A stretch of 60,953 nucleotides of DNA, filler included, from 6 parts of 6 records of this genome joined end to end with filler, not necessarily neighbours in it, one strand, 5' to 3'. Counted from the whole stretch's first letter, positions 1 to 60,953 are shown. The notes: generated by a model not told the origin, from the letters alone. Numbers and translations are program-made.

Positions 1-24
1 GCTGCTGCTGCTGCTGCTGCTGCT
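1..24. repeat. (GCT)n microsatellite at contig end
   Basis: Perfect GCT run. It is in frame (poly-Ala) with the downstream ORF, so that gene may be 5'-truncated. Confidence 0.95.
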
Positions 25-30
25 GTGGCA

Positions 31-3000
31 ATGCGGGAGCAGCTGCAGCTGCTGTACGGTGGCAGCCTGGACGGCTCCTCCTCTGAACGGATGCGCCCAT
101 CGCCGCCTGTCTCGCCACCGCTGGGTGCGCCGAGGCTTTCCCTCCCGCGCGCGGGCTGCAGGCTGACGCCGCGCTCGGCGAGGACTGCGATGATGCTCAA
201 GCACCGTGTGTTGTTTGATGCGGACACGCCCAGAGAGGCTGCCCGAGGAAGGAGCAGTCGGAATAGCCGCGGAAGCGCGAAGCAAACTACGGCTGCTGAG
301 GAGTGCCGGGACTCGGGCCGCTCCCGTTCGGGTAGCTTGGCCGCGAATGCACAACCTGTGGACGTTGTTGGGACGGTGGCAGAGCGGTCGCCGCGCAGTC
401 AGGAGGATGCGTCTGTATGGCAAACTGCTCAGCTGGTCGTCAGCACTTGTACAGACCCCGACGCGCTGCTAGACAAGCTCGGTCAGTACGACTTCCAGCG
501 CCACCAGCATTATGCCGTTGGCAGGGCGAAGGAGCTGGCGGTGGCAACCCGGCAGGAGGCGGTGGACAGTGCTGCCGCGAGCACGGTCCAAGGGCCCAAC
601 GGTGTCGTGTTTCAACACCATGCACGACTTGCCGGCCACCCGCCCAAGACAGTTGGCGAAACGATGGACTGCGCTCAGAAGCAAACCGTAACGCAAGCGC
701 TTATCGCCGCGAAGGAAGCCACGGGGTGCATCATCGCCGCGACAGAAGACGAATTCGAACTGCGTCCACCAAATATGATGAACAGGCTACCGGCACTGGC
801 CGCGGAAGAAACATCAGAAGCGAAGCGCTTGGGGCTGCTTGAGAAGCTGCTTGCGCAGTGGAGAAAAAGCAAGGCGCTGTGCGACGATGCCAGGCGTGAC
901 CGCGATGGCGCACTGCGTGCTGTGGCACAGATGGACAAACATGAGCTCGATGAGCTGATTCACTACAGAACACCTCCGGAAGCTGTGCGCTGCACGTTGG
1001 TTGCGGTCGTCAGCTTGGTGATGAATACCCTGGAGGCAGATGGCTACGCGTACAAACAGATTCTTTCCACAGTCATGCAATTCATCGGCAAGACGGTCCT
1101 CACAGCCGATCTGTTGACAATTGCGCTTCGGCAGTATGACTCAACAGAAGGGTCAGAGTCAGTAGTCCTGAACGTAATCCGCTCGTATTGCGAAGACCTG
1201 AGATGGAAACATGAGATCGTGGCGAGAGCTGCACCATGTGTCGCGCCACTCTGTCTGTGGGTACATGCTCAGATTGCAGTATGGAAAACAACCAAGCAAA
1301 TGGAACAGGTCGATATCGAGGCCGTGATTACCGAGTTATCAAACAGGCATTCGGCCATTGCAGGTATCCATCTCGAGCGAGAGCGCATCATGAGGCAAGT
1401 TGACACAGTAGAATCAGCTGTGGTGCTACTGTCTTCCGCTCTGACAACAATCGCCGGCCTGGGTGTAGAAGCAGACGCATATCGCAGAAAGCTGCTGCTG
1501 TGGCGAAGCCAGTTGCTAGGGCTGATAGGAAAGGACGGTTCCGCTGCGATGGACAACAAGCTTGTTGCACAAACAGGTTCCTCAGCAGTTGCTAACGCAC
1601 TGGACGACAATGTCGCTCGCCGTCGGCTCGTGACCTCAGCACGGCTTGCAAAGACCTCACACGGTACCGACGCGCTACACCACGCACATACTGTCGCTTC
1701 ATCGCTACTTGCAACGATGTCAAAGAAGGTTACCCTATCAGAGTCAGACGATACCGAAGAACCCTATGGTATTGCGATGAAGGCATATGCTCGCGAGCGC
1801 TCGTTCAGAGATCCCATCGTGCCGCATCGACCGGCAGCTTACTTTCCAGAGCGCTCACATTTGTGCAACGTACAAAATGATGCTGCTTCGAAGCACTGGA
1901 GTCATGAGAAGCGGCGTCTGGCAAGCCGCCGCCGTAAGCAGGCAACCATGCGAGCACAGATTGCGCGAATGATGATGAGAATGAATACTAGTGCAGACCA
2001 AGATGAGGTGACACTTGCTATGAGACAGTTTACGACATTGCTCGAGAAAGATTGGCGTGCAGACACGTGGATGCACTCAGATTTTTTCGATGTTCAGCAG
2101 CCTTTTCACAATGTGCGGACACGCTTGGTCCACGCTCTAGACCTCAGTACCCGCAGCCAGAAGCTCAAGGCAGAAGATGTTCCAGCAGTGCACGCCGGCC
2201 TGGAATTTGTCGGGCAAACACCTCATAGAGCCGGTAAGTTAGTAACAGGGCTAGGCAGAGCCGATCTAGGACCAGAAATGGTAGACCTGTTGAAACACTG
2301 TACTCCTCCAACGGCTTGGGAAGATCTAGACGCATTACTCCAGGTTCTTAAGGAAGCAAAGCCGATCATCATCAATGCATTCGCAAGCATCCTTGCAACA
2401 GATTTAACACTTGTGAAATCAATTCGGTCACGCAAACTGCAGCCAGGAGACCTGTTGATTCGTCTGACTCAGTTCTCCCAGTGTATCGATGACGCCGGTG
2501 CTATGGATGCGATTACGGATAAGATTATGCTAGACAAGGTCTTCGCTCGATCACTCGCCGCGCAAGAGCTCAAAGAATCCCCGAAGAGTAAGATTAGTGC
2601 TACGAATGTCGGAGTATGGATGGGAGGGATTCCACGCCACTGCGTGACGGGCGAGCCGGGCGAACCAGGTGGAACGATCGATGGTGGAATTGCTCAACAG
2701 ATACACGCGATGGGAAAGGTGCTGTCGATCACGGTACGTGTGAAGGACGGCGAGAATAAGAGTTGGTGTTTGATCACATACAGTGCCCCGAAAGGTGCTG
2801 CCAAGTTCGTGGAGGCCGGCTGCATCGCACAGGCTGAAGACGGATCAAGCGTACAGCTTATCGTGAAAAGGGCGGACGTAAAGGGGCATGTGTCCAAGCC
2901 TACTACGGGTGCCCTTGCCAGCATCGCCAAGCGCCACGACAAGGAGGTCGAGGATGCGACCAAGCTGATGCGCGACACCACCAGCAGCCGTCGTGCACGA

Positions 3001-5097
3001 AGCAAACCTGAAATGTCACTGCTGGGTTTCGTCGTATCTGTTGTGCGTGTCGCAGCAGGCAGGTCGATTGAGCTACCCTCTTTGCATCAGCGTGTCGACA
3101 CGTTCATTCGTACGCACTTGATCAAGGTGGCTGCAGCACGAGACACGGACGACGATATCACAGTTGCAGCCCGGCAACCGGTTGTAGTCCAGACAATGAG
3201 CAAATGGGAAGAATGTGTGCGTGCATGTTTCATTCAGTACTGTGCAGAAAAGGACGTGCAGGAGGTGAGAGACAAGGAAGGCAACGTAAATTTGGATGAA
3301 CTCACTATAGACCTTCAGGGTATTCTTCGCATGTTCCACGAGCTTAGTTGGTATGACAAGTGGTGCACCAACACAGACGCAACGGCCTCATTTTTCAAAG
3401 TAGCAACACTCGAATATGGTAACAACCATGGTTCTCAGCTCTTGGCCTGGCAAAAGATGAGCGAGGATGAAGCCAAATATTTTGCTCAAAGTGAGGGGCT
3501 AGAGCTTCTCTTTGTCCAGTTCCGGGCGCTGGTGGTCCACATGTCTCTTTTAAAGGAGAGACAGATCAAAAAATCAATGGGCGCTGAAGATGTCCCGGAT
3601 AGGTTTGAGGAGTGGGTGGCGAAGACCATCGATAGTTGCGTTGAGCAGCTGATACTACCATTGTACGAGAAAGGTGCGTTCAATAGAGCAGCTAGCAACT
3701 ACAAGTCACGTGAAGACTCGGACTCGGACTTCGGCTCAATCCGACAAGAGCTCAGCGACAGCATCGTTCACAACGGTGCAAATGCTACTGTACGCAAGAA
3801 ACTAGCGGAGGGAATCAGTGCGCTGACGACTGCATCTGAGATCGAAAGCGAGTCGAACGATCGTGCAGAACTCGCGCGGCTGGAGCGAGAGTTCCAAGAG
3901 CTTCTTGCTAAGGCAGAGGCCAAATCTCAGCTGGGAGATGACGAAGTGAGCAGCCTATTCAAGGAGCTTGATATCGACTGCAGTGGTTCCCTTGATCACG
4001 TCGAGGTGACATTGCTACTGACACGGCTCAACTTGAAGGCTGATGATCAGTCTGTCGATCGAATGATGGCAGAAATAGATCCCGATAGCGACGGCATGGT
4101 AACCTTGACTGAGTTTATGAAGTGGTGGAGCAGTGCGAAATCAGAGCTAAGGAGAAGTCTCACTTGCCTGGCCGACGCGATAGCTGCACGAAAAGCGCGG
4201 GAGCGTCGTGAACAAAATCGGGCACGACGAGGTGGTCAGATGAGCATCTCTGAGGTGCAGCTTCTCTTCAATGAGATGGATGTGGACGGAAGTGGAACAC
4301 TCTCCAAGAACGAGGTCCAAGCACTGATGCATCAGCTGGGCGTGTCTGTTGCCAATGAGCAGCTGGAGACAGTCATGGGTGAGATGGATCCAAACGGCGA
4401 TGGTCAGGTTGATGATCAGCAGTTTTTACAGTGGTGGTCAGCGGCGGGAGTGGACCTCAAGAGCAAACTGGCGGCACTTGCAGATGAGACGAGTGAGCAG
4501 AAGGACAGGAGGCGCGGAGCACAAGCGCGGGTCGATGCTGCACGAGAACACCGGCTGATAGCACAGGCAAAGATGCGCGAAGTTAAGCATCAGCTACAAC
4601 GCACACGATTCCACGCATGGTGCAGAAAGGTCCAGGCGATCAAGCGGTGCCGTGGAGGCCTTGGGCTGCGTGCCTGGAACAGAATGACCGAGCAACAACG
4701 TGCATTGCACACAGCTGGAACATTTGCGGCGGGACTAGGCCGCAACCTAACAACTGCTTCCGGACGACTAATTAGTCGAGTGTCTCAACCCCAGCAGACT
4801 CGTACATGCGCGCAGTGCGGGGCAGAGTTTGTTCTGCTCGCCCATAACGCGCCAGTGTCTGGGGTTGGGAGACGACTGGCGTCCAAGCAAGAGGTTGGGA
4901 AACTCATGGAAGAGACGGAGGAGCGCAAACTTTACAGAAAACTCCACGGAGAGCGGCGGCTGGTGCCGAATCGAGATCTGTGCAATGAGCACAGACCGAG
5001 ACTCTGCAGGTATTCCCGGTGTAGAAGGATTTTCACACTGGCGGATGCGGCCTGCCAAGTGGGAGGCCTTTGTTGTGAGGACACTGTGCAGTTCTGA
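31..5097 (+). CDS. Large multidomain protein: dynein stalk/microtubule-binding (MTBD)-like domain, RRM-like domain, two EF-hand pairs, Cys-rich C-terminus
   Basis: Uninterrupted ~1690-codon ORF, first ATG at 31, frame open to the contig edge. MTBD-like segment ~880-1330 (ELDELIHYRTPPEAVRCTLVAV...LCLWVHAQ). RRM-like segment ~2605-2880 (VWMGGIP...GKVLSITVRVK...KSWCLITY). EF loops DIDCSGSLDHVE, DPDSDGMVTLTE, DVDGSGTLSKNE, DPNGDGQVDDQQ (~3970-4425). Confidence 0.85.
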   Translation: MREQLQLLYGGSLDGSSSERMRPSPPVSPPLGAPRLSLPRAGCRLTPRSARTAMMLKHRVLFDADTPREAARGRSSRNSRGSAKQTTAAEECRDSGRSRSGSLAANAQPVDVVGTVAERSPRSQEDASVWQTAQLVVSTCTDPDALLDKLGQYDFQRHQHYAVGRAKELAVATRQEAVDSAAASTVQGPNGVVFQHHARLAGHPPKTVGETMDCAQKQTVTQALIAAKEATGCIIAATEDEFELRPPNMMNRLPALAAEETSEAKRLGLLEKLLAQWRKSKALCDDARRDRDGALRAVAQMDKHELDELIHYRTPPEAVRCTLVAVVSLVMNTLEADGYAYKQILSTVMQFIGKTVLTADLLTIALRQYDSTEGSESVVLNVIRSYCEDLRWKHEIVARAAPCVAPLCLWVHAQIAVWKTTKQMEQVDIEAVITELSNRHSAIAGIHLERERIMRQVDTVESAVVLLSSALTTIAGLGVEADAYRRKLLLWRSQLLGLIGKDGSAAMDNKLVAQTGSSAVANALDDNVARRRLVTSARLAKTSHGTDALHHAHTVASSLLATMSKKVTLSESDDTEEPYGIAMKAYARERSFRDPIVPHRPAAYFPERSHLCNVQNDAASKHWSHEKRRLASRRRKQATMRAQIARMMMRMNTSADQDEVTLAMRQFTTLLEKDWRADTWMHSDFFDVQQPFHNVRTRLVHALDLSTRSQKLKAEDVPAVHAGLEFVGQTPHRAGKLVTGLGRADLGPEMVDLLKHCTPPTAWEDLDALLQVLKEAKPIIINAFASILATDLTLVKSIRSRKLQPGDLLIRLTQFSQCIDDAGAMDAITDKIMLDKVFARSLAAQELKESPKSKISATNVGVWMGGIPRHCVTGEPGEPGGTIDGGIAQQIHAMGKVLSITVRVKDGENKSWCLITYSAPKGAAKFVEAGCIAQAEDGSSVQLIVKRADVKGHVSKPTTGALASIAKRHDKEVEDATKLMRDTTSSRRARSKPEMSLLGFVVSVVRVAAGRSIELPSLHQRVDTFIRTHLIKVAAARDTDDDITVAARQPVVVQTMSKWEECVRACFIQYCAEKDVQEVRDKEGNVNLDELTIDLQGILRMFHELSWYDKWCTNTDATASFFKVATLEYGNNHGSQLLAWQKMSEDEAKYFAQSEGLELLFVQFRALVVHMSLLKERQIKKSMGAEDVPDRFEEWVAKTIDSCVEQLILPLYEKGAFNRAASNYKSREDSDSDFGSIRQELSDSIVHNGANATVRKKLAEGISALTTASEIESESNDRAELARLEREFQELLAKAEAKSQLGDDEVSSLFKELDIDCSGSLDHVEVTLLLTRLNLKADDQSVDRMMAEIDPDSDGMVTLTEFMKWWSSAKSELRRSLTCLADAIAARKARERREQNRARRGGQMSISEVQLLFNEMDVDGSGTLSKNEVQALMHQLGVSVANEQLETVMGEMDPNGDGQVDDQQFLQWWSAAGVDLKSKLAALADETSEQKDRRRGAQARVDAAREHRLIAQAKMREVKHQLQRTRFHAWCRKVQAIKRCRGGLGLRAWNRMTEQQRALHTAGTFAAGLGRNLTTASGRLISRVSQPQQTRTCAQCGAEFVLLAHNAPVSGVGRRLASKQEVGKLMEETEERKLYRKLHGERRLVPNRDLCNEHRPRLCRYSRCRRIFTLADAACQVGGLCCEDTVQF

Positions 5098-5238
5098 AAC
5101 GCCCCTCAGGTGCGAAGGCAACGGCAACGGCCATTTTGGAAAATGGACTCCTAATGGACTCCTTTATCACAAATGTTTATGGTATATGCACACATTGACT
5201 TGCTACAACAGACAGAATATTTCTGTTCATACTAGGCC

Positions 5239-8200
5239 TTACTGGCACACGTCCCCAGGTAGTGAGATGTCGCCACCGTTGGGCTCTGATGTAAAGCCTG
5301 CGCAGCTGTCGCAATCTGTGTCCTGGCAAGTCGACGCGTGCGAAGCTGATGTCGACGCCGCGGGGCAGAACACCTGCGCCGCCGGGCAGAGATGCTTTGC
5401 ATTCACCTTGCAACCATCGTCAGGACAACACACGTCCGCAGCACCTGCAATATCTCCAGCGTTCGGCACGGTAGTGAAGCCCGTGCAGGCATCACAGTTC
5501 GTATCCTGGCACACCGACGCCTCCGATGCTGCAGATGAACCAGCCGGACAGAATACCTGGGCGTCTGTGCAGAGATGCGCACCGCCATCGATCCGACCAG
5601 CGCCTGCAGCCTCCGTCCCTACGCCTGAGTTTGGCGTGAGGCCGGTCGGTGCAGCCACATTCGCCTGGGTGTTGCCCTCGGCATCTGTTGCTGCTGGTGG
5701 CGAGCTCGTGTCCACTGGATAGCCAGGAAGGACGCCCGCATCAAGTCGATTGGTCTCGCTTGGCACACAGTTGTAATCCGTGAGCCATTTGGTCGAAGTG
5801 ACGCCGTTAAGCGCGCTAGACCCAGCGCCTTCTGCATCGGCGAACTGGAACATCGACGTCTGTTTGCATGTCGTACGTAGATCGTCAGTCTCCGACACCG
5901 TTAGCTCCCGCTGCGCGTCGTTGTCGGTAATTGCGATCCACACGTTGAGCGGTGGGAACTTCATTGCGTCTCCTGTGGAGCGGTCAGAGCTGGGTCGTGC
6001 CTGGAGTGTGTACTCACTTTCGACATTAGTTTGGTACGATGTGGCAAATCGTGGCGTACAGAACTGGTCGTTCGAAACCGGAGTGCAAAAAGCGCCGTCC
6101 GGTGGGCCCTCCCAGAACGAGCTGTCGAAACCACACTCACCCGTGCCAGCCGCAACGTTGCCAGCCACATTCCAACCGCTCTCCCAAGTACACCCCGCAG
6201 TTGCGGTGCAATCGTTCTGCTGTCCGTTATGTGCTGCGCAACCACCCTCCAGTGAGATGTCCATACGACCACCAGCGGCACTCCGCATTTGGCGGAAGTA
6301 CGGGCGTGGCAGCTTGAGGCCGCTGATATGGTCGTAGCAGTCACCAGCCCCGTTGGCCGGTACTTGAGAAGCCTTCTCTGTCGCACCTGCTGCGGCGTCG
6401 ATCTGACCCTCGCCATCGGCGACACCGCGCGTAAACTCGCCTGGGCCGCGCCATTGGTCACCGCTGACAGTGTTCTTACCCAGCCTGGCCTGGTGTTCGC
6501 TGGTTGTGACGTCTCGCTGGAAGTAAGTTTCCAGATCCCGCTGTGAGACCGCAAAGCGGCATTGAGTATCGGCATCCGTTGCACCTCCTGCGGGCATCTC
6601 GCTGTTTGAGACCCACCCAAACTCGTGGCCGAGCTCGTTTGTGTCAGTGCCACCGATGCCACCCCACGAGCCCACGTCAGTAATCCCCGTCGAGCTGGAT
6701 GGCCCGGAGGTGCCCCAGATATCGACGCCGCCAGTGGTGGTGCCCCAGTTTCCTCCCATGGCGGTTGAGCAGCAGCCCTCCGTCGTCCAGACACCATCTT
6801 TGTAGAATCCATAGCCATACAGCGACTCGTACTTCGAATAACCCCAGGTTGACGAGCCCGTCTCGTCCAGCTTGCCGTACTGAGGCGCACCACTGTACCG
6901 GTTAATGCCAAACGGGAAACGCTCGATGTTGCCGTACGTGTACAGGCCACCATGTTTGTTCCACTGGACAAAGCCAGTACCTTGCATATTGTCGAGCGTA
7001 TCCTGAGTCTCGACATAGTGCCGGAGCACAGTAGTGTAAGTCTCTGCTTCCTTGGCCGAGTCGCGGTCAAAATACTCAGGGCGTGAGCCAGACCAGACGC
7101 ATGTGTTCGTCTCCCAGGTACAGCCAGCGACGGCCGCACAGGAGTCCGCAGTATGGCCAACATCTCGATCAGCCATAAAACTCTCGTCGTTGCAGATGTA
7201 GTTGCCCTCGGTAACGCCGTAGTCGCCGACGACACTGCCCGAAGCGCCAGTTCCAGAGCGGCCGTCGCTATCAAGATTTGGTGTCGGGTCGTGGCCGACT
7301 GAAGAGTCAGTCTGCTCGTTGCCGCCGTAAGCTACATGCTGAGTTGGATCTGGCTCGACACCGGCGACATCCTGGTTCTTGATATCGTGCGAGTCCTTGT
7401 CGTTGTGGGCGTAAACGTACACGTACTGTGGAATGTTCCAGTTGTCAGCAGTGAATCGGTAGGTAGCATCACGCTGCCAGCCGCCACAAGTGCTGAGGTA
7501 GCCGTCCATATCCGACGGCGCATCCGTGAGCTCATTGAAAGGACGGTATCCATCCGTCGCAGTGGATGGCTGAGACTGAGTACCCTTGCCGTTGAAAGGG
7601 AAGCGCGGGTGGCGCTGAGCGGCAGTCCACGCAGTTGACTTCGGTTTACCACCACCCCAGGGTGTGCCCTCACCGGGTGGGCAGGAGGCTGGCTCAGCGA
7701 GATCAACGTGCACCGTTTGAGTGACCGTAACATCAACCCAGTAGTCTTGCTCTGGCTCGACGCTGCCGCAGGCGTCCGGCCGAGTGCGGTCCGTCCAGTC
7801 CGCGAAGAACTCCCCGTGCTCTGGCCCATCGTAGTCCTGCCCATCGCCGTCGACATCTTTGCATTTGGCCTCGGTGTCCATGGTGTCGCTCGTCAGACTG
7901 TTCGTCTGACTAGTCACATCGACTGCGTCTCCTGCTGCTCCCATGTTGAAAGTGCAGGTTGAACTGCCCCAGGTGTAAGGTGATTCATCGTAGCACACAG
8001 AGCCTGGGGTAAAGGTAATGCCCGTCGATGGGTCGGTGCCACTCTGGCGCTGAACCTTTCGTGGCTGAGTGTCTAGCTGGATTGTGTAGTAGGTGAAAGT
8101 GCTACCTTCAGTTACGCTCAGCGGTGTCGGTAGATGCGTGTAGAAGTTCGGGTTGCTCGTGTCTGGGACCTGTGTCTGGGCCGCGATGCAGCTACGATCG

Positions 8201-11200
8201 CTGCATGATGACGGGAACTCGTCTGACGCAGAGAAACCCACAGTGGCCGAATTAGCTGTGTACGTGGGGTCAGTGCGATCAATTGCAGCTAGCGACTCTA
8301 TGCGAACTCCGGAATAGTCATTGTCCATCGTGTGAATGGTTCGGATGGTATGCCTGTACGGAGTTGCATCGTCGTTGCGTCTGTCTGGCGCGGACGGACA
8401 GCCGGTACCGAACGACCATCCATTGCCATCAGCAGTAGTCGCCCACTCGCACATAGCGCCAGTGTTGTAGCCGTCGCTTCCTCCTCCGGCATAACCCTCG
8501 CTGTTGAACGACCCCTCGCTCGTATCCATATACGGTGTGGTGTACTTCCAGTATTCGTCAAACTTGTGGCTCTGCGTGATCGTGAAGGCTGTAAAGTCGA
8601 TGATGACGCCCATACGCTCGTCGACATCGTCATCAATCGGAACCACCTTAATGGTTGCGGGCTCATCCCAGCGGTATGTATCTTGACCGTCAACCAAACC
8701 ACCGGCGTGCGTGAAGGTCACAGAGGACGGGGAGAAACTTGTCTGTGGAGTTTGATCAGGTGTGACGACTATGTAAACGGCCTCCTCTTCGGTATCCGTC
8801 TCGGTTGTTCCAATGTACTGGCGTCGTACCCTCTTGACTCCGGGGCTTGAGTTGAGACGGACCTTGAAATCACCGTACTCGCATTGGTCATTCTCAGAGT
8901 CTTCCAAATCTGCCTCTGTGGTCTCAGCGCCATCAAGATTCTTGCATTCACGTGAGTGAATTGTGCACACGTACGAATCGGCTGCTTCGGTGTTAGCTGG
9001 GCCAGTGCCCTTGAAGCCTCGCACATGATCGGTGATCGTTACATGATTGGTGGCGGCCGGCCCAGCCGCATCACTATGGGTGCCGCAGTGAGGGCCGTAC
9101 TGATCGGCTGTGTTTGCGGTGGTGCAATACGTGTCAGAGTACGGGTCGTAAGATACCCAATCCTGCGTCGTGTCAGGGTAGCACCCTTCTTCCGTTTTGT
9201 CCACTACGACTGAGTTGTCGCCAGAACCAGGTACCGCCAGAGCTGACTCACCAAAGACCTCACCTGTCACAAACGACGGCAGAGGATAGACACTCTCTTC
9301 CACCAGCTTGTTGAGGTGCTCGCTTGTGCGGGTGATGCAGCGCTCGCGGTTCATGAGCGCCTCCTCGGCATCATTGGTGTCCCCTGACGTGATAATGCTG
9401 ACATATCCACAGTTGGGACAGTCTGCCTCGCCAGCGAGACCAGTGATCCCGTCGAAGAAAGTGCTGATGCCGCCGCCGAAGTGACTGTAGGACATTCCAT
9501 CCTCTGCATCTGCACCAACGCGCTCAACCTGTTCGTCCCAGCGATTATGCGGATGGCTGTCATCGTACGAACCTATGAACATTTCGTCGTCTTCATAGTC
9601 GAACGTACATACGGTGCCAGTCCACGTGCAGCCAGCCAGACCAAGGCAGTCAGACATCCCAGTGTTGCCCTCGGCGCAGTCGTCGACATACGTCGTTGCA
9701 CGACCACTGCTCGTGTCCAAGTCAGTTGCGTGCCCACCCGCATTGTCTCCACACAGTACAACGAGGTCTGCGATGTCGTCGTCGACAACAGTGACCTCAA
9801 TGTAGTCTTTGTTGCCCGTTGCGGTGTAGATGTTGGCATCATTGTAGAGCGGATCTTCAATACAAGCTTTACCATCGGGAGTGGCGTGGTTGTCTCCGCT
9901 ATGGCCGGTGCTTGGGTTGTGGTTGCTGCCGGAGCACGGAGCAGTGTCGAAATAAATCTTGCGGGTCTCCTGCGGTTCATCTACGTCATCGTTCAAAGCG
10001 ATAGCTGTGATGCGACGTGGCACATCCCAGTCTTGATCGGTGAACATCACTTCGATTGACTTGCCACCACGGGGCTTGAAGCGCAAGCCTGATGGGCTCG
10101 CTCCAGCAACGTAAGGTACGTTCTGGATGAAGCAAGATCCCCCGTCGTGGTCAGCAATCCAGTCCGAGCCCGGAAATTGATTTTCACACTCTTCTTCGGA
10201 GACAACGCCGTTGCGGAAGGTCGGCTCTTCGTAGAAGTACAGCTCGTTATCGCGCAGATCCGCGAGCTCTGAATCTTCAAACACCTTGACAACCACCGTA
10301 GCGCCCTCGAGCGGAGAAGATTCCAATACTATTGTAAATGGACATACCGGCATCGACATTTCTAGCATGTCGCTGCCGCCGTACAGTGCTGCCTCGGACT
10401 CCAACAGGTATGCTGCTGTCCACAGGTCAGCGGGAGCTGTTGTATCAGTGTTCGCCAAGTGGTTGCTGTCGTCAGTAAAGAGCCCAAGCGTGACTGGTAG
10501 TTTAGTCGGTGCCTCGGTGCGGTGATGGGCCCCGAACGAGTTATACTCGTAGCGAGAGGCTGACGATTGGGTGTCCGCGGCTGGCATCTCTGTGTACGTG
10601 CGGAGGTGGCCGTTCCACTCCACGTCTGTAGGATTCTTCTGGTGGTTGAAGTTTTTGTGATAGAAACGTCGACCCTCAGTTGCCTGGCACGACTCACGAG
10701 AAATCAACACCTGGCGCACATTTGTATCAACAACGTTGTTGGTTGCACCGCACGTTGCGCCTGAGTTTGCGTACGTCTCCGGGCTGAACGTAAACACCTG
10801 GTCGGTTGGGAAACCAGACGCCAGGCAGACGTGATTGTTAGCCACCGTCGTGTGGGCGTTCGAGACCATGAACCCGTAATGCGGCTCGTCGAGGTATCCG
10901 TCTGGCTCGTCGTAATGCCCGCCGAGCGTAGTCACCTGCGCGCCTTGGTGGGCTGCGACGGGTTGAGTGAGGTAATCGATCCAGGTTGAAACGCCGAACT
11001 CGTTGTGAACGTGTATCCCATCGTCTTTGTAGATCTGGCCTTGGACGCGGTAGTCGTTGACAGGATTTAGGGTAGCAACATCGGCATCAGCGACAATCCC
11101 GTCTTGCGGAGCTGTGTAATCACACCCTGCGATTCCCGCACAGGACGCGCGGGCCGCTTCGATCTCAGCGTGCGACAGATAGCCATCGCTGTCGCCATCA

Positions 11201-14200
11201 GCCGCTGCAGTGAAACCACTGCAGTCCGTACCCAATGTAACGTCGATAGCCACACAGGCCTCCGCCGTCGCGGCAAGGCCATTCTGGGTGGAGGTGCGCG
11301 CAGTGGGACCTATCTCCGCAACAACGCCCCCTGCCAGCCGTCCAGTTGCGAATGTACAGCCGTCTGACGTCGGGCAGTCCGATTCTGCTCCGGAGGCAAG
11401 GAAGGCTTCGACATCACCGCAGTTCACATTCGGGTCTGAGTTGAGTGTTCCTGTGCACTCACCAAGCTCGGCATCTCCTTTAGTCCAAGGATATCGGTTA
11501 ATGTGCAAGCCGAACCGGGTGTCAAACATACTCAGCTTCGTGCTGTCTGCGGTTCCGTCTGGTGTACCAGGGCTCCAGAGCGATGCGCTTGGGGTGAAAT
11601 CTGGTTTTTGCGTGCCCAGAAGCTGAGAGCCGACGCTGTTGTAATACCAGTCACGGCTCGTGTATAAGTAGCCGATGGAGCTTGGGTCCGTCCCTTCTTC
11701 CGCTGCCGTTTCATCTTCGTCGTCCTCGACAGCGATGACGTCCAATGTCTGCAGCACATTCCAGTTAGTTGACGTGAACACAAGGTACGAGTTGCAATCA
11801 TAACCGAGCTTCTCGGCTTTGCAGAGCCCCGCTGTTGTGATGGGCCACTCGTCCTGATCCTCTTGAATCGATGCATCCCAGAAACAACCTTCTTTTTTGT
11901 CGCAGTTTGTCGCATCTGCGTTCTGAGCGCACACGATGTCCATGGACTTGGTTGCTCGACCTTTGCCGATGGTGTCGGGGCTACGGCCCACCATGGAGTC
12001 CACGCAGTGTCCGCGAGCCACACTGTCGGCACTTGCGTCGTACACGGCGTTGAAAGCAGCGGTGGCGTGCGACTCGCAAGTTGCTTGATCGCCGTAGCTG
12101 CTTTCGTCGAGGAATAGACCGTGAATATCCTTGCAGAACCCCTCGCCTGCACCCGTGCCATCTCCAGAGCCAGCCCCCTTGGCGATCCACCGGTTGCCGG
12201 TCTTCAAGCACTGATGTTGGCTCTTGAGATTCGGCAGCACCACGCCTGCGGAACTGGTGCAGCCATCTTGGTCTCCAGTCACATCGGCACCAACCGCAGC
12301 TACGTTCCCATCCCAGTGGTTGCCTGTGTTCTCGCAAGCTGCCTGATCTGCAGCGGCGACCTCAACAGGGTAGAGCGTGCCGTCGTGCGTGTTCGTGTAC
12401 TGGAAAGGACTCGCCGCATCGTTGGTCTGTGTGTTGCCCACCTTCTTGTCGTCCCAACCGATGCAGACGCCCGCCGTGGGCTGCGAGGACACCACCCAAG
12501 TGTTGTATGCTGACTGCCAGGCACAGCCAGACGCGGGATCCTGCGCTGTGCACGCTGCCTCGGTAGTCAGACTTGGGCAAACCCAGCCTGTTGGCAGCCC
12601 CGGTACACCAGTTTCATAGTCGTAAGCACTGTCCTTGTACGATTCAGGGCGCACAAACACACCGTTCGGGTCACAGGCATGGACCACCGACCGACCGTCC
12701 CAGCTCTGCCTCAAGGTATTCGCACCAGGAGTATAGTCGTTGCCAAGATCGTCAACGTCTTCTCTGTCCATGGTGCAGTCGTTAGCCTGGCTCCCACCGA
12801 CGGAGTTAACGTTGCTGCCTGCCGTATCAGTGACGGAGCGCAAACCGGTTACAGCGTCAAAGCACACAGCATACTGTGCCGTATCTTGGAAAATCACTTG
12901 CTCATCATCAGGAAGAATTGTGAGGCCGTCCGCAGTAGTGAAGTCTCCGCTTTGAACGTACACGGTGACGTCGTACATCGGCTCTGAGGAAAGCTTCAGC
13001 TTAATCTTCGGTCTCTCGGCAGCCACCTCACCCTCGGTTGGCGCGATTTCGCCGTCAGTGAGAGTGCTGTCATCGTTAGCAGAATCGCCACCGACGAATT
13101 CCTGGATGACGTAGGCGGCGTCATTGTCAGTGATCGATACGACAACGTCGTTGACGTCAATATCCTCGTAGTAGGTGTGTTGGAGGTTGATGTCCTGCGC
13201 GACCACGTAGTGGTGCACGTACGCGTCCTGTCCACGCCCGAAGACCTGCGGTTCGTACACGTCGTCATCGCGCGCAGTCACAACCACTGTCTGCGGCGTG
13301 TCCCAGTTGGTGCTGTCGAACACAAGCTGAGCACCGGAGGACAGGTCACCGCGCCAGGAGGGGCCGGAAACGTAGTCGACCATCTTCCAGTTGCGAAGAT
13401 TCGGTGCGGTATCTCCACCGTTGACCGTGTCTTTGACACACTCGCGCCCGTAGAGCATGTTCACGCCGGCATTCCCCGCCGCCTCGGTGGAGCCGTAGTC
13501 ATCGCCGCCGTGCCCGAAGACGTGGATGCTGCCGTACACGCGGTTGGCATCTGCGAGGTCCCCGTCCGTGTCGCACATCAGACCAGGTCGGTCGCAGTAG
13601 CGGCAGTAGTCGTCAACACGAGGGATATCACGCGTCACAGGAGAGCCATCTGCTCGGATGCGGTAGTCAGAGGTGCCAGCCTTGCAGTTGCCCCAATCGG
13701 TCGGCGTCGCAGTTGTCGGGTCGAAAACTGTGCCATCGGCATCAGCGTTTTTGCACACGTCAGCTGCAACTGGTTCGGTCCCATCGCGTGGAACATCTTC
13801 CAGTTTTCCAGCACAGTCGGCCCACACGCCGCTGATCTTATCCCAGCACTCCACATGCTGCAACCACTTCGGGTCCTCGCCACCCATCGGAACCCTCCTG
13901 AGAAGTGGAAACGAGGTTGAATCCACCACTTTGACGGTTTGATCTGGCATGGACGTGTAAGAGTGCATCCCGTCAAAATTGGCCACCTGTGGATAGCAGC
14001 CAAACATCAAGTAGTCCGCGTTGCCGAACGGAATGCCTGGAGCTGGACCGTTGGGCTTGCCTGTGCCCGCGGTAGTCCCAAGCCCGACTCCTGGCTCGGA
14101 CGGGTCATTACCCGTGTACGAGACCACTGTTGCAGCCGTGCCATCCACATCGGATAGTGGCATGACTTCCTGCTGTCCCATACCCTCCGACACGGCCGCC

Positions 14201-15209
14201 GACGTGGGATCTGCGGTTGACTTCACCATATAGCCCACGTACACTTCCTGGTTGAGGGTGGACCCGTCGGTGCTGTAAGTCTGGCGGATGGCCGCGGCGT
14301 TCTCGGAGCAGCGGTCGTACACAGGAGCAAAACCGTTGTAGAGGATATCTGTGCAGCGGCGGCCGCTGGGAGTCAGAAGGGCGGGCTTGCGAGCAGGAGG
14401 GGCAGCGGCGACTGCGGGCGAAGCGCACCGAGGCAGCCGTCGAACTCCTTCTGTGTCTCCGTGTCGCGGTTGTCCTCGGTGTTGTCAGCTCCACCGTCTG
14501 CGGCGAGGAATGCTGTCCCCGGGATGACTGACTCGAGCTGAGTGCAGTACGCCTCGTGCGTGCACAGCGGGCAAACGACCTTGTAATTGGCGAAGGTGGC
14601 CGGTGGATCAGTGGTGCCTCCGTAGAATGTGCTCGTAATGTCAATTTTAGGGCTGGCCTGCGTCGGGTTCTTCGTGCTGTATGCCACGTACACGTACGGC
14701 ACCGGACCCATGTGTACATCCTGCACCGGCCCATCGCCGTTCTCCTGCGACGCGCGGCCGTTGTCCGCTCCAGCGGGGGCCGTCTTGGCCGTGATGTCCG
14801 AGGAGGCGGCGACTAGTTCATCCGTGAGTGTCACCGATGCGACGTCCGTGTTAATCACGAGCTGTGTGCGGTGGCCCACGCGCTGCTCGAAGGGCGTGTC
14901 CGTGGTCGAGTCGTCCTGCTGGTAGACCTCTTGACTAGACGTCAGATAGATGCGCACCTCGTCGTTTAGAAGGTCAATTGTCTCGTCCTCGCGCATCCCC
15001 GGCGGGTGCGTGAGCACCACAGTGTACGCGAAGCTCTCTCCTTCAGTGACGTGCCGCACGGACGTCGAGATGAAGACGTCCGGCAGCGCGCTCGCGGGGT
15101 CGGAGAACAGCAAGTCGCGCCCCGTGCCTTCGTCCTCGGCTCCTACGCGCAGAGTCCAGCCACCGGTCGGAAAGGGCACGTAGGGGGGGGGGGGGGGGGG
15201 GGGGGGGGG
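5239..15209 (-). CDS. Giant extracellular Cys/Asp/Thr/Gly-rich protein with five Calx-beta-like modules (5'-partial; exons 15209-14429 and 14348-5239; >3,280 aa)
   Basis: ORFs 14373-15179 and 5239-14322 join in frame across an 80-bp intron (...FDGCL-D-ILYNGFAPVYDRC...). Repeated motifs (V/P)TEG...Y/FT(V/I)xL...P and (L/V)xF(T/D)xx(N/D)WxxPxxVxVxAxDDD. No obvious C-terminal transmembrane segment. Confidence 0.8.
14349..14428 (-). other. Spliceosomal intron (80 bp)
   Basis: Minus strand GTGCGC...CTGAC (branch-like)...TGCACAG. Removal restores the frame between two ORFs of similar composition. Confidence 0.85.
15183..15209. repeat. G homopolymer at contig end
   Basis: 27-nt G run. It reads as poly-Pro on the minus strand and is probably an assembly break. 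Confidence 0.9.
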
Positions 15210-15309
15210 NNNNNNNNNNNNNNNNNNNNNNNNNNNNNNNNNNNNNNNNNNNNTTAATTAATTAANNNNNNNNNNNNNNNNNNNNNNNNNNNNNNNNNNN
15301 NNNNNNNNN
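15210..15309. other. Artificial contig spacer
   Basis: 44 N + TTAATTAATTAA (stops in all six frames) + 44 N, identical at five places. Confidence 0.99.
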
Positions 15310-15331
15310 GCTGCTGCTGCTGCTGCTGCTG
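15310..15331. repeat. (GCT)n microsatellite at contig start
   Basis: Perfect trinucleotide run next to the spacer. Confidence 0.9.
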
Positions 15332-15476
15332 CAGGGGCACGACCGGCCGATGCGTGCGTTCACTTTGCAGGTGCCATCGCTGCAGTCGCACCAAAACGAA
15401 AGGCTGGTTGCAGGGCCCTGTCTTTCGTGCGTGCTGATGTCTCACACGGTGTGGTTTGTGCCGCAGAGGGTGTGGG

Positions 15477-16922
15477 ATGGATCGAGCGCCGGCGGTGGCA
15501 CGGACCATGGTTGACGCCGCCAGGACCTCCGCCGGCTCGGCAGCCAACGCAGCGCTGGCGGAGCTGCTCGCAAAGATTTTCGAGCAGGAGAGCTCGGCGG
15601 CCGCGGCTAAGTTTTTGGCCTCGCGGTCGTGTAGCCGGGGACAACGGCGACAGCTGGCAGAGCTCGCGTGCTTGGAGCAAGCGTGGCGAGAATGCGATCA
15701 GACCATCCCGGGGAATGTGCAAGACCTCGCTGCCACACTGGTTACCGAGCTGTATGAGCCATTCTGGTTCTACCGCAGCACCCTGCTTGGTGCGGTGAGC
15801 GATGAGCAACCGCGCTCGCTGTTTGGGCGTCGGTTGGCAACGCCACCTTTGCGGCAAGGCAAGCGAGATAGGTATTGGATGGCGCGGAGTGGAACTGTGA
15901 GGAACACCTGGCTGCCTGGCTTGCCGTCTTGCGAGGAGCAAGATGCAGGAGCGTCGATCGATGCAACATTCGACGCGGTGGTCCACTTCGTGCAGGCGGG
16001 CAGCGGCACCGGGGTACACATCGGTGGCGGTCGTGTGCTGACTTGCGCCCATGTCGTCGACTGTCGAGACGACGATAACATGGACGAAGACGATGTTCCA
16101 GTCCGACTCAGACGCAACAAGCTGTTGATGTTCGCGTCTGGAAGAACTTTCATTGCCGAGTGTGCAGCGGTGCTGGAGACAACCGATGGTGTCAAGGATG
16201 TGGCGTTAGTTGCTCTCGGAGCCGAGGTAGATGTGTCCTCCCTTCCCACGTCGCATGGCGAAGCGATGCCAGGTGGCGGCACTGCTGCTTCTGGTGCTTC
16301 TGCTGCTTCTTGGAGAGGCAGGCGGACCAAAAGCAAGGGCAAAGGAGGGGAGGACGCAGCTATGGTCACTACGGGGGCTGTGGTAGGCGAGCCACTCCCA
16401 GCAGCTGCGGTTGCACAGACAGCTGCGACCCTGGGTGAGCGGCTGTTTTGTGTTGGCAACCCATCTAATGTCGATCTGGAGAGTTTAGCTGCCACGGGTA
16501 GCATCGAATTCGAGCCGCCGACGTGGCACGCGTCGGTTGGCATGTGCGAAGGTTATCTCGACCCATCTGTACAAGCTGCAGCCGCGGCTCAGCAGGCTCG
16601 GGGCCGCGCACCAACGCGTGGGGAGCTGAAATCGATTCTGGATGCTTCACCAGTGGGTGCCACGGAGGGCACTTATATGCACCACTCCTGCTGGACATAC
16701 TGGGGGCACTCTGGGGCACCTCTGTTCGATGAGGAAGGCCGTGTGACAGGTCTGCACTGCGCGTGGGACGACCGGACAGGGGCTCGGCACGGTCAGAAAC
16801 TACAGCACCTGTTGGACACGATTGCCTCAGCAGGAGAGCCAGCACTGGAGCAGACAGCTGCTAGAATAAAGGTCGAAGGCAAAGCGGGCAAAAAGAGGCG
16901 CCGCAAGGCAGAAAACGTATAG
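15477..16922 (+). CDS. Trypsin-like (Trypsin_2 / clan PA) serine protease, apparently intracellular
   Basis: Catalytic triad motifs GSGTGVHIGGGRVLTCAHVV (His), KDVALVAL (Asp) and CWTYWGHSGAPLF (Ser). No signal peptide seen. Basic C-terminus KAGKKRRRK. Start is ATG 15477 or 15507. Confidence 0.85.
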   Translation: MDRAPAVARTMVDAARTSAGSAANAALAELLAKIFEQESSAAAAKFLASRSCSRGQRRQLAELACLEQAWRECDQTIPGNVQDLAATLVTELYEPFWFYRSTLLGAVSDEQPRSLFGRRLATPPLRQGKRDRYWMARSGTVRNTWLPGLPSCEEQDAGASIDATFDAVVHFVQAGSGTGVHIGGGRVLTCAHVVDCRDDDNMDEDDVPVRLRRNKLLMFASGRTFIAECAAVLETTDGVKDVALVALGAEVDVSSLPTSHGEAMPGGGTAASGASAASWRGRRTKSKGKGGEDAAMVTTGAVVGEPLPAAAVAQTAATLGERLFCVGNPSNVDLESLAATGSIEFEPPTWHASVGMCEGYLDPSVQAAAAAQQARGRAPTRGELKSILDASPVGATEGTYMHHSCWTYWGHSGAPLFDEEGRVTGLHCAWDDRTGARHGQKLQHLLDTIASAGEPALEQTAARIKVEGKAGKKRRRKAENV

Positions 16923-17033
16923 TGGTTAAATGGATCAATCGGCATCACTGCCAGCACGGCAGAAGAAGAATACAACGTCGGACTTGAAATTCACAGTTAC
17001 ATTAATTATTTCATATCACTCAACTCACTGATT

Positions 17034-20000
17034 CTATGATCGCAAGGCTAGGAACATAGCGCAGCCTGCTCGAATCCAGTAGTCCTGCGGCCGATCTGTC
17101 GCAACCTCAACGTTCATGACATAGTTGGTTGAGTGTCCGGTCGTGAGCAGCACGCCAGCCCTCGTTAAAATTTTGTAGAGCGGTACCTGGTACATGCCTT
17201 CAGCCTCCCGGAACTCGTGCGTTGGGTGCTCGCGGTTCTGCACCGGCTTGAGCCAGAAAGACGGCATCTTGGAAAAGAGCTCCTTCGGTCGCGGATCCGC
17301 AAGTTGATGGGTTTTGTCATCCCAAGTCGCTCCTTCGATGTACATCCCGTACACATAGCACCCACCTTCCTCTTTCACTGGCGCCTCGGTCAGCTCGCCC
17401 CAATCTACATCATCTCTGACAATGTAGTCGTAGTCGATTGTGTCAACAGGTAGCTGGTGCAGACGCGCATAGTTCTGACGAACGCCGGTCAGGAATGCCT
17501 GAGGGAAAAAGAAGCCACTAATCCAGAAGCTCGCCGGTGCACCATTGTCGTACCATGACTGCACAAATTTCATCCTCTCGATCAGATCATTAATCCACGA
17601 CGCCAACGGCATGAGGTTCGGGTAGGAAAAGTCCTGCCACATCCCTGGCACCTGATTGTTGTTAATCGATCGGAAGGCTTTCTCGAGCTCGGACGACATG
17701 ACGACAAACCCGCCGATCGCCAGTTTTAGTTGCGCGCACGACTCGTGAATTACGGCCAACACGCAGTTGTAACGGGTCACCTCCTGCATAAGCACTGTGT
17801 TCATGCACTCGTTGTAGTCGGTCGGGTACTTGTTGTAGACATCCTCTTCGTTCATCGGCTTCGGGATGAGTTCTAGATAGGAATCACAGAGCTCGAAGAC
17901 GATCTCCTCTGGTGTTTTACCACCGCCGCCCCCGCCTCCTCCTGCGCCATCTAGGCTCACCACAATGCTAAACATCTTGAGCATCTCGTTCTGGGCGCAG
18001 GTGATATCTGCGTTGTCGTCGAGGCCGAAAACTTCTGGAGCGGGGTTGATCGGCAAGGTAGAAACGTATTCCAGGTAGTGCTCTTTCGTCTCTCCGTCTT
18101 CAGGAATGTAGTATGTGCCTGATGGGGAGAACTTGTAATCGTCGTCCATAGCTTTCGGTGTAATGTACTGGTCGAGGATAGACATCAAAGCACGTCGGTC
18201 TTTGTCGTCCGTCACACGCCCGCCATAGTTAACGTCGCCACAGAGGATAAGCATAACCTTGTAAGGGATATCTTCGTACTCGTCAATGAAGTCATGGATC
18301 TGCTCGACGCAACAGGCCAGGTCCATGTCGGAGAATGCATACAGGATGTTCCAGCCAAGTGGACCGAACTTGCGGCGCTCCTGGACCAGAGCGTGAAAGA
18401 AGGCGATGGAGAACAGCAGCTTGCGCCAGGCTGCACCATTGTTCGACTCAGTGAGCTTCTCCGGCTTGAACGCAAGGAATGTACGCCGCACATTAGCCTT
18501 GAGCCCTTTCGGCGGTTCCAACGTCATTTTGACGCCGTTCTGTAGAACTGCCACAGGGAATACAGGTGAGGGCATTGCCGAGAGCCAGAGCCTGAAGTCC
18601 CTGTGCATCTTGTCAGGGGAGAACTCCTCCACAATTTTGTCGAAGGCTGTCATCCACGACTTCGCCAAGTGGCAGTTCTGCAGCAGCACCCAAGTGCCTC
18701 GCTCCATACCTTCCTCAATCATCGACGCGGCAATCGGACCTTGGCCCTGACCAAGTGAGATCGAGGCCAGCTTCTTGTTCATCTTCATCTCCGTGGCGAA
18801 GCGCACCAGATCAGCCATTGGGTCAGCGCCCGCTGACAGCACGAAGATAAGCGGTGTCATGTTGGTCGCGTCATCAAAGCATGCCGCCAGGTCGAACGCC
18901 GGCGGCTCAATATACTTTTGTCCGAATTTTTCGGTGATGTAGTTCTGGCTAGCTTCAACCACTTTGTCGGCTCGAAGGCAACGGCAAAACAGCATCTTCT
19001 GGAACGAGTTCAGTTTCTCGTCCCAAGGGCCCGGCAGTGCATCTTCATGCGCTGTCACGCTGTCAAAAATTGCCTTGAATTCTGTGAGGTAAGTGGCGAA
19101 GTCGCTGTCGAGGCCATTGAACGCAGGAATCTTTGCGACATTCGAGATCTCGATCCACGAACCCTCAGTGAGCCAATCCGGTGCTGGGTTGGGTAGTGCA
19201 CATTCGATCGATGAGGGACCCTTGATTAAGAAGGCCCACTCAGTGGGGTCGATCTCCTTATTTCCTTGCAAGATCCTGATCGTCACAAGGAAAGAGAATA
19301 GCAGCTTGTGCTGTTCGAAGAGAGATCGGCAGATGTTGCAGTACAGCGAGTAAGTGAAGTACTCGTTGATGTTGACGACACGCTGAGGCAGATCCTCGGG
19401 GTCCTCCGGCTGCTCTGCCTTGTTAATGCCCAGGATAAAGAGGTTCATGAACCATCCCAAACTGTACTCGTACATAGGGTCGACGTTGTTGAGGTTGGAT
19501 ATGCAGAAGAAAAGGATCGCGCCACGGAAGGCGACTGGAACGTACTTTTCCGAAGTCTCGGCAATCTCCGCGGAGGTGACTTCTGCGGCCTCGACTTTGA
19601 CCTTGATTTCCTCGCTGGTAACCTTGGATGACGCCAAAGTGTTGATGAGTACTTCGTCATCTAGAATATTACCCTGCGAATTCGCGAGAAGGTGAAGAAT
19701 CTCGTCCTCAATATCTTGCATTTCCTTCTTCATCTTCGCCATCTGGACGACAAGCTCACCACGCTTTGTCGCGAGATCAGCTCGCTCCTGTTCGACCACC
19801 ACGTTCACGAGCTGCTCCTGTAGACCCTCCATAGTAATCATGAAATTGAGCAGGGAGACTTTTACGGAAACCTCGGGTGCGTAGTGAGGGTTAGCCAACT
19901 TGGTCGTCATGTAGAACTTAAACTCTTGGTGATAGGGGACAATGGAATCGCCGAGCTTGATCATCTCTGTCCCTCGTTGCTTGAACGTCTGCTTGCCCAG

Positions 20001-23000
20001 CACAGGCTCCAGCGCTGCATCGAGCGACTCGTACACGTTCTCCAACAAGATTGCGCGACCAAAACGAATCGCGTTTTCGAGCGTGCGGAGGTAGTCTTTG
20101 TCAGTGAGCTTAATCAGGTCAAGGCCGTGTTCCTTCTCCATATTGCGCACCCACTTGTTGCCCTGAAGCTGCGGGTCGATCATCAGCGGCCAGCGCCGGG
20201 CGCTAGTCACGATGATCGCGTTCTCTGTGGACACGTTGTCTGAAGGCAACCCCTGAAGTCCCCAAGCGCGAACCTTCACTGGATCCATCATCACAGTAAG
20301 CAGTGAAGATCCCTCGTTGTGTGGAACGCTCTTTTCAACCAGCTTGGCCCTCCACATGGCACAGATCTTATCTCGGTACGTGCTCGTGAACGGACCAAGG
20401 TACGCGATAGAACCAGCGGCAACAATGACATCTCCTTGTAGCTTGATGTAATCCTGGTTCAGCTTCTCAACAGTCGCTTGCCAGCGAACCTTCTCGCCAC
20501 CGAGCCCGCCGAGCAGCTGGTGTGCACGCCCGAGCTTAGCTTCGCAGTCAGCAACCGTGGCTGCCAGCTCATCCTGCTTTGCCACGGCTTCTTTGTAATT
20601 CTTGTCTAGCAAGTCGAGCTTGTCGACCACCTCTTTGAGCTTCGCCTTGGTGACAGCGAGGCCATCCATTGTGACCTTGAGCTCAGCTTGGGAGTCTGCT
20701 AGTGCCTTACGTTTCGGTTCAATGGAGCGTGAAACGTGATAGAACTTGTGCATCGCATGCACCCACTGACATACTGCGGTGCAGGCCTTGCTAACTTTCG
20801 CAATCACCTCGGGCGTAAAAAGCTCATTCTCGATGTACGGCGAAATCTTGTTGATCACCTTCTCGGGGATATTCTCCTTGTCGTAGTCGAACAAGGACTT
20901 CAGGAATTTGTTCGGGTCGTTGAGCAACGCTTTTCCGACATCCCAGTAGTCATCCACCTTGCCGCGGCCATCTGGAGCTGCCACTTTTTTCGGCTTCACC
21001 TCGAACATAATGCACACCGCAGAGATGACCAGACGAACTCCATCAGGAGGCTTCTGTAGACCCTTCACCTCGACTATGTCGTTCTTCGACAGGAGCTCCA
21101 GCGATTTGAGCGCCTTGTCGAGAGCCGGCAAGGCCTCGTCCAGGTCAGCCTGGGCATCATCAGCAATTGCCTTGCATTCAGCTGCCTTGGCCTCGGCGGC
21201 AGCCTCGTCCGCAGCAACAACCGCCTTGACTTCGTTAGCCTCTTCCGTATCAGATTTGATTACAACCATCATGTCTGCTACCTCTTTCTGTGTCTTCTCG
21301 AGCACTGGCTGGAGCGCAACGAGCTCTTCTTGCATCACAGCAACCTCTTCCCCAGTAGTGATCAGCTTGTCTAGGCCGACAGACAGACGCTGGCACAGCC
21401 CGCCTACCTCTTCGCGTTTCTCGGCGAGGAGTTTCTCGTAAGTGCTGAGCAGCTCGAGGTAGCTGGTAGGAGTGACGTAATTCTTACGCTTCAGGGCGTC
21501 GAAGTATTCGGTGCTCACGTCCTCCACGGACTTGTGCACGTACATTACCATTTCAACGAGACCCGGCCGCACGCTCTCGTCAGACAGCTCGACGCTGTCC
21601 AGGGTAGACGCCGCTACACTTGTGAGCGCCTGCTCTGGCCACTCGGCAAACCAGTCGATGGTACAGCAACTGACCAAAGATGGAAACTGACGAAGGCGTT
21701 CGCGGAAGACATCGCCGATAGGGCTCATAGCCAAGACAAGGTGAAGGTTCTGACGAACACGGCTGACGTACACCGCATCGAAGTTCATCTTGTTCGCTTG
21801 CAACCCCTTGGCAGCGCATACTGGCCGCGCTGCAGTAGCTATGGCGTCCTGATCCTCTGGCGCAGACATGAGATTGGGGACGTCGCCTGTATTGAGGATG
21901 TTATTCAGGTCCTCCAGAAAAGTCTCCATCACAATCTGAGTGTCGACGAACAGGAAGACAGTAGGCTTACCCTCCACACCAGCCATCTTCAGGCACGTTT
22001 TCAGGTCTTCACGCCATTCGTTCATGCCGTAGCCCTTGGCAACCTCTATCTTGAACAACTCAAATTCAGCCATGAACGTCGCGAGACGTGTCAGACTCTG
22101 CCGCCCGCTACCGCCAACGCCAAGAAGCAGAGCATTTCCCATCGGCTGGCGAATCACACGGCAAATGCGGCTCACATGCTCCATCGCGTCAGTGAACAGG
22201 ATCAGCGGCATCGGTGCGTTGGACTGCGCGTTGTAGTCCTCAAGATACTCGTTCATGACGGCCGTTAGCTTCGTCATGTCGTTGAGGTGGTCATAAAACT
22301 TCGGGTCTGCGTTGGGGACAATGTACTCACCGTAGAACACCAAATCATCTAAGACGCCCTCCGCGTTCGTGAAAATTTCTGCCCACTGCAAGTCGAAAAA
22401 TTCAGACGAGAGTGTTTGCAGCTGACCTTCGAACCAGTTGCGGTCCTTGTTGTTGATCATGCGATCCTTGAACACGCGACGGGTTTCATGAGCCCAGAGT
22501 ACCACCAGACCTTTCGGCTCGAGCACGCACTTGTTATTGCAGTTCAGCATTCCCTGGATGACCTTGGACATGTCACGCAGGTTGAAAGTGTAGTGTGACT
22601 TCTCGGGAGTAGGTAGGAGCTCGGCGGCAATGGTATTGTATAGCTTGATCGTTGCCGAGATCGTCGGCCCAGACAGGGCTGCAACCTCCTCAGGGAAATC
22701 TTTGCTCAAGAAGTTAGAGAGGATCGTTGAGAAAATTAGTGTCATGGAATCATCGCGCAGCTCGGTGTACCCAATGATATTGAAATGGCGCATATATCGA
22801 TTTGTGACGGGCTGGCGTCCGCCACCAGGCGGGCCCATGGCGCCCACCCACACGAGGTCAACGATCTTCATGAAAGTCAAAGTTTTACGGTCAAACCATC
22901 CGCCGTGGTCTGCCCACTGGCGAAGTAGCTCGATCGGAGGCTGCGCGCCGTATTCCTCCTTCTTGGGCATGTTCAAGTCATCAACCAGGATGACGTACTG

Positions 23001-26000
23001 CTTGCCAGACGGAGGACCGAAGACGCCCTTACGGCGCTTGTCCATCTTGCCGTCCAGGATATCTTGCGTCATGTTCGCGGATGTCTGGGCAGAGAACGTC
23101 AGTGTCAGCGGGAGCTGCTTTTGTGCGTTAAGGCCTTCCTGCAGGTATTTCATCACGTTCACTGTCTTGCCAGTGCCCGAGACACCAGTGTGCAGGCACA
23201 TCTTCCTGTTCTTCGACAGTTGGTCTAACAGGTAAGTATAGCAGATGCTGTCTTTGGTAGGGATGATCATCTCCTGGAACTCGGCGCCGTTCGGAACTTC
23301 GTAAGGAGGTTGCGTGTCTAGCCACCCGACCCATGATGGAGCACCACCAGCCTTGCCAGGTTCCGCACCGCCGAGGTCTAGCACGTAGTCGTACACCATT
23401 CCATCGTCAGGGAATGGAAGAGATGCTCCGTGCTTCGCCATCTCCTCTCTGAAGAACTTGTCGAACTTCTCACGTCCTTGCGCGTCACCAGTGCACCCAA
23501 GCGACCAGACGAACGCGAAGTAAAACAAGGGCTCTACTATCTTCCCGAGCTGGTCCAGCATCTCCTTTGAGATCGGGTCCATACTGTCGTCCCATTTATA
23601 CGCAACCATGTAGCAATCCAGGATGTTCAGGCAAGACATGCAAAGGTTGTTATTCACCGTCGGGACTGGCTCTTCAACGTTGCGGCGCAGCCAGAACACG
23701 GTAGGCTCCAGGTATTTGTCGAAAAGATCTTGGAAAAGCTCTCCGTGCTTCTTGCAGGCATCCGGGATGCGGTACTGAATCCACGAGCGAACCAGTGCAT
23801 CAAGGCCCAAACTCTTCGGCTCCATGTAGATCATGCCACAACGGCTGACTGTCGCAGGGCTCGCGACAGCCAAATCTTCGACCTCGAACATCATAGTCAT
23901 CTCGTCAGACATCTTGATGATTTCTCCAGAATTCAGGCAGAGCTTCTTGTTGTCGTCGAGTACTGTGTTCATGTTCTCGATCCAGATGGCATCCACCAGC
24001 CCATCGAACATGATCCACTTCTTGTCAGGCGAGTTGTCCACCACAAAATCACGCATGCCGTTGGCAACGATACCATCTGACCACTCGTGTGTGACGTCGT
24101 CAAACTGGCCATACAGCTGGCCCATGGTGATCGACTTGGGGTTCAGAATGAATTGCTTGACGGGTTCAAATTCGCCGACCCCCATTGCCTTCAGCTTGCC
24201 CATGGCCATGGCCAAGGTCTTGTAGCACTTGGTCTTGCCGCCACCCGTCGGCCCGACAAGCATCATGCCGTGGCGAACCAATGTCATCGAGTAGAGCTCG
24301 ATGACCTTATTGATCAAAAACTCGTGCTGCTGCAAGCCCTGGTCGTCAATCGACTCGCGAATCATCAATTCTAGGTCACCGTAGTCGATCTTTGGTGTGT
24401 CAAGCGTCGGGAATAGATCCTTGATGATACCAGCGAAAAGTGGCAGGTCCTGGGCCAAGAATTTCGGCACGTTGACATCGACAAGTGCACGTAGAAGAAG
24501 CATCTCCTCCAACGCATCTGGTTCGTCGGACTTCAGGTTACCACCTGCTACAATCACGGTCTTCACGGCACGCATACCGTAGTCATAATGCGACTGCGAC
24601 GAGAGCTGCTCAGAGCAGAGACGGAACGTGGCCACCATCGTGCGCCCGAGGCGCTGGGCGTCCCCAAACCCGAATGAGATAAACATGATCTCGCCGATGA
24701 GACCGTAGTCGGGAACCATCATAGACATAGGACGGAACAATGCCTGCAGATTATCTGGAAGCTCAGTGCGACCCGCGTAACCCGGATTCATGGTGATAAA
24801 CACAGCAAATGAATCTTTCAGAGGGATGTCGGAGCCTTCGAACAAGAAACGCTTCTGGCCGTTCTTAATCGCAGCAACGATCGTGATCATCTGTTGTGCA
24901 ATGACGCTCAACACTTCGATGTCAATCCGATTGAACTCATCGAAGCAGGCCCATGCACCAGCACTAGCCAGACCTTTGAAAAACTTTCCCATGGCCTTGT
25001 AGTCTAGACTGTCAGAACAATTGAACACAACGCACATCTTGGCGAGTGCCTTGGCGAGATCCTTAGTTGTCTCAGTCTTGCCTGTGCCGGCTGGTCCAGC
25101 TGGTGCACCACCAAGATCGAGATACATTGCTCCCATCAGCGTCATGTAGCAACGGTCAGTGAGCGGGGTGATCACAAGGCGGAAACTGTTGCCCAGGTAT
25201 TCGTAGCCGTAATACTGGCACGCCTGGACCAGCTTGATCCATAGGTCAGGGCCATCGCCCGGAGCTGCTTGACACCCCGTAGGATCTGGGCAGCTGCTCT
25301 TGTGCTTACCCTCACGCCGCTCCCAGTAGTAACGCATTTGCGACACCCAGTCGAAATCGTTGATCGTCTTGATCTCGTTCTTCACCAACTTAGCGACGAC
25401 GTCACGAGCGTGCACCTCGATCACAATCAAAGCACCGATACCCATTCTTTGCTGCTTCGTCAAGTCACCTCGCACCAGGTTGATAAGATCGTCGATCTGT
25501 GCCAAGGCTTGCTTGTAGTATTCCCTGACACCATCTGTGCCCGATGTGGTGATCTTTTCCTCGAGTTCTAGAGTCCAGAAGTACTGGCTGCCGTTGATTA
25601 CGCACATGGCCGCATGTTCCCTGACCCAGTCAGATCGGGCAGATTGGTAATAGGCCTTAATCGCGTTCTCCATCGACAAACGCACACTCCGTTGCATCAT
25701 ACGCTCTACCTGTGTCAACCAGTCTTCAACGTTGCCCTTCGGGTACAACTTGTCTGCAAACGCTACTTGTTCGCCCTCGCCAGAGATCATCTCTACCATA
25801 GCGAGATCGTCCTCGAACTTCAGCTTCGCAATCGCCTCGAAACACTTCCGCAAGTGAGGCTGGACTGCACGCGGGTCTTTAGTTTGCGAGAGGATCTCGA
25901 GCAGCTCGTCGTTCGAAAGGAAGTAGAAACGAGCGAATCCAGCACGTTTGGTTTCGAGGTAGTCATTCAGACCTTTGCTAACAAGCTCGAGAAGCTTGTT

Positions 26001-26669
26001 GCTCTCCTGGAAGTCGACGAGCAACTTCTCGTTCGAGCAGAACGCGATCACTCCCGGGTTCTTTCTGGCATTGGCCATATTCTTACGCCATTTCTGGTCG
26101 ACTGTGCCGAACCGAGTGGATTCTAGCGGAAGCTGTTTCTTGATGTCGTCGCTGGAGAAAATGGGCTCCAAGTACATCCAATTCCGCTGGCATGCCAGCC
26201 ACTCATCGATCACTTCGCTGACGGTGTTCAGCTTACGGTCCCAGTCAGCAATCTCCTGCTCGAAGACGCCCTTGAAAGGCGAGAAGCCGATCGCTTGGGT
26301 CATTGTGATCTGGTCATCCAGCTGCTGAACCATTTCCTCGCTGCCTTTCAGAGCGGAGGTACCGGTGTCACGATAGTCCATCAGGTCTAGATCAACACCT
26401 TCCCATTGTGAGTACATGCCGGTTAGAGCAGTTTCAAGCGTGTACTCCTTGCCGGCAATTTCTCCGATCTTCTCAATCGCTTCAACGTGTTCCAGCAGAT
26501 TCATCTCGAGGCACTTCTCCAGCGTGAAGTGCTTGTCAGGCTTGACGGACATGCCGATGTCTTCGCTGAGCTTGTCCCAGTGACGATCACGCATACCCGG
26601 ATTGCACAGAGCCAGCAGAAGCGGGAGCGTCGGCTTGAAGTCCTCCATCTGGGTGCGGACCTGCTCGCA
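17034..26669 (-). CDS. DNAH: Axonemal dynein heavy chain, single-headed inner-arm type (5'-partial)
   Basis: 3204-aa ORF open to the contig edge. AAA P-loops GPAGTGKT, GPTGGGKT, GVSGTGKT and GVGGSGRQS, plus CFDEFNRI, stalk/MTBD and C-terminal TTGHSTNYV. No intron in 9.6 kb. The inner-arm subclass (DNAH1/3/7-like) is inferred from overall resemblance. Confidence 0.97.
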   Translation of the reverse strand, partial: CEQVRTQMEDFKPTLPLLLALCNPGMRDRHWDKLSEDIGMSVKPDKHFTLEKCLEMNLLEHVEAIEKIGEIAGKEYTLETALTGMYSQWEGVDLDLMDYRDTGTSALKGSEEMVQQLDDQITMTQAIGFSPFKGVFEQEIADWDRKLNTVSEVIDEWLACQRNWMYLEPIFSSDDIKKQLPLESTRFGTVDQKWRKNMANARKNPGVIAFCSNEKLLVDFQESNKLLELVSKGLNDYLETKRAGFARFYFLSNDELLEILSQTKDPRAVQPHLRKCFEAIAKLKFEDDLAMVEMISGEGEQVAFADKLYPKGNVEDWLTQVERMMQRSVRLSMENAIKAYYQSARSDWVREHAAMCVINGSQYFWTLELEEKITTSGTDGVREYYKQALAQIDDLINLVRGDLTKQQRMGIGALIVIEVHARDVVAKLVKNEIKTINDFDWVSQMRYYWERREGKHKSSCPDPTGCQAAPGDGPDLWIKLVQACQYYGYEYLGNSFRLVITPLTDRCYMTLMGAMYLDLGGAPAGPAGTGKTETTKDLAKALAKMCVVFNCSDSLDYKAMGKFFKGLASAGAWACFDEFNRIDIEVLSVIAQQMITIVAAIKNGQKRFLFEGSDIPLKDSFAVFITMNPGYAGRTELPDNLQALFRPMSMMVPDYGLIGEIMFISFGFGDAQRLGRTMVATFRLCSEQLSSQSHYDYGMRAVKTVIVAGGNLKSDEPDALEEMLLLRALVDVNVPKFLAQDLPLFAGIIKDLFPTLDTPKIDYGDLELMIRESIDDQGLQQHEFLINKVIELYSMTLVRHGMMLVGPTGGGKTKCYKTLAMAMGKLKAMGVGEFEPVKQFILNPKSITMGQLYGQFDDVTHEWSDGIVANGMRDFVVDNSPDKKWIMFDGLVDAIWIENMNTVLDDNKKLCLNSGEIIKMSDEMTMMFEVEDLAVASPATVSRCGMIYMEPKSLGLDALVRSWIQYRIPDACKKHGELFQDLFDKYLEPTVFWLRRNVEEPVPTVNNNLCMSCLNILDCYMVAYKWDDSMDPISKEMLDQLGKIVEPLFYFAFVWSLGCTGDAQGREKFDKFFREEMAKHGASLPFPDDGMVYDYVLDLGGAEPGKAGGAPSWVGWLDTQPPYEVPNGAEFQEMIIPTKDSICYTYLLDQLSKNRKMCLHTGVSGTGKTVNVMKYLQEGLNAQKQLPLTLTFSAQTSANMTQDILDGKMDKRRKGVFGPPSGKQYVILVDDLNMPKKEEYGAQPPIELLRQWADHGGWFDRKTLTFMKIVDLVWVGAMGPPGGGRQPVTNRYMRHFNIIGYTELRDDSMTLIFSTILSNFLSKDFPEEVAALSGPTISATIKLYNTIAAELLPTPEKSHYTFNLRDMSKVIQGMLNCNNKCVLEPKGLVVLWAHETRRVFKDRMINNKDRNWFEGQLQTLSSEFFDLQWAEIFTNAEGVLDDLVFYGEYIVPNADPKFYDHLNDMTKLTAVMNEYLEDYNAQSNAPMPLILFTDAMEHVSRICRVIRQPMGNALLLGVGGSGRQSLTRLATFMAEFELFKIEVAKGYGMNEWREDLKTCLKMAGVEGKPTVFLFVDTQIVMETFLEDLNNILNTGDVPNLMSAPEDQDAIATAARPVCAAKGLQANKMNFDAVYVSRVRQNLHLVLAMSPIGDVFRERLRQFPSLVSCCTIDWFAEWPEQALTSVAASTLDSVELSDESVRPGLVEMVMYVHKSVEDVSTEYFDALKRKNYVTPTSYLELLSTYEKLLAEKREEVGGLCQRLSVGLDKLITTGEEVAVMQEELVALQPVLEKTQKEVADMMVVIKSDTEEANEVKAVVAADEAAAEAKAAECKAIADDAQADLDEALPALDKALKSLELLSKNDIVEVKGLQKPPDGVRLVISAVCIMFEVKPKKVAAPDGRGKVDDYWDVGKALLNDPNKFLKSLFDYDKENIPEKVINKISPYIENELFTPEVIAKVSKACTAVCQWVHAMHKFYHVSRSIEPKRKALADSQAELKVTMDGLAVTKAKLKEVVDKLDLLDKNYKEAVAKQDELAATVADCEAKLGRAHQLLGGLGGEKVRWQATVEKLNQDYIKLQGDVIVAAGSIAYLGPFTSTYRDKICAMWRAKLVEKSVPHNEGSSLLTVMMDPVKVRAWGLQGLPSDNVSTENAIIVTSARRWPLMIDPQLQGNKWVRNMEKEHGLDLIKLTDKDYLRTLENAIRFGRAILLENVYESLDAALEPVLGKQTFKQRGTEMIKLGDSIVPYHQEFKFYMTTKLANPHYAPEVSVKVSLLNFMITMEGLQEQLVNVVVEQERADLATKRGELVVQMAKMKKEMQDIEDEILHLLANSQGNILDDEVLINTLASSKVTSEEIKVKVEAAEVTSAEIAETSEKYVPVAFRGAILFFCISNLNNVDPMYEYSLGWFMNLFILGINKAEQPEDPEDLPQRVVNINEYFTYSLYCNICRSLFEQHKLLFSFLVTIRILQGNKEIDPTEWAFLIKGPSSIECALPNPAPDWLTEGSWIEISNVAKIPAFNGLDSDFATYLTEFKAIFDSVTAHEDALPGPWDEKLNSFQKMLFCRCLRADKVVEASQNYITEKFGQKYIEPPAFDLAACFDDATNMTPLIFVLSAGADPMADLVRFATEMKMNKKLASISLGQGQGPIAASMIEEGMERGTWVLLQNCHLAKSWMTAFDKIVEEFSPDKMHRDFRLWLSAMPSPVFPVAVLQNGVKMTLEPPKGLKANVRRTFLAFKPEKLTESNNGAAWRKLLFSIAFFHALVQERRKFGPLGWNILYAFSDMDLACCVEQIHDFIDEYEDIPYKVMLILCGDVNYGGRVTDDKDRRALMSILDQYITPKAMDDDYKFSPSGTYYIPEDGETKEHYLEYVSTLPINPAPEVFGLDDNADITCAQNEMLKMFSIVVSLDGAGGGGGGGGKTPEEIVFELCDSYLELIPKPMNEEDVYNKYPTDYNECMNTVLMQEVTRYNCVLAVIHESCAQLKLAIGGFVVMSSELEKAFRSINNNQVPGMWQDFSYPNLMPLASWINDLIERMKFVQSWYDNGAPASFWISGFFFPQAFLTGVRQNYARLHQLPVDTIDYDYIVRDDVDWGELTEAPVKEEGGCYVYGMYIEGATWDDKTHQLADPRPKELFSKMPSFWLKPVQNREHPTHEFREAEGMYQVPLYKILTRAGVLLTTGHSTNYVMNVEVATDRPQDYWIRAGCAMFLALRS

Positions 26670-26769
26670 NNNNNNNNNNNNNNNNNNNNNNNNNNNNNNN
26701 NNNNNNNNNNNNNTTAATTAATTAANNNNNNNNNNNNNNNNNNNNNNNNNNNNNNNNNNNNNNNNNNNN
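26670..26769. other. Artificial contig spacer
   Basis: Same N44-TTAATTAATTAA-N44 linker. Confidence 0.99.
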
Positions 26770-27036
26770 GCGCACCCCGACCTGGGAATCACATTGTGAT
26801 CGCCTAACCGGGATTCCCAGATCTACCGCACAGCAGCCCGCGCCTGCGTGCCCGGCCGGCGCGCGGCCACGCGCGCGCGCGCACGCGTGTACACATGATC
26901 ATGTACGCATGGACCGGCCGGGCCGCGGCGGACGAAGAAGCGGGCCGCCGCGGGGGGGGGGGTCGCGACGCGCCGCGGGGACGTGTACGTCGATCGACGA
27001 ACGTAACGCGCGGGGAGCACACCGCGGCACCTCGGG

Positions 27037-30000
27037 ATGAAGCATGCTCTCCTGCTCGGCTTGTGCATTGGCAGAGTTCAGCACGCTGCGGCTGCTGCGC
27101 CGCCACCGACGACCGACCCGTTCGCACACTGTGGGAACGACGAGGTACGACCGACAGTACGATGCATCGATACTAGCTAGTTGTACTTGTAGTATATATA
27201 GCTAGGGAACCGACACAGTGTGTCGTATCTTGATGGAGAACGTGCAACGTACGGGGGTTGCCCCTGTGCAAGCCACACATATTGAGGTCGAATGACCAGG
27301 ATGATTTGTACAGTAGAGGCTTACTCAGATAGAGTGGCTTAAATGGACTCGGTGTCGCAGGCTGGGATCGAGGGGAGTGGTGGCGAGCTGAACACGCCGT
27401 TCGGCACGCACCCATACTGCTGTGGCAATACGACCTGGTCATCATTCTCTTGGCGGGCAAAGGCTTCGCCAAACGCTCCTGTCAGCCCAGATCTGCAACC
27501 AGCTAGTGGTACAGGGCGGGCTAACGCAAGCTGGTGTCTCAAGGAAGGCCCCGCCCACCCTTCGAGCTTCGACTGTTTCACCTTTTATATCAACGCATCG
27601 AAGGGCAGCCCCGGCGGTGGTGCTGCATCGGGCTACAATGGACGCAACTACTCGGAAACGCGTGCCGCTGGCGAGTGGACGAACTGGCGTGAGTTCCATC
27701 CGAACGACGCCACGATGGACCACGATGGCACCATGCCGACGGAAGGGGGGACAGTTGGCGCGTACCATTGCTACGCCTATCCTAACTTCTATATGGATCC
27801 AATCCGTCACTTGGTAGTGCCGCTGACCGTCCACGGCGTTTACACTGGCAACATGAGTACAATTACCATCGAAGTTAAGCCAGGTGGCGCCAAAGCAGGT
27901 CAACCGACCTACCAGCTGAATGCCACCGTCAGTGGATTAGGCAACACCATGACCGCAATGTCAAGCATTAGCGTCCCGTTGGTCGTGACGCGGGAGAACC
28001 TGACGGACGCCGAGGGCGGCGGCCGTCCGTTGTTGACTGAGCGTGAGAAGCATTCACGGCTATGGTCGGCGCTTCCAAAGATCCCACGCGCACCACAGAA
28101 GATCTTGATCAAACAGGGATTTCATGGCGGGAATGATATCGGTGATTGGCATGACGCGGCACACGCCCTTGTCGGGATGGGTGCCTCTGCGATCAGCGCA
28201 CCACCGAGCGCTGCCGTCTCCAAGATTTTCCAAGCGGCAGGCGTCACGGCGGCTGGCCTAGGAGGTGGCTTGCACCCAAACTATGAGATGACTTATCGCT
28301 CTCCGATTCTCAATTTTTCGACTGACTGCGGTGCGGCGAGCAGCGATGTTGACCACTGTTGGGGGAGCACTGATGCGGAGGTTGAGGCCAACCTCAAGCT
28401 CTGGGCAGACGGGCTGATTCGGCCAATGCGGAGCGCAGGCTTTCAGCAGCTGACGCAGTTCGCTCTTCACGATGAGCTGGGCTATGATTTTGCGATGGTC
28501 GGAGTGACGCCCGACTCTGGTCCGAATAACATCACGCACAATCCGCGGGTATTCGCGCGCTTCCACAGCTACCTTCGCAACATGAGTGGCCTCACCACTC
28601 CACAGAACTTTGGAGCCAGCAGTTGGGGTGACGTAATTCCACTCACGCGCAGCAATCTCACCGCCACTGCTGCTGTCACGCACTCGGCTGCAGTAGAGCA
28701 TGGCCTACGCGTGCGTTACTATTGGTCAATGCGCTTTGTCGCATGGGATGTCGAGACATGGTACGCGAAGGCGACTGCAGCGCTGGTCGCAGCCAATGGG
28801 GGCGAACGCTTTTCGATCTACACAAACTGGAACAATGTGCGTCGTGATTTTTCATTGCGATATTGTGTTACCACGGACTCTGTGCTTGTCGTGGAGTGTG
28901 TGGTTGTTTGACTACGTTATCTGCACTGCAGTTCCACGGGCGCCTCTACAGCCCAGGGTGTGCTGGACCTCCAGCACCTGCTAGTGACTGCAAGGCCGAC
29001 TACGGTTCAATGGATTGGTTCGAAGCGGGCAGGCTGCGTGCTGGCACTATGCTATGGACTGAAGACTGGTTCGGCGACTCAAAAGCTTCGGAGTGGACCT
29101 ACCTTGCAGCCCGTCTCCGGTCCGCTGCCAAGCTTGGCCATGTTCAGTTCGGCGGCTATATTGTGCCCCGTGGCCCGACGGGTGGAGTTGCCCATGGGAC
29201 AGTCGGACTCCTCAAGAAAGCGATTGCACTAGTCGGATCAGGAGCATCAGCGATTGACTGGTTTGAATTTGGGCCAGAAGATATGTTCCCAGTACGTAGT
29301 TGTCGCCTGCTGCTTTCTACTGGACTCTCATTTTAACAGGTTGCACGCGCACGTGTTGGCGCGTGGCACTGTTGTAGTTCCTTTTGGATTTAGGATTTCG
29401 GAATGTCTGAAAAAGGTCTTGTGTTTGCCGGCAGGGTAATTGTTGGTCCGCGATAGGGATGCATGAACAAAATCATACGACGTTCAAGTACATCGCTGAG
29501 GCCAGTCGGATGATTGCTGAAGTAGAGGACATCCTTTCGGCTGGAACCACGCCCATTTCTCAAGTCGCTTTGCTTTACCCGCGGTCTGCATGGCTGTGGG
29601 ATAATGCGAGTGGTGGCATCTATGGACCAGTGGGTCCACACGGGACAGAAGATCAGGGGGCGACAGCGATGGACTACATGGCTGTGATCGCTGGGCTATT
29701 CCGGGTGATCCAGCAGCAGAACAACATCCAGGTGGACTTCATCGATGAGGACAGCCTCACGGCTGAGGGACTCGCGAACCATTCTGCCCTGAGTACGTTG
29801 CACGTGCCACTTGAGCTCATGTTGCTGCGACCATTGGACAGTCGGCTGATTGGTGCAATGGTGTGTTCCAGTTCTGACCGAACCAGACCTGCCGGCAGAG
29901 GGCCTCGCAGCGGTGCTTACATGGGTCAGGGAAACAGGTGGGCACCTACTAACAGTCGCGGGTGCGGCAGCGCACGATCGCTACCACAAACCTTCAACGG

Positions 30001-30731
30001 AACTGCAAGCAGCGACTGGGATCAAGGAAGCACCGCACCAGCGTCTGATGGTCAACAACGCTGCACGGCTGATACCAGTCGCCGATGGGACAGGCGATCT
30101 CGGCAATTTCACGGCATTTGGTCCACCGACACACCTGAAGCTAGGAACAGGATTGAGTACAGTGACAGTCAAGCCAGGTAGTGGCGCTGTTGTCACTGCA
30201 AGATTCACCAACGGGACAGCAGCGATCGCACAAAATCCTGCGGTTGGAAAAGGTGCAGTGACACACTTTGCGTTCATGCCATGCATTCACTTCAATCAGA
30301 TCGATCCATTCAAGCCGCAGCCGCATTTCGACAACATCACAAACTTTACGGACTCCTCGGAGAAGTACGTGCTGCGCTTCCTAATGGATGCCGGGGTGGT
30401 ACCACGGGTGCGCTTATCTCTACCCATATCGGAGCTTACGACCTCTGCCGGGTCTCCAGTACAGGTCGAGACGCCGTTGATCGTGTCGAATGATGGGGCG
30501 GTGCTCACGCTGCTGAATTGGCGGGAGACTCCAGTTAGTGGGATGCAGGTCAGCGTTGTCCTAGACTTTGACGTGGACAGGGTGGTGGCCATTCGTGCGA
30601 TGTCATCGACCAACGCCGAGCTGCAATTCGATTCAATACCTAGCGCAGGTGGACAGTACATAGTGAAGTTCAAGGTAAGGTTGCTTGAGCACAGCGACTT
30701 CATCAAATTGACGAGGAGGACTAAACTTTGA
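27037..30731 (+). CDS. Putative secreted glycoside hydrolase, GH42/beta-galactosidase-trimerisation-like (exons 27037-27144, 27361-28836, 28932-29291, 29435-29792, 29872-30731; ~1053 aa)
   Basis: Four ORFs join in frame via canonical introns: YTNWNN|FHGR, FGPEDMFP|GNCWS, SALI|LTEPD. TIM-barrel-like motifs ALHDELG and LWTEDW, then VALLYPRS...WD and QVDFIDEDSL, typical of class-I GATase-like trimerisation domains. The putative first exon encodes a signal-peptide-like MKHALLLGLCIGRVQHAAA. That exon and the enzyme family are less certain than the gene itself. Confidence 0.7.
27145..27360 (+). other. Probable intron (216 bp)
   Basis: GAG|GTACGA...TGTCGCAG|GCT, phase 0. It links the signal-peptide-like exon to the main ORF. 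Confidence 0.55.
28837..28931 (+). other. Intron (95 bp)
   Basis: GTGCGT...TTGAC...CTGCAG, phase 0, restores frame. Confidence 0.85.
29292..29434 (+). other. Intron (143 bp)
   Basis: GTACGT...GGCAG, phase 0, gives FP|GNCWS. Confidence 0.8.
29793..29871 (+). other. Intron (79 bp)
   Basis: GTACGT...CTGAT...TTCCAG, phase 1, restores frame. Confidence 0.85.
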
Positions 30732-31004
30732 CGAAGCGTGGCGCGTACATGGCGAGACGTAGTACGCCGCGGTTCCAATGGACAAGATTCTGTGCCCAGA
30801 CCATAGCGTCAAGGTCTACTGCCCCATTTTTTAAAAAAGGAAATCGTTGGGCTTGACATGGATGGGGGAGCGCGGGCTGGCTCGTGGGGCGATAAATTCG
30901 GGAATCAAGTTTTCGTCCCTGGTTTTTTTAACCCCAAAAGCCGATCAAGTGCATCTTGAAAAACCGAGAACCAGCCACCGCCCCCGGCTGTTACACTCCC
31001 TGAA

Positions 31005-31030
31005 CTGCTGCTGCTGCTGCTGCTGCTGCT
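31005..31030. repeat. (CTG)n microsatellite at contig end
   Basis: Perfect trinucleotide run next to the spacer. Confidence 0.9.
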
Positions 31031-31130
31031 NNNNNNNNNNNNNNNNNNNNNNNNNNNNNNNNNNNNNNNNNNNNTTAATTAATTAANNNNNNNNNNNNNN
31101 NNNNNNNNNNNNNNNNNNNNNNNNNNNNNN
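31031..31130. other. Artificial contig spacer
   Basis: Same linker. Confidence 0.99.
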
Positions 31131-31564
31131 TGCGGTGCGTGGCGTACTGACGCGCCGCGAGCGAGCCGGCGGCCACGCAGACACGCTCGCCTTGCAGGTT
31201 ACTGATCTCGCGGGCCAACAGTACGTGTCACACCGGCTGGCATAAATGCTGGAGCCACACGAGGTTGGCAGCCGCTAGATATGAACATAGCCTAGGAGGT
31301 GCCGCCTGAGAGATCGGGAGCCTATTAGCTGCGGAAGCGCACCGCGGCGAGTCGCCGCGCGAGTTGCTACAAATGTGGTAGTAGCGCACTGCTGCATGCA
31401 CCGACCGTGACCAGTTGTAGTAAGATCTAGTACGCACACTGTGTGCGACAAGTTCTGCTTGATCGACGCCCTGCTGCGTGGCTGGCGCCAGGGCGCCGCT
31501 TCCACTGCGCCGCCGAGCGGCAGCCAGGCCTCTCCTCGGCAGAGGAACAACGCAGTGAAGTGCC

Positions 31565-34106
31565 ATGGACGCCATCGCGTCCATCGCGGGCGCTGGAATC
31601 ACGGGCAAGCTTGAGGAGATAGACACAAAGCATATGGATGACGACGGCCAGTATACTGGTCGCACGCTCTGCGGGAATCCACTGGGGCATTCGGTCGGGT
31701 TGCTCATCAGCGCTGGCTTGCAGACGTGGGACAGCTTTTCGGACATTGCCGTCACACTGACCTTCGCGTACAGTGGAGACATCCATTGGTTTTTGGCTGG
31801 GTTCTCAATCCAGGTTGTCTGCGGATGTGTAGTCGGCTTAATGCATGCACACTGCTGCAGCGTGAGGCACGGAGATGGTGGTGGACGGGAATCACTACAG
31901 GCTCACTCGTCGATGTCGCAGAAGACGATCCTAGCTCACACATCCAAACACACGGACGTCGGCAAGTGGTTGACCTGGATCATTGCCCCGGTGTTGGGGA
32001 TATTCGGCCTCATACCTGCTACAGTGTGTGTGCTGGCTCTGAAAGAGAACGGCAGCGTAAATTCCAAAAAACACCTCGCTGAGAGCAGTGACGCAGATGC
32101 GCAGTGTTACGACGCACACGCAGAGGAGGTAGCAGAATCTGCACAGGAGAACACCCACCTAGTCTATCTCCAGGCGGGGCTGGAGCTGATCCTCGAAAGT
32201 ATGCCACAGGCAGTTCTGCAAACTTACATCGCGGTGTCATACGGCCAGTTCGACCAACATACTGCCACAATGAGCCGGCCAGTCGTTATTCTGCTCGCTA
32301 CCTCCATTTGTTGCTCGTTCCTAGCTTCTGGAGTCGTCATGTACGATCTGGAGTCGGAGGAACGCAACCAAGACCTACCGAGTAGTGCTCATCTGCACAT
32401 ATTTTCACTCTACGGTGCTTTGACTATCGTAGGCCGTGCAGGTCAGGTCGCGTCGTTGGTGTTCGCTAATGCGCTGTGCGCGTGCGCATTCAAGGCGACG
32501 GCCTTTCCGAGCATCATACTAGCTGTGCTACTGCTCTACGTGCTTACGATGTACAGCAAGATCCAGTGTAAGGGTGCCAGACGTACGGTGTCGCCGAACA
32601 CATTGGAAGTCTTTCAATACGTAGGTCACGCGATTTATGTACTGGTGATGATGATGATGTTCTATCTTTTGCCTCACATGGAGAATGACTATGGCGGCAT
32701 GTCTGATGGTAGCCACTCATTGATGCCCCAGACGTTCGATTGCAAACAGCGCCACACCAGCATTGCCGTGCTTTGGTTCTCGTTGAGCTTGGCGGTTGTC
32801 TTTATGTTTGCCAGCCTCCTGCTCGACCCACAGTGGGGTTGCAGGGCTGATGCGTCGACTCGGCGTCAGTTAGCCACAGCTCGAGCTGAAGAGGATGCTT
32901 TGTCAGAACTCCGAGTCGCTCGAGCATGGGTCACAGCATCAATATCAAATTTAGCAGATACAGAAGCTGGAGATCAGTGGCAGCTGGAGGACAAGGAAGA
33001 CAATATAGCGGAAGTTGATCTGCAGGATTTCAGCTGGGTAGTTCGGGAGTATCGTCGGCAGATGCTAGCAGCGATTGGAAAGCAAGTGCAGAGGGCCTGT
33101 GAGCTTCACTGCAAACAGACTGGGCAGCCATGTAATCGGGAAGCTCAATGGAAGTACAGAGAGCGCAGAAAACTACGCTGGGAGGCGTCGAGTTACTTTT
33201 TGTTCGTCGAGTATGCTGCTTGGGAGTACGGCGAAAATCGTACCGAGACCAATCTGCACGACCAGCATATTGCACATAAGGAACACACACAGCGAAAAAT
33301 TGATGTGGATGAAGTCCGCGAGTTAGTAGACGAGTACGATAGTCTCTTCGAAAGCTTCTTGTCGCAGACGTACGCCCACCCGCGGTGAGTTGCTTTGACT
33401 TCCTAGTTCCCGACCCTGATCTTGGCTGCCAGCGCAAAATTTAGCTCGCATTCGTTCCAAATTGATGCACAGGTGTTACAAGTGGGAGGAGCAAGCGCTT
33501 TGGGAAGCGTCCGAGAATGTGGTCGAGCTCGAAGAGCAGTTGAGCTTCACAACGATGTACAAACTGGCGCCTCGCAGACATAGATTCCGTCGCAGAAGGG
33601 ATTGGGTCAAGCAAATCGTTCGGCTTGTCCCGGAGTCAGATGAGGAAAACGTCGGAAGTGTGGTCGATAGTGGCAAGCACAGCAGCAATGATGTCGTTGG
33701 TGGGAAGATTGAGTGTTTCGATATCACAGCGTTCAACTTGGCCAATCATCACGACGACGCTGCGCTGCAGCCAGTAGAAATATTGCTGTTGAGGGATGTG
33801 ACGCACTGTCGAGATCCCCAGCTAAACTCACGAGTAGACAAGCGTGCGAACCACGCCATTGAGCTGGTGTCACCAACACAAGCGTGGATCGTAGCAGCTG
33901 AATCCATTAAGGACAAGCGTAGATGGCTGAAGAAGATGACTACTCTGCTCCCAAGCCACACTGCAATGGACGAAGCATTGGAAGACCTGCATGGTGAGGC
34001 TGCGCGACGAAAGCATCGACTCAAACGGCCGAGTGAACGCAAAGCGCATCTCGAGACACACAACCCTACGTTCGAGAGGAGCTTGGATTCGGAGAATGGC
34101 AGATGA
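31565..34106 (+). CDS. XK-related (Xkr scramblase-like) multipass membrane protein with C-terminal PH domain (exons 31565-33384, 33473-34106; 817 aa)
   Basis: Multiple hydrophobic helices. XK-like motifs DSFSDI and LELILESMPQAVLQTY. Exon 2 has a PH-like pattern MYKLAP...WVKQIVRL...HAIELVSPTQAWIVAAESIKDKRRWLKKM. Confidence 0.75.
33385..33472 (+). other. Intron (88 bp)
   Basis: CG|GTGAGT...TGCACAG|G, phase 2, joins ...YAHPR-CYKWEE... in frame. Confidence 0.85.
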
Positions 34107-34275
34107 TAGTCGTACGTAGGTCATGATGGAAGGTGACCTTGCGAGTGGTGACACGAGCTGTAAGGATTTCTCTAGTCCGGTCGTGACAGTATAGAACTGA
34201 TTCTGCGCGTCAAGATTCTGGCCTTGATCGCACGCCTCAGCATTTAATCAAATTTACTCATGCGGAGGTTCACGC

Positions 34276-36048
34276 TCACGCCTCAGTGGACACTACACGT
34301 GCGGGTGCAGTCTGCTTGCCCGGCCTGCCGCCTCGCGTGCTACCTTTGCCTCGGCCCCTTCCACCTCTGCCTCGCGAAACGCGTCCGCCACGGCTGCCGT
34401 GAGAAGGATGCCGGTCGTCCCGTTCGGTTGCTTCACAAGTCGAGCCACCGTGAATTGGGTTTCCACGGCCCCTATTGCTCCGATTTCTGCTTTTGCTCCC
34501 GCCTGGAGAACTACGGCTAGGCGTGCCGACAGCAGACTGTGCGGATTGTGAGGAGCTACCGTCTGCTGCAGTACCACCAGTAAACCCACCGCTGATTGGC
34601 TTCCCAGTCGGACGCATCGACCGCTGAGATGACGTGCTACCGTCGTCAGCAGTGTTTGGACGCTGGGCCCGACCTTTGCTGTTGGAACCACGCCTAGAAG
34701 ACTTACTGGCTGCGCGTTCTCGCCTTGGCGGAGCTTTGTTCACTGCAGTAGTAGCCACAGCACGGACGGCGTTGGCCTTGCTGCGCTCCAAGGCTTCATC
34801 ATCCAAAGGAACGTCTCCAATTGAGTGCGACGCGAAGGCGGAGAAGACCGGCTCCGTCGCCGCAAGCGTAGACTCTGTAGCAGGACCATTTGCTGTGCCA
34901 GGCGGCTGCCGTAGCGCAGCATGTGCCGCGATAGTGTCTGCAAGGTGCAATCCAGACTCCGCTGCGCCTTCAATGCACGGCGACGTGAACCAATCCCCAC
35001 ACACCCCGACTGCGGAGTCAAAGTCCAGAACAGATGGCGCCTCGCCACAAAGCACGTTGAGTGGCACTGCGGCTCCCCACAGCTGCACAAATGTGTGCAC
35101 TGGCTGTGGACTGTGCCCGTCTGCTGTGATCAGTCCAGCGACTTGAAAAAAAGCCTGCAGCATCAGGTCTGTGACTTGGGCTCTCTTTCCGGCAGGAATA
35201 TCTTCCTGTGGGCACTTGTTCGCCGTGCCAAACTGTCGCGTGCTAAGCAAGGTCCACGCCTCGTAGCCCTGGTGCTGCAAGCCGGGCTTCTTGGAGTTGT
35301 TGCCAGCCCAGGAGAGCACCGGGTGCTGCTCGATCTCGGCGCCCGCCCACGGGAAGCCAAGAGGCTTATCAAAGACTGCGATGCACATCCACAGTGAGCT
35401 GAGATGCATTTTCGTCGGGGCCGTTACCTTGGGGGCGAACTTGCACTGCAGCAGCCGGTGGATGGTCGGCACGCCGGCCTTTGCCATCAGCCGGTCTGCG
35501 CATTTGCCATTGTGAGCTACGACGACGTAGTCGACCTCAGCCAGCAGGCCGCCGCGACCGTCGAGGACACGCCACATTCCACTCTGCGTGCGCTCCAGAT
35601 TGCTAACCCACACGTTCTTCTTCACGTCGCCAAGCTCGTGGGCTACTCCCGCCCACAGCTCCCCCATACCGCCGCTGCCTGCCGCCACCCAACGACACAG
35701 CGGGCTGTTCGTCTCGGGAGTCGGGAGTGTTCGGAAGCTGGCGCCAGGTGAGAGAACGGCGACAGGCTCCGTCCATCTGGCGACCAAACCGGCTTCCGCC
35801 CAGCGCTTCACATAGCTGGCGAACGGCGCGCGCTGCGAAAGGAAAAACTGCGCAGCGTGGTCAACCGTCAGGCTGACACGCTCCCCGTCGACTCCTTTGA
35901 ACCCCAGCCGCCGCGAGCTCGCTCGGCCGCCGACGTTGCGCTTGCCCGTGTCGAACACAATCGGCGCCAGGCCCAGCTCTCGCAGCCGCGTGGCGCACAT
36001 CAGGCCTGACACGCCGCCGCCGATGATGCCGACGGACGGAGGCGCCAT
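34276..36048 (-). CDS. Renalase-like FAD/NAD(P)-dependent oxidoreductase with low-complexity RGG-rich C-terminal tail
   Basis: Rossmann motif VGIIGGGVSGL, then GGRASSR, DHAAQFF and VCGDWF...IEGAAESG. Tail SRGGRVSRGRGGRGRGKGSTRGGRPG. Confidence 0.88.
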   Translation of the reverse strand: MAPPSVGIIGGGVSGLMCATRLRELGLAPIVFDTGKRNVGGRASSRRLGFKGVDGERVSLTVDHAAQFFLSQRAPFASYVKRWAEAGLVARWTEPVAVLSPGASFRTLPTPETNSPLCRWVAAGSGGMGELWAGVAHELGDVKKNVWVSNLERTQSGMWRVLDGRGGLLAEVDYVVVAHNGKCADRLMAKAGVPTIHRLLQCKFAPKVTAPTKMHLSSLWMCIAVFDKPLGFPWAGAEIEQHPVLSWAGNNSKKPGLQHQGYEAWTLLSTRQFGTANKCPQEDIPAGKRAQVTDLMLQAFFQVAGLITADGHSPQPVHTFVQLWGAAVPLNVLCGEAPSVLDFDSAVGVCGDWFTSPCIEGAAESGLHLADTIAAHAALRQPPGTANGPATESTLAATEPVFSAFASHSIGDVPLDDEALERSKANAVRAVATTAVNKAPPRRERAASKSSRRGSNSKGRAQRPNTADDGSTSSQRSMRPTGKPISGGFTGGTAADGSSSQSAQSAVGTPSRSSPGGSKSRNRSNRGRGNPIHGGSTCEATERDDRHPSHGSRGGRVSRGRGGRGRGKGSTRGGRPGKQTAPARVVSTEA

Positions 36049-36544
36049 TCAGCAGCTGACCTGTCCAGTGTCCTGTTGCCGTAGCGCTGAACAGCACTAG
36101 ATCTAGTACGCGGCTGACCTGTCGTGTTCCGCAAGCGTACCTGACGAGCGTCGCGCGGCCAACCAAGAGGGGGGGGTTACATGTACCGGTAGTGTTCTTT
36201 TCAATTCTTCTGCGGTCTGTACTGTACTCGTGTACTGGAAAATCGTACCATTTTGTGTTTGTCGGGACTCGGATCCTATCAATACATGTAGCTCAGGGCG
36301 TCGCCAGGGTGTACCAGCAGTCCAACTGAGAATCGACCCAGCAGGGTAAGCGCGCGCGTCCGCGTGGGTGGTCACCCCTGAGGCGTGCTCAACAGGTGTC
36401 GAATGTGTGGCTGCGGAGAGCCGTGAACTCAGCATCAGAAATACGGACAGTTGGTTCTTAACAAGTCCCAGGAAATGTATACTACTACTAGTATTCATCT
36501 GCCTCATAAGTCTCTGAATCAGAATTCAGTATTGGAATTCCCTA

Positions 36545-36644
36545 NNNNNNNNNNNNNNNNNNNNNNNNNNNNNNNNNNNNNNNNNNNNTTAATTAATTAA
36601 NNNNNNNNNNNNNNNNNNNNNNNNNNNNNNNNNNNNNNNNNNNN
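36545..36644. other. Artificial contig spacer
   Basis: Same linker. Confidence 0.99.
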
Positions 36645-39600
36645 CCATACACACTCGACAGCTCGTTCTTCTCGATGACGGTCACTGGGTTCTGGAACTT
36701 TGACCTACCAGATGTGTCGTTTGGGTTCTCCGGTAACTTTAGCAATTCTACGCACTTGTTTCGTCCGTGCTTATCGGATGCCCCTGCTGATTGTAATCAG
36801 ACTTGCGTATGGAGAGACTTTGCGTACTTTGATGATGACGTTCCGAGGATATATATCGGCTTTGACGACAACTGCTTCTCTGATTACGTACCCAAGTCCG
36901 ATGGTACTGTGGACCTGTACGCTTACATTGCCACGGACCTGGAAGACACGACAATGATCAGCACAACAATGGGCACAGCACTGACTGACTTCGTGTCTGA
37001 AAGTTCTCGAAGCACCTTCATTGCTGCTCAATCAGGCGTCATGGTTGCCATCACTTTAGATATTGACATACACGATTGGACATCTGATCACGGAGTCATT
37101 ATCGTCAACGAAGTGGCAGGACTTCTACAGCTGCCACCAAGCGACGTGCTTTTTGTGAGCGTTAAGGCAGCTTCAGTAATCGTCACGATTCAGATTGTCA
37201 ACCCAGATGGGGCAGCCCTCGTAGCTGCGCTTCAAGCTTTAATAATAGATGACGAACACTCAACATTGTACACAAGTACTAGTCTTCTTGCTCAGGTTGT
37301 CGCCTCGATTCCATTGACCGTGGAGCACGTGCGTGGAGCCCAAGAGAGTGGTCCGTTTTACCTTGATCGGTCGTTTTTCGAGAGAAATTTTACTCGGTTT
37401 TTCGACCCTGGTCAGCCGGATGCTCGGTTTCTGTTCCATGGCGCTGCAAATGGATCTTACGTATTCAGACCTTGCTTTCATACACCGCCTAACTTCACGA
37501 AATCAGGGGGAAATCTATCTTCGCTGCTCGAGGAATGCAGTACCTCTGCCAAATCTGTTGTGCAGTCCGACTGCGAAGTTGTTCGGCCACCACGACCCCC
37601 AGAGCAAGCTGGATGGCGCTTGAACTGGAGTGAGCTGCGCAAGAAATGGAACTGGACACCTGAAGACAATGAGGTGCCGACAGCAGAACAGACAGTCTGG
37701 GTTGAGCCTGACGACAATAGATGCCAGAAAAGCCTGCCTGGTCGTGAGCTCTGCGTATGGAGGGACATCAAGCATTATGAGAACAACCCGCCTGCGATCG
37801 AGATATCTTTTGACGACCCCTGCTTTGCACTGTATCCACCTGACCACAGCGTCCTCTCACTATTCGCGTGGGTGACCACTGACGGGGGAGAGAATGAGCT
37901 AGTGTCAGTCTCGATGGAAAAGGGTGTGGCGTGGCAGTGGAAACCGGATGTGAATGTTGACCTGCTGTCTGTATACTCGGGAAACGCCACTGGACTGAAC
38001 CCGCGCTCACTTGTAGATGCAGGGAGCATAGCCACAGGACTCGACGTGCGAGCATATTCAGGCGTGCGGAACAAAAACGGTTTGGACATATTTGACGGAT
38101 CTAGAAACCGTGGCGTTGATACCAACCAGATCGGGGAGATCAATGAGCCTGCTGCTTTTCTCGTCCCTCCACCACCTCCGTTACCGTGGGGTCGAAACAT
38201 GTGGCTCAGGGATTTGAGTCCGTACTACCAAGAGCCTGACCTCCCGGCGCTTGGAAATGTTAGCTGCTCGGACTCCGGTCCCCCATGCCTCAATGGTGGC
38301 ATCTGCCGTGGTACCAACATCGACGATAAGCAACAAAATAACCCGCTACAGTTTGTGGATGGCGCTGTCTGCGCTTGCCCGTACGAATTTGGTGGGCAGT
38401 TCTGCAGCGTGGAGCGCTTCGTCGAGGTGAACGAGTCGACACCGTTTCCTCCAGAGGTATACAATCTTACGCTGAACATCAAGGGGCCCCGTGCCGCAGA
38501 CGTACCAACATGGTCCGAGCTAACTGTGTGGGACACAAACGAATGCTTGCTGGCGAACGGCGGGTGTGGTCACCCTTTGTCTGCATGGTGTGAAAATCGC
38601 TGTGGGCAATTGCCGCTTTGTCATTACACAGATGGGACTGTGCTCGAGGCACCCAACGTGACAGCGATGCTACTGCTGACCCAGAAGTTCGAAGGGTTCG
38701 GTGGAGAATTCTCGGACAGGCGCGCTCAGCAGCTTCACCAGTGGGACACTCAGCAAACTGCAATTTATCGCATGGAGCTGGGTGCTGCTGCTGCTGGAGG
38801 GGTGGTACCATCGAGTGTTCATGCGCCGCTGGACGGCTGGCAGAACGGATCTTGGAACAATCATTCACTGCACAACAAAACACTATTCAACGGCACTATT
38901 GGGCGCCGACATCTGCAGTATCAATTGTCTCCAGATGATGTGGGGCCAATTGATGGGCTGGACACGAAGAGCGGTGGAGCTTACGTGTCTATGGATGCTA
39001 ACGTGTCTACGGATGTGCTCGTGCAAGCTTACGGGTCGGTGCAAGAGTTTTGCTCGCACAATCTCATCAATGAGAACAGTACAGAAGCTATCATTGAGCT
39101 TTGCAACAACACTGAGCCGGTGTACGAGGAGTACGTCCCGGATGCATACGTTGATGCAAGTGCTCTGCTGTGTCGCGGCGAAGATGCGCAAACTAGAGAC
39201 TTCGTCGTACAGTCAAACATGATTAATCCCGCAGAGCACTGCAATGCTGGGTGGAGACCAGATATTTGTCTGGGAGAGGGGAAAACGTGGACCTATACCG
39301 TCCGTATGGCGCAAGCCCCAGCCTCGAACGTAACACTAACGGTATCGGGCAAATTTCTGCAGACAAATGTGAGTGTTGTGTTTACTCCAGATGACTACAA
39401 TATTCCGCACAATATTACTGTTTTCATGGCAGACAACATGGCGATCACCGGGCATGCATGGATGGAGATTGTGCACACATTTGTTGGCGGCGTGCAACCG
39501 ATAGACGATGAAGCACTTTTAGGTGCACTTGGGCGGAATTCTGCAGGTCATCTATGCTCCAACCGCAGCAAGTACCATTGTAGTGATGGACGGACAGCTT

Positions 39601-42600
39601 GGTCTCATGCGCGTGTGCCAAACCTGCCCGCTGACAACATGACCGGCTGGCTACAGGGTGACAACATGACCGGCATGGGCGCATGGACTCCTGGAAGACT
39701 TTGGAGTTCGACAACGAACAGTTATTACCCACTGCGGCTACCTGTGCTATATCTTGACAACGATCGTTTCGAAATGCATCCTTATCTTGGAGAAATTGGC
39801 CGTAAATTCCAGCTAGATACGCGCGTCGAAGCTGAGCAGCCTGCCTGGCGTGGACCGTTCACGTTGGGTCCGTCATTTTTTTCGGCCAACACTGCGCGTT
39901 GCCCTGATGGATCAACAGAATGGCCAGATGAAAGTTGCCTTGATGGCGCTGAGTGGGACAAGCGAAAGAGGATATTGACAACCGCTAAATCCGCTTTCCC
40001 CCCGGCGCCTCCACTTGTGGCAGACTGTGAAATGGAGTCGTGCTCACTGTCAGGTGAGGATCCTGGGTTCTGGACACACGACAGGCGCTTTGGTCTGCCG
40101 GACGTCTCGTTCAGGTTTTTTGGGCCATTCGGCTCCGTGGATAAGATTCCTTTGAAGCATCCACAGCAAGCTTTGTACGCGTTTCGACCGTGCTACGTAG
40201 AGCCGCCTGGCCTGCCTAGTGACTTTTACGACTTGAACAATATCAAGTGCCCTGAGATGGCGAAGTACCACCTCGAACTGGATGACGAAGAGGAGGCCCC
40301 GCCCTATCCTAACCAGTACAGGGGCCCAGCACAAGACCAAGCAGAAGACCCATTGTGTCTGTGGTCGGTAGTCTATCAGTGGGAGCTCAACCCTCCGACG
40401 CTGTATATCGGGTACGATGACCCGTGCTGGAACGCTTATCCACTCGACGAGCAGAACATGTACGTTGACCTTTACTTTTTCATTACCGACGTTTGGGGGG
40501 CCGACTTCGAAGCTGTCTCTGGATTTGGTGAGATTCCTGATGTCGGCGACATGGCTGCGCCCGAAGTTCCTGGCGAAGGTCCTGGGGGCATGGGTGTCCC
40601 AGGACTGCCTACCGGGCCAACCCAGCAATTCTCTCTCGGCGATCCAATTACCATACGCATTTCAATGGAAAAAGGAAAACGGCTCAACCCTGCTCTGATG
40701 CCGGATAATGTCGGTACGCAGGGGAAGGCGGGCACCTCTGCTGTCGTTGCATCCACCGCTCTTGGCGCCATGTTCGGTGATCCCGTCGGTATGATCAAGA
40801 ATTTGCAAGAGACAGCGGCTGGTGGCTCTACCAACGCGCCGCTGAACGCCAACATGCGGCTTTTTGCTTCCAAATTTGGTTGGGTTAACATGGGATTCTT
40901 GAACCCGCCACCAGAATCGTTGGTGAACATGATGGTCCCTGGAGAGTATCGCACCCCACGACGCCGTCTCCGGCAGCTCAATGAAGCCGCAGCAAACGGC
41001 ACAGACGCACCCGAGGAATCCGATGACAAAACTTCTATTTCATCTGACTTACCTGACCCCAATGAGTCAGGCAATACCGGATTCTTGCGCAAGAGCGGTT
41101 TGTCTGCTGATGAGTTTTTCATTGGCACCATGCTAGCAATCCTGCTCGTACCTTTGGTCACCGGTGTGGTGCATGGGCCGTTGGTAAAACGTACTGAGAG
41201 GTTGAGAAACACTGCGCGCAACACAGTGCTTGACAAGCAGGCAATGATTCTGAAGCACAAGCAGTTCCAGCAGTTTGCGCCTGAGTTTGACGACTTGCTG
41301 CAGAAAATGCCTGAGTGGGAAACTCCCCCAAAGTTCAAGCTGTCTGCACTACTCCTGGGAATTGTAACGTTACAAAACATGGGTATCTGTCAAGCATCTT
41401 TGCTTGCAATCTTCGAACCTTCTGCAGTTACGACGAAACTGATGGCCATGGTGTGCATGTGTGTGTTTCCTGGGGGGTTTATCGTGTATACATACATCAC
41501 GCTTCGCGGCGTGATGGAGCCAGAGGCCAAGATTCCTCTGATTCTCACTGGGGGCATCGGAGTTCGCTACTGGACATTTGCACAGGTGGTGCTGCAGTCC
41601 ATTCCTAAAGCCCTTCAGCCGTACGACATCACATTCGAGTACTCAATTCCGCCAGAGCTCCGTGAAAAGCCTGTGCCCGTCGTACCATTCGTCCCGCCCG
41701 GCACGGCGCCGGAAGATGCGAAAGTGATTTTGCAAGAGGCTGCCGACGCCAACAAAGAGATCGCGACGGCCCGGCTACACGCAATCAAAAAGCTCGGCCC
41801 AGAGGCTGCTGTGCTGATGGGGAAATGGAACGTCAAGACGCCGGTGGCCGAGCAATGGATGGGTGTCTACGGCCAACAGTTCAAGATGTACACGAACAAT
41901 GGCTTCTGGCTAGTAGCCTTGGATCAGACAAAGCGCCTGATCCAAATCATTCTCCTTGCTGCGCTTGGGAGCTTGCCAGCACTCGGTCCCATGCAGGTCA
42001 AGCTACTGACCGCGCTTGCACTTGCAGAGTTCGTGATCATTTGCAAAACCCGTCCGTTCGTCAAGCTCTTCCAAAATTTGGAAGTGATTGGTACGCATTA
42101 TACAAAGATGTCGCAAATGGTAGCACCGATTCTGCTGAATCTGCACCTGGTTGAAGACCAGTTTACTGCGCTGTACATGATGGCAATGAATGGTATCGCC
42201 GTAGGTGTCGGAGTGGTCAAAGAATTCGGCGGTGCCATTTGGCCAATAATTAAGTTTGTCGAGGAAGAGGGGGAGGCAGTCGTCGGCGGTGCTTTGAAAA
42301 CCGTATTGGCCTTCTTTATTATGCTTGGTTACATCAAACGCAAGGTCCTTGGTGGAATGGAGCGACCGAAGCCTCCGCCCCCGATATGGCAGATGATCAA
42401 GATGCCGCCACCAGTTATCAACTTGCTCGCGGAGATGATGCCCGCGCCTGTGATGGAAGGTCTAACGTTGGCTATTGGTGACGCAAATCCAATCTTGAAG
42501 GCGTACGCGCAGACTTTTTCCAAGGTTGGGGCGGAATGGATGAAAGCCGAGGGAGCGAAGGAGCTCGAACGTCAATTCAAGCAGGTCCTTGATAGCCACC

Positions 42601-45600
42601 ATCCACGCCACAAGGTGTCCCTGATGAAATTTATCAACAGGTTTCATAAGGCTGCTATCTTGACAGTGTTTCAATTGTGTCAACCCAAGCTGAAATCGGT
42701 TGCGCAGTCTATCTACGACGAAGCAATGCGCGTTGCGACAGCGGAGCGAGAGAAGCGTGCAAATGCGAAATCAGGAAAAGATCCCATCGCAGCGGCGATG
42801 GCTATCATCAATCCAGAGATGGTTGGTAAACTCACTGGATTGCTCGGAGACATCCAGCCCCGCATTCAGCAACTGATAGGCAGTAGCCTCAGATCGCTGG
42901 AAAAATGGTTGAAAAATGGTGGCCAAAAGCAAATCGATGTGGCACTGAAGGAGGTTCAGGCCCGTGTGTCAACCATGATGAAAGACGCTGAAGCAGTTGC
43001 GAAGGAGAAAGCCATGGCTGTGGCGAAGAATGCTGAGCAGAGATCAAAAGATGTCGCAAAGCAAGAAGCCGCAGCCGCAAACAGTGGTTCAAAGCGTGGG
43101 AAAACGAAAGCAAGTAAGGGGGAAATTAAGCAGATGAAAGCAGATCTGGAGGAGCTGAAACGCAAAGTGGAAGAGGCGAGAGCACAACAATTGCAGCTCA
43201 ATGAACTGAAGCAGAGAATTGAGAGTGCGAAGTCCGATGCAGGAGCGTCTGAAGATGTTAAGGCGCTCAAAGCAGAAGCCAAAGACAAGGCAAAAGCGCT
43301 TGTTGACGTTGATTCGCTTCAGAAGCAGGTTTCTGACAAAGCAGCCGAGATTGTGGTGGCATCTGGCGGCCCAAACATGGCAGGGATGGCGGACAAATTG
43401 GAAATGGTCCGAGCAAAACAAGCTGAGCTCACCCAACTCAAAGCCAAGCTGGACGCTGCAAAAGGGAAAATCGCGGAATTGGAAGCTTTGCGTGGGCAGA
43501 TCGAAGACGCCAAGGCAGATCCGTTGAGCAGATCTGACGTCGGTAAAGAAAAAATACAGACCCTCGAGCAGGAGCTCAAGGCGAAGTTCGGGCGTAAGGC
43601 AGCACAAGCTGGTGGCGACGACCAAAAGGCTTCGAAGGAGCTGGCCAGTTTGGAGAAAGCAGTGACGCAAACGGCAGCTGAGATCGTGTCACTGTCCCCA
43701 CTGCCCAGTGCAAAGGAGAAAATGGAACAAGCGAAAAGAAAGAAAGCCGCAGTCGATGCCAAGAAAGCAGAGATCGAGAAGCTAAAAGTCCAGATGGAAG
43801 CAATCCAGCAGAAGAAGGAGGATGGCGACCAGGCAGCTATTGAGACGGAGCTTTGTGCCAAAGCTGAAGAGCTGCTTGAACTGATGGGCGTCCCAAAAGG
43901 CTTTCCAGGTGGTGCCATTATAGCAAAGATGGAGCAAGCCAAACAGTTGCACATCGATATAATACTGTTGAAAGGGCAGATTGATGACGCAAAGAAGGCG
44001 GTTAAGGAAGCAAAAAAGCAAGGAGTGGCTGCAGTCGCAAAAGCTGAAGAGCATGCTAAAGGTGCAGTGCCTGATATGCAAGCGCACGCTGAAGATGGCG
44101 TGGCTAGTGCTCAAGTTCATGCGCAGCAAGCGATGGGTGACGTGAGCAATGCAGCAGGTGGTGCTGCAACCGGTAATGCGGGAGCATCATCGGAGAATAT
44201 GGAGCTAGCTGCTCGGGTCAAGGGTGGTGAGCGGCCGCTGGAGCTAGCGTTCAGAATGATGGGTGGGCCAGAGGAGGACCTTGCAGCGTTGCAGGAGCAG
44301 CTTGCACTCAAAGGCGAGGAGTTTAAAGAGATGATTGCTGGCACACCGATGGATCCTAACACGCTGCCAATCAAAGTCCCAACAATGCAATTTGTCAAGA
44401 AGGGTGTGCTTAAGGCAGGCAATGATTTCAAGGCCATGCTAGAAGCACAAGGTGGGGAGGTTGGAGCGCAAATGGCGCTGATCGACCTGGACGGTGACTT
44501 GAAGATGGCTCCACTTGTTCGTGAGTTTAGCAAGTTGATGCAGGTCCAAATCATTGCCTTGGCTCGCAAGAAGATTGTGCCCGTTCTTGAGCGAAAGATC
44601 GATGGTATAGGACTACCAAACCGTGTCATTCTTGCGAAAGTCAAAGAAATCGTTTACGATCTGGCAGAGAAAATTTTGCGCAAGGCTGTGAATGACAAAG
44701 TTAAGGCTGTGTCAGCTGAGCTGCTCAACAGGCTCAAAGTTCCAGGATGTGGAGTAAAGGTGCAGAAGGCTGAGAGTGAAGAGAGCGATCAGTTTGGTTG
44801 GGTGATCAGTGAAGGTGACTACTTATCTCAGAATCCACGCTTCGGCCTGGCACCTGTGCGTGGAGTGGGTGGGAGTTTACAGGCAGAGATCAACAAGGTG
44901 ATTGACCCAGAGGTGCAGCAAAAGATGAAAGATGCGTTGGGACCAATACTTCCTATCCTGAAGGCCTACGTCTCCGTAGCAAGCACTAGCGCAAAGAACT
45001 GGTTTGAGAAAACAGGCAAGCCACAGATCGCGGACGCTAAGGCAGCAGTTGCCGAAAAGAAGAGGCCCGACAAGGACATGTTGAAGGGTCTCTTACTATC
45101 GATTGAATGTCCGGTATTTAAGTGGCACAAGAAAGGTCTAGCTTCTGCACTTGATATCGTTCTGCCCATGCTGAAGGAGCGAGGTGGCATGCTCACACAG
45201 CGCATGGAGGAATGCATTGCTGCAGCCCAGAAAAAACTTGGAAGCAAAGGAGCGATTGACGTAGCCACAATAGTGCCTGCGCACGTAGACAGCATGGCAG
45301 ATACAGATGCAGGTGCAGATGTAACGTTTGCAAACCCACTAGCAGACATCCACGACGAAGGCTCTGCTGACCTAACCCTAGCTGAACGAATTCAAGGCGG
45401 CGCGGAAGATGCGAAGGCAATGGCAGATGCTAAATTGAAACAGGTACAAGAACTTCAAGCTGAATTGGATGCGCTGATGGTTCAGATGGAGGCGGTTCGG
45501 GAGCAGGTGCAAGCAGCTAAGGAAAGTAACATCCCTGAAGACGACATTCCTAGTTTGGACGGCCTAGAAGAAAAAAAGGCTGAGCTTGAGGCCGAGATCA

Positions 45601-48600
45601 AAGAGCTTACTGACGTCGACCTCGATGCATTGGCGGCGATGGCACCGTTTCCTTTGCCGTTTGACAGACTCAAGCTCAAAGCGTCACAGCTTCGACGAAT
45701 GTTCGACCATATGATGCAAGAGGCCGTGATGGACAAGGTCTACACGGACCTGTTTCCAACACTGGACTCGAAATTGAAAGCATTAGGGCTACTCGGTCCT
45801 GTGGCGAAAAAAGTCAAAGCGTTTGTGTACGACCAGGTAGAGGACAAGCTACGGCAAGCGATCCACATGAAGGTTGTCGAGCAATATGACAATCTTTCTG
45901 GATCAATGAAACCACCAGACCTGGGTGTTGCACAAGAGAAAGGGGATGGAAAGGGCTTTCATGAAGCCGAGGAAGAAGACGAGTTTGGATGGGAGACAAA
46001 CCTTGGTGGTTGGGATAAGGAAAAGAAGCGCCGCAGAAAGGCAGGAGACGGCCCTGGAAGCCCAGCAGCTTTGGCAAATCAGATTGTGGGACCAGAAGTG
46101 ATGGCAAGGCTCCAAGAGTTGGCCACAGGCGACAGTCCACCTGGTGATGCCGTGGGAGCGACCGATACCGATGATCAGGACGCGACCGGACCTGTTAGTG
46201 TCCCGCGTTTGATACAAGTGTACATCGAGGCTGCGCATGGTGCCTTCGAGATATGGAAAGAGGAAACAAGGACTATCATCCTGGATGCTGGGAAGAACCC
46301 GAAAAAGCTTCTATCTATACTGGTTCCGTATCCAGATTTTCAAGCTGCCGGTCTTCGGGCTGCCTTGAGGCGAATGCTTCCGTTCATCCTGGCGCAAGCT
46401 GGTCCGATGGCGGAACGTGCACAGGCTTTAGGGTTGGCCAAAGCTGCTGAAGCCCAGGCGAAGGTCGAAGGAAAGGCTCAAGCTCAAGCCCAGGAACAGA
46501 TGGGTGGATTCGAAAACGCACTTGTTGATAGTGATCTTGATCTCTCTGGTCGAGTCCAAGGTGGAGCACCAAAGCCAATCGGCCTCGATGCATTCGACAT
46601 GCCTCGCCTTCGACGTGCGTTCAGCCAGCTGCTGCAGGAAATGGTAATGGACAAGGTCAAGCTTGAAGTCTTCCCCTTGTTGGACTCCTCCGTGATGGAC
46701 TTGTGCACTGAGCAGGACATTCCTGCTTTTGTTGGGAAGAAGATCAAGACGGTGGTATTTGATATTGCCGAAGAGACGGTCCGGAAGCTTATGCATGGTC
46801 AAGTATTGCAGGCGTTTGCACAGGTGGCTGGGAAAATGCAGATGCCGGGAATGGGTGAGGTGTCACCGAAAGAGAAGAAGTCTGACAAAGAAGACGACTT
46901 CGGGTTTTTGGTCAAAGAAGGTGGTTATCTAAAATACCATAAGAAAGCTGGTGCCACTGGCGGCATCATGGACTTTGTACAAGTAGTGTTGGATGACAAA
47001 ACTGTTGCTAGTCTCAGCGCGCTCGCAGACGAAGCAGCTCCATTCGTGAAGGAATACGTTGCTGGTGCGATGAAGGAACACGGCAAGTGGGTGTCACACG
47101 AAGGAAAGGTGCCTCTCAAAGAGGCTGCCGACAACCCAAAGTTGCTCAGCAAAATTGAAGTCCCAGCATCTGATTTTCACAGAGCAGGTCTATTGGCATC
47201 GATCGCGAACCTCAGATCAAAGATGGAAAAGGCCGGCGGCAAGCTGCAGGAAAAGGCTCAGATGGTGGTCACCTCTGCAGATGATCGCAGTACAGACCTT
47301 CGCCGTGAATTGGACCAAATGGCTCAGGAGTTCGTTATGAGCATTTGTGAAGAGAAGATCTTTCCTAGACTCAAAAAGTCTGTAGGTAAAATCCCCAAAA
47401 TGCCACCTGGCCCAGTGAAGAAAAAGGTCACGACTCTGGTTTTTGATATGGCTGAGGGCACCGTCCGCAAAGCTGTGCACAATCAGATTCGTGATACATT
47501 TGCAGAGTTGACAACACAAATGGTGCCTCCTGGCGCATCAGTAGCAGATGAACAAGGGGAGGAACAAGAAGAGGACGACTTCGGCTTCCTAGTTGAACAT
47601 GGGGGATATAAGGCTTTCAAAGGGGGGAGTGCAACTGCGGGCCTGAAAGCCGCTGCAATTGGGCATGCAAAGTCAATCTTAGACGCGGATATGCTGAAAA
47701 AAGTGGAAGCCCAGGCAGACAGCATCGTCCCATTCATCCAGACGTATACCAAGGTAGCGGAAAAGAAGAAGGAAAAATGGATGCAGAAGGTTGCGCAAGC
47801 TGAAATGGACAAGGCGACAAAGGAAGGGCAGCCACTGTGCAACATTCAGGTACCAGTGGCAGAATTTCAATCCGAAGCTATCATGGCAGCAATCAACAAA
47901 CTCAAGCCCAAGATGGCAAAACTGGGTGGAACAGCAGGAGACCTTGCTGCACAAATTAAAGTCGACCCAAAAGAGCTCCCTCACTCCACAGATATTCGGC
48001 GGGTACTTAGTCAGCTACTGCAACAGTACGTGATGGACATGGTTGAAGAGCAGGTTTTCCCCGAGCTGGATGCCTCGGTACAGAAATTGCCGATCCCCAG
48101 CGTTGGACCAATGAAGGCTCTCAAGGCGCAAGTTACCGTCCAGTGTTACAGTCTAACGGATGAGACCGCGAGAAAGCAGGTCCACGCAAACATTCTGGCA
48201 GCGTTTAGTACAGTCGAAGATCAGATGAAAGTGCCAGGGTGTTCCGTTGCGGAAGAGGGTGGAACAGCACAGCCAGAAGACGCGTTTGGTTTTTTGAAGT
48301 CCAAAGGTGGTTTCAAAGAGTTCAAGAAAACGGAACTGTTGCATTCGACTGGGAAGATGGCAGCTGCAATGGGCGCGGCTGCAGTAGCTGTCGCAGTCGC
48401 AGGAGCGGCGGCTGCAGACGAGATGCCGACAGTCTTCGGCAAGTGCAGACACTGCATACAAGACCTGAAGGTGTACGGTCCAGCTCACCCGTGCTTTCGT
48501 GAGTTTGGTGCTATCGATGAATGGATATGCGATGTGTGTGGAAAGGGCAAGGACAAGAAAGACCCCCTTTTCTGCTGCGAAAGGTTTGATGACTGTGACT

Positions 48601-51600
48601 GGGCCGCCTGCGTCAAGTGCCAGCTGCTGCCAGACCCAAAAGATCACGTGGACAAGATAATGGACAAGAACATGCGCAAGTCGTTGCAAGGAGCTGTCAA
48701 ATCCCTAAACTCGCTGATCAAGGTCTACGCTGATGAGGCGCAAAAGGATCGTCAGCGCTGGCTTGTGAACGCAGCTACATCTGGTCAGAAGAGAATCGAT
48801 GCAGCCCGTGAGAATGGGACCCTCGGCGAACTGCAGGTGCCAGTTGCATGTTTTCAGAAGGCAGGCCTGCTCAGTTTGGGTAGCCTTGTGAAGCCGAAGA
48901 TGACTAAACTAGGTGGCAAGGTGGCCGCACGCGCAGCGGCCGCTGCCTTGACGGATCGTCAGCACAGTACAGACCTGCGGCGAGAGGTAGACTTGATGTT
49001 GCAAGACCTCATTGTGGAGCAAACGAAGCTTGCCGTGTATCCAGAACTTGACAAAAAGATCCAGATGCTGGTGCGTGCCGGACTTGTCGCCATTCTAGCG
49101 CAGAGTTTGATAGCTCCCTACTAAGCGTGACATTGCATTGTTGTGTTGTGAAACTGTGGGATGAACCGTGCAGAGTGATCGTCACAGGTCCAAGAAGGTA
49201 CGTCTGAACGGACGGCAAACCTGTTCATTACCTCTGGATGGACTGCACTGCTAACCTTTTGTCACTGTGGTCTGGGCAGGGGCTCAAGGCGTTTGATAAG
49301 CCAACGAAGAAGTCTTTGAAAATTGCGGTATACATGCTTGCAGAAGAGACCTTACGACGGGCTTGCCACGAGAAGTTTGTAGACGCGTTCGAGTCTACAG
49401 GGCAAATGTTGCAGATCGAAGGATGCAGCCTGGAACCCGAGCCAGCAGGGGGACACGAGGAAGACGAGTACGGATTCCTGCAGTCAGCAGGAGGCTTCGA
49501 GTCATACCGCGCCAATCAGGTGGATCTTGTTCCGTTTTTCGACCAAGCGGCATTTGTGGACAAGGTATTGGACAAGAAGATTAGGCAACTTATCGACAAG
49601 ACCACGAAGTCTGTGTGCACAGCACTGGCAGACTACCAGAAAGTTGCTATTGCAAAACAGCAAGAGTGGTTGAAAACTGGAGGTCAGCAGGCGATTGATA
49701 GTGCAACAGCAGACGGATCAGTCGGAGGGGTACGCGTGCCAATTGCCAAGTTTCACATCGAAGGACTTGCCGCATTGAGCAGAGTTCTGCGTCCAAAGAT
49801 GGAAGAGATGGGTGGCAAAGCTGCCGAGCGCGCAAGTGTGACCCAAGCGCCACCTGGCGGCGGCAGCACCGATTTGCGCCGAGAGACCAGCCAGCTGCTC
49901 CAGCAGATGGCTGTGGATGAGTTTTTCTCTTCCGCGGCGGCGATGTTTGAAAAGAACCTGACAGTTCTAGATTTGTCTGACTGGCCGGAAGAATCTAGAA
50001 CGAAAGTCAGGACAGAGGCTTTGGATGTAGCTGAGGAGGCCATTCGGAAAGCCGTCCACAATCAGGTGCTAGATACTTACAAAAGTGTCTCCAAGCTTGT
50101 GAAGGTTGATGGCTGCGGCATCTTCAAGGAGATGGGCGAGACGAAGCTAGAAGACTCCTTCGGGTTCCTGACAGCTACTGGTGGCTACAGTGCGCACAAG
50201 CTAGCCAATCAGGTCGCCCCACATGGGGCAACAGAATTCAGTTCAGCTGCCTGGACTACGGAGCAAGCTTTCGGCTTTTGCAGAATCTGTAGTCAGCAGC
50301 TCCACCTCTATGGCACGAGCCATGCTTGCTTTCCCGAGTTCGGCAAAATTGATGAGTGGGAATGCGACGTCTGCGGTCTGACTTATGGTGAAGCGGATGA
50401 CCTATTCTGTTGCCCGACGTTCGATCAGTGTGACTGGGGTGCATGCCAAAAATGCCAGGAGTTGCCAGACCCACGGCCGTATGTAGAGAAGGTCATAAAC
50501 GCTAAGGTCATGCAAAAGCTGGAAAAGGTGACGGTCGCTACTTCGTCAGTGATGGGTAATTTTGCGCAAGTCGCACAACAGAAACGAAAGGAGTGGCTGG
50601 ACGCCGAAGGCCAAGCACTGATTGAAAAGGCAACACAAGACGGTGATCTAGGCAGTGTGCACGTGCCGGTGTTTTCGTTTCAACTTGAGGGCATGCACAC
50701 TGTCAAGGACGCCATTGTCCCAAAGATGCTTAAATTGGGTGGTAAAGCTGCGGCGCGTGCGGAAATCTCACTCATCGATAGAGACACAGGTGCGCGAAGT
50801 ACTGACCTGCGCCGGGAGCTCATCCACTTGCTTCAGCAGCTGGCCGTGGATGCAGCACTTGTGACTGCATTTCCAGATGTCGATAAGAACATTACCTCCC
50901 TAGAGTTCCCTAGAAATACCCCAAAAGGTACCAAACGCCTGGTTCGCAGAGCTGTGTACGAAAAGGCGCAGGATATCGTTAGAACATCTGTATATAGCCA
51001 GGTGATGTCGTCCTACAACAATACAACAAAAGCATTGGAGGTGAAAGGTTGTAGTTCTGTGCCCGAGGATGGCGAGATGCAGCCAGAGGATGATGTTGGC
51101 TTCCTTGAAGCAACCGATGGGTATGCAGGTTACAAGGCAAGATTTAAAGCCCAAGAGTTGCTTCGCGCGGAGTACCAAGATTTGGGTAAGAACCATTTGA
51201 TTAACAAACTCAAATCGGCGGGCGACGGCATGGAATCGTTGAGTACTGAAGGTAGCAAAGCGCAGCTTATTGAGCGTTTGATGGCAGCCGCAGTAGAATA
51301 TGCGTGGGAACCGCATCTGGACGCAGCTGAGGAAGCTCAAATCGCTCGAGAAAAGGCCGCCAAACAGGCTGCACGTTCCCGACTGAGAATGCTGGAGCCT
51401 GAGCTAGCAGATCTGGACGCTTCAAAGCTCCGTAAGCAGCTTAAGAAACGGAAGCTCGACACTACAGGTAAGAAAGTGGACCTCTTAGAGCGGCTTTCCA
51501 AAGCGCTAGAACACGAGAGGACCGCAGGAACGAGTCCAGATGAAGCGAACCAAGCGACAGCTGCAGGAGCGCGGGACCCGGGGCTTGAGGCCGAGACTGA

Positions 51601-54600
51601 ATTGGTAGGGAAGAAAAAGAAAAAGAAGAAGAAGACCTCGGACGCCTCGCATACCTCTGAGTCTGTTGCCGAATCTGAGATGGTATCATCACGCGATGCT
51701 ACGTCGACAACGAAGACGAAGACGAAAAAGAAGAAGAAGAAGCAGAAGAACATGGACGCGGAGACACTTGATCTGCCTGATCGCGTGAAAGGAGGCACGA
51801 GTGACTATGATTTTGTGGAAGAACTGCAGGCGCTGATGGAGACTGTCGCTGCCGAGACTGCAGTGGATCGTGCCGTGTGGCAGTACCTTTCGAATGACAA
51901 GCCTGACGAGGTCGACCTGACAAAGCTGAGAGCAGAACTGCAGATTAAGTTCTTGGGTGCACGTTCTACCGATCTGATTCACTCAGCCTCCTCGCTGCTT
52001 AGTTTGGATGAATCAGCCTCAACCGAAAGAATTCCTTCAGTTGATGATATCATGTCCGAACAGGAGCAAGGCATCAGAGCTCGAGTTGAGTCAACGGCTT
52101 GGGTCATCGAGGCCTTTGAAATGGATTTAAGCCAGCCGATTTTGGAAGATGCTCTCGCGGCAAGCCTTGCGCATCCAGACTTTGAGTGCCTATGGGCGAC
52201 CGATCTTAGTGCCGGGCCGGGATGCCTGCCTCCACATGCCTTGGATCTGTCAGGTCATGTGCAAGGTGGCATTGCGTTCGATCACCTAGGCGACATGGTC
52301 CTGTCTTCAAGTTCGGATGTTCGTGGCAAGTCGATATGTGATCGATTCGTTTTCAAGGTAACTGCATCGATAGCGCGCACCCTCGATCACCACGGCCTTG
52401 CGTGGTACACATCCCCTGACATGGCTCGCTCCGAATGGTCTGCATCGAATCTATTCGCCAAGCATTTGGGGTTGGAGTCACGTGTCAGAGGTGGAGATGC
52501 TGAGGGTGATCACCATGATGACGAGCAACACCATAGTGATGATGAACATCACACCGATCACGAGCACCAGAGCGATGATGAAGAGCAGCACGCGCCCGAG
52601 GAAGTTGAGCTGACCGAAGATGAGAAAGCGATTATGGCCGGTGAGATTGAGAATGTCGACGACGAGCTACTGCACGAGCAAGAGAACAACGCCCATACCG
52701 TGAAAAAGTACCAAGGGCTCGGGACGATGCTTCTCGAGAAAGCCCATAAGAAAATTGATCCCCGGGGCTGGACTGTCGACCAAGCCAAAGACTTTCTATC
52801 AGAAGTCATTCAAGACATTGTGTTTTGCCGAGCTTCCCTTGCGCTTGACCCCGAGATCACAGCGAAAATTGATCAGATAGAATACATACCGGACGGTGCA
52901 GACGTTCCTGTCGTTCTGCCGACTATCATGAAAGCAATACTGCAAAAAGCTGTAGATGAAATGATTGAAGGGACGGTGAGGGAACAAGTTGATAAGTTAG
53001 TTCGTAAGTGTTTCAAGGTGGCTACCAGGGTCTTCAAGAAGACCGTGCCAGGCATTGAAATCCCTACGGTTGAAGAAGAAGGAGAGGACGAAGAGGGAGT
53101 CGAGGCAGGCGATGACGATGCCGAAGATGCCAGACTAGACAAACTAGGGGATGGGCACCGCGTCATGCTCGAAGAGGGACTCGACGAGTATGTCACGGAG
53201 GACATCATTCCAACTCATCAAACTGCCGGTGCCGCGCTTGTGGCTGGTGTCGGAGTCGCGTCGATACTGGGCATCCCTGAGAAGGACTCCACTGGGAATC
53301 GTCCGTGGATATTGACCATTCTCGATGAAAAAACTCTTGAGGCCGCATTGTACAACTTGACGTGGCTAGATCCAGTGATGAAGGAATACTCAAAGCAGGC
53401 ACACAAGGCTCAAGCAGATTGGTATTCAAACCAGTTTCCGAGGCTAAAACGTAAAATGAAACAGAAAGACAGTGCAAAGCAACGTCAATATCGTGGTCAG
53501 GAAAACGTCCAAATTCCTGTGCACATGTTCCATTATGCTGGCCTTGACAGTGCGGTGAAGCTTATGCTGAAGAAAATGAAGAAGGGTGGCAAAGCATTGA
53601 AGGTTCTTGGCGAACAGCTTGCCTTGAAACTTCCCGCCAATGGCGGGACTTTGACAATGGAAGAAGACAGCGAAGGGCGAGCAGCGATGGCCCCACTGGA
53701 GTATAGGGCCGTAGTGATGGAGATGATGCAACACTATGTTCAGCAGCACACAGTAAATGTCTTATTTCCGGGGATGATAGACGCTCAAGTCGACAAGGTG
53801 GCAGAGATGATAGCCAAAGATAACAAAAGCAAAAAAGGTACGAAGAAGCATTTAGACAAGCAAGGCCTCATACTGCAAAAGGAAAAGCTACGAAAACAGG
53901 CATATGACTCAGTGATGTCGCTCATCAAGAGCCAGGTAGCACTGACCGTGCATGACACGTGGGACAATATCACGCGCAAGTTAGTGATTCCGGGAACTGA
54001 AGCATCAGTGCCAGTTGATGACAGTCACTGGACGTGCGTGCCTACCCTCGGTGGCTGCAAGAAGTGTGGATCTAAGCTCAGCCTGTTCGACACGAACCAC
54101 GTAGCCTGTAAGTCAGAGCAAGATGTTGAAGACGGCGACGTTCCGCCTCTTATAGATGCAGACAGAGAAAAGGGTGATGCACGCAAGACACTGAAGCAAG
54201 TACTCGGTGTGGATTCGGAAACGAGGCGCCTGTGTGACGTGTGCGGCAACAAGATCAAATTTAGAAATGGAACTTTTGACATGCTGTTCGTCTGCGACAA
54301 CTTCGCTGTGTGCGATTGGGGCGCGTGTGGGCGTTGCCAGGCAAGGATTGTTGCCACTTCGGATAAACCTCCCGTCCAAACCTCGAAGCGCTCAAAAAAC
54401 TGGAACGGTAGGAAGGACAAGAAGGAAAAGCAGCAGAAGGACAAGCAAGGAGACGGTCAGAGCACAGAGGGTGATTTCGAATACATCGCAAATCCGTTGG
54501 GGCCGAATGACGACGAAGAGACCCTGGATCCACTTGCAGAGCTGATGGAATCACCAGAGGCAAAGAGAGAAGTTCAATCTTCAGCTGCAGGCGCGCTGAT

Positions 54601-56761
54601 GCAACAATCAACATTTGTGTTGGACAAGCACATTCAGACTCTTTTTGGCGATGGAAAGGTCACAAAGAAGCTTGAAAAGCTCGCCGGAAATGCATCCGCA
54701 GCAATGGCAGAATACGCAAAGGTAGCAAGGCAGCAGCAAAAGGAGTGGCTGAAGACGGAGGGTCAGCAGTTCATCGACATCGCCATGGCAGAAAGCACGA
54801 TGGGTGACGTGCTTGTACCTGTCGATTCATTCCAAATCGACGGGCTGCGGGCTGTACTCGTTTCGTGTGGCAACATGGTGGCCGAAAAATATCACACTCA
54901 GGCACGTGCACGACTAGAAATTTCGAATATAAACGAACCGTTGACTCGCAGTACGGACCTTCGACGCGAGGTCAGCCATTTATTGCAACAGAAGGCTGTA
55001 GATGAAGCTGCAGTCAAGGTGTACCCGGAGCTTGATACGAGAATCGCAAGATTGGATTTAGAAATGGGTACGGCAGACAGTTTGCGCAAAGCGGCATACA
55101 GCATGGCCGAGGATACCGTGCGCATGGCAGTGCACAGTCAAATACTCGCCGCCTACAAAGATGGCAAACGAGCGTTGAAGGTCAAAGGCTGCGGCGTCGC
55201 GAAAGAGCAAGGCAGCCCTCAACAGGTAGATGAGTACGGGTTCCTTGTTGCACTGGGCGGATATCCTGCATTCAAGCGGCGCAAGGAAACGCAAGAGAGC
55301 CTGCGCTGCGTGTACGAAGACATGGGCAAGGACCACCTGAAAGTCAAACTAGCACTTGCGTGCCCTAATGCTGCCACCAGCGGGACTAAGGCGGAAATAA
55401 TTGAGCGCTTGATCATGGCAATGATTGAATACGCTGCCACTGCAGAACTTGCTGATGAGGAAAAGGCTCAAATCAAGCGTGAGGCAGAGGCGAAGGCTCT
55501 TGCGCTCCAACATTTGAGGACACAGGGCGAAGAGTTTGCAAGAATGAAGGCCCCAGCTCTACGTAAGGAACTTGAGAAACGTGGTCTCAGTACGACAGGG
55601 AAAAAGGCAGAGCTCATGGAGCGACTTGCCAAGTCACTAGAATCGTTTCAAAGTGACGTGGAGGCGGGGAAAATTGACGTTCAGAATATGGCCAAAAGGC
55701 TGCCGCCATCGCCCAGCGCGCCGGTTCCACAAACGAAGTTTAAAGGCAAGCTTCCCGGCTCCAAGAAAAGGGGCAAGCAGACGAACAGCGAGGAGAACCC
55801 AATGTTCAAGAATCCCCTGGCATCTGCAGATGCGGCAGGCACACCTACTGCAGATGAGGTCGGTCAACATCATGGTACCGATGTTTTTGAAGGAGATGAT
55901 GTTGACCTTCAAGATGAACAAACTCCACGCAAAGGCATGAGGAGCAAGAAGAAACGCAAGAGTACGAGCAAGGGCAAGAGCAAGAAGGGTGCCCCCGCGC
56001 TCAAGCAGGAGGATACGGACGCGGATTTTGTTGCGTTTGCAAACCCGCTAGCACAAGATCCGGCGGAGAATGACAGTAGCAAAAGCGATCCTGCTGGCAA
56101 GATGAAGAACCCTATGTTCGATGATTCAGTGGATGGTGCAACGATGCTGCCTGCCGGTAGGCTGGCGCGTAGCAAAGGCAAAAATGCAAAGAAAGGCGAA
56201 GGCAAAGGGCGCCCAAAGGATGAACAGAAGGATGTTCAATTCAGCAACCCACTAATTGGTAGCACTTCAGATATAGAGGACGAAAACCCGAGTCTACCCA
56301 AATCGAACAAGAGCGAAGTCTCAACGTCAGAGGTCAGCGCCAGCCGGCTTACAACACCACAAGGCGACCCAACAGCCGACCAGAAGGCGCCAGGCAAATT
56401 TGCGAAGCCGAAAGGCAAGACGAAGATGGACAAGAAGAGGAAAGCTTCTTCAAAAGTCAAGGCTAGCACGAAGGCAACTGAGTCAAAGCAAGAAGCGGCC
56501 AAATTTCGCAATCCACTAATGCACATAGATAGTTTCGATGCTGGTGCGCCAGACTATGATGCAAATCCACTAGCAGAGCAGACTGACCGGTCACTTAGTG
56601 TCGACAAAAATAAGAGTGGCAAGGGCAAACAGAAAGGAGGTCGTGGCGGCAAGGGTGGCGCGACCAAATCAAAGAACAAAAGGAAAGCGCGTCATGAAAT
56701 TAAATCCAAGACAACCAATCCCATTCACGATGGGGCAAAGCAATTTGAGGAAAGCGAGTAA
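36645..56761 (+). CDS. Giant receptor/channel-like membrane protein, >6,600 aa (5'-partial; exons 36645-49070 and 49280-56761)
   Basis: The 4149-aa and 2507-aa ORFs share the same ~200-aa repeat and join in phase 0 in the middle of a repeat unit. The frame is open to the contig start (PYTLDSSFFS matches GPFYLDRSFF and GPFTLGPSFF of later ectodomain repeats). Two EGF-like modules ~38260-38410 and ~38530-38625. Calx-beta-like module ~39270-39480. Hydrophobic block ~40730-42330 with YGQQFKMYTNNGFW...QVKLL...RPFVKLFQN, resembling the TRP/Flc-Pkd2-like membrane domain. Confidence 0.85.
49071..49279 (+). other. Intron (209 bp), possibly two introns around a 24-nt micro-exon
   Basis: CTG|GTGCGT...GCTAAC (branch)...GGCAG|GGG, with in-frame stops inside. 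Confidence 0.8.
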
Positions 56762-57289
56762 ACATCACGGAAAGAATCACCGCCCGATGCTTGTAGCGAG
56801 GACGAGAGCACGACCATAGGCTGGTCATTCGGGACTTTAGAGTGTCTGGCTGGTCATTCTTTCGTGGTTTGAGTAAAGATGCTGATTCTACAGCCTCCGC
56901 TCGCCACCCATACACGCTCGGGCCGCGCTCCCGCGAGCCTTCCTCGACTAGCTAAGGTTTATTCAATGCAACGGACCAACGCCCAAGTATAGTGTTGCGT
57001 CATACGCATGTTAGTACAATTGCAATGAAAACCACGACAACACTTGCAAACAATGATTGCACATGTGGACTCGAACGCTAGGCTTGAGCGGCCTAGCGAG
57101 CTGTGTAGGTTGCGTCGAGATCGCTAGCGAGAGATAGGATTGGCTTCGGGTCTAGAGCAGTGAGGCCTCCAGGCTCTGCCAGGCTGCACAGGGCTTTGCT
57201 GGGCTCTGCCAGAGCCCGGAGCACCGAAAACAACGCTACGAGTGGACAATGGATCTTAGGAGTACGGTCCGCAATTCGAAGCGGCAATC

Positions 57290-57389
57290 NNNNNNNNNNN
57301 NNNNNNNNNNNNNNNNNNNNNNNNNNNNNNNNNTTAATTAATTAANNNNNNNNNNNNNNNNNNNNNNNNNNNNNNNNNNNNNNNNNNNN
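57290..57389. other. Artificial contig spacer
   Basis: Same linker. Confidence 0.99.
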
Positions 57390-57440
57390 ACACACACACA
57401 CACACACACACACACAGCACAGCACAGCACAGCACAGCAT
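57390..57440. repeat. (CA)n followed by (CAGCA)n microsatellite
   Basis: Directly visible at the contig start; probably intronic or upstream. Confidence 0.95.
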
Positions 57441-57581
57441 GCATGGGCAGATGCACAGACAGGCAGGCAGATGCCGCCCGGCTTCCTGTCGATCGCGGCA
57501 CCTTGAGCCGCCGTCTGTAGCGACCGCTGCGCGAGGTTTTGTGAGCGCCACCATGTGCTGACTGAGTGTTGGATGCGGCAG

Positions 57582-60500
57582 GTGAGCGTGCTGAGCATGC
57601 GTGAGATCAGCGCTGGGGGCGGGACGGAGCACGAGCTGGTCTGCCGGGTGTACCTCACGAACGAGGGCGAGGCGCCCGTGGTCTACCGCTGGATGACGAG
57701 CAACACGCCGAGGTACGTGGTGCGCTCCAAGCAGGGTGTGCTGGAGCCCAAGGGCGGCCGCGCTGCGGTCGAGATCCTCTCCAAAGCCGCGAGCGCGGCG
57801 GAGCTCGCGGAGGACAAGTTCCGCCTGTCGCTCGCGTGGGGGGCGGACGCCGAGAAGCGCTGGCAGGAGATCGACCAGCTCTCGTCCAAGGAAGCCAGGG
57901 CTCACGTCAGCAAACGCAAGCTGACGGTCGCGCTGTCAGAGCCTGAGGAGGCCCTCGCCGATCCTGTCGCAGAGGACGACGCAGAGCCAGCGGCGGCGGA
58001 GGAAGGGGAGGCACAGCCGGAGCTGGACCCGGAGATCGCGGATGACCCGGCCGCGTGGGTCACCGCGCGCAACAAGGGCTACTGTGTGACGACCACTCGC
58101 CCAGGTGACGGCTGCAGCTTTCCGCAGAAGGGGGATCGCGTGCTTGTGCACTACACCGGTATGCTGCGTGAGGGTGGCACCAAATTCGCCAGCAGCCGGG
58201 GCAAGGGCGGCGATCCATTCGAAACCAGCGTCGGGATGGCGAAGGTGATCAAGGGCTGGGACGAAGGTCTGCGTGAGATGGCACAAGGCGAGCGCGCTGT
58301 GCTGCGGGTCAGCTCTGGCTTCGCGTACGCGGCCAAGGGCTTTGGCGACAAGGTCCCAGCGGACGCCGACCTCGTCTACGATATCGAGCTGCTCGCTGTG
58401 TCACCGAGGCCATCGGACGCGAAAGTCAAGGCGTACGGAGATGACACTCGGTTTTCCGTCATTAAACGCTTCTACGAAAAGCACGACAGCGGGAAGACGG
58501 AGCAGCAGATTCGCGACATTTTAGCCAAGGACAAGTACAAGACCGACTTCTCGAAACTGTGCAAGATGTTGTATAAGAAGTACAACGAGGACCCGGCTGT
58601 GCTGTGGTGGAGCGAGCAGAAGCTCACTCCTGCAAAATCAAAAGACACAGCGCCACCGAAGAAGGCTGACAAAGCAGGCGACGACTTTCCGGGTGCATCT
58701 GCGAAGATTTTCTTCAAAGCGGAGAGTAAGGCACCCGCTTTCGGCAGCTGGGCGTCGCAGGCGTCGGCAGCCTCTTCGGGAGGACTGTTCGGGAGCAGCA
58801 GCTCAACGCCATCGTTTTCTTTTACAAACCCAAGTGCCTCATCAGCGAGTGCCTCGGTTGGTAAGCCTGCGTTTGGCGCCCCAAGCGTCCTGGGTTTGGC
58901 ACAGCCGGCGTTCGGCTCAGCAAGCTCACTTGGATCAAGCTCGTCTGCCTCTACAGCCGCCGCAAGCCTCCCGACGTTCTCGTTTGCGAAGATAGGTCAA
59001 GGATCTGACCCGCCGAGTTTTTCATTCGCCAAGTCTGGTGCCGCAAGCAGTGCAGCTTCCAGTACCGCGTCGTCGTCCAGCTTCTCATTCAAGCCGGCGC
59101 CTGTGGCTGGGAGTTCGACGTCCTCCTCCAGCACGCCACCGCCCACTGCAGCGGGATCCTCTGCATTTTCGGGAGCATCGGCGCAGGGAACCAAGTTGAA
59201 TTTTTCTACACCCGGTTCCGTGGCCTCTTCTGCTGGCGATTCTCCTGCCGCAGCCTCATCACCTGCACAGGATAGCAGCGACACGATCCCCATCGAGGAA
59301 ATGTCCGTGAAGCAGGTGGCCGACTGGATCGCTGAGGTCAAACTGGAAGCCGAAGGAGACCCGTTCGAAGGCCATCATATCGATGGTGTCGCCCTGAGAC
59401 ATCTGGACGATGTTGCTTTAAAGCAGGACATGTCTGTGACCAGGGTGGCTGACCGCCAAGCGATCCTCAGCGGAGTCGCCATACTTGAAAGTGCTGGTTA
59501 CGATACCTCTCTTCCACCTCCTACCCACTTGCAAGGGTTGTTCAGCAGCGCGACTACGAGTGCCACTGTTGGCACCACGGCCGCGGGCGCTTCGTCTACC
59601 GGATTTTCGTTCAGCTCGTCGACTTCAGGAGGATTTTCCTTCGCTCCTGCTGCCAGCCCAGCCAGCGCAGCGGCCAGCCAGCCAGCCGTCGCGGTTGGCA
59701 GTGCTGTGTCGTCACCGACGACGACGGCGACCAGTAGCGTTCCACCCTTCTCCTTTGCGCCAATGGCTACCACCGAGGACGAGTATTCGTACTCGACGAA
59801 GCCTGGTCACTTGCGGTTAGGCGACACTGATCTGAAACTGCAGAGCGTGACTACCAAGCAGGTTGGTGCTTTCTACCGTCAAGTCTGCAAGGCTGGATCA
59901 TTAGTGAACAGTGCAGTGCCGCTCTTGGCTTCGCACAACGTAGATGGTGAAGCATTGGTGCATTTAACGGCAAAAACGTGCATTGAAGAGATGGATGCGA
60001 CTCAGGCTCTCACTGACTTCATGATGGGCGTTAGGGACCGCTTAGTGAATGGACCAGGAGCTTCTGCTGCTAAGCCGCAGCCCGTGTTGTCTGCCGAGGA
60101 GGTGCGCATGGCTGACTATCAACAGGGGAAAACTGCAACCGCGGCCGCTGCACCCGATGTAGTTCCGCCCCCAGCACCTGCGGCGCCGCCAGTGCGGCCG
60201 ATGGCACAAGCATTTGCAGGTGGGGAGACTGTCAGTGCGCTGCCCTCATCAGTCAGTGGTGGACACTGCTTCGTGAGTGGCGGCGGTGCCGGCATCCTTG
60301 TTGCGCATACGGTTGGGCACAGCGGTGACGAGTCCTTGTGCACAAGAGGGTTTGCTCATGCGCAGATCAGTGTGGCTCAAAATGGTGCAGGCACGGCTAC
60401 GTTTGCTTTCGAACCAGGTGCTTTGGCAGTTGACAGGCGGCCGCCTGCTGCGAGAAATGCACCCGCCGCCGTGAATACCATGGGTAGAGTTGGAGGTGGT

Positions 60501-60953
60501 GAGATGACAGCCGACGCGCGTCTTCGTGAGCTTGAGTACAATGATGCCATGACACAAAATGCTGAGCTGAAAGCCAAAGTAGAGGAGCTGGGTGGGGAGG
60601 CGGCGTTGAGTGAGAGATCGAAGAAGGATGCCAGCAAAGCTGCAGATTCGGGGGGCGCTGCACAAACTCGCTCGACTATCAGCTGCCTGGCGTCTGGTGA
60701 CTTCTACAACCCTAAATTTGAAATCAAAGGCTCAGAGGTGAACACGAGGGAGCAGCTTACCTGTCGCTCGTCTGCCGCGGTGACGGAAGGCCGTTGGTAC
60801 TACGAAGTACAGCTGCTCGATTCCGCAGCCAGTGCGAAGATCGGCTTTGCAAGGGAAGGGTTCGCACCGAGGGATACAACAAATGGAGTAGGCGACGACA
60901 GCTCGTCATGGGGTTTCGATGGAGCCAATTTGCGAAAGTGGCACGGCGGTAGT
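57582..60953 (+). CDS. Multidomain protein MSP - FKBP-type PPIase - small helical domain - FG/FxF low-complexity repeats - 2x SAM - GLEBS-like motif - SPRY (3'-partial, probably 5'-partial)
   Basis: Absent from the ORF track because it has no stop before the window end. Read by hand as one frame of >1,120 codons. MSP: LTNEGEAPVVYRWMTSNTPRYVVRSKQGVLEP...DKF. FKBP: PQKGDRVLVHYTGML...VIKGWDEGL...LVYDIELL. SAM: EMSVKQVADWI...IDGVALRHL. SPRY: GRWYYEVQ...IGFA...GVGDDSSSWGFDG...KWHG. CTGAC...CAG at 57558-57581 looks like an intron acceptor; in-frame ATGs at 57573 and 57597. Confidence 0.88.
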   Translation, partial: MSVLSMREISAGGGTEHELVCRVYLTNEGEAPVVYRWMTSNTPRYVVRSKQGVLEPKGGRAAVEILSKAASAAELAEDKFRLSLAWGADAEKRWQEIDQLSSKEARAHVSKRKLTVALSEPEEALADPVAEDDAEPAAAEEGEAQPELDPEIADDPAAWVTARNKGYCVTTTRPGDGCSFPQKGDRVLVHYTGMLREGGTKFASSRGKGGDPFETSVGMAKVIKGWDEGLREMAQGERAVLRVSSGFAYAAKGFGDKVPADADLVYDIELLAVSPRPSDAKVKAYGDDTRFSVIKRFYEKHDSGKTEQQIRDILAKDKYKTDFSKLCKMLYKKYNEDPAVLWWSEQKLTPAKSKDTAPPKKADKAGDDFPGASAKIFFKAESKAPAFGSWASQASAASSGGLFGSSSSTPSFSFTNPSASSASASVGKPAFGAPSVLGLAQPAFGSASSLGSSSSASTAAASLPTFSFAKIGQGSDPPSFSFAKSGAASSAASSTASSSSFSFKPAPVAGSSTSSSSTPPPTAAGSSAFSGASAQGTKLNFSTPGSVASSAGDSPAAASSPAQDSSDTIPIEEMSVKQVADWIAEVKLEAEGDPFEGHHIDGVALRHLDDVALKQDMSVTRVADRQAILSGVAILESAGYDTSLPPPTHLQGLFSSATTSATVGTTAAGASSTGFSFSSSTSGGFSFAPAASPASAAASQPAVAVGSAVSSPTTTATSSVPPFSFAPMATTEDEYSYSTKPGHLRLGDTDLKLQSVTTKQVGAFYRQVCKAGSLVNSAVPLLASHNVDGEALVHLTAKTCIEEMDATQALTDFMMGVRDRLVNGPGASAAKPQPVLSAEEVRMADYQQGKTATAAAAPDVVPPPAPAAPPVRPMAQAFAGGETVSALPSSVSGGHCFVSGGGAGILVAHTVGHSGDESLCTRGFAHAQISVAQNGAGTATFAFEPGALAVDRRPPAARNAPAAVNTMGRVGGGEMTADARLRELEYNDAMTQNAELKAKVEELGGEAALSERSKKDASKAADSGGAAQTRSTISCLASGDFYNPKFEIKGSEVNTREQLTCRSSAAVTEGRWYYEVQLLDSAASAKIGFAREGFAPRDTTNGVGDDSSSWGFDGANLRKWHGGS

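Follow-up and report, generated by a model that had tools for sequence, protein, structure and literature searches.

Ubiquitin-tail-like motifs in the predicted cytoplasmic tail of a giant membrane protein from an uncultured marine protist

What do sequences resembling the end of ubiquitin do in the predicted cytoplasmic tail of a giant membrane protein encoded by an uncultured marine protist? The gene lies in a 60,953-nucleotide stretch of DNA made of separate contigs joined together (the window). A sequence-only reading had listed six copies of the motif in this tail and proposed a polyprotein processed by deubiquitinases (DUBs).

The giant gene and its motif copies

A six-frame scan with the pattern [LM]xLxx[RH][VIL]xGG recovered the same six copies, with identical coordinates and translations, and none elsewhere in the window (Table 1). 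A seventh variant, motif 1b, is additional to these; it starts 3 residues past motif 1 and has Pro directly after its GG. All copies lie within a single spliced gene of at least 6633 codons, the product of which is predicted to run from an extracellular region through about seven membrane spans into a cytoplasmic tail of about 4750 residues. Exon 1 codes for the extracellular region, the spans and the first part of the tail. Although its ORF has an ATG at 36675, the reading frame is already open at 36645, where the contig begins, and the 5' end of the gene is therefore probably missing. N-glycosylation sequons number 29 in residues 1-1759 of P0001 and two in its tail, and 27 of the 29 are among 39 Cys-bearing residues upstream of the membrane region.

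The introns and the micro-exon link two large ORFs in frame. Their removal was seen in one metatranscriptome contig (run X15; depth 3.4; 23 letters on the short side), a weak observation by which the gene is transcribed and spliced. RNA contigs also cover motif 1 (identity at least 99%) and motif 5, which is unchanged there.

Table 1 Features of the giant gene and its predicted product, with positions in the window
Feature	Position	Strand	Description	Evidence
Exon 1	36645..49070	+	Donor GT at 49071	ORF list, translation
Membrane region	41115..42335	+	About 7 hydrophobic segments (P0001 residues 1481-1887)	Kyte-Doolittle scan
Motif 1	44199..44228	+	MELAARVKGG; follows coiled-coil region and Gly/Ala/Ser-rich stretch	Six-frame scan
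Motif 1b	44238..44267	+	LELAFRMMGG	
Motif 2	45372..45401	+	LTLAERIQGG; 8 residues past FANPLAD, ahead of coiled coil	
Motif 3	46536..46565	+	LDLSGRVQGG; predicted disordered linker immediately N-terminal to helical A/B module	
Repeat module	46593..47267	+	One copy of the bipartite all-helical module, pLDDT ~90	AlphaFold2 model
Introns	49071..49279	+	Two GT..AG introns (49071-49173 and 49198-49279) flanking the micro-exon	
Micro-exon	49174-49197	+	24 nt, SDRHRSKK	
Last exon	49280..56761	+	Remaining cytoplasmic tail to stop codon	ORF list, RNA contig
First SAP pair	51197..51508	+	Degenerate SAP-like stretch and Pfam SAP domain	Pfam
Lys-rich tracts	51611-51634 and 51725-51742	+	After first SAP pair	
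Motif 4	51767..51796	+	LDLPDRVKGG; immediately C-terminal to a Lys-rich tract	
Relic site	51998..52027	+	LSLDESASTE; aligned with intact LSLDKRLHGG in orthologue P0071	BLASTP alignment
Motif 5	52241..52270	+	LDLSGHVQGG; P5 is His	
Motif 6	52466..52495	+	LGLESRVRGG; family-wide site	
Second SAP pair	55337..55639	+	Best stretch, P0002 residues 2100-2134	Pfam SAP
Terminal tail	55796..56728	+	Disordered; Lys-rich tracts and eight N-P-[LMI] motifs, most of them [FY]-x-N-P-[LM]	

A Pfam search of both ORF products (E ≤ 0.1) found only SAP above its cut-off (PF02037, in two stretches; E 8e-24, score 83 bits, gathering cut-off 23.9) and no protease domain. A ZZ-type zinc finger was considered and rejected: the three Cys/His modules had no ZZ match at E ≤ 10, and gave only sub-threshold C1_2 and Zn-ribbon rows. 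The helical repeat module consists of half A (STDLRRE...VRKxVH...EDxFGFL..GGY) and half B (W...VPV..F..GL...KMxKLGG). The conserved ...KMxK[LM]GG end of the module is a separate element upstream of motif 3, which stands 45 residues downstream of it; the two coexist in the same way in P0049. Motif 6 is followed by an acidic/His-rich run and then by a divergent C-terminal module.

Enrichment, conservation and structural setting

Enrichment over shuffled sequence, which the earlier reading had proposed to test, was borne out. In 5000 residue shuffles of the two ORF products, the expected number of copies was 0.005 for the whole protein and 0.002 for the tail (maximum 1), against 6 observed; the analytic expectation was 0.0026. 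A set of 120 real dynein heavy chains (465,252 residues) contained the pattern 6 times, always at one homologous position. Among 87 relatives (45,619 residues in all), 10 held 14 strict copies between them, where shuffling gave a mean of 0.042 (maximum 1; 1000 shuffles), an enrichment of more than 300-fold. Synonymous codons vary among the copies in the window (Leu CTA/CTG/CTT/CTC/TTG; Arg CGG/AGA/CGA/CGC/CGT) and their 60-nt flanks match at 7-23 of 60 positions, near the chance level of about 1 in 4; therefore, they are not recent DNA duplicates. The comparison indicates that the copies are kept at the protein level.

Matching linker positions carry the motif in relatives of 30-55% identity, some of them labelled Picozoa, and the lack of conservation in orthologues that the earlier reading had named as a refutation was not seen. 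P0071 (53% identity) keeps sites 4 (LELTERVKGG) and 6 plus a variant of site 5 (MDLSTTRVCGG), and P0004 (Picozoa sp. in EukProt) has the same three-site layout, with MGLSDRVKGG at site 4 and IALTHRMQGG at site 5. The close relatives P0010 and P0024 both have LSLAERVQGG at site 2, and P0049 has LDLSSRVQGG at site 3. R[VLM]xGG stands 14-63 residues upstream of the C-terminal divergent module in 7/8 proteins holding that module, and likewise, judged by eye, ahead of it in P0007 and P0071. Since distant relatives retain the motif at corresponding places in the linkers, we regard it as a real functional signal. Proteins have between 1 and 7 copies, and orthologues differ by gain and loss of sites. 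Most module junctions lack the motif, and P0003 (6509 residues, about 25 modules) has a single site.

These alignments point to conservation of a short linear motif with the consensus L-x-L-[SA]-x-R-[VLMI]-[QRK]-G-G. Its N-terminal half is followed by xGG in 20/26 cases and R[VILM]xGG is preceded by [LM]xLxx in 20/25; by this measure the two halves behave as one unit. In a logo of 23 instances picked by pattern, P8 Leu is invariant, P5 is Arg in 22, P4 is Val (16), Met (3), Leu (3) or Ile (1), P3 is mostly Gln (9), Arg (7) or Lys (5), and P2-P1 is GG. Conservation stops there: across the ten positions past GG, no residue exceeds 9/23, and only an acidic bias is seen (32% against a background of 15%). 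The constrained P10, P8, P5, P4, P2 and P1 match L67, L69, R72, L73, G75 and G76 of the textbook ubiquitin sequence. In common with short linear motifs in the ELM sense, the motif has constrained residues within the 3-12 range, lies in a disordered region, is conserved between diverged flanks and shows gain and loss. We found no published description of it in the literature.

AlphaFold2 modelling and the repeat analysis agree with the earlier placement of the motifs in linkers or insertions, not at a fixed core position of the repeat. Motif 3 falls within residues 1-37 (pLDDT below 50), ahead of the helical module at pLDDT ~90, and is itself at pLDDT ~42 and not docked onto that neighbouring module. 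Motifs 4 and 5 were modelled as coil, as was motif 6 apart from a helix of four residues (390-393); all three fall in blocks with pLDDT 30-45. Because this model of sites 4-6 has low confidence (mean pLDDT 44, 8-row alignment), disorder there is suggested only. The sites are thus predicted to be accessible, in disordered linkers outside the helical repeat module, and not buried in folded domains, which had been named as a further refutation. The absence of a nearby ubiquitin fold also held: none of the seven 100-residue segments upstream of the GG sites (0/7) matched a ubiquitin family in Pfam at E ≤ 10, and the AlphaFold2 models contained helix and coil only, with no beta-grasp, in the confident module, the linker (pLDDT below 50) and the low-confidence sites 4-6.

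Cleavage, docking and other readings of the motif

Our preferred reading, held tentatively, is that the motif may be a cut site at which a separately encoded, ubiquitin-tail-specific cysteine protease cleaves after GG and frees tail fragments. Here we infer cleavage, enzyme class and fragment fate. The motif resembles the last strand and tail of ubiquitin-type modifiers. Its exposed R-hydrophobic-x-G-G would be recognised by a protease specific for ubiquitin/Ubl-type tails, either a USP/UCH/OTU-type or a clan CE ULP/adenain-like enzyme, and the bond after the second Gly would be cleaved. A cut at motif 6 would free a C-terminal module containing the acidic run and divergent helical modules, along with a Cys/His finger, one SAP pair and the NP[LM]-rich tail. 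The additional sites in this lineage would free further pieces, one with a SAP pair and Lys-rich tracts. The overall logic would be that of a membrane-tethered factor freed by regulated proteolysis. Conservation on the non-prime side only is typical of tail-reading proteases, and the end of conservation at GG gives the motif a similar pattern. Counting against cleavage, the GG of motif 1b is followed by Pro, before which USP-type enzymes are unable to cut, motif 5 has His at P5, and only some module junctions carry the motif. Most cellular DUBs are poor on tail peptides alone. Of the polyprotein first proposed, what stands is that the motifs are real and sit in tail linkers; "polyprotein" overstates a protein in which most junctions are motif-free and a family with a one-site member. 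The suggestion that cleavage leaves conjugatable Gly-Gly C-termini is unlikely to hold without a ubiquitin body.

In ubiquitin, the Leu residues at the P8 and P10 positions face the core and lie outside what DUB clefts read. That these two are conserved here, in a disordered peptide, suggests a recognition surface longer than a protease cleft and favours docking. Docking was the alternative offered by the earlier reading, and it is a realistic possibility that the motif is not cleaved, that its L-x-L strand joins the sheet of a partner with R-hydrophobic-x-G-G in an adjacent pocket, and that the tail is a multivalent scaffold. A DUB that is catalytically silent or binds the motif as a pseudosubstrate is one candidate partner. 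The ten constrained positions with their i, i+2 Leu pattern exceed the P5-P1 stretch that tail-specific proteases read, and the missing ubiquitin fold (Pfam, AlphaFold2) points the same way. So do the varying copy number, with gain and loss as at LSLDKRLHGG in P0071 and its degenerate counterpart in the window, which is typical of docking motifs, and a second motif, [FY]xNP[LM], that shares these linkers. However, docking requires neither the sharp end of conservation at GG nor P5-P1 identity with the protease-read part of the ubiquitin tail. No partner is known, and an intramolecular one lacks support, since AlphaFold2 left motif 3 undocked.

A purely structural role, in which a strand with a Gly-Gly hinge or cap would pack against the helical modules or set their spacing and no trans-acting reader is involved, is improbable. 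GG hinges do belong to the architecture, as the module itself ends in one, and the 10-mer of the same pattern in 6/120 dyneins sits in a folded domain. However, the motif differs from the module's GG end and coexists with it (site 3, P0049), its flanks are low-complexity and diverged, AlphaFold2 shows no packing, most module junctions do without it, and a hinge leaves the invariant Arg and the [QRK] preference unexplained. We consider it very unlikely that the copies are functionless relics of former ubiquitin-like domains, or a chance likeness spread by repeat duplication. The likeness does span the entire last strand and tail of ubiquitin-type proteins, and sites 2 and 3 have F-x-N-[PA]-L-x-D upstream in common, so that some copies may stem from linker duplication. 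Retention at matching sites in the 30-55% identity relatives despite flank divergence, the different codons, the coupled halves, the family enrichment and the lack of any trace of a ubiquitin fold in Pfam all speak against it.

A fuller version of the cleavage reading, rather unlikely as a whole, envisages a receptor-like, membrane-tethered signalling protein. A cellular protease of PLpro-like linear specificity would cut its cytoplasmic tail at ubiquitin-tail mimics that lack the ubiquitin fold. The released SAP-pair, Cys/His-finger and Lys-rich fragments would go to the nucleus, leaving a membrane stub with a GG C-degron at its end. The residue after GG is Asp or Glu in 6/9 family-wide sites, and such a start of the released module could act as an arginylation-type N-degron, making a short-lived signal. 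This would amount to a Notch- or TUG-like pathway built from ubiquitin-tail mimicry without a ubiquitin fold.

Relation to known systems

To our knowledge, cutting after a ubiquitin-type R-x-x-G-G tail in cells is known only for tails displayed by a folded ubiquitin-like domain, and cutting of bare linear sites only for viral proteases. Bare mimics kept in disordered linkers over deep divergence would imply that cells have either a so far unrecognised protease specific for linear LXGG-type sites or a domain that reads ubiquitin-like tails with no need of the ubiquitin body. Either would broaden the range recognised by ubiquitin-system enzymes. The motif would also offer the first functional handle on an orphan family of giant membrane proteins from uncultured marine protists, in which the helical repeat module matches no solved structure, by fold or sequence, in the PDB and the only named relatives of this protein are Picozoa single-cell genomes. 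In viral contigs, a search of limited reach with two peptide patterns found no relative.

DUB-cut cellular proteins include polyubiquitin, ubiquitin-ribosomal fusions, FAU/FUBI-eS30, SDE2, TUG (Usp25m) and USP1 (autocleavage). As in these, R/x-hydrophobic-x-G-G precedes the candidate scissile bond here, a tail type (R-hydrophobic-x-G-G) that is a trait of ubiquitin/Ubl fusion precursors, and in the known cases cleavage yields a functional C-terminal product. In contrast, they have a folded ubiquitin-like domain before the diGly, whereas none was found ahead of the seven sites here. These recur at internal positions in the disordered linkers of a membrane protein more than 6600 residues long. 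One source describes USP1, FAU, SDE2 and TUG as cut by DUBs at an internal diGly, all with a ubiquitin-like fold ahead of it, and the GG-ended N-terminal products as cleared by a C-degron pathway in human cells (PMC8013793). The C-terminal product of TUG is described as leaving its membrane-associated anchor and entering the nucleus (PMC9556833).

Viral proteases are reported to cleave linear LXGG sites without a ubiquitin fold. The sites of coronavirus PLpro and of TYMV and marafivirus PRO/DUB are short linear stretches in which P4 is hydrophobic and P2-P1 is Gly-Gly, as are those found here in predicted exposed linkers; these systems combine fold-free reading, several sites per precursor and non-prime-side specificity. 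Adenain and ASFV pS273R are reportedly further viral proteases of linear LXGG or GG-X sites. Unlike such polyproteins, which include their own protease, this protein has none in Pfam and is the product of a spliced cellular gene with GT..AG introns removed in the RNA contig. Viral LXGG sites constrain four positions, whereas the motif constrains ten, among them P5 (Arg), P8 and P10 (both Leu).

The PRO repeats of HCF-1, cut by O-GlcNAc transferase, are proteolytic maturation sites in the middle of a very large protein. They are several copies of a short conserved motif and are an analogy of layout only, with unrelated sequence, enzyme and chemistry. Bacteriocin double-glycine leader peptides, cut after GG by C39 peptidase domains, share with the motif a conserved hydrophobic pattern ending in G-G. 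However, these leaders are N-terminal and bacterial with helical spacing (hydrophobic at -4, -7, -12 and -15), whereas the motifs here lie inside the protein, are spaced i, i+2 as in a strand and carry an invariant Arg at -5.

Gene structure and architecture of the giant protein

The window is a set of six contigs placed end to end and separated by artificial spacers of the six-frame-stop type, so gene order across the gaps and gene neighbourhood carry no information. Its content is eukaryotic and includes an axonemal-type dynein heavy chain, an EF-hand protein and an FKBP/SAM protein, among others. The motor of the dynein heavy chain is complete. At 85-95% identity this chain is matched by metagenome proteins only, and by named eukaryotes at up to ~62%, so the organism lacks a close relative that is both sequenced and named. 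Contigs other than that of the giant gene also carry an orphan giant ORF (3027 codons, no Pfam match at E<=0.001) and an ORF for a trypsin-like peptidase (Pfam Trypsin_2, E 2e-18), which nothing ties to the motif described below.

The contig at 36645-57289 is almost filled by the giant gene. Its two big ORFs, with products P0001 and P0002, are parts of one gene, joined in frame across two GT..AG introns (4132 + 8 + 2493 = 6633 codons). The splice evidence is one metatranscriptome contig whose shorter side spans 23 letters, flagged weak, and both joints are canonical and in frame. Because the contig begins inside the open frame (36645-36675, with PYTLDSSFFS preceding the first Met), the N-terminus of the protein, with any signal peptide, is probably missing.

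Residues 1-1759 of P0001 contain 39 Cys and 29 N-glycosylation sequons, and few of either lie beyond residue 1481, where the hydrophobic segments begin. There are about seven of these segments (residues 1481-1887), and the P0001 part of the tail has two sequons. Since sequons and Cys crowd before the membrane segments in this way, their distribution fits an extracellular N-terminal part and a predicted cytoplasmic tail of about 4750 residues, the topology assumed in the sequence-only reading. The tail includes a long coiled-coil-like stretch, Lys-rich tracts, two SAP pairs (no other Pfam family passed its cut-off) and twelve or more whole or half copies of a bipartite module (~235 residues), and it ends in a terminal part rich in [FY]-x-N-P-[LM] motifs. 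Three finger-like modules with the pattern C-x2-C ... H ... C ... C-x2-C ... CC ... C-x-W-x-x-C-x2-C had no Pfam match above cut-off, and the idea that they are ZZ fingers reading new N-termini was dropped for lack of Pfam support.

The copy of the bipartite module at 46593-47267 was modelled by AlphaFold2 (20-row alignment) as all-helical, with a pLDDT of about 90. It had no match in Pfam, no usable match in the ESM Atlas and no Foldseek match in the PDB at E<=0.001, and profile comparison with the PDB gave weak rows only (best E 0.036, apolipoprotein A-I). The module looks like an undescribed domain.

Features of the joined contigs (positions along the whole join)
Feature	Position	Strand	Remark
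First big ORF (P0001)	36675-49124	+	ORF list, translation
Second big ORF (P0002)	49238-56761	+	ORF list, translation
Introns of giant gene	49071-49173, 49198-49279		GT..AG; one metatranscriptome contig
Micro-exon, 24 nt	49174-49197		SDRHRSKK; between two short GT..AG introns; one metatranscriptome contig, run X15
Cys/His finger-like modules (3)	48417-48644, 50255-50482, 54005-54337		inserted between A and B halves of repeat units
Motif starts (1, 1b, 2, 3, 4, 5, 6)	44199, 44238, 45372, 46536, 51767, 52241, 52466		ten residues each
[FY]-x-N-P-[LMI], eight copies	55796-56728		last 320 residues of giant protein
[FY]-x-N-P-[LMI] near motifs 2 and 3	45327-45347, 46509-46529
Orphan giant ORF	5239-14322	-
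Trypsin-like peptidase ORF	15456-16922	+
Dynein heavy chain	17034-26648	-
Spacers	15210-15309, 26670-26769, 31031-31130, 36545-36644, 57290-57389		each 44 N + TTAATTAATTAA + 44 N

A ubiquitin-tail-like motif in the tail

All six ubiquitin-tail-like motifs listed in the sequence-only reading were found exactly where it had placed them, and a seventh variant, LELAFRMMGG (motif 1b), lies three residues after motif 1. A six-frame scan of the window found the pattern in no other frame. Within the giant protein, six copies were observed versus 0.002-0.005 expected from its residue shuffles. Real dynein heavy chains (120 proteins, 465,252 residues) set a realistic background, with six matches, all at one homologous position. 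These matches (P0108, P0132, P0171, P0177, P0189 and P0191, at about residue 3780-3910) are the conserved C-terminal-domain segment L[TSA]LQPR[IV][AST]GG. A 10-mer of this form can therefore be part of a folded domain for unrelated reasons.

The seven copies use different synonymous codons and their 60-nt flanks are near chance identity, so recent duplication is no explanation for them. RNA contigs (at least 99% identity) over motifs 1, 2, 3, 5 and 6 left the motif letters unchanged; the stretch 51525-52126, with motif 4, lies outside this comparison. The motif is also distinct from the repeat module's own conserved end, ...KMxK[LM]GG, which is found 45 residues N-terminal to motif 3 and likewise precedes the motif in the relative P0049.

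We built a motif logo from 23 non-identical instances, counting positions back from the second Gly (P1). The instances were picked by a relaxed pattern, and P10 (L 19/23), P8 (L 23/23), P5 (R 22/23, H 1/23), P4 (V 16/23, M 3/23, L 3/23, I 1/23) and the P2 and P1 glycines are therefore partly fixed by choice. The remaining preferences were D (9/23) or E (3/23) at P9, S (9/23) or A (8/23) at P7, and Q (9/23), R (7/23) or K (5/23) at P3. None of the ten positions after GG had a residue above 9/23, and the only trend there was an acidic bias (32% vs 15% background). A coupling test of the half-motifs, independent of the full pattern, covered 89 proteins: 20 of the 26 occurrences of [LM]xLxxR[VILM] were followed by xGG, and 20 of the 25 occurrences of R[VILM]xGG were preceded by [LM]xLxx. 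The halves thus mostly occur together, and the motif is one ten-residue unit.

In the confident AlphaFold2 monomer model, motif 3 (model residues 19-28) lies inside a segment (1-37) with pLDDT below 50, N-terminal to the neighbouring helical module and not docked on it. Motifs 4 and 5 were modelled as coil, and so was motif 6 save for a four-residue helix (390-393), in blocks of pLDDT 30-45 with one helix only between motifs 5 and 6; this site 4-6 model is poor overall (mean pLDDT 44, 8-row alignment). By direct reading, motifs 1, 1b and 2 sit in Gly/Ala/Ser-rich or acidic low-complexity sequence. Ubiquitin-family Pfam models found no match, even at E<=10, in the 100 residues before each of the seven sites. 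This agrees with the earlier statement that no ubiquitin fold is evident around the motifs, and a ubiquitin-fold remnant before the sites was rejected on the same search.

Conservation of the sites among relatives

A stretch of the tail (residues 2500-3699 of the first ORF) served as query in an exhaustive HMMER search of 1.84 billion representatives, which matched 86 proteins, mostly metagenome fragments. A word-based search added P0003, a relative of 6509 residues. A word-based search with the site 4-6 region matched only P0071 and P0092. For three relatives, the EukProt name is that of a Picozoa single-cell genome, and two metagenome loci found by an alignment-based search are both from the species of P0071. 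A scan of viral contigs with two peptide patterns, of limited reach, found no relative, leaving a viral origin without support.

Strict motif copies numbered 14, in 10 of the 87 relatives (shuffle mean 0.042, maximum 1). These 87 do not include the proteins of the window itself or two P0007-cluster members. Conservation in orthologues, a check proposed earlier, was borne out by sites at matching places. P0071 (53% identity) keeps sites 4 and 6, its site 5 is one residue longer (MDLSTTRVCGG), and its intact LSLDKRLHGG aligns with the relic LSLDESASTE in the window. In P0004 the three sites are laid out alike, following its SAP and finger modules, and the sequence between them has otherwise diverged. 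Site 3 is kept in P0049, and site 2 in P0010 and P0024.

The motif 6 site, before an acidic run and a divergent C-terminal module, is family-wide. Eight proteins combined a match to the C-terminal module with at least 120 residues upstream, and seven of them had R[VLM]xGG 14-63 residues before the module. The eighth, P0012, matched weakly (E 3.5e-6), perhaps through an ordinary module. By eye, the site is also present in P0007 and P0071, and P0017 has the variant TRLFWRVRGG there. Near misses were seen in P0017 (LGLSNRVRGA) and where the P0013 fragment ends (LDLSGRVHQS).

Possible cleavage or docking

The constrained positions correspond to L67, L69, R72, L73, G75 and G76 of ubiquitin, in which R72-L73-x-G75-G76 is the stretch read by deubiquitinases and viral LXGG proteases. 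The best single explanation, which we put forward tentatively and at somewhat under an even chance, is that a separately encoded, tail-specific cysteine protease would cut at the motif. Cleavage with recognition on the non-prime side is in line with four features: resemblance to the ubiquitin tail, constraint that stops abruptly at GG, location in an exposed linker and position at the edges of functional blocks. Conservation of Leu at P8 and P10 points instead to an uncleaved docking motif, as does the gain and loss of the motif between lineages, and we know of no tail-reading protease that needs Leu at these two positions. We consider docking only a little less likely than cleavage. Several other motif classes were set aside because they would leave the invariant GG or the Arg unexplained: metacaspase/paracaspase L-x-x-R sites, site-1 protease R-x-hydrophobic-x, tankyrase-binding R-x-x-x-x-G, RVxF, reversed nuclear export signals, RGG boxes and 2A skipping peptides. 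The term polyprotein used in the sequence-only reading is too strong, because the motif is absent from most module junctions and occurs only once in P0003.

Internal diGly cleavage is described for USP1, FAU, SDE2 and TUG, and a C-degron pathway then removes the products that end in GG (PMC8013793); the C-terminal product of TUG leaves its anchor and enters the nucleus (PMC9556833). All four have a ubiquitin-like fold, whereas the giant protein does not. Bare linear sites of the LXGG type are, to our knowledge, known for viral proteases only. Viruses with such sites encode the protease in the same precursor, unlike the giant protein, in which Pfam detected no protease. Full-text searches on LXGG sites, internal diglycine cleavage and tail mimics gave no account of a cellular protein that has ubiquitin-tail motifs but no ubiquitin fold, and we found no annotation of this protein family in the sources searched. 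The recognition type itself is known; what would be new here is its use on bare linear sites of a cellular membrane protein.

The protein also contains a second linear motif, [FY]-x-N-P-[LMI], after which an acidic residue often stands. It is found close to motifs 2 and 3 and eight times within the final 320 residues, and the tails of the relatives P0003, P0008, P0041, P0042 and P0007 carry it too. We take it to recall NPF/NPFxD-type endocytic signals. Sites 2 and 3 have an upstream F-x-N-[PA]-L-x-D in common, and a 46518 G>C variant in two RNA runs changes FENALVD to FENPLVD, restoring the second linear motif.
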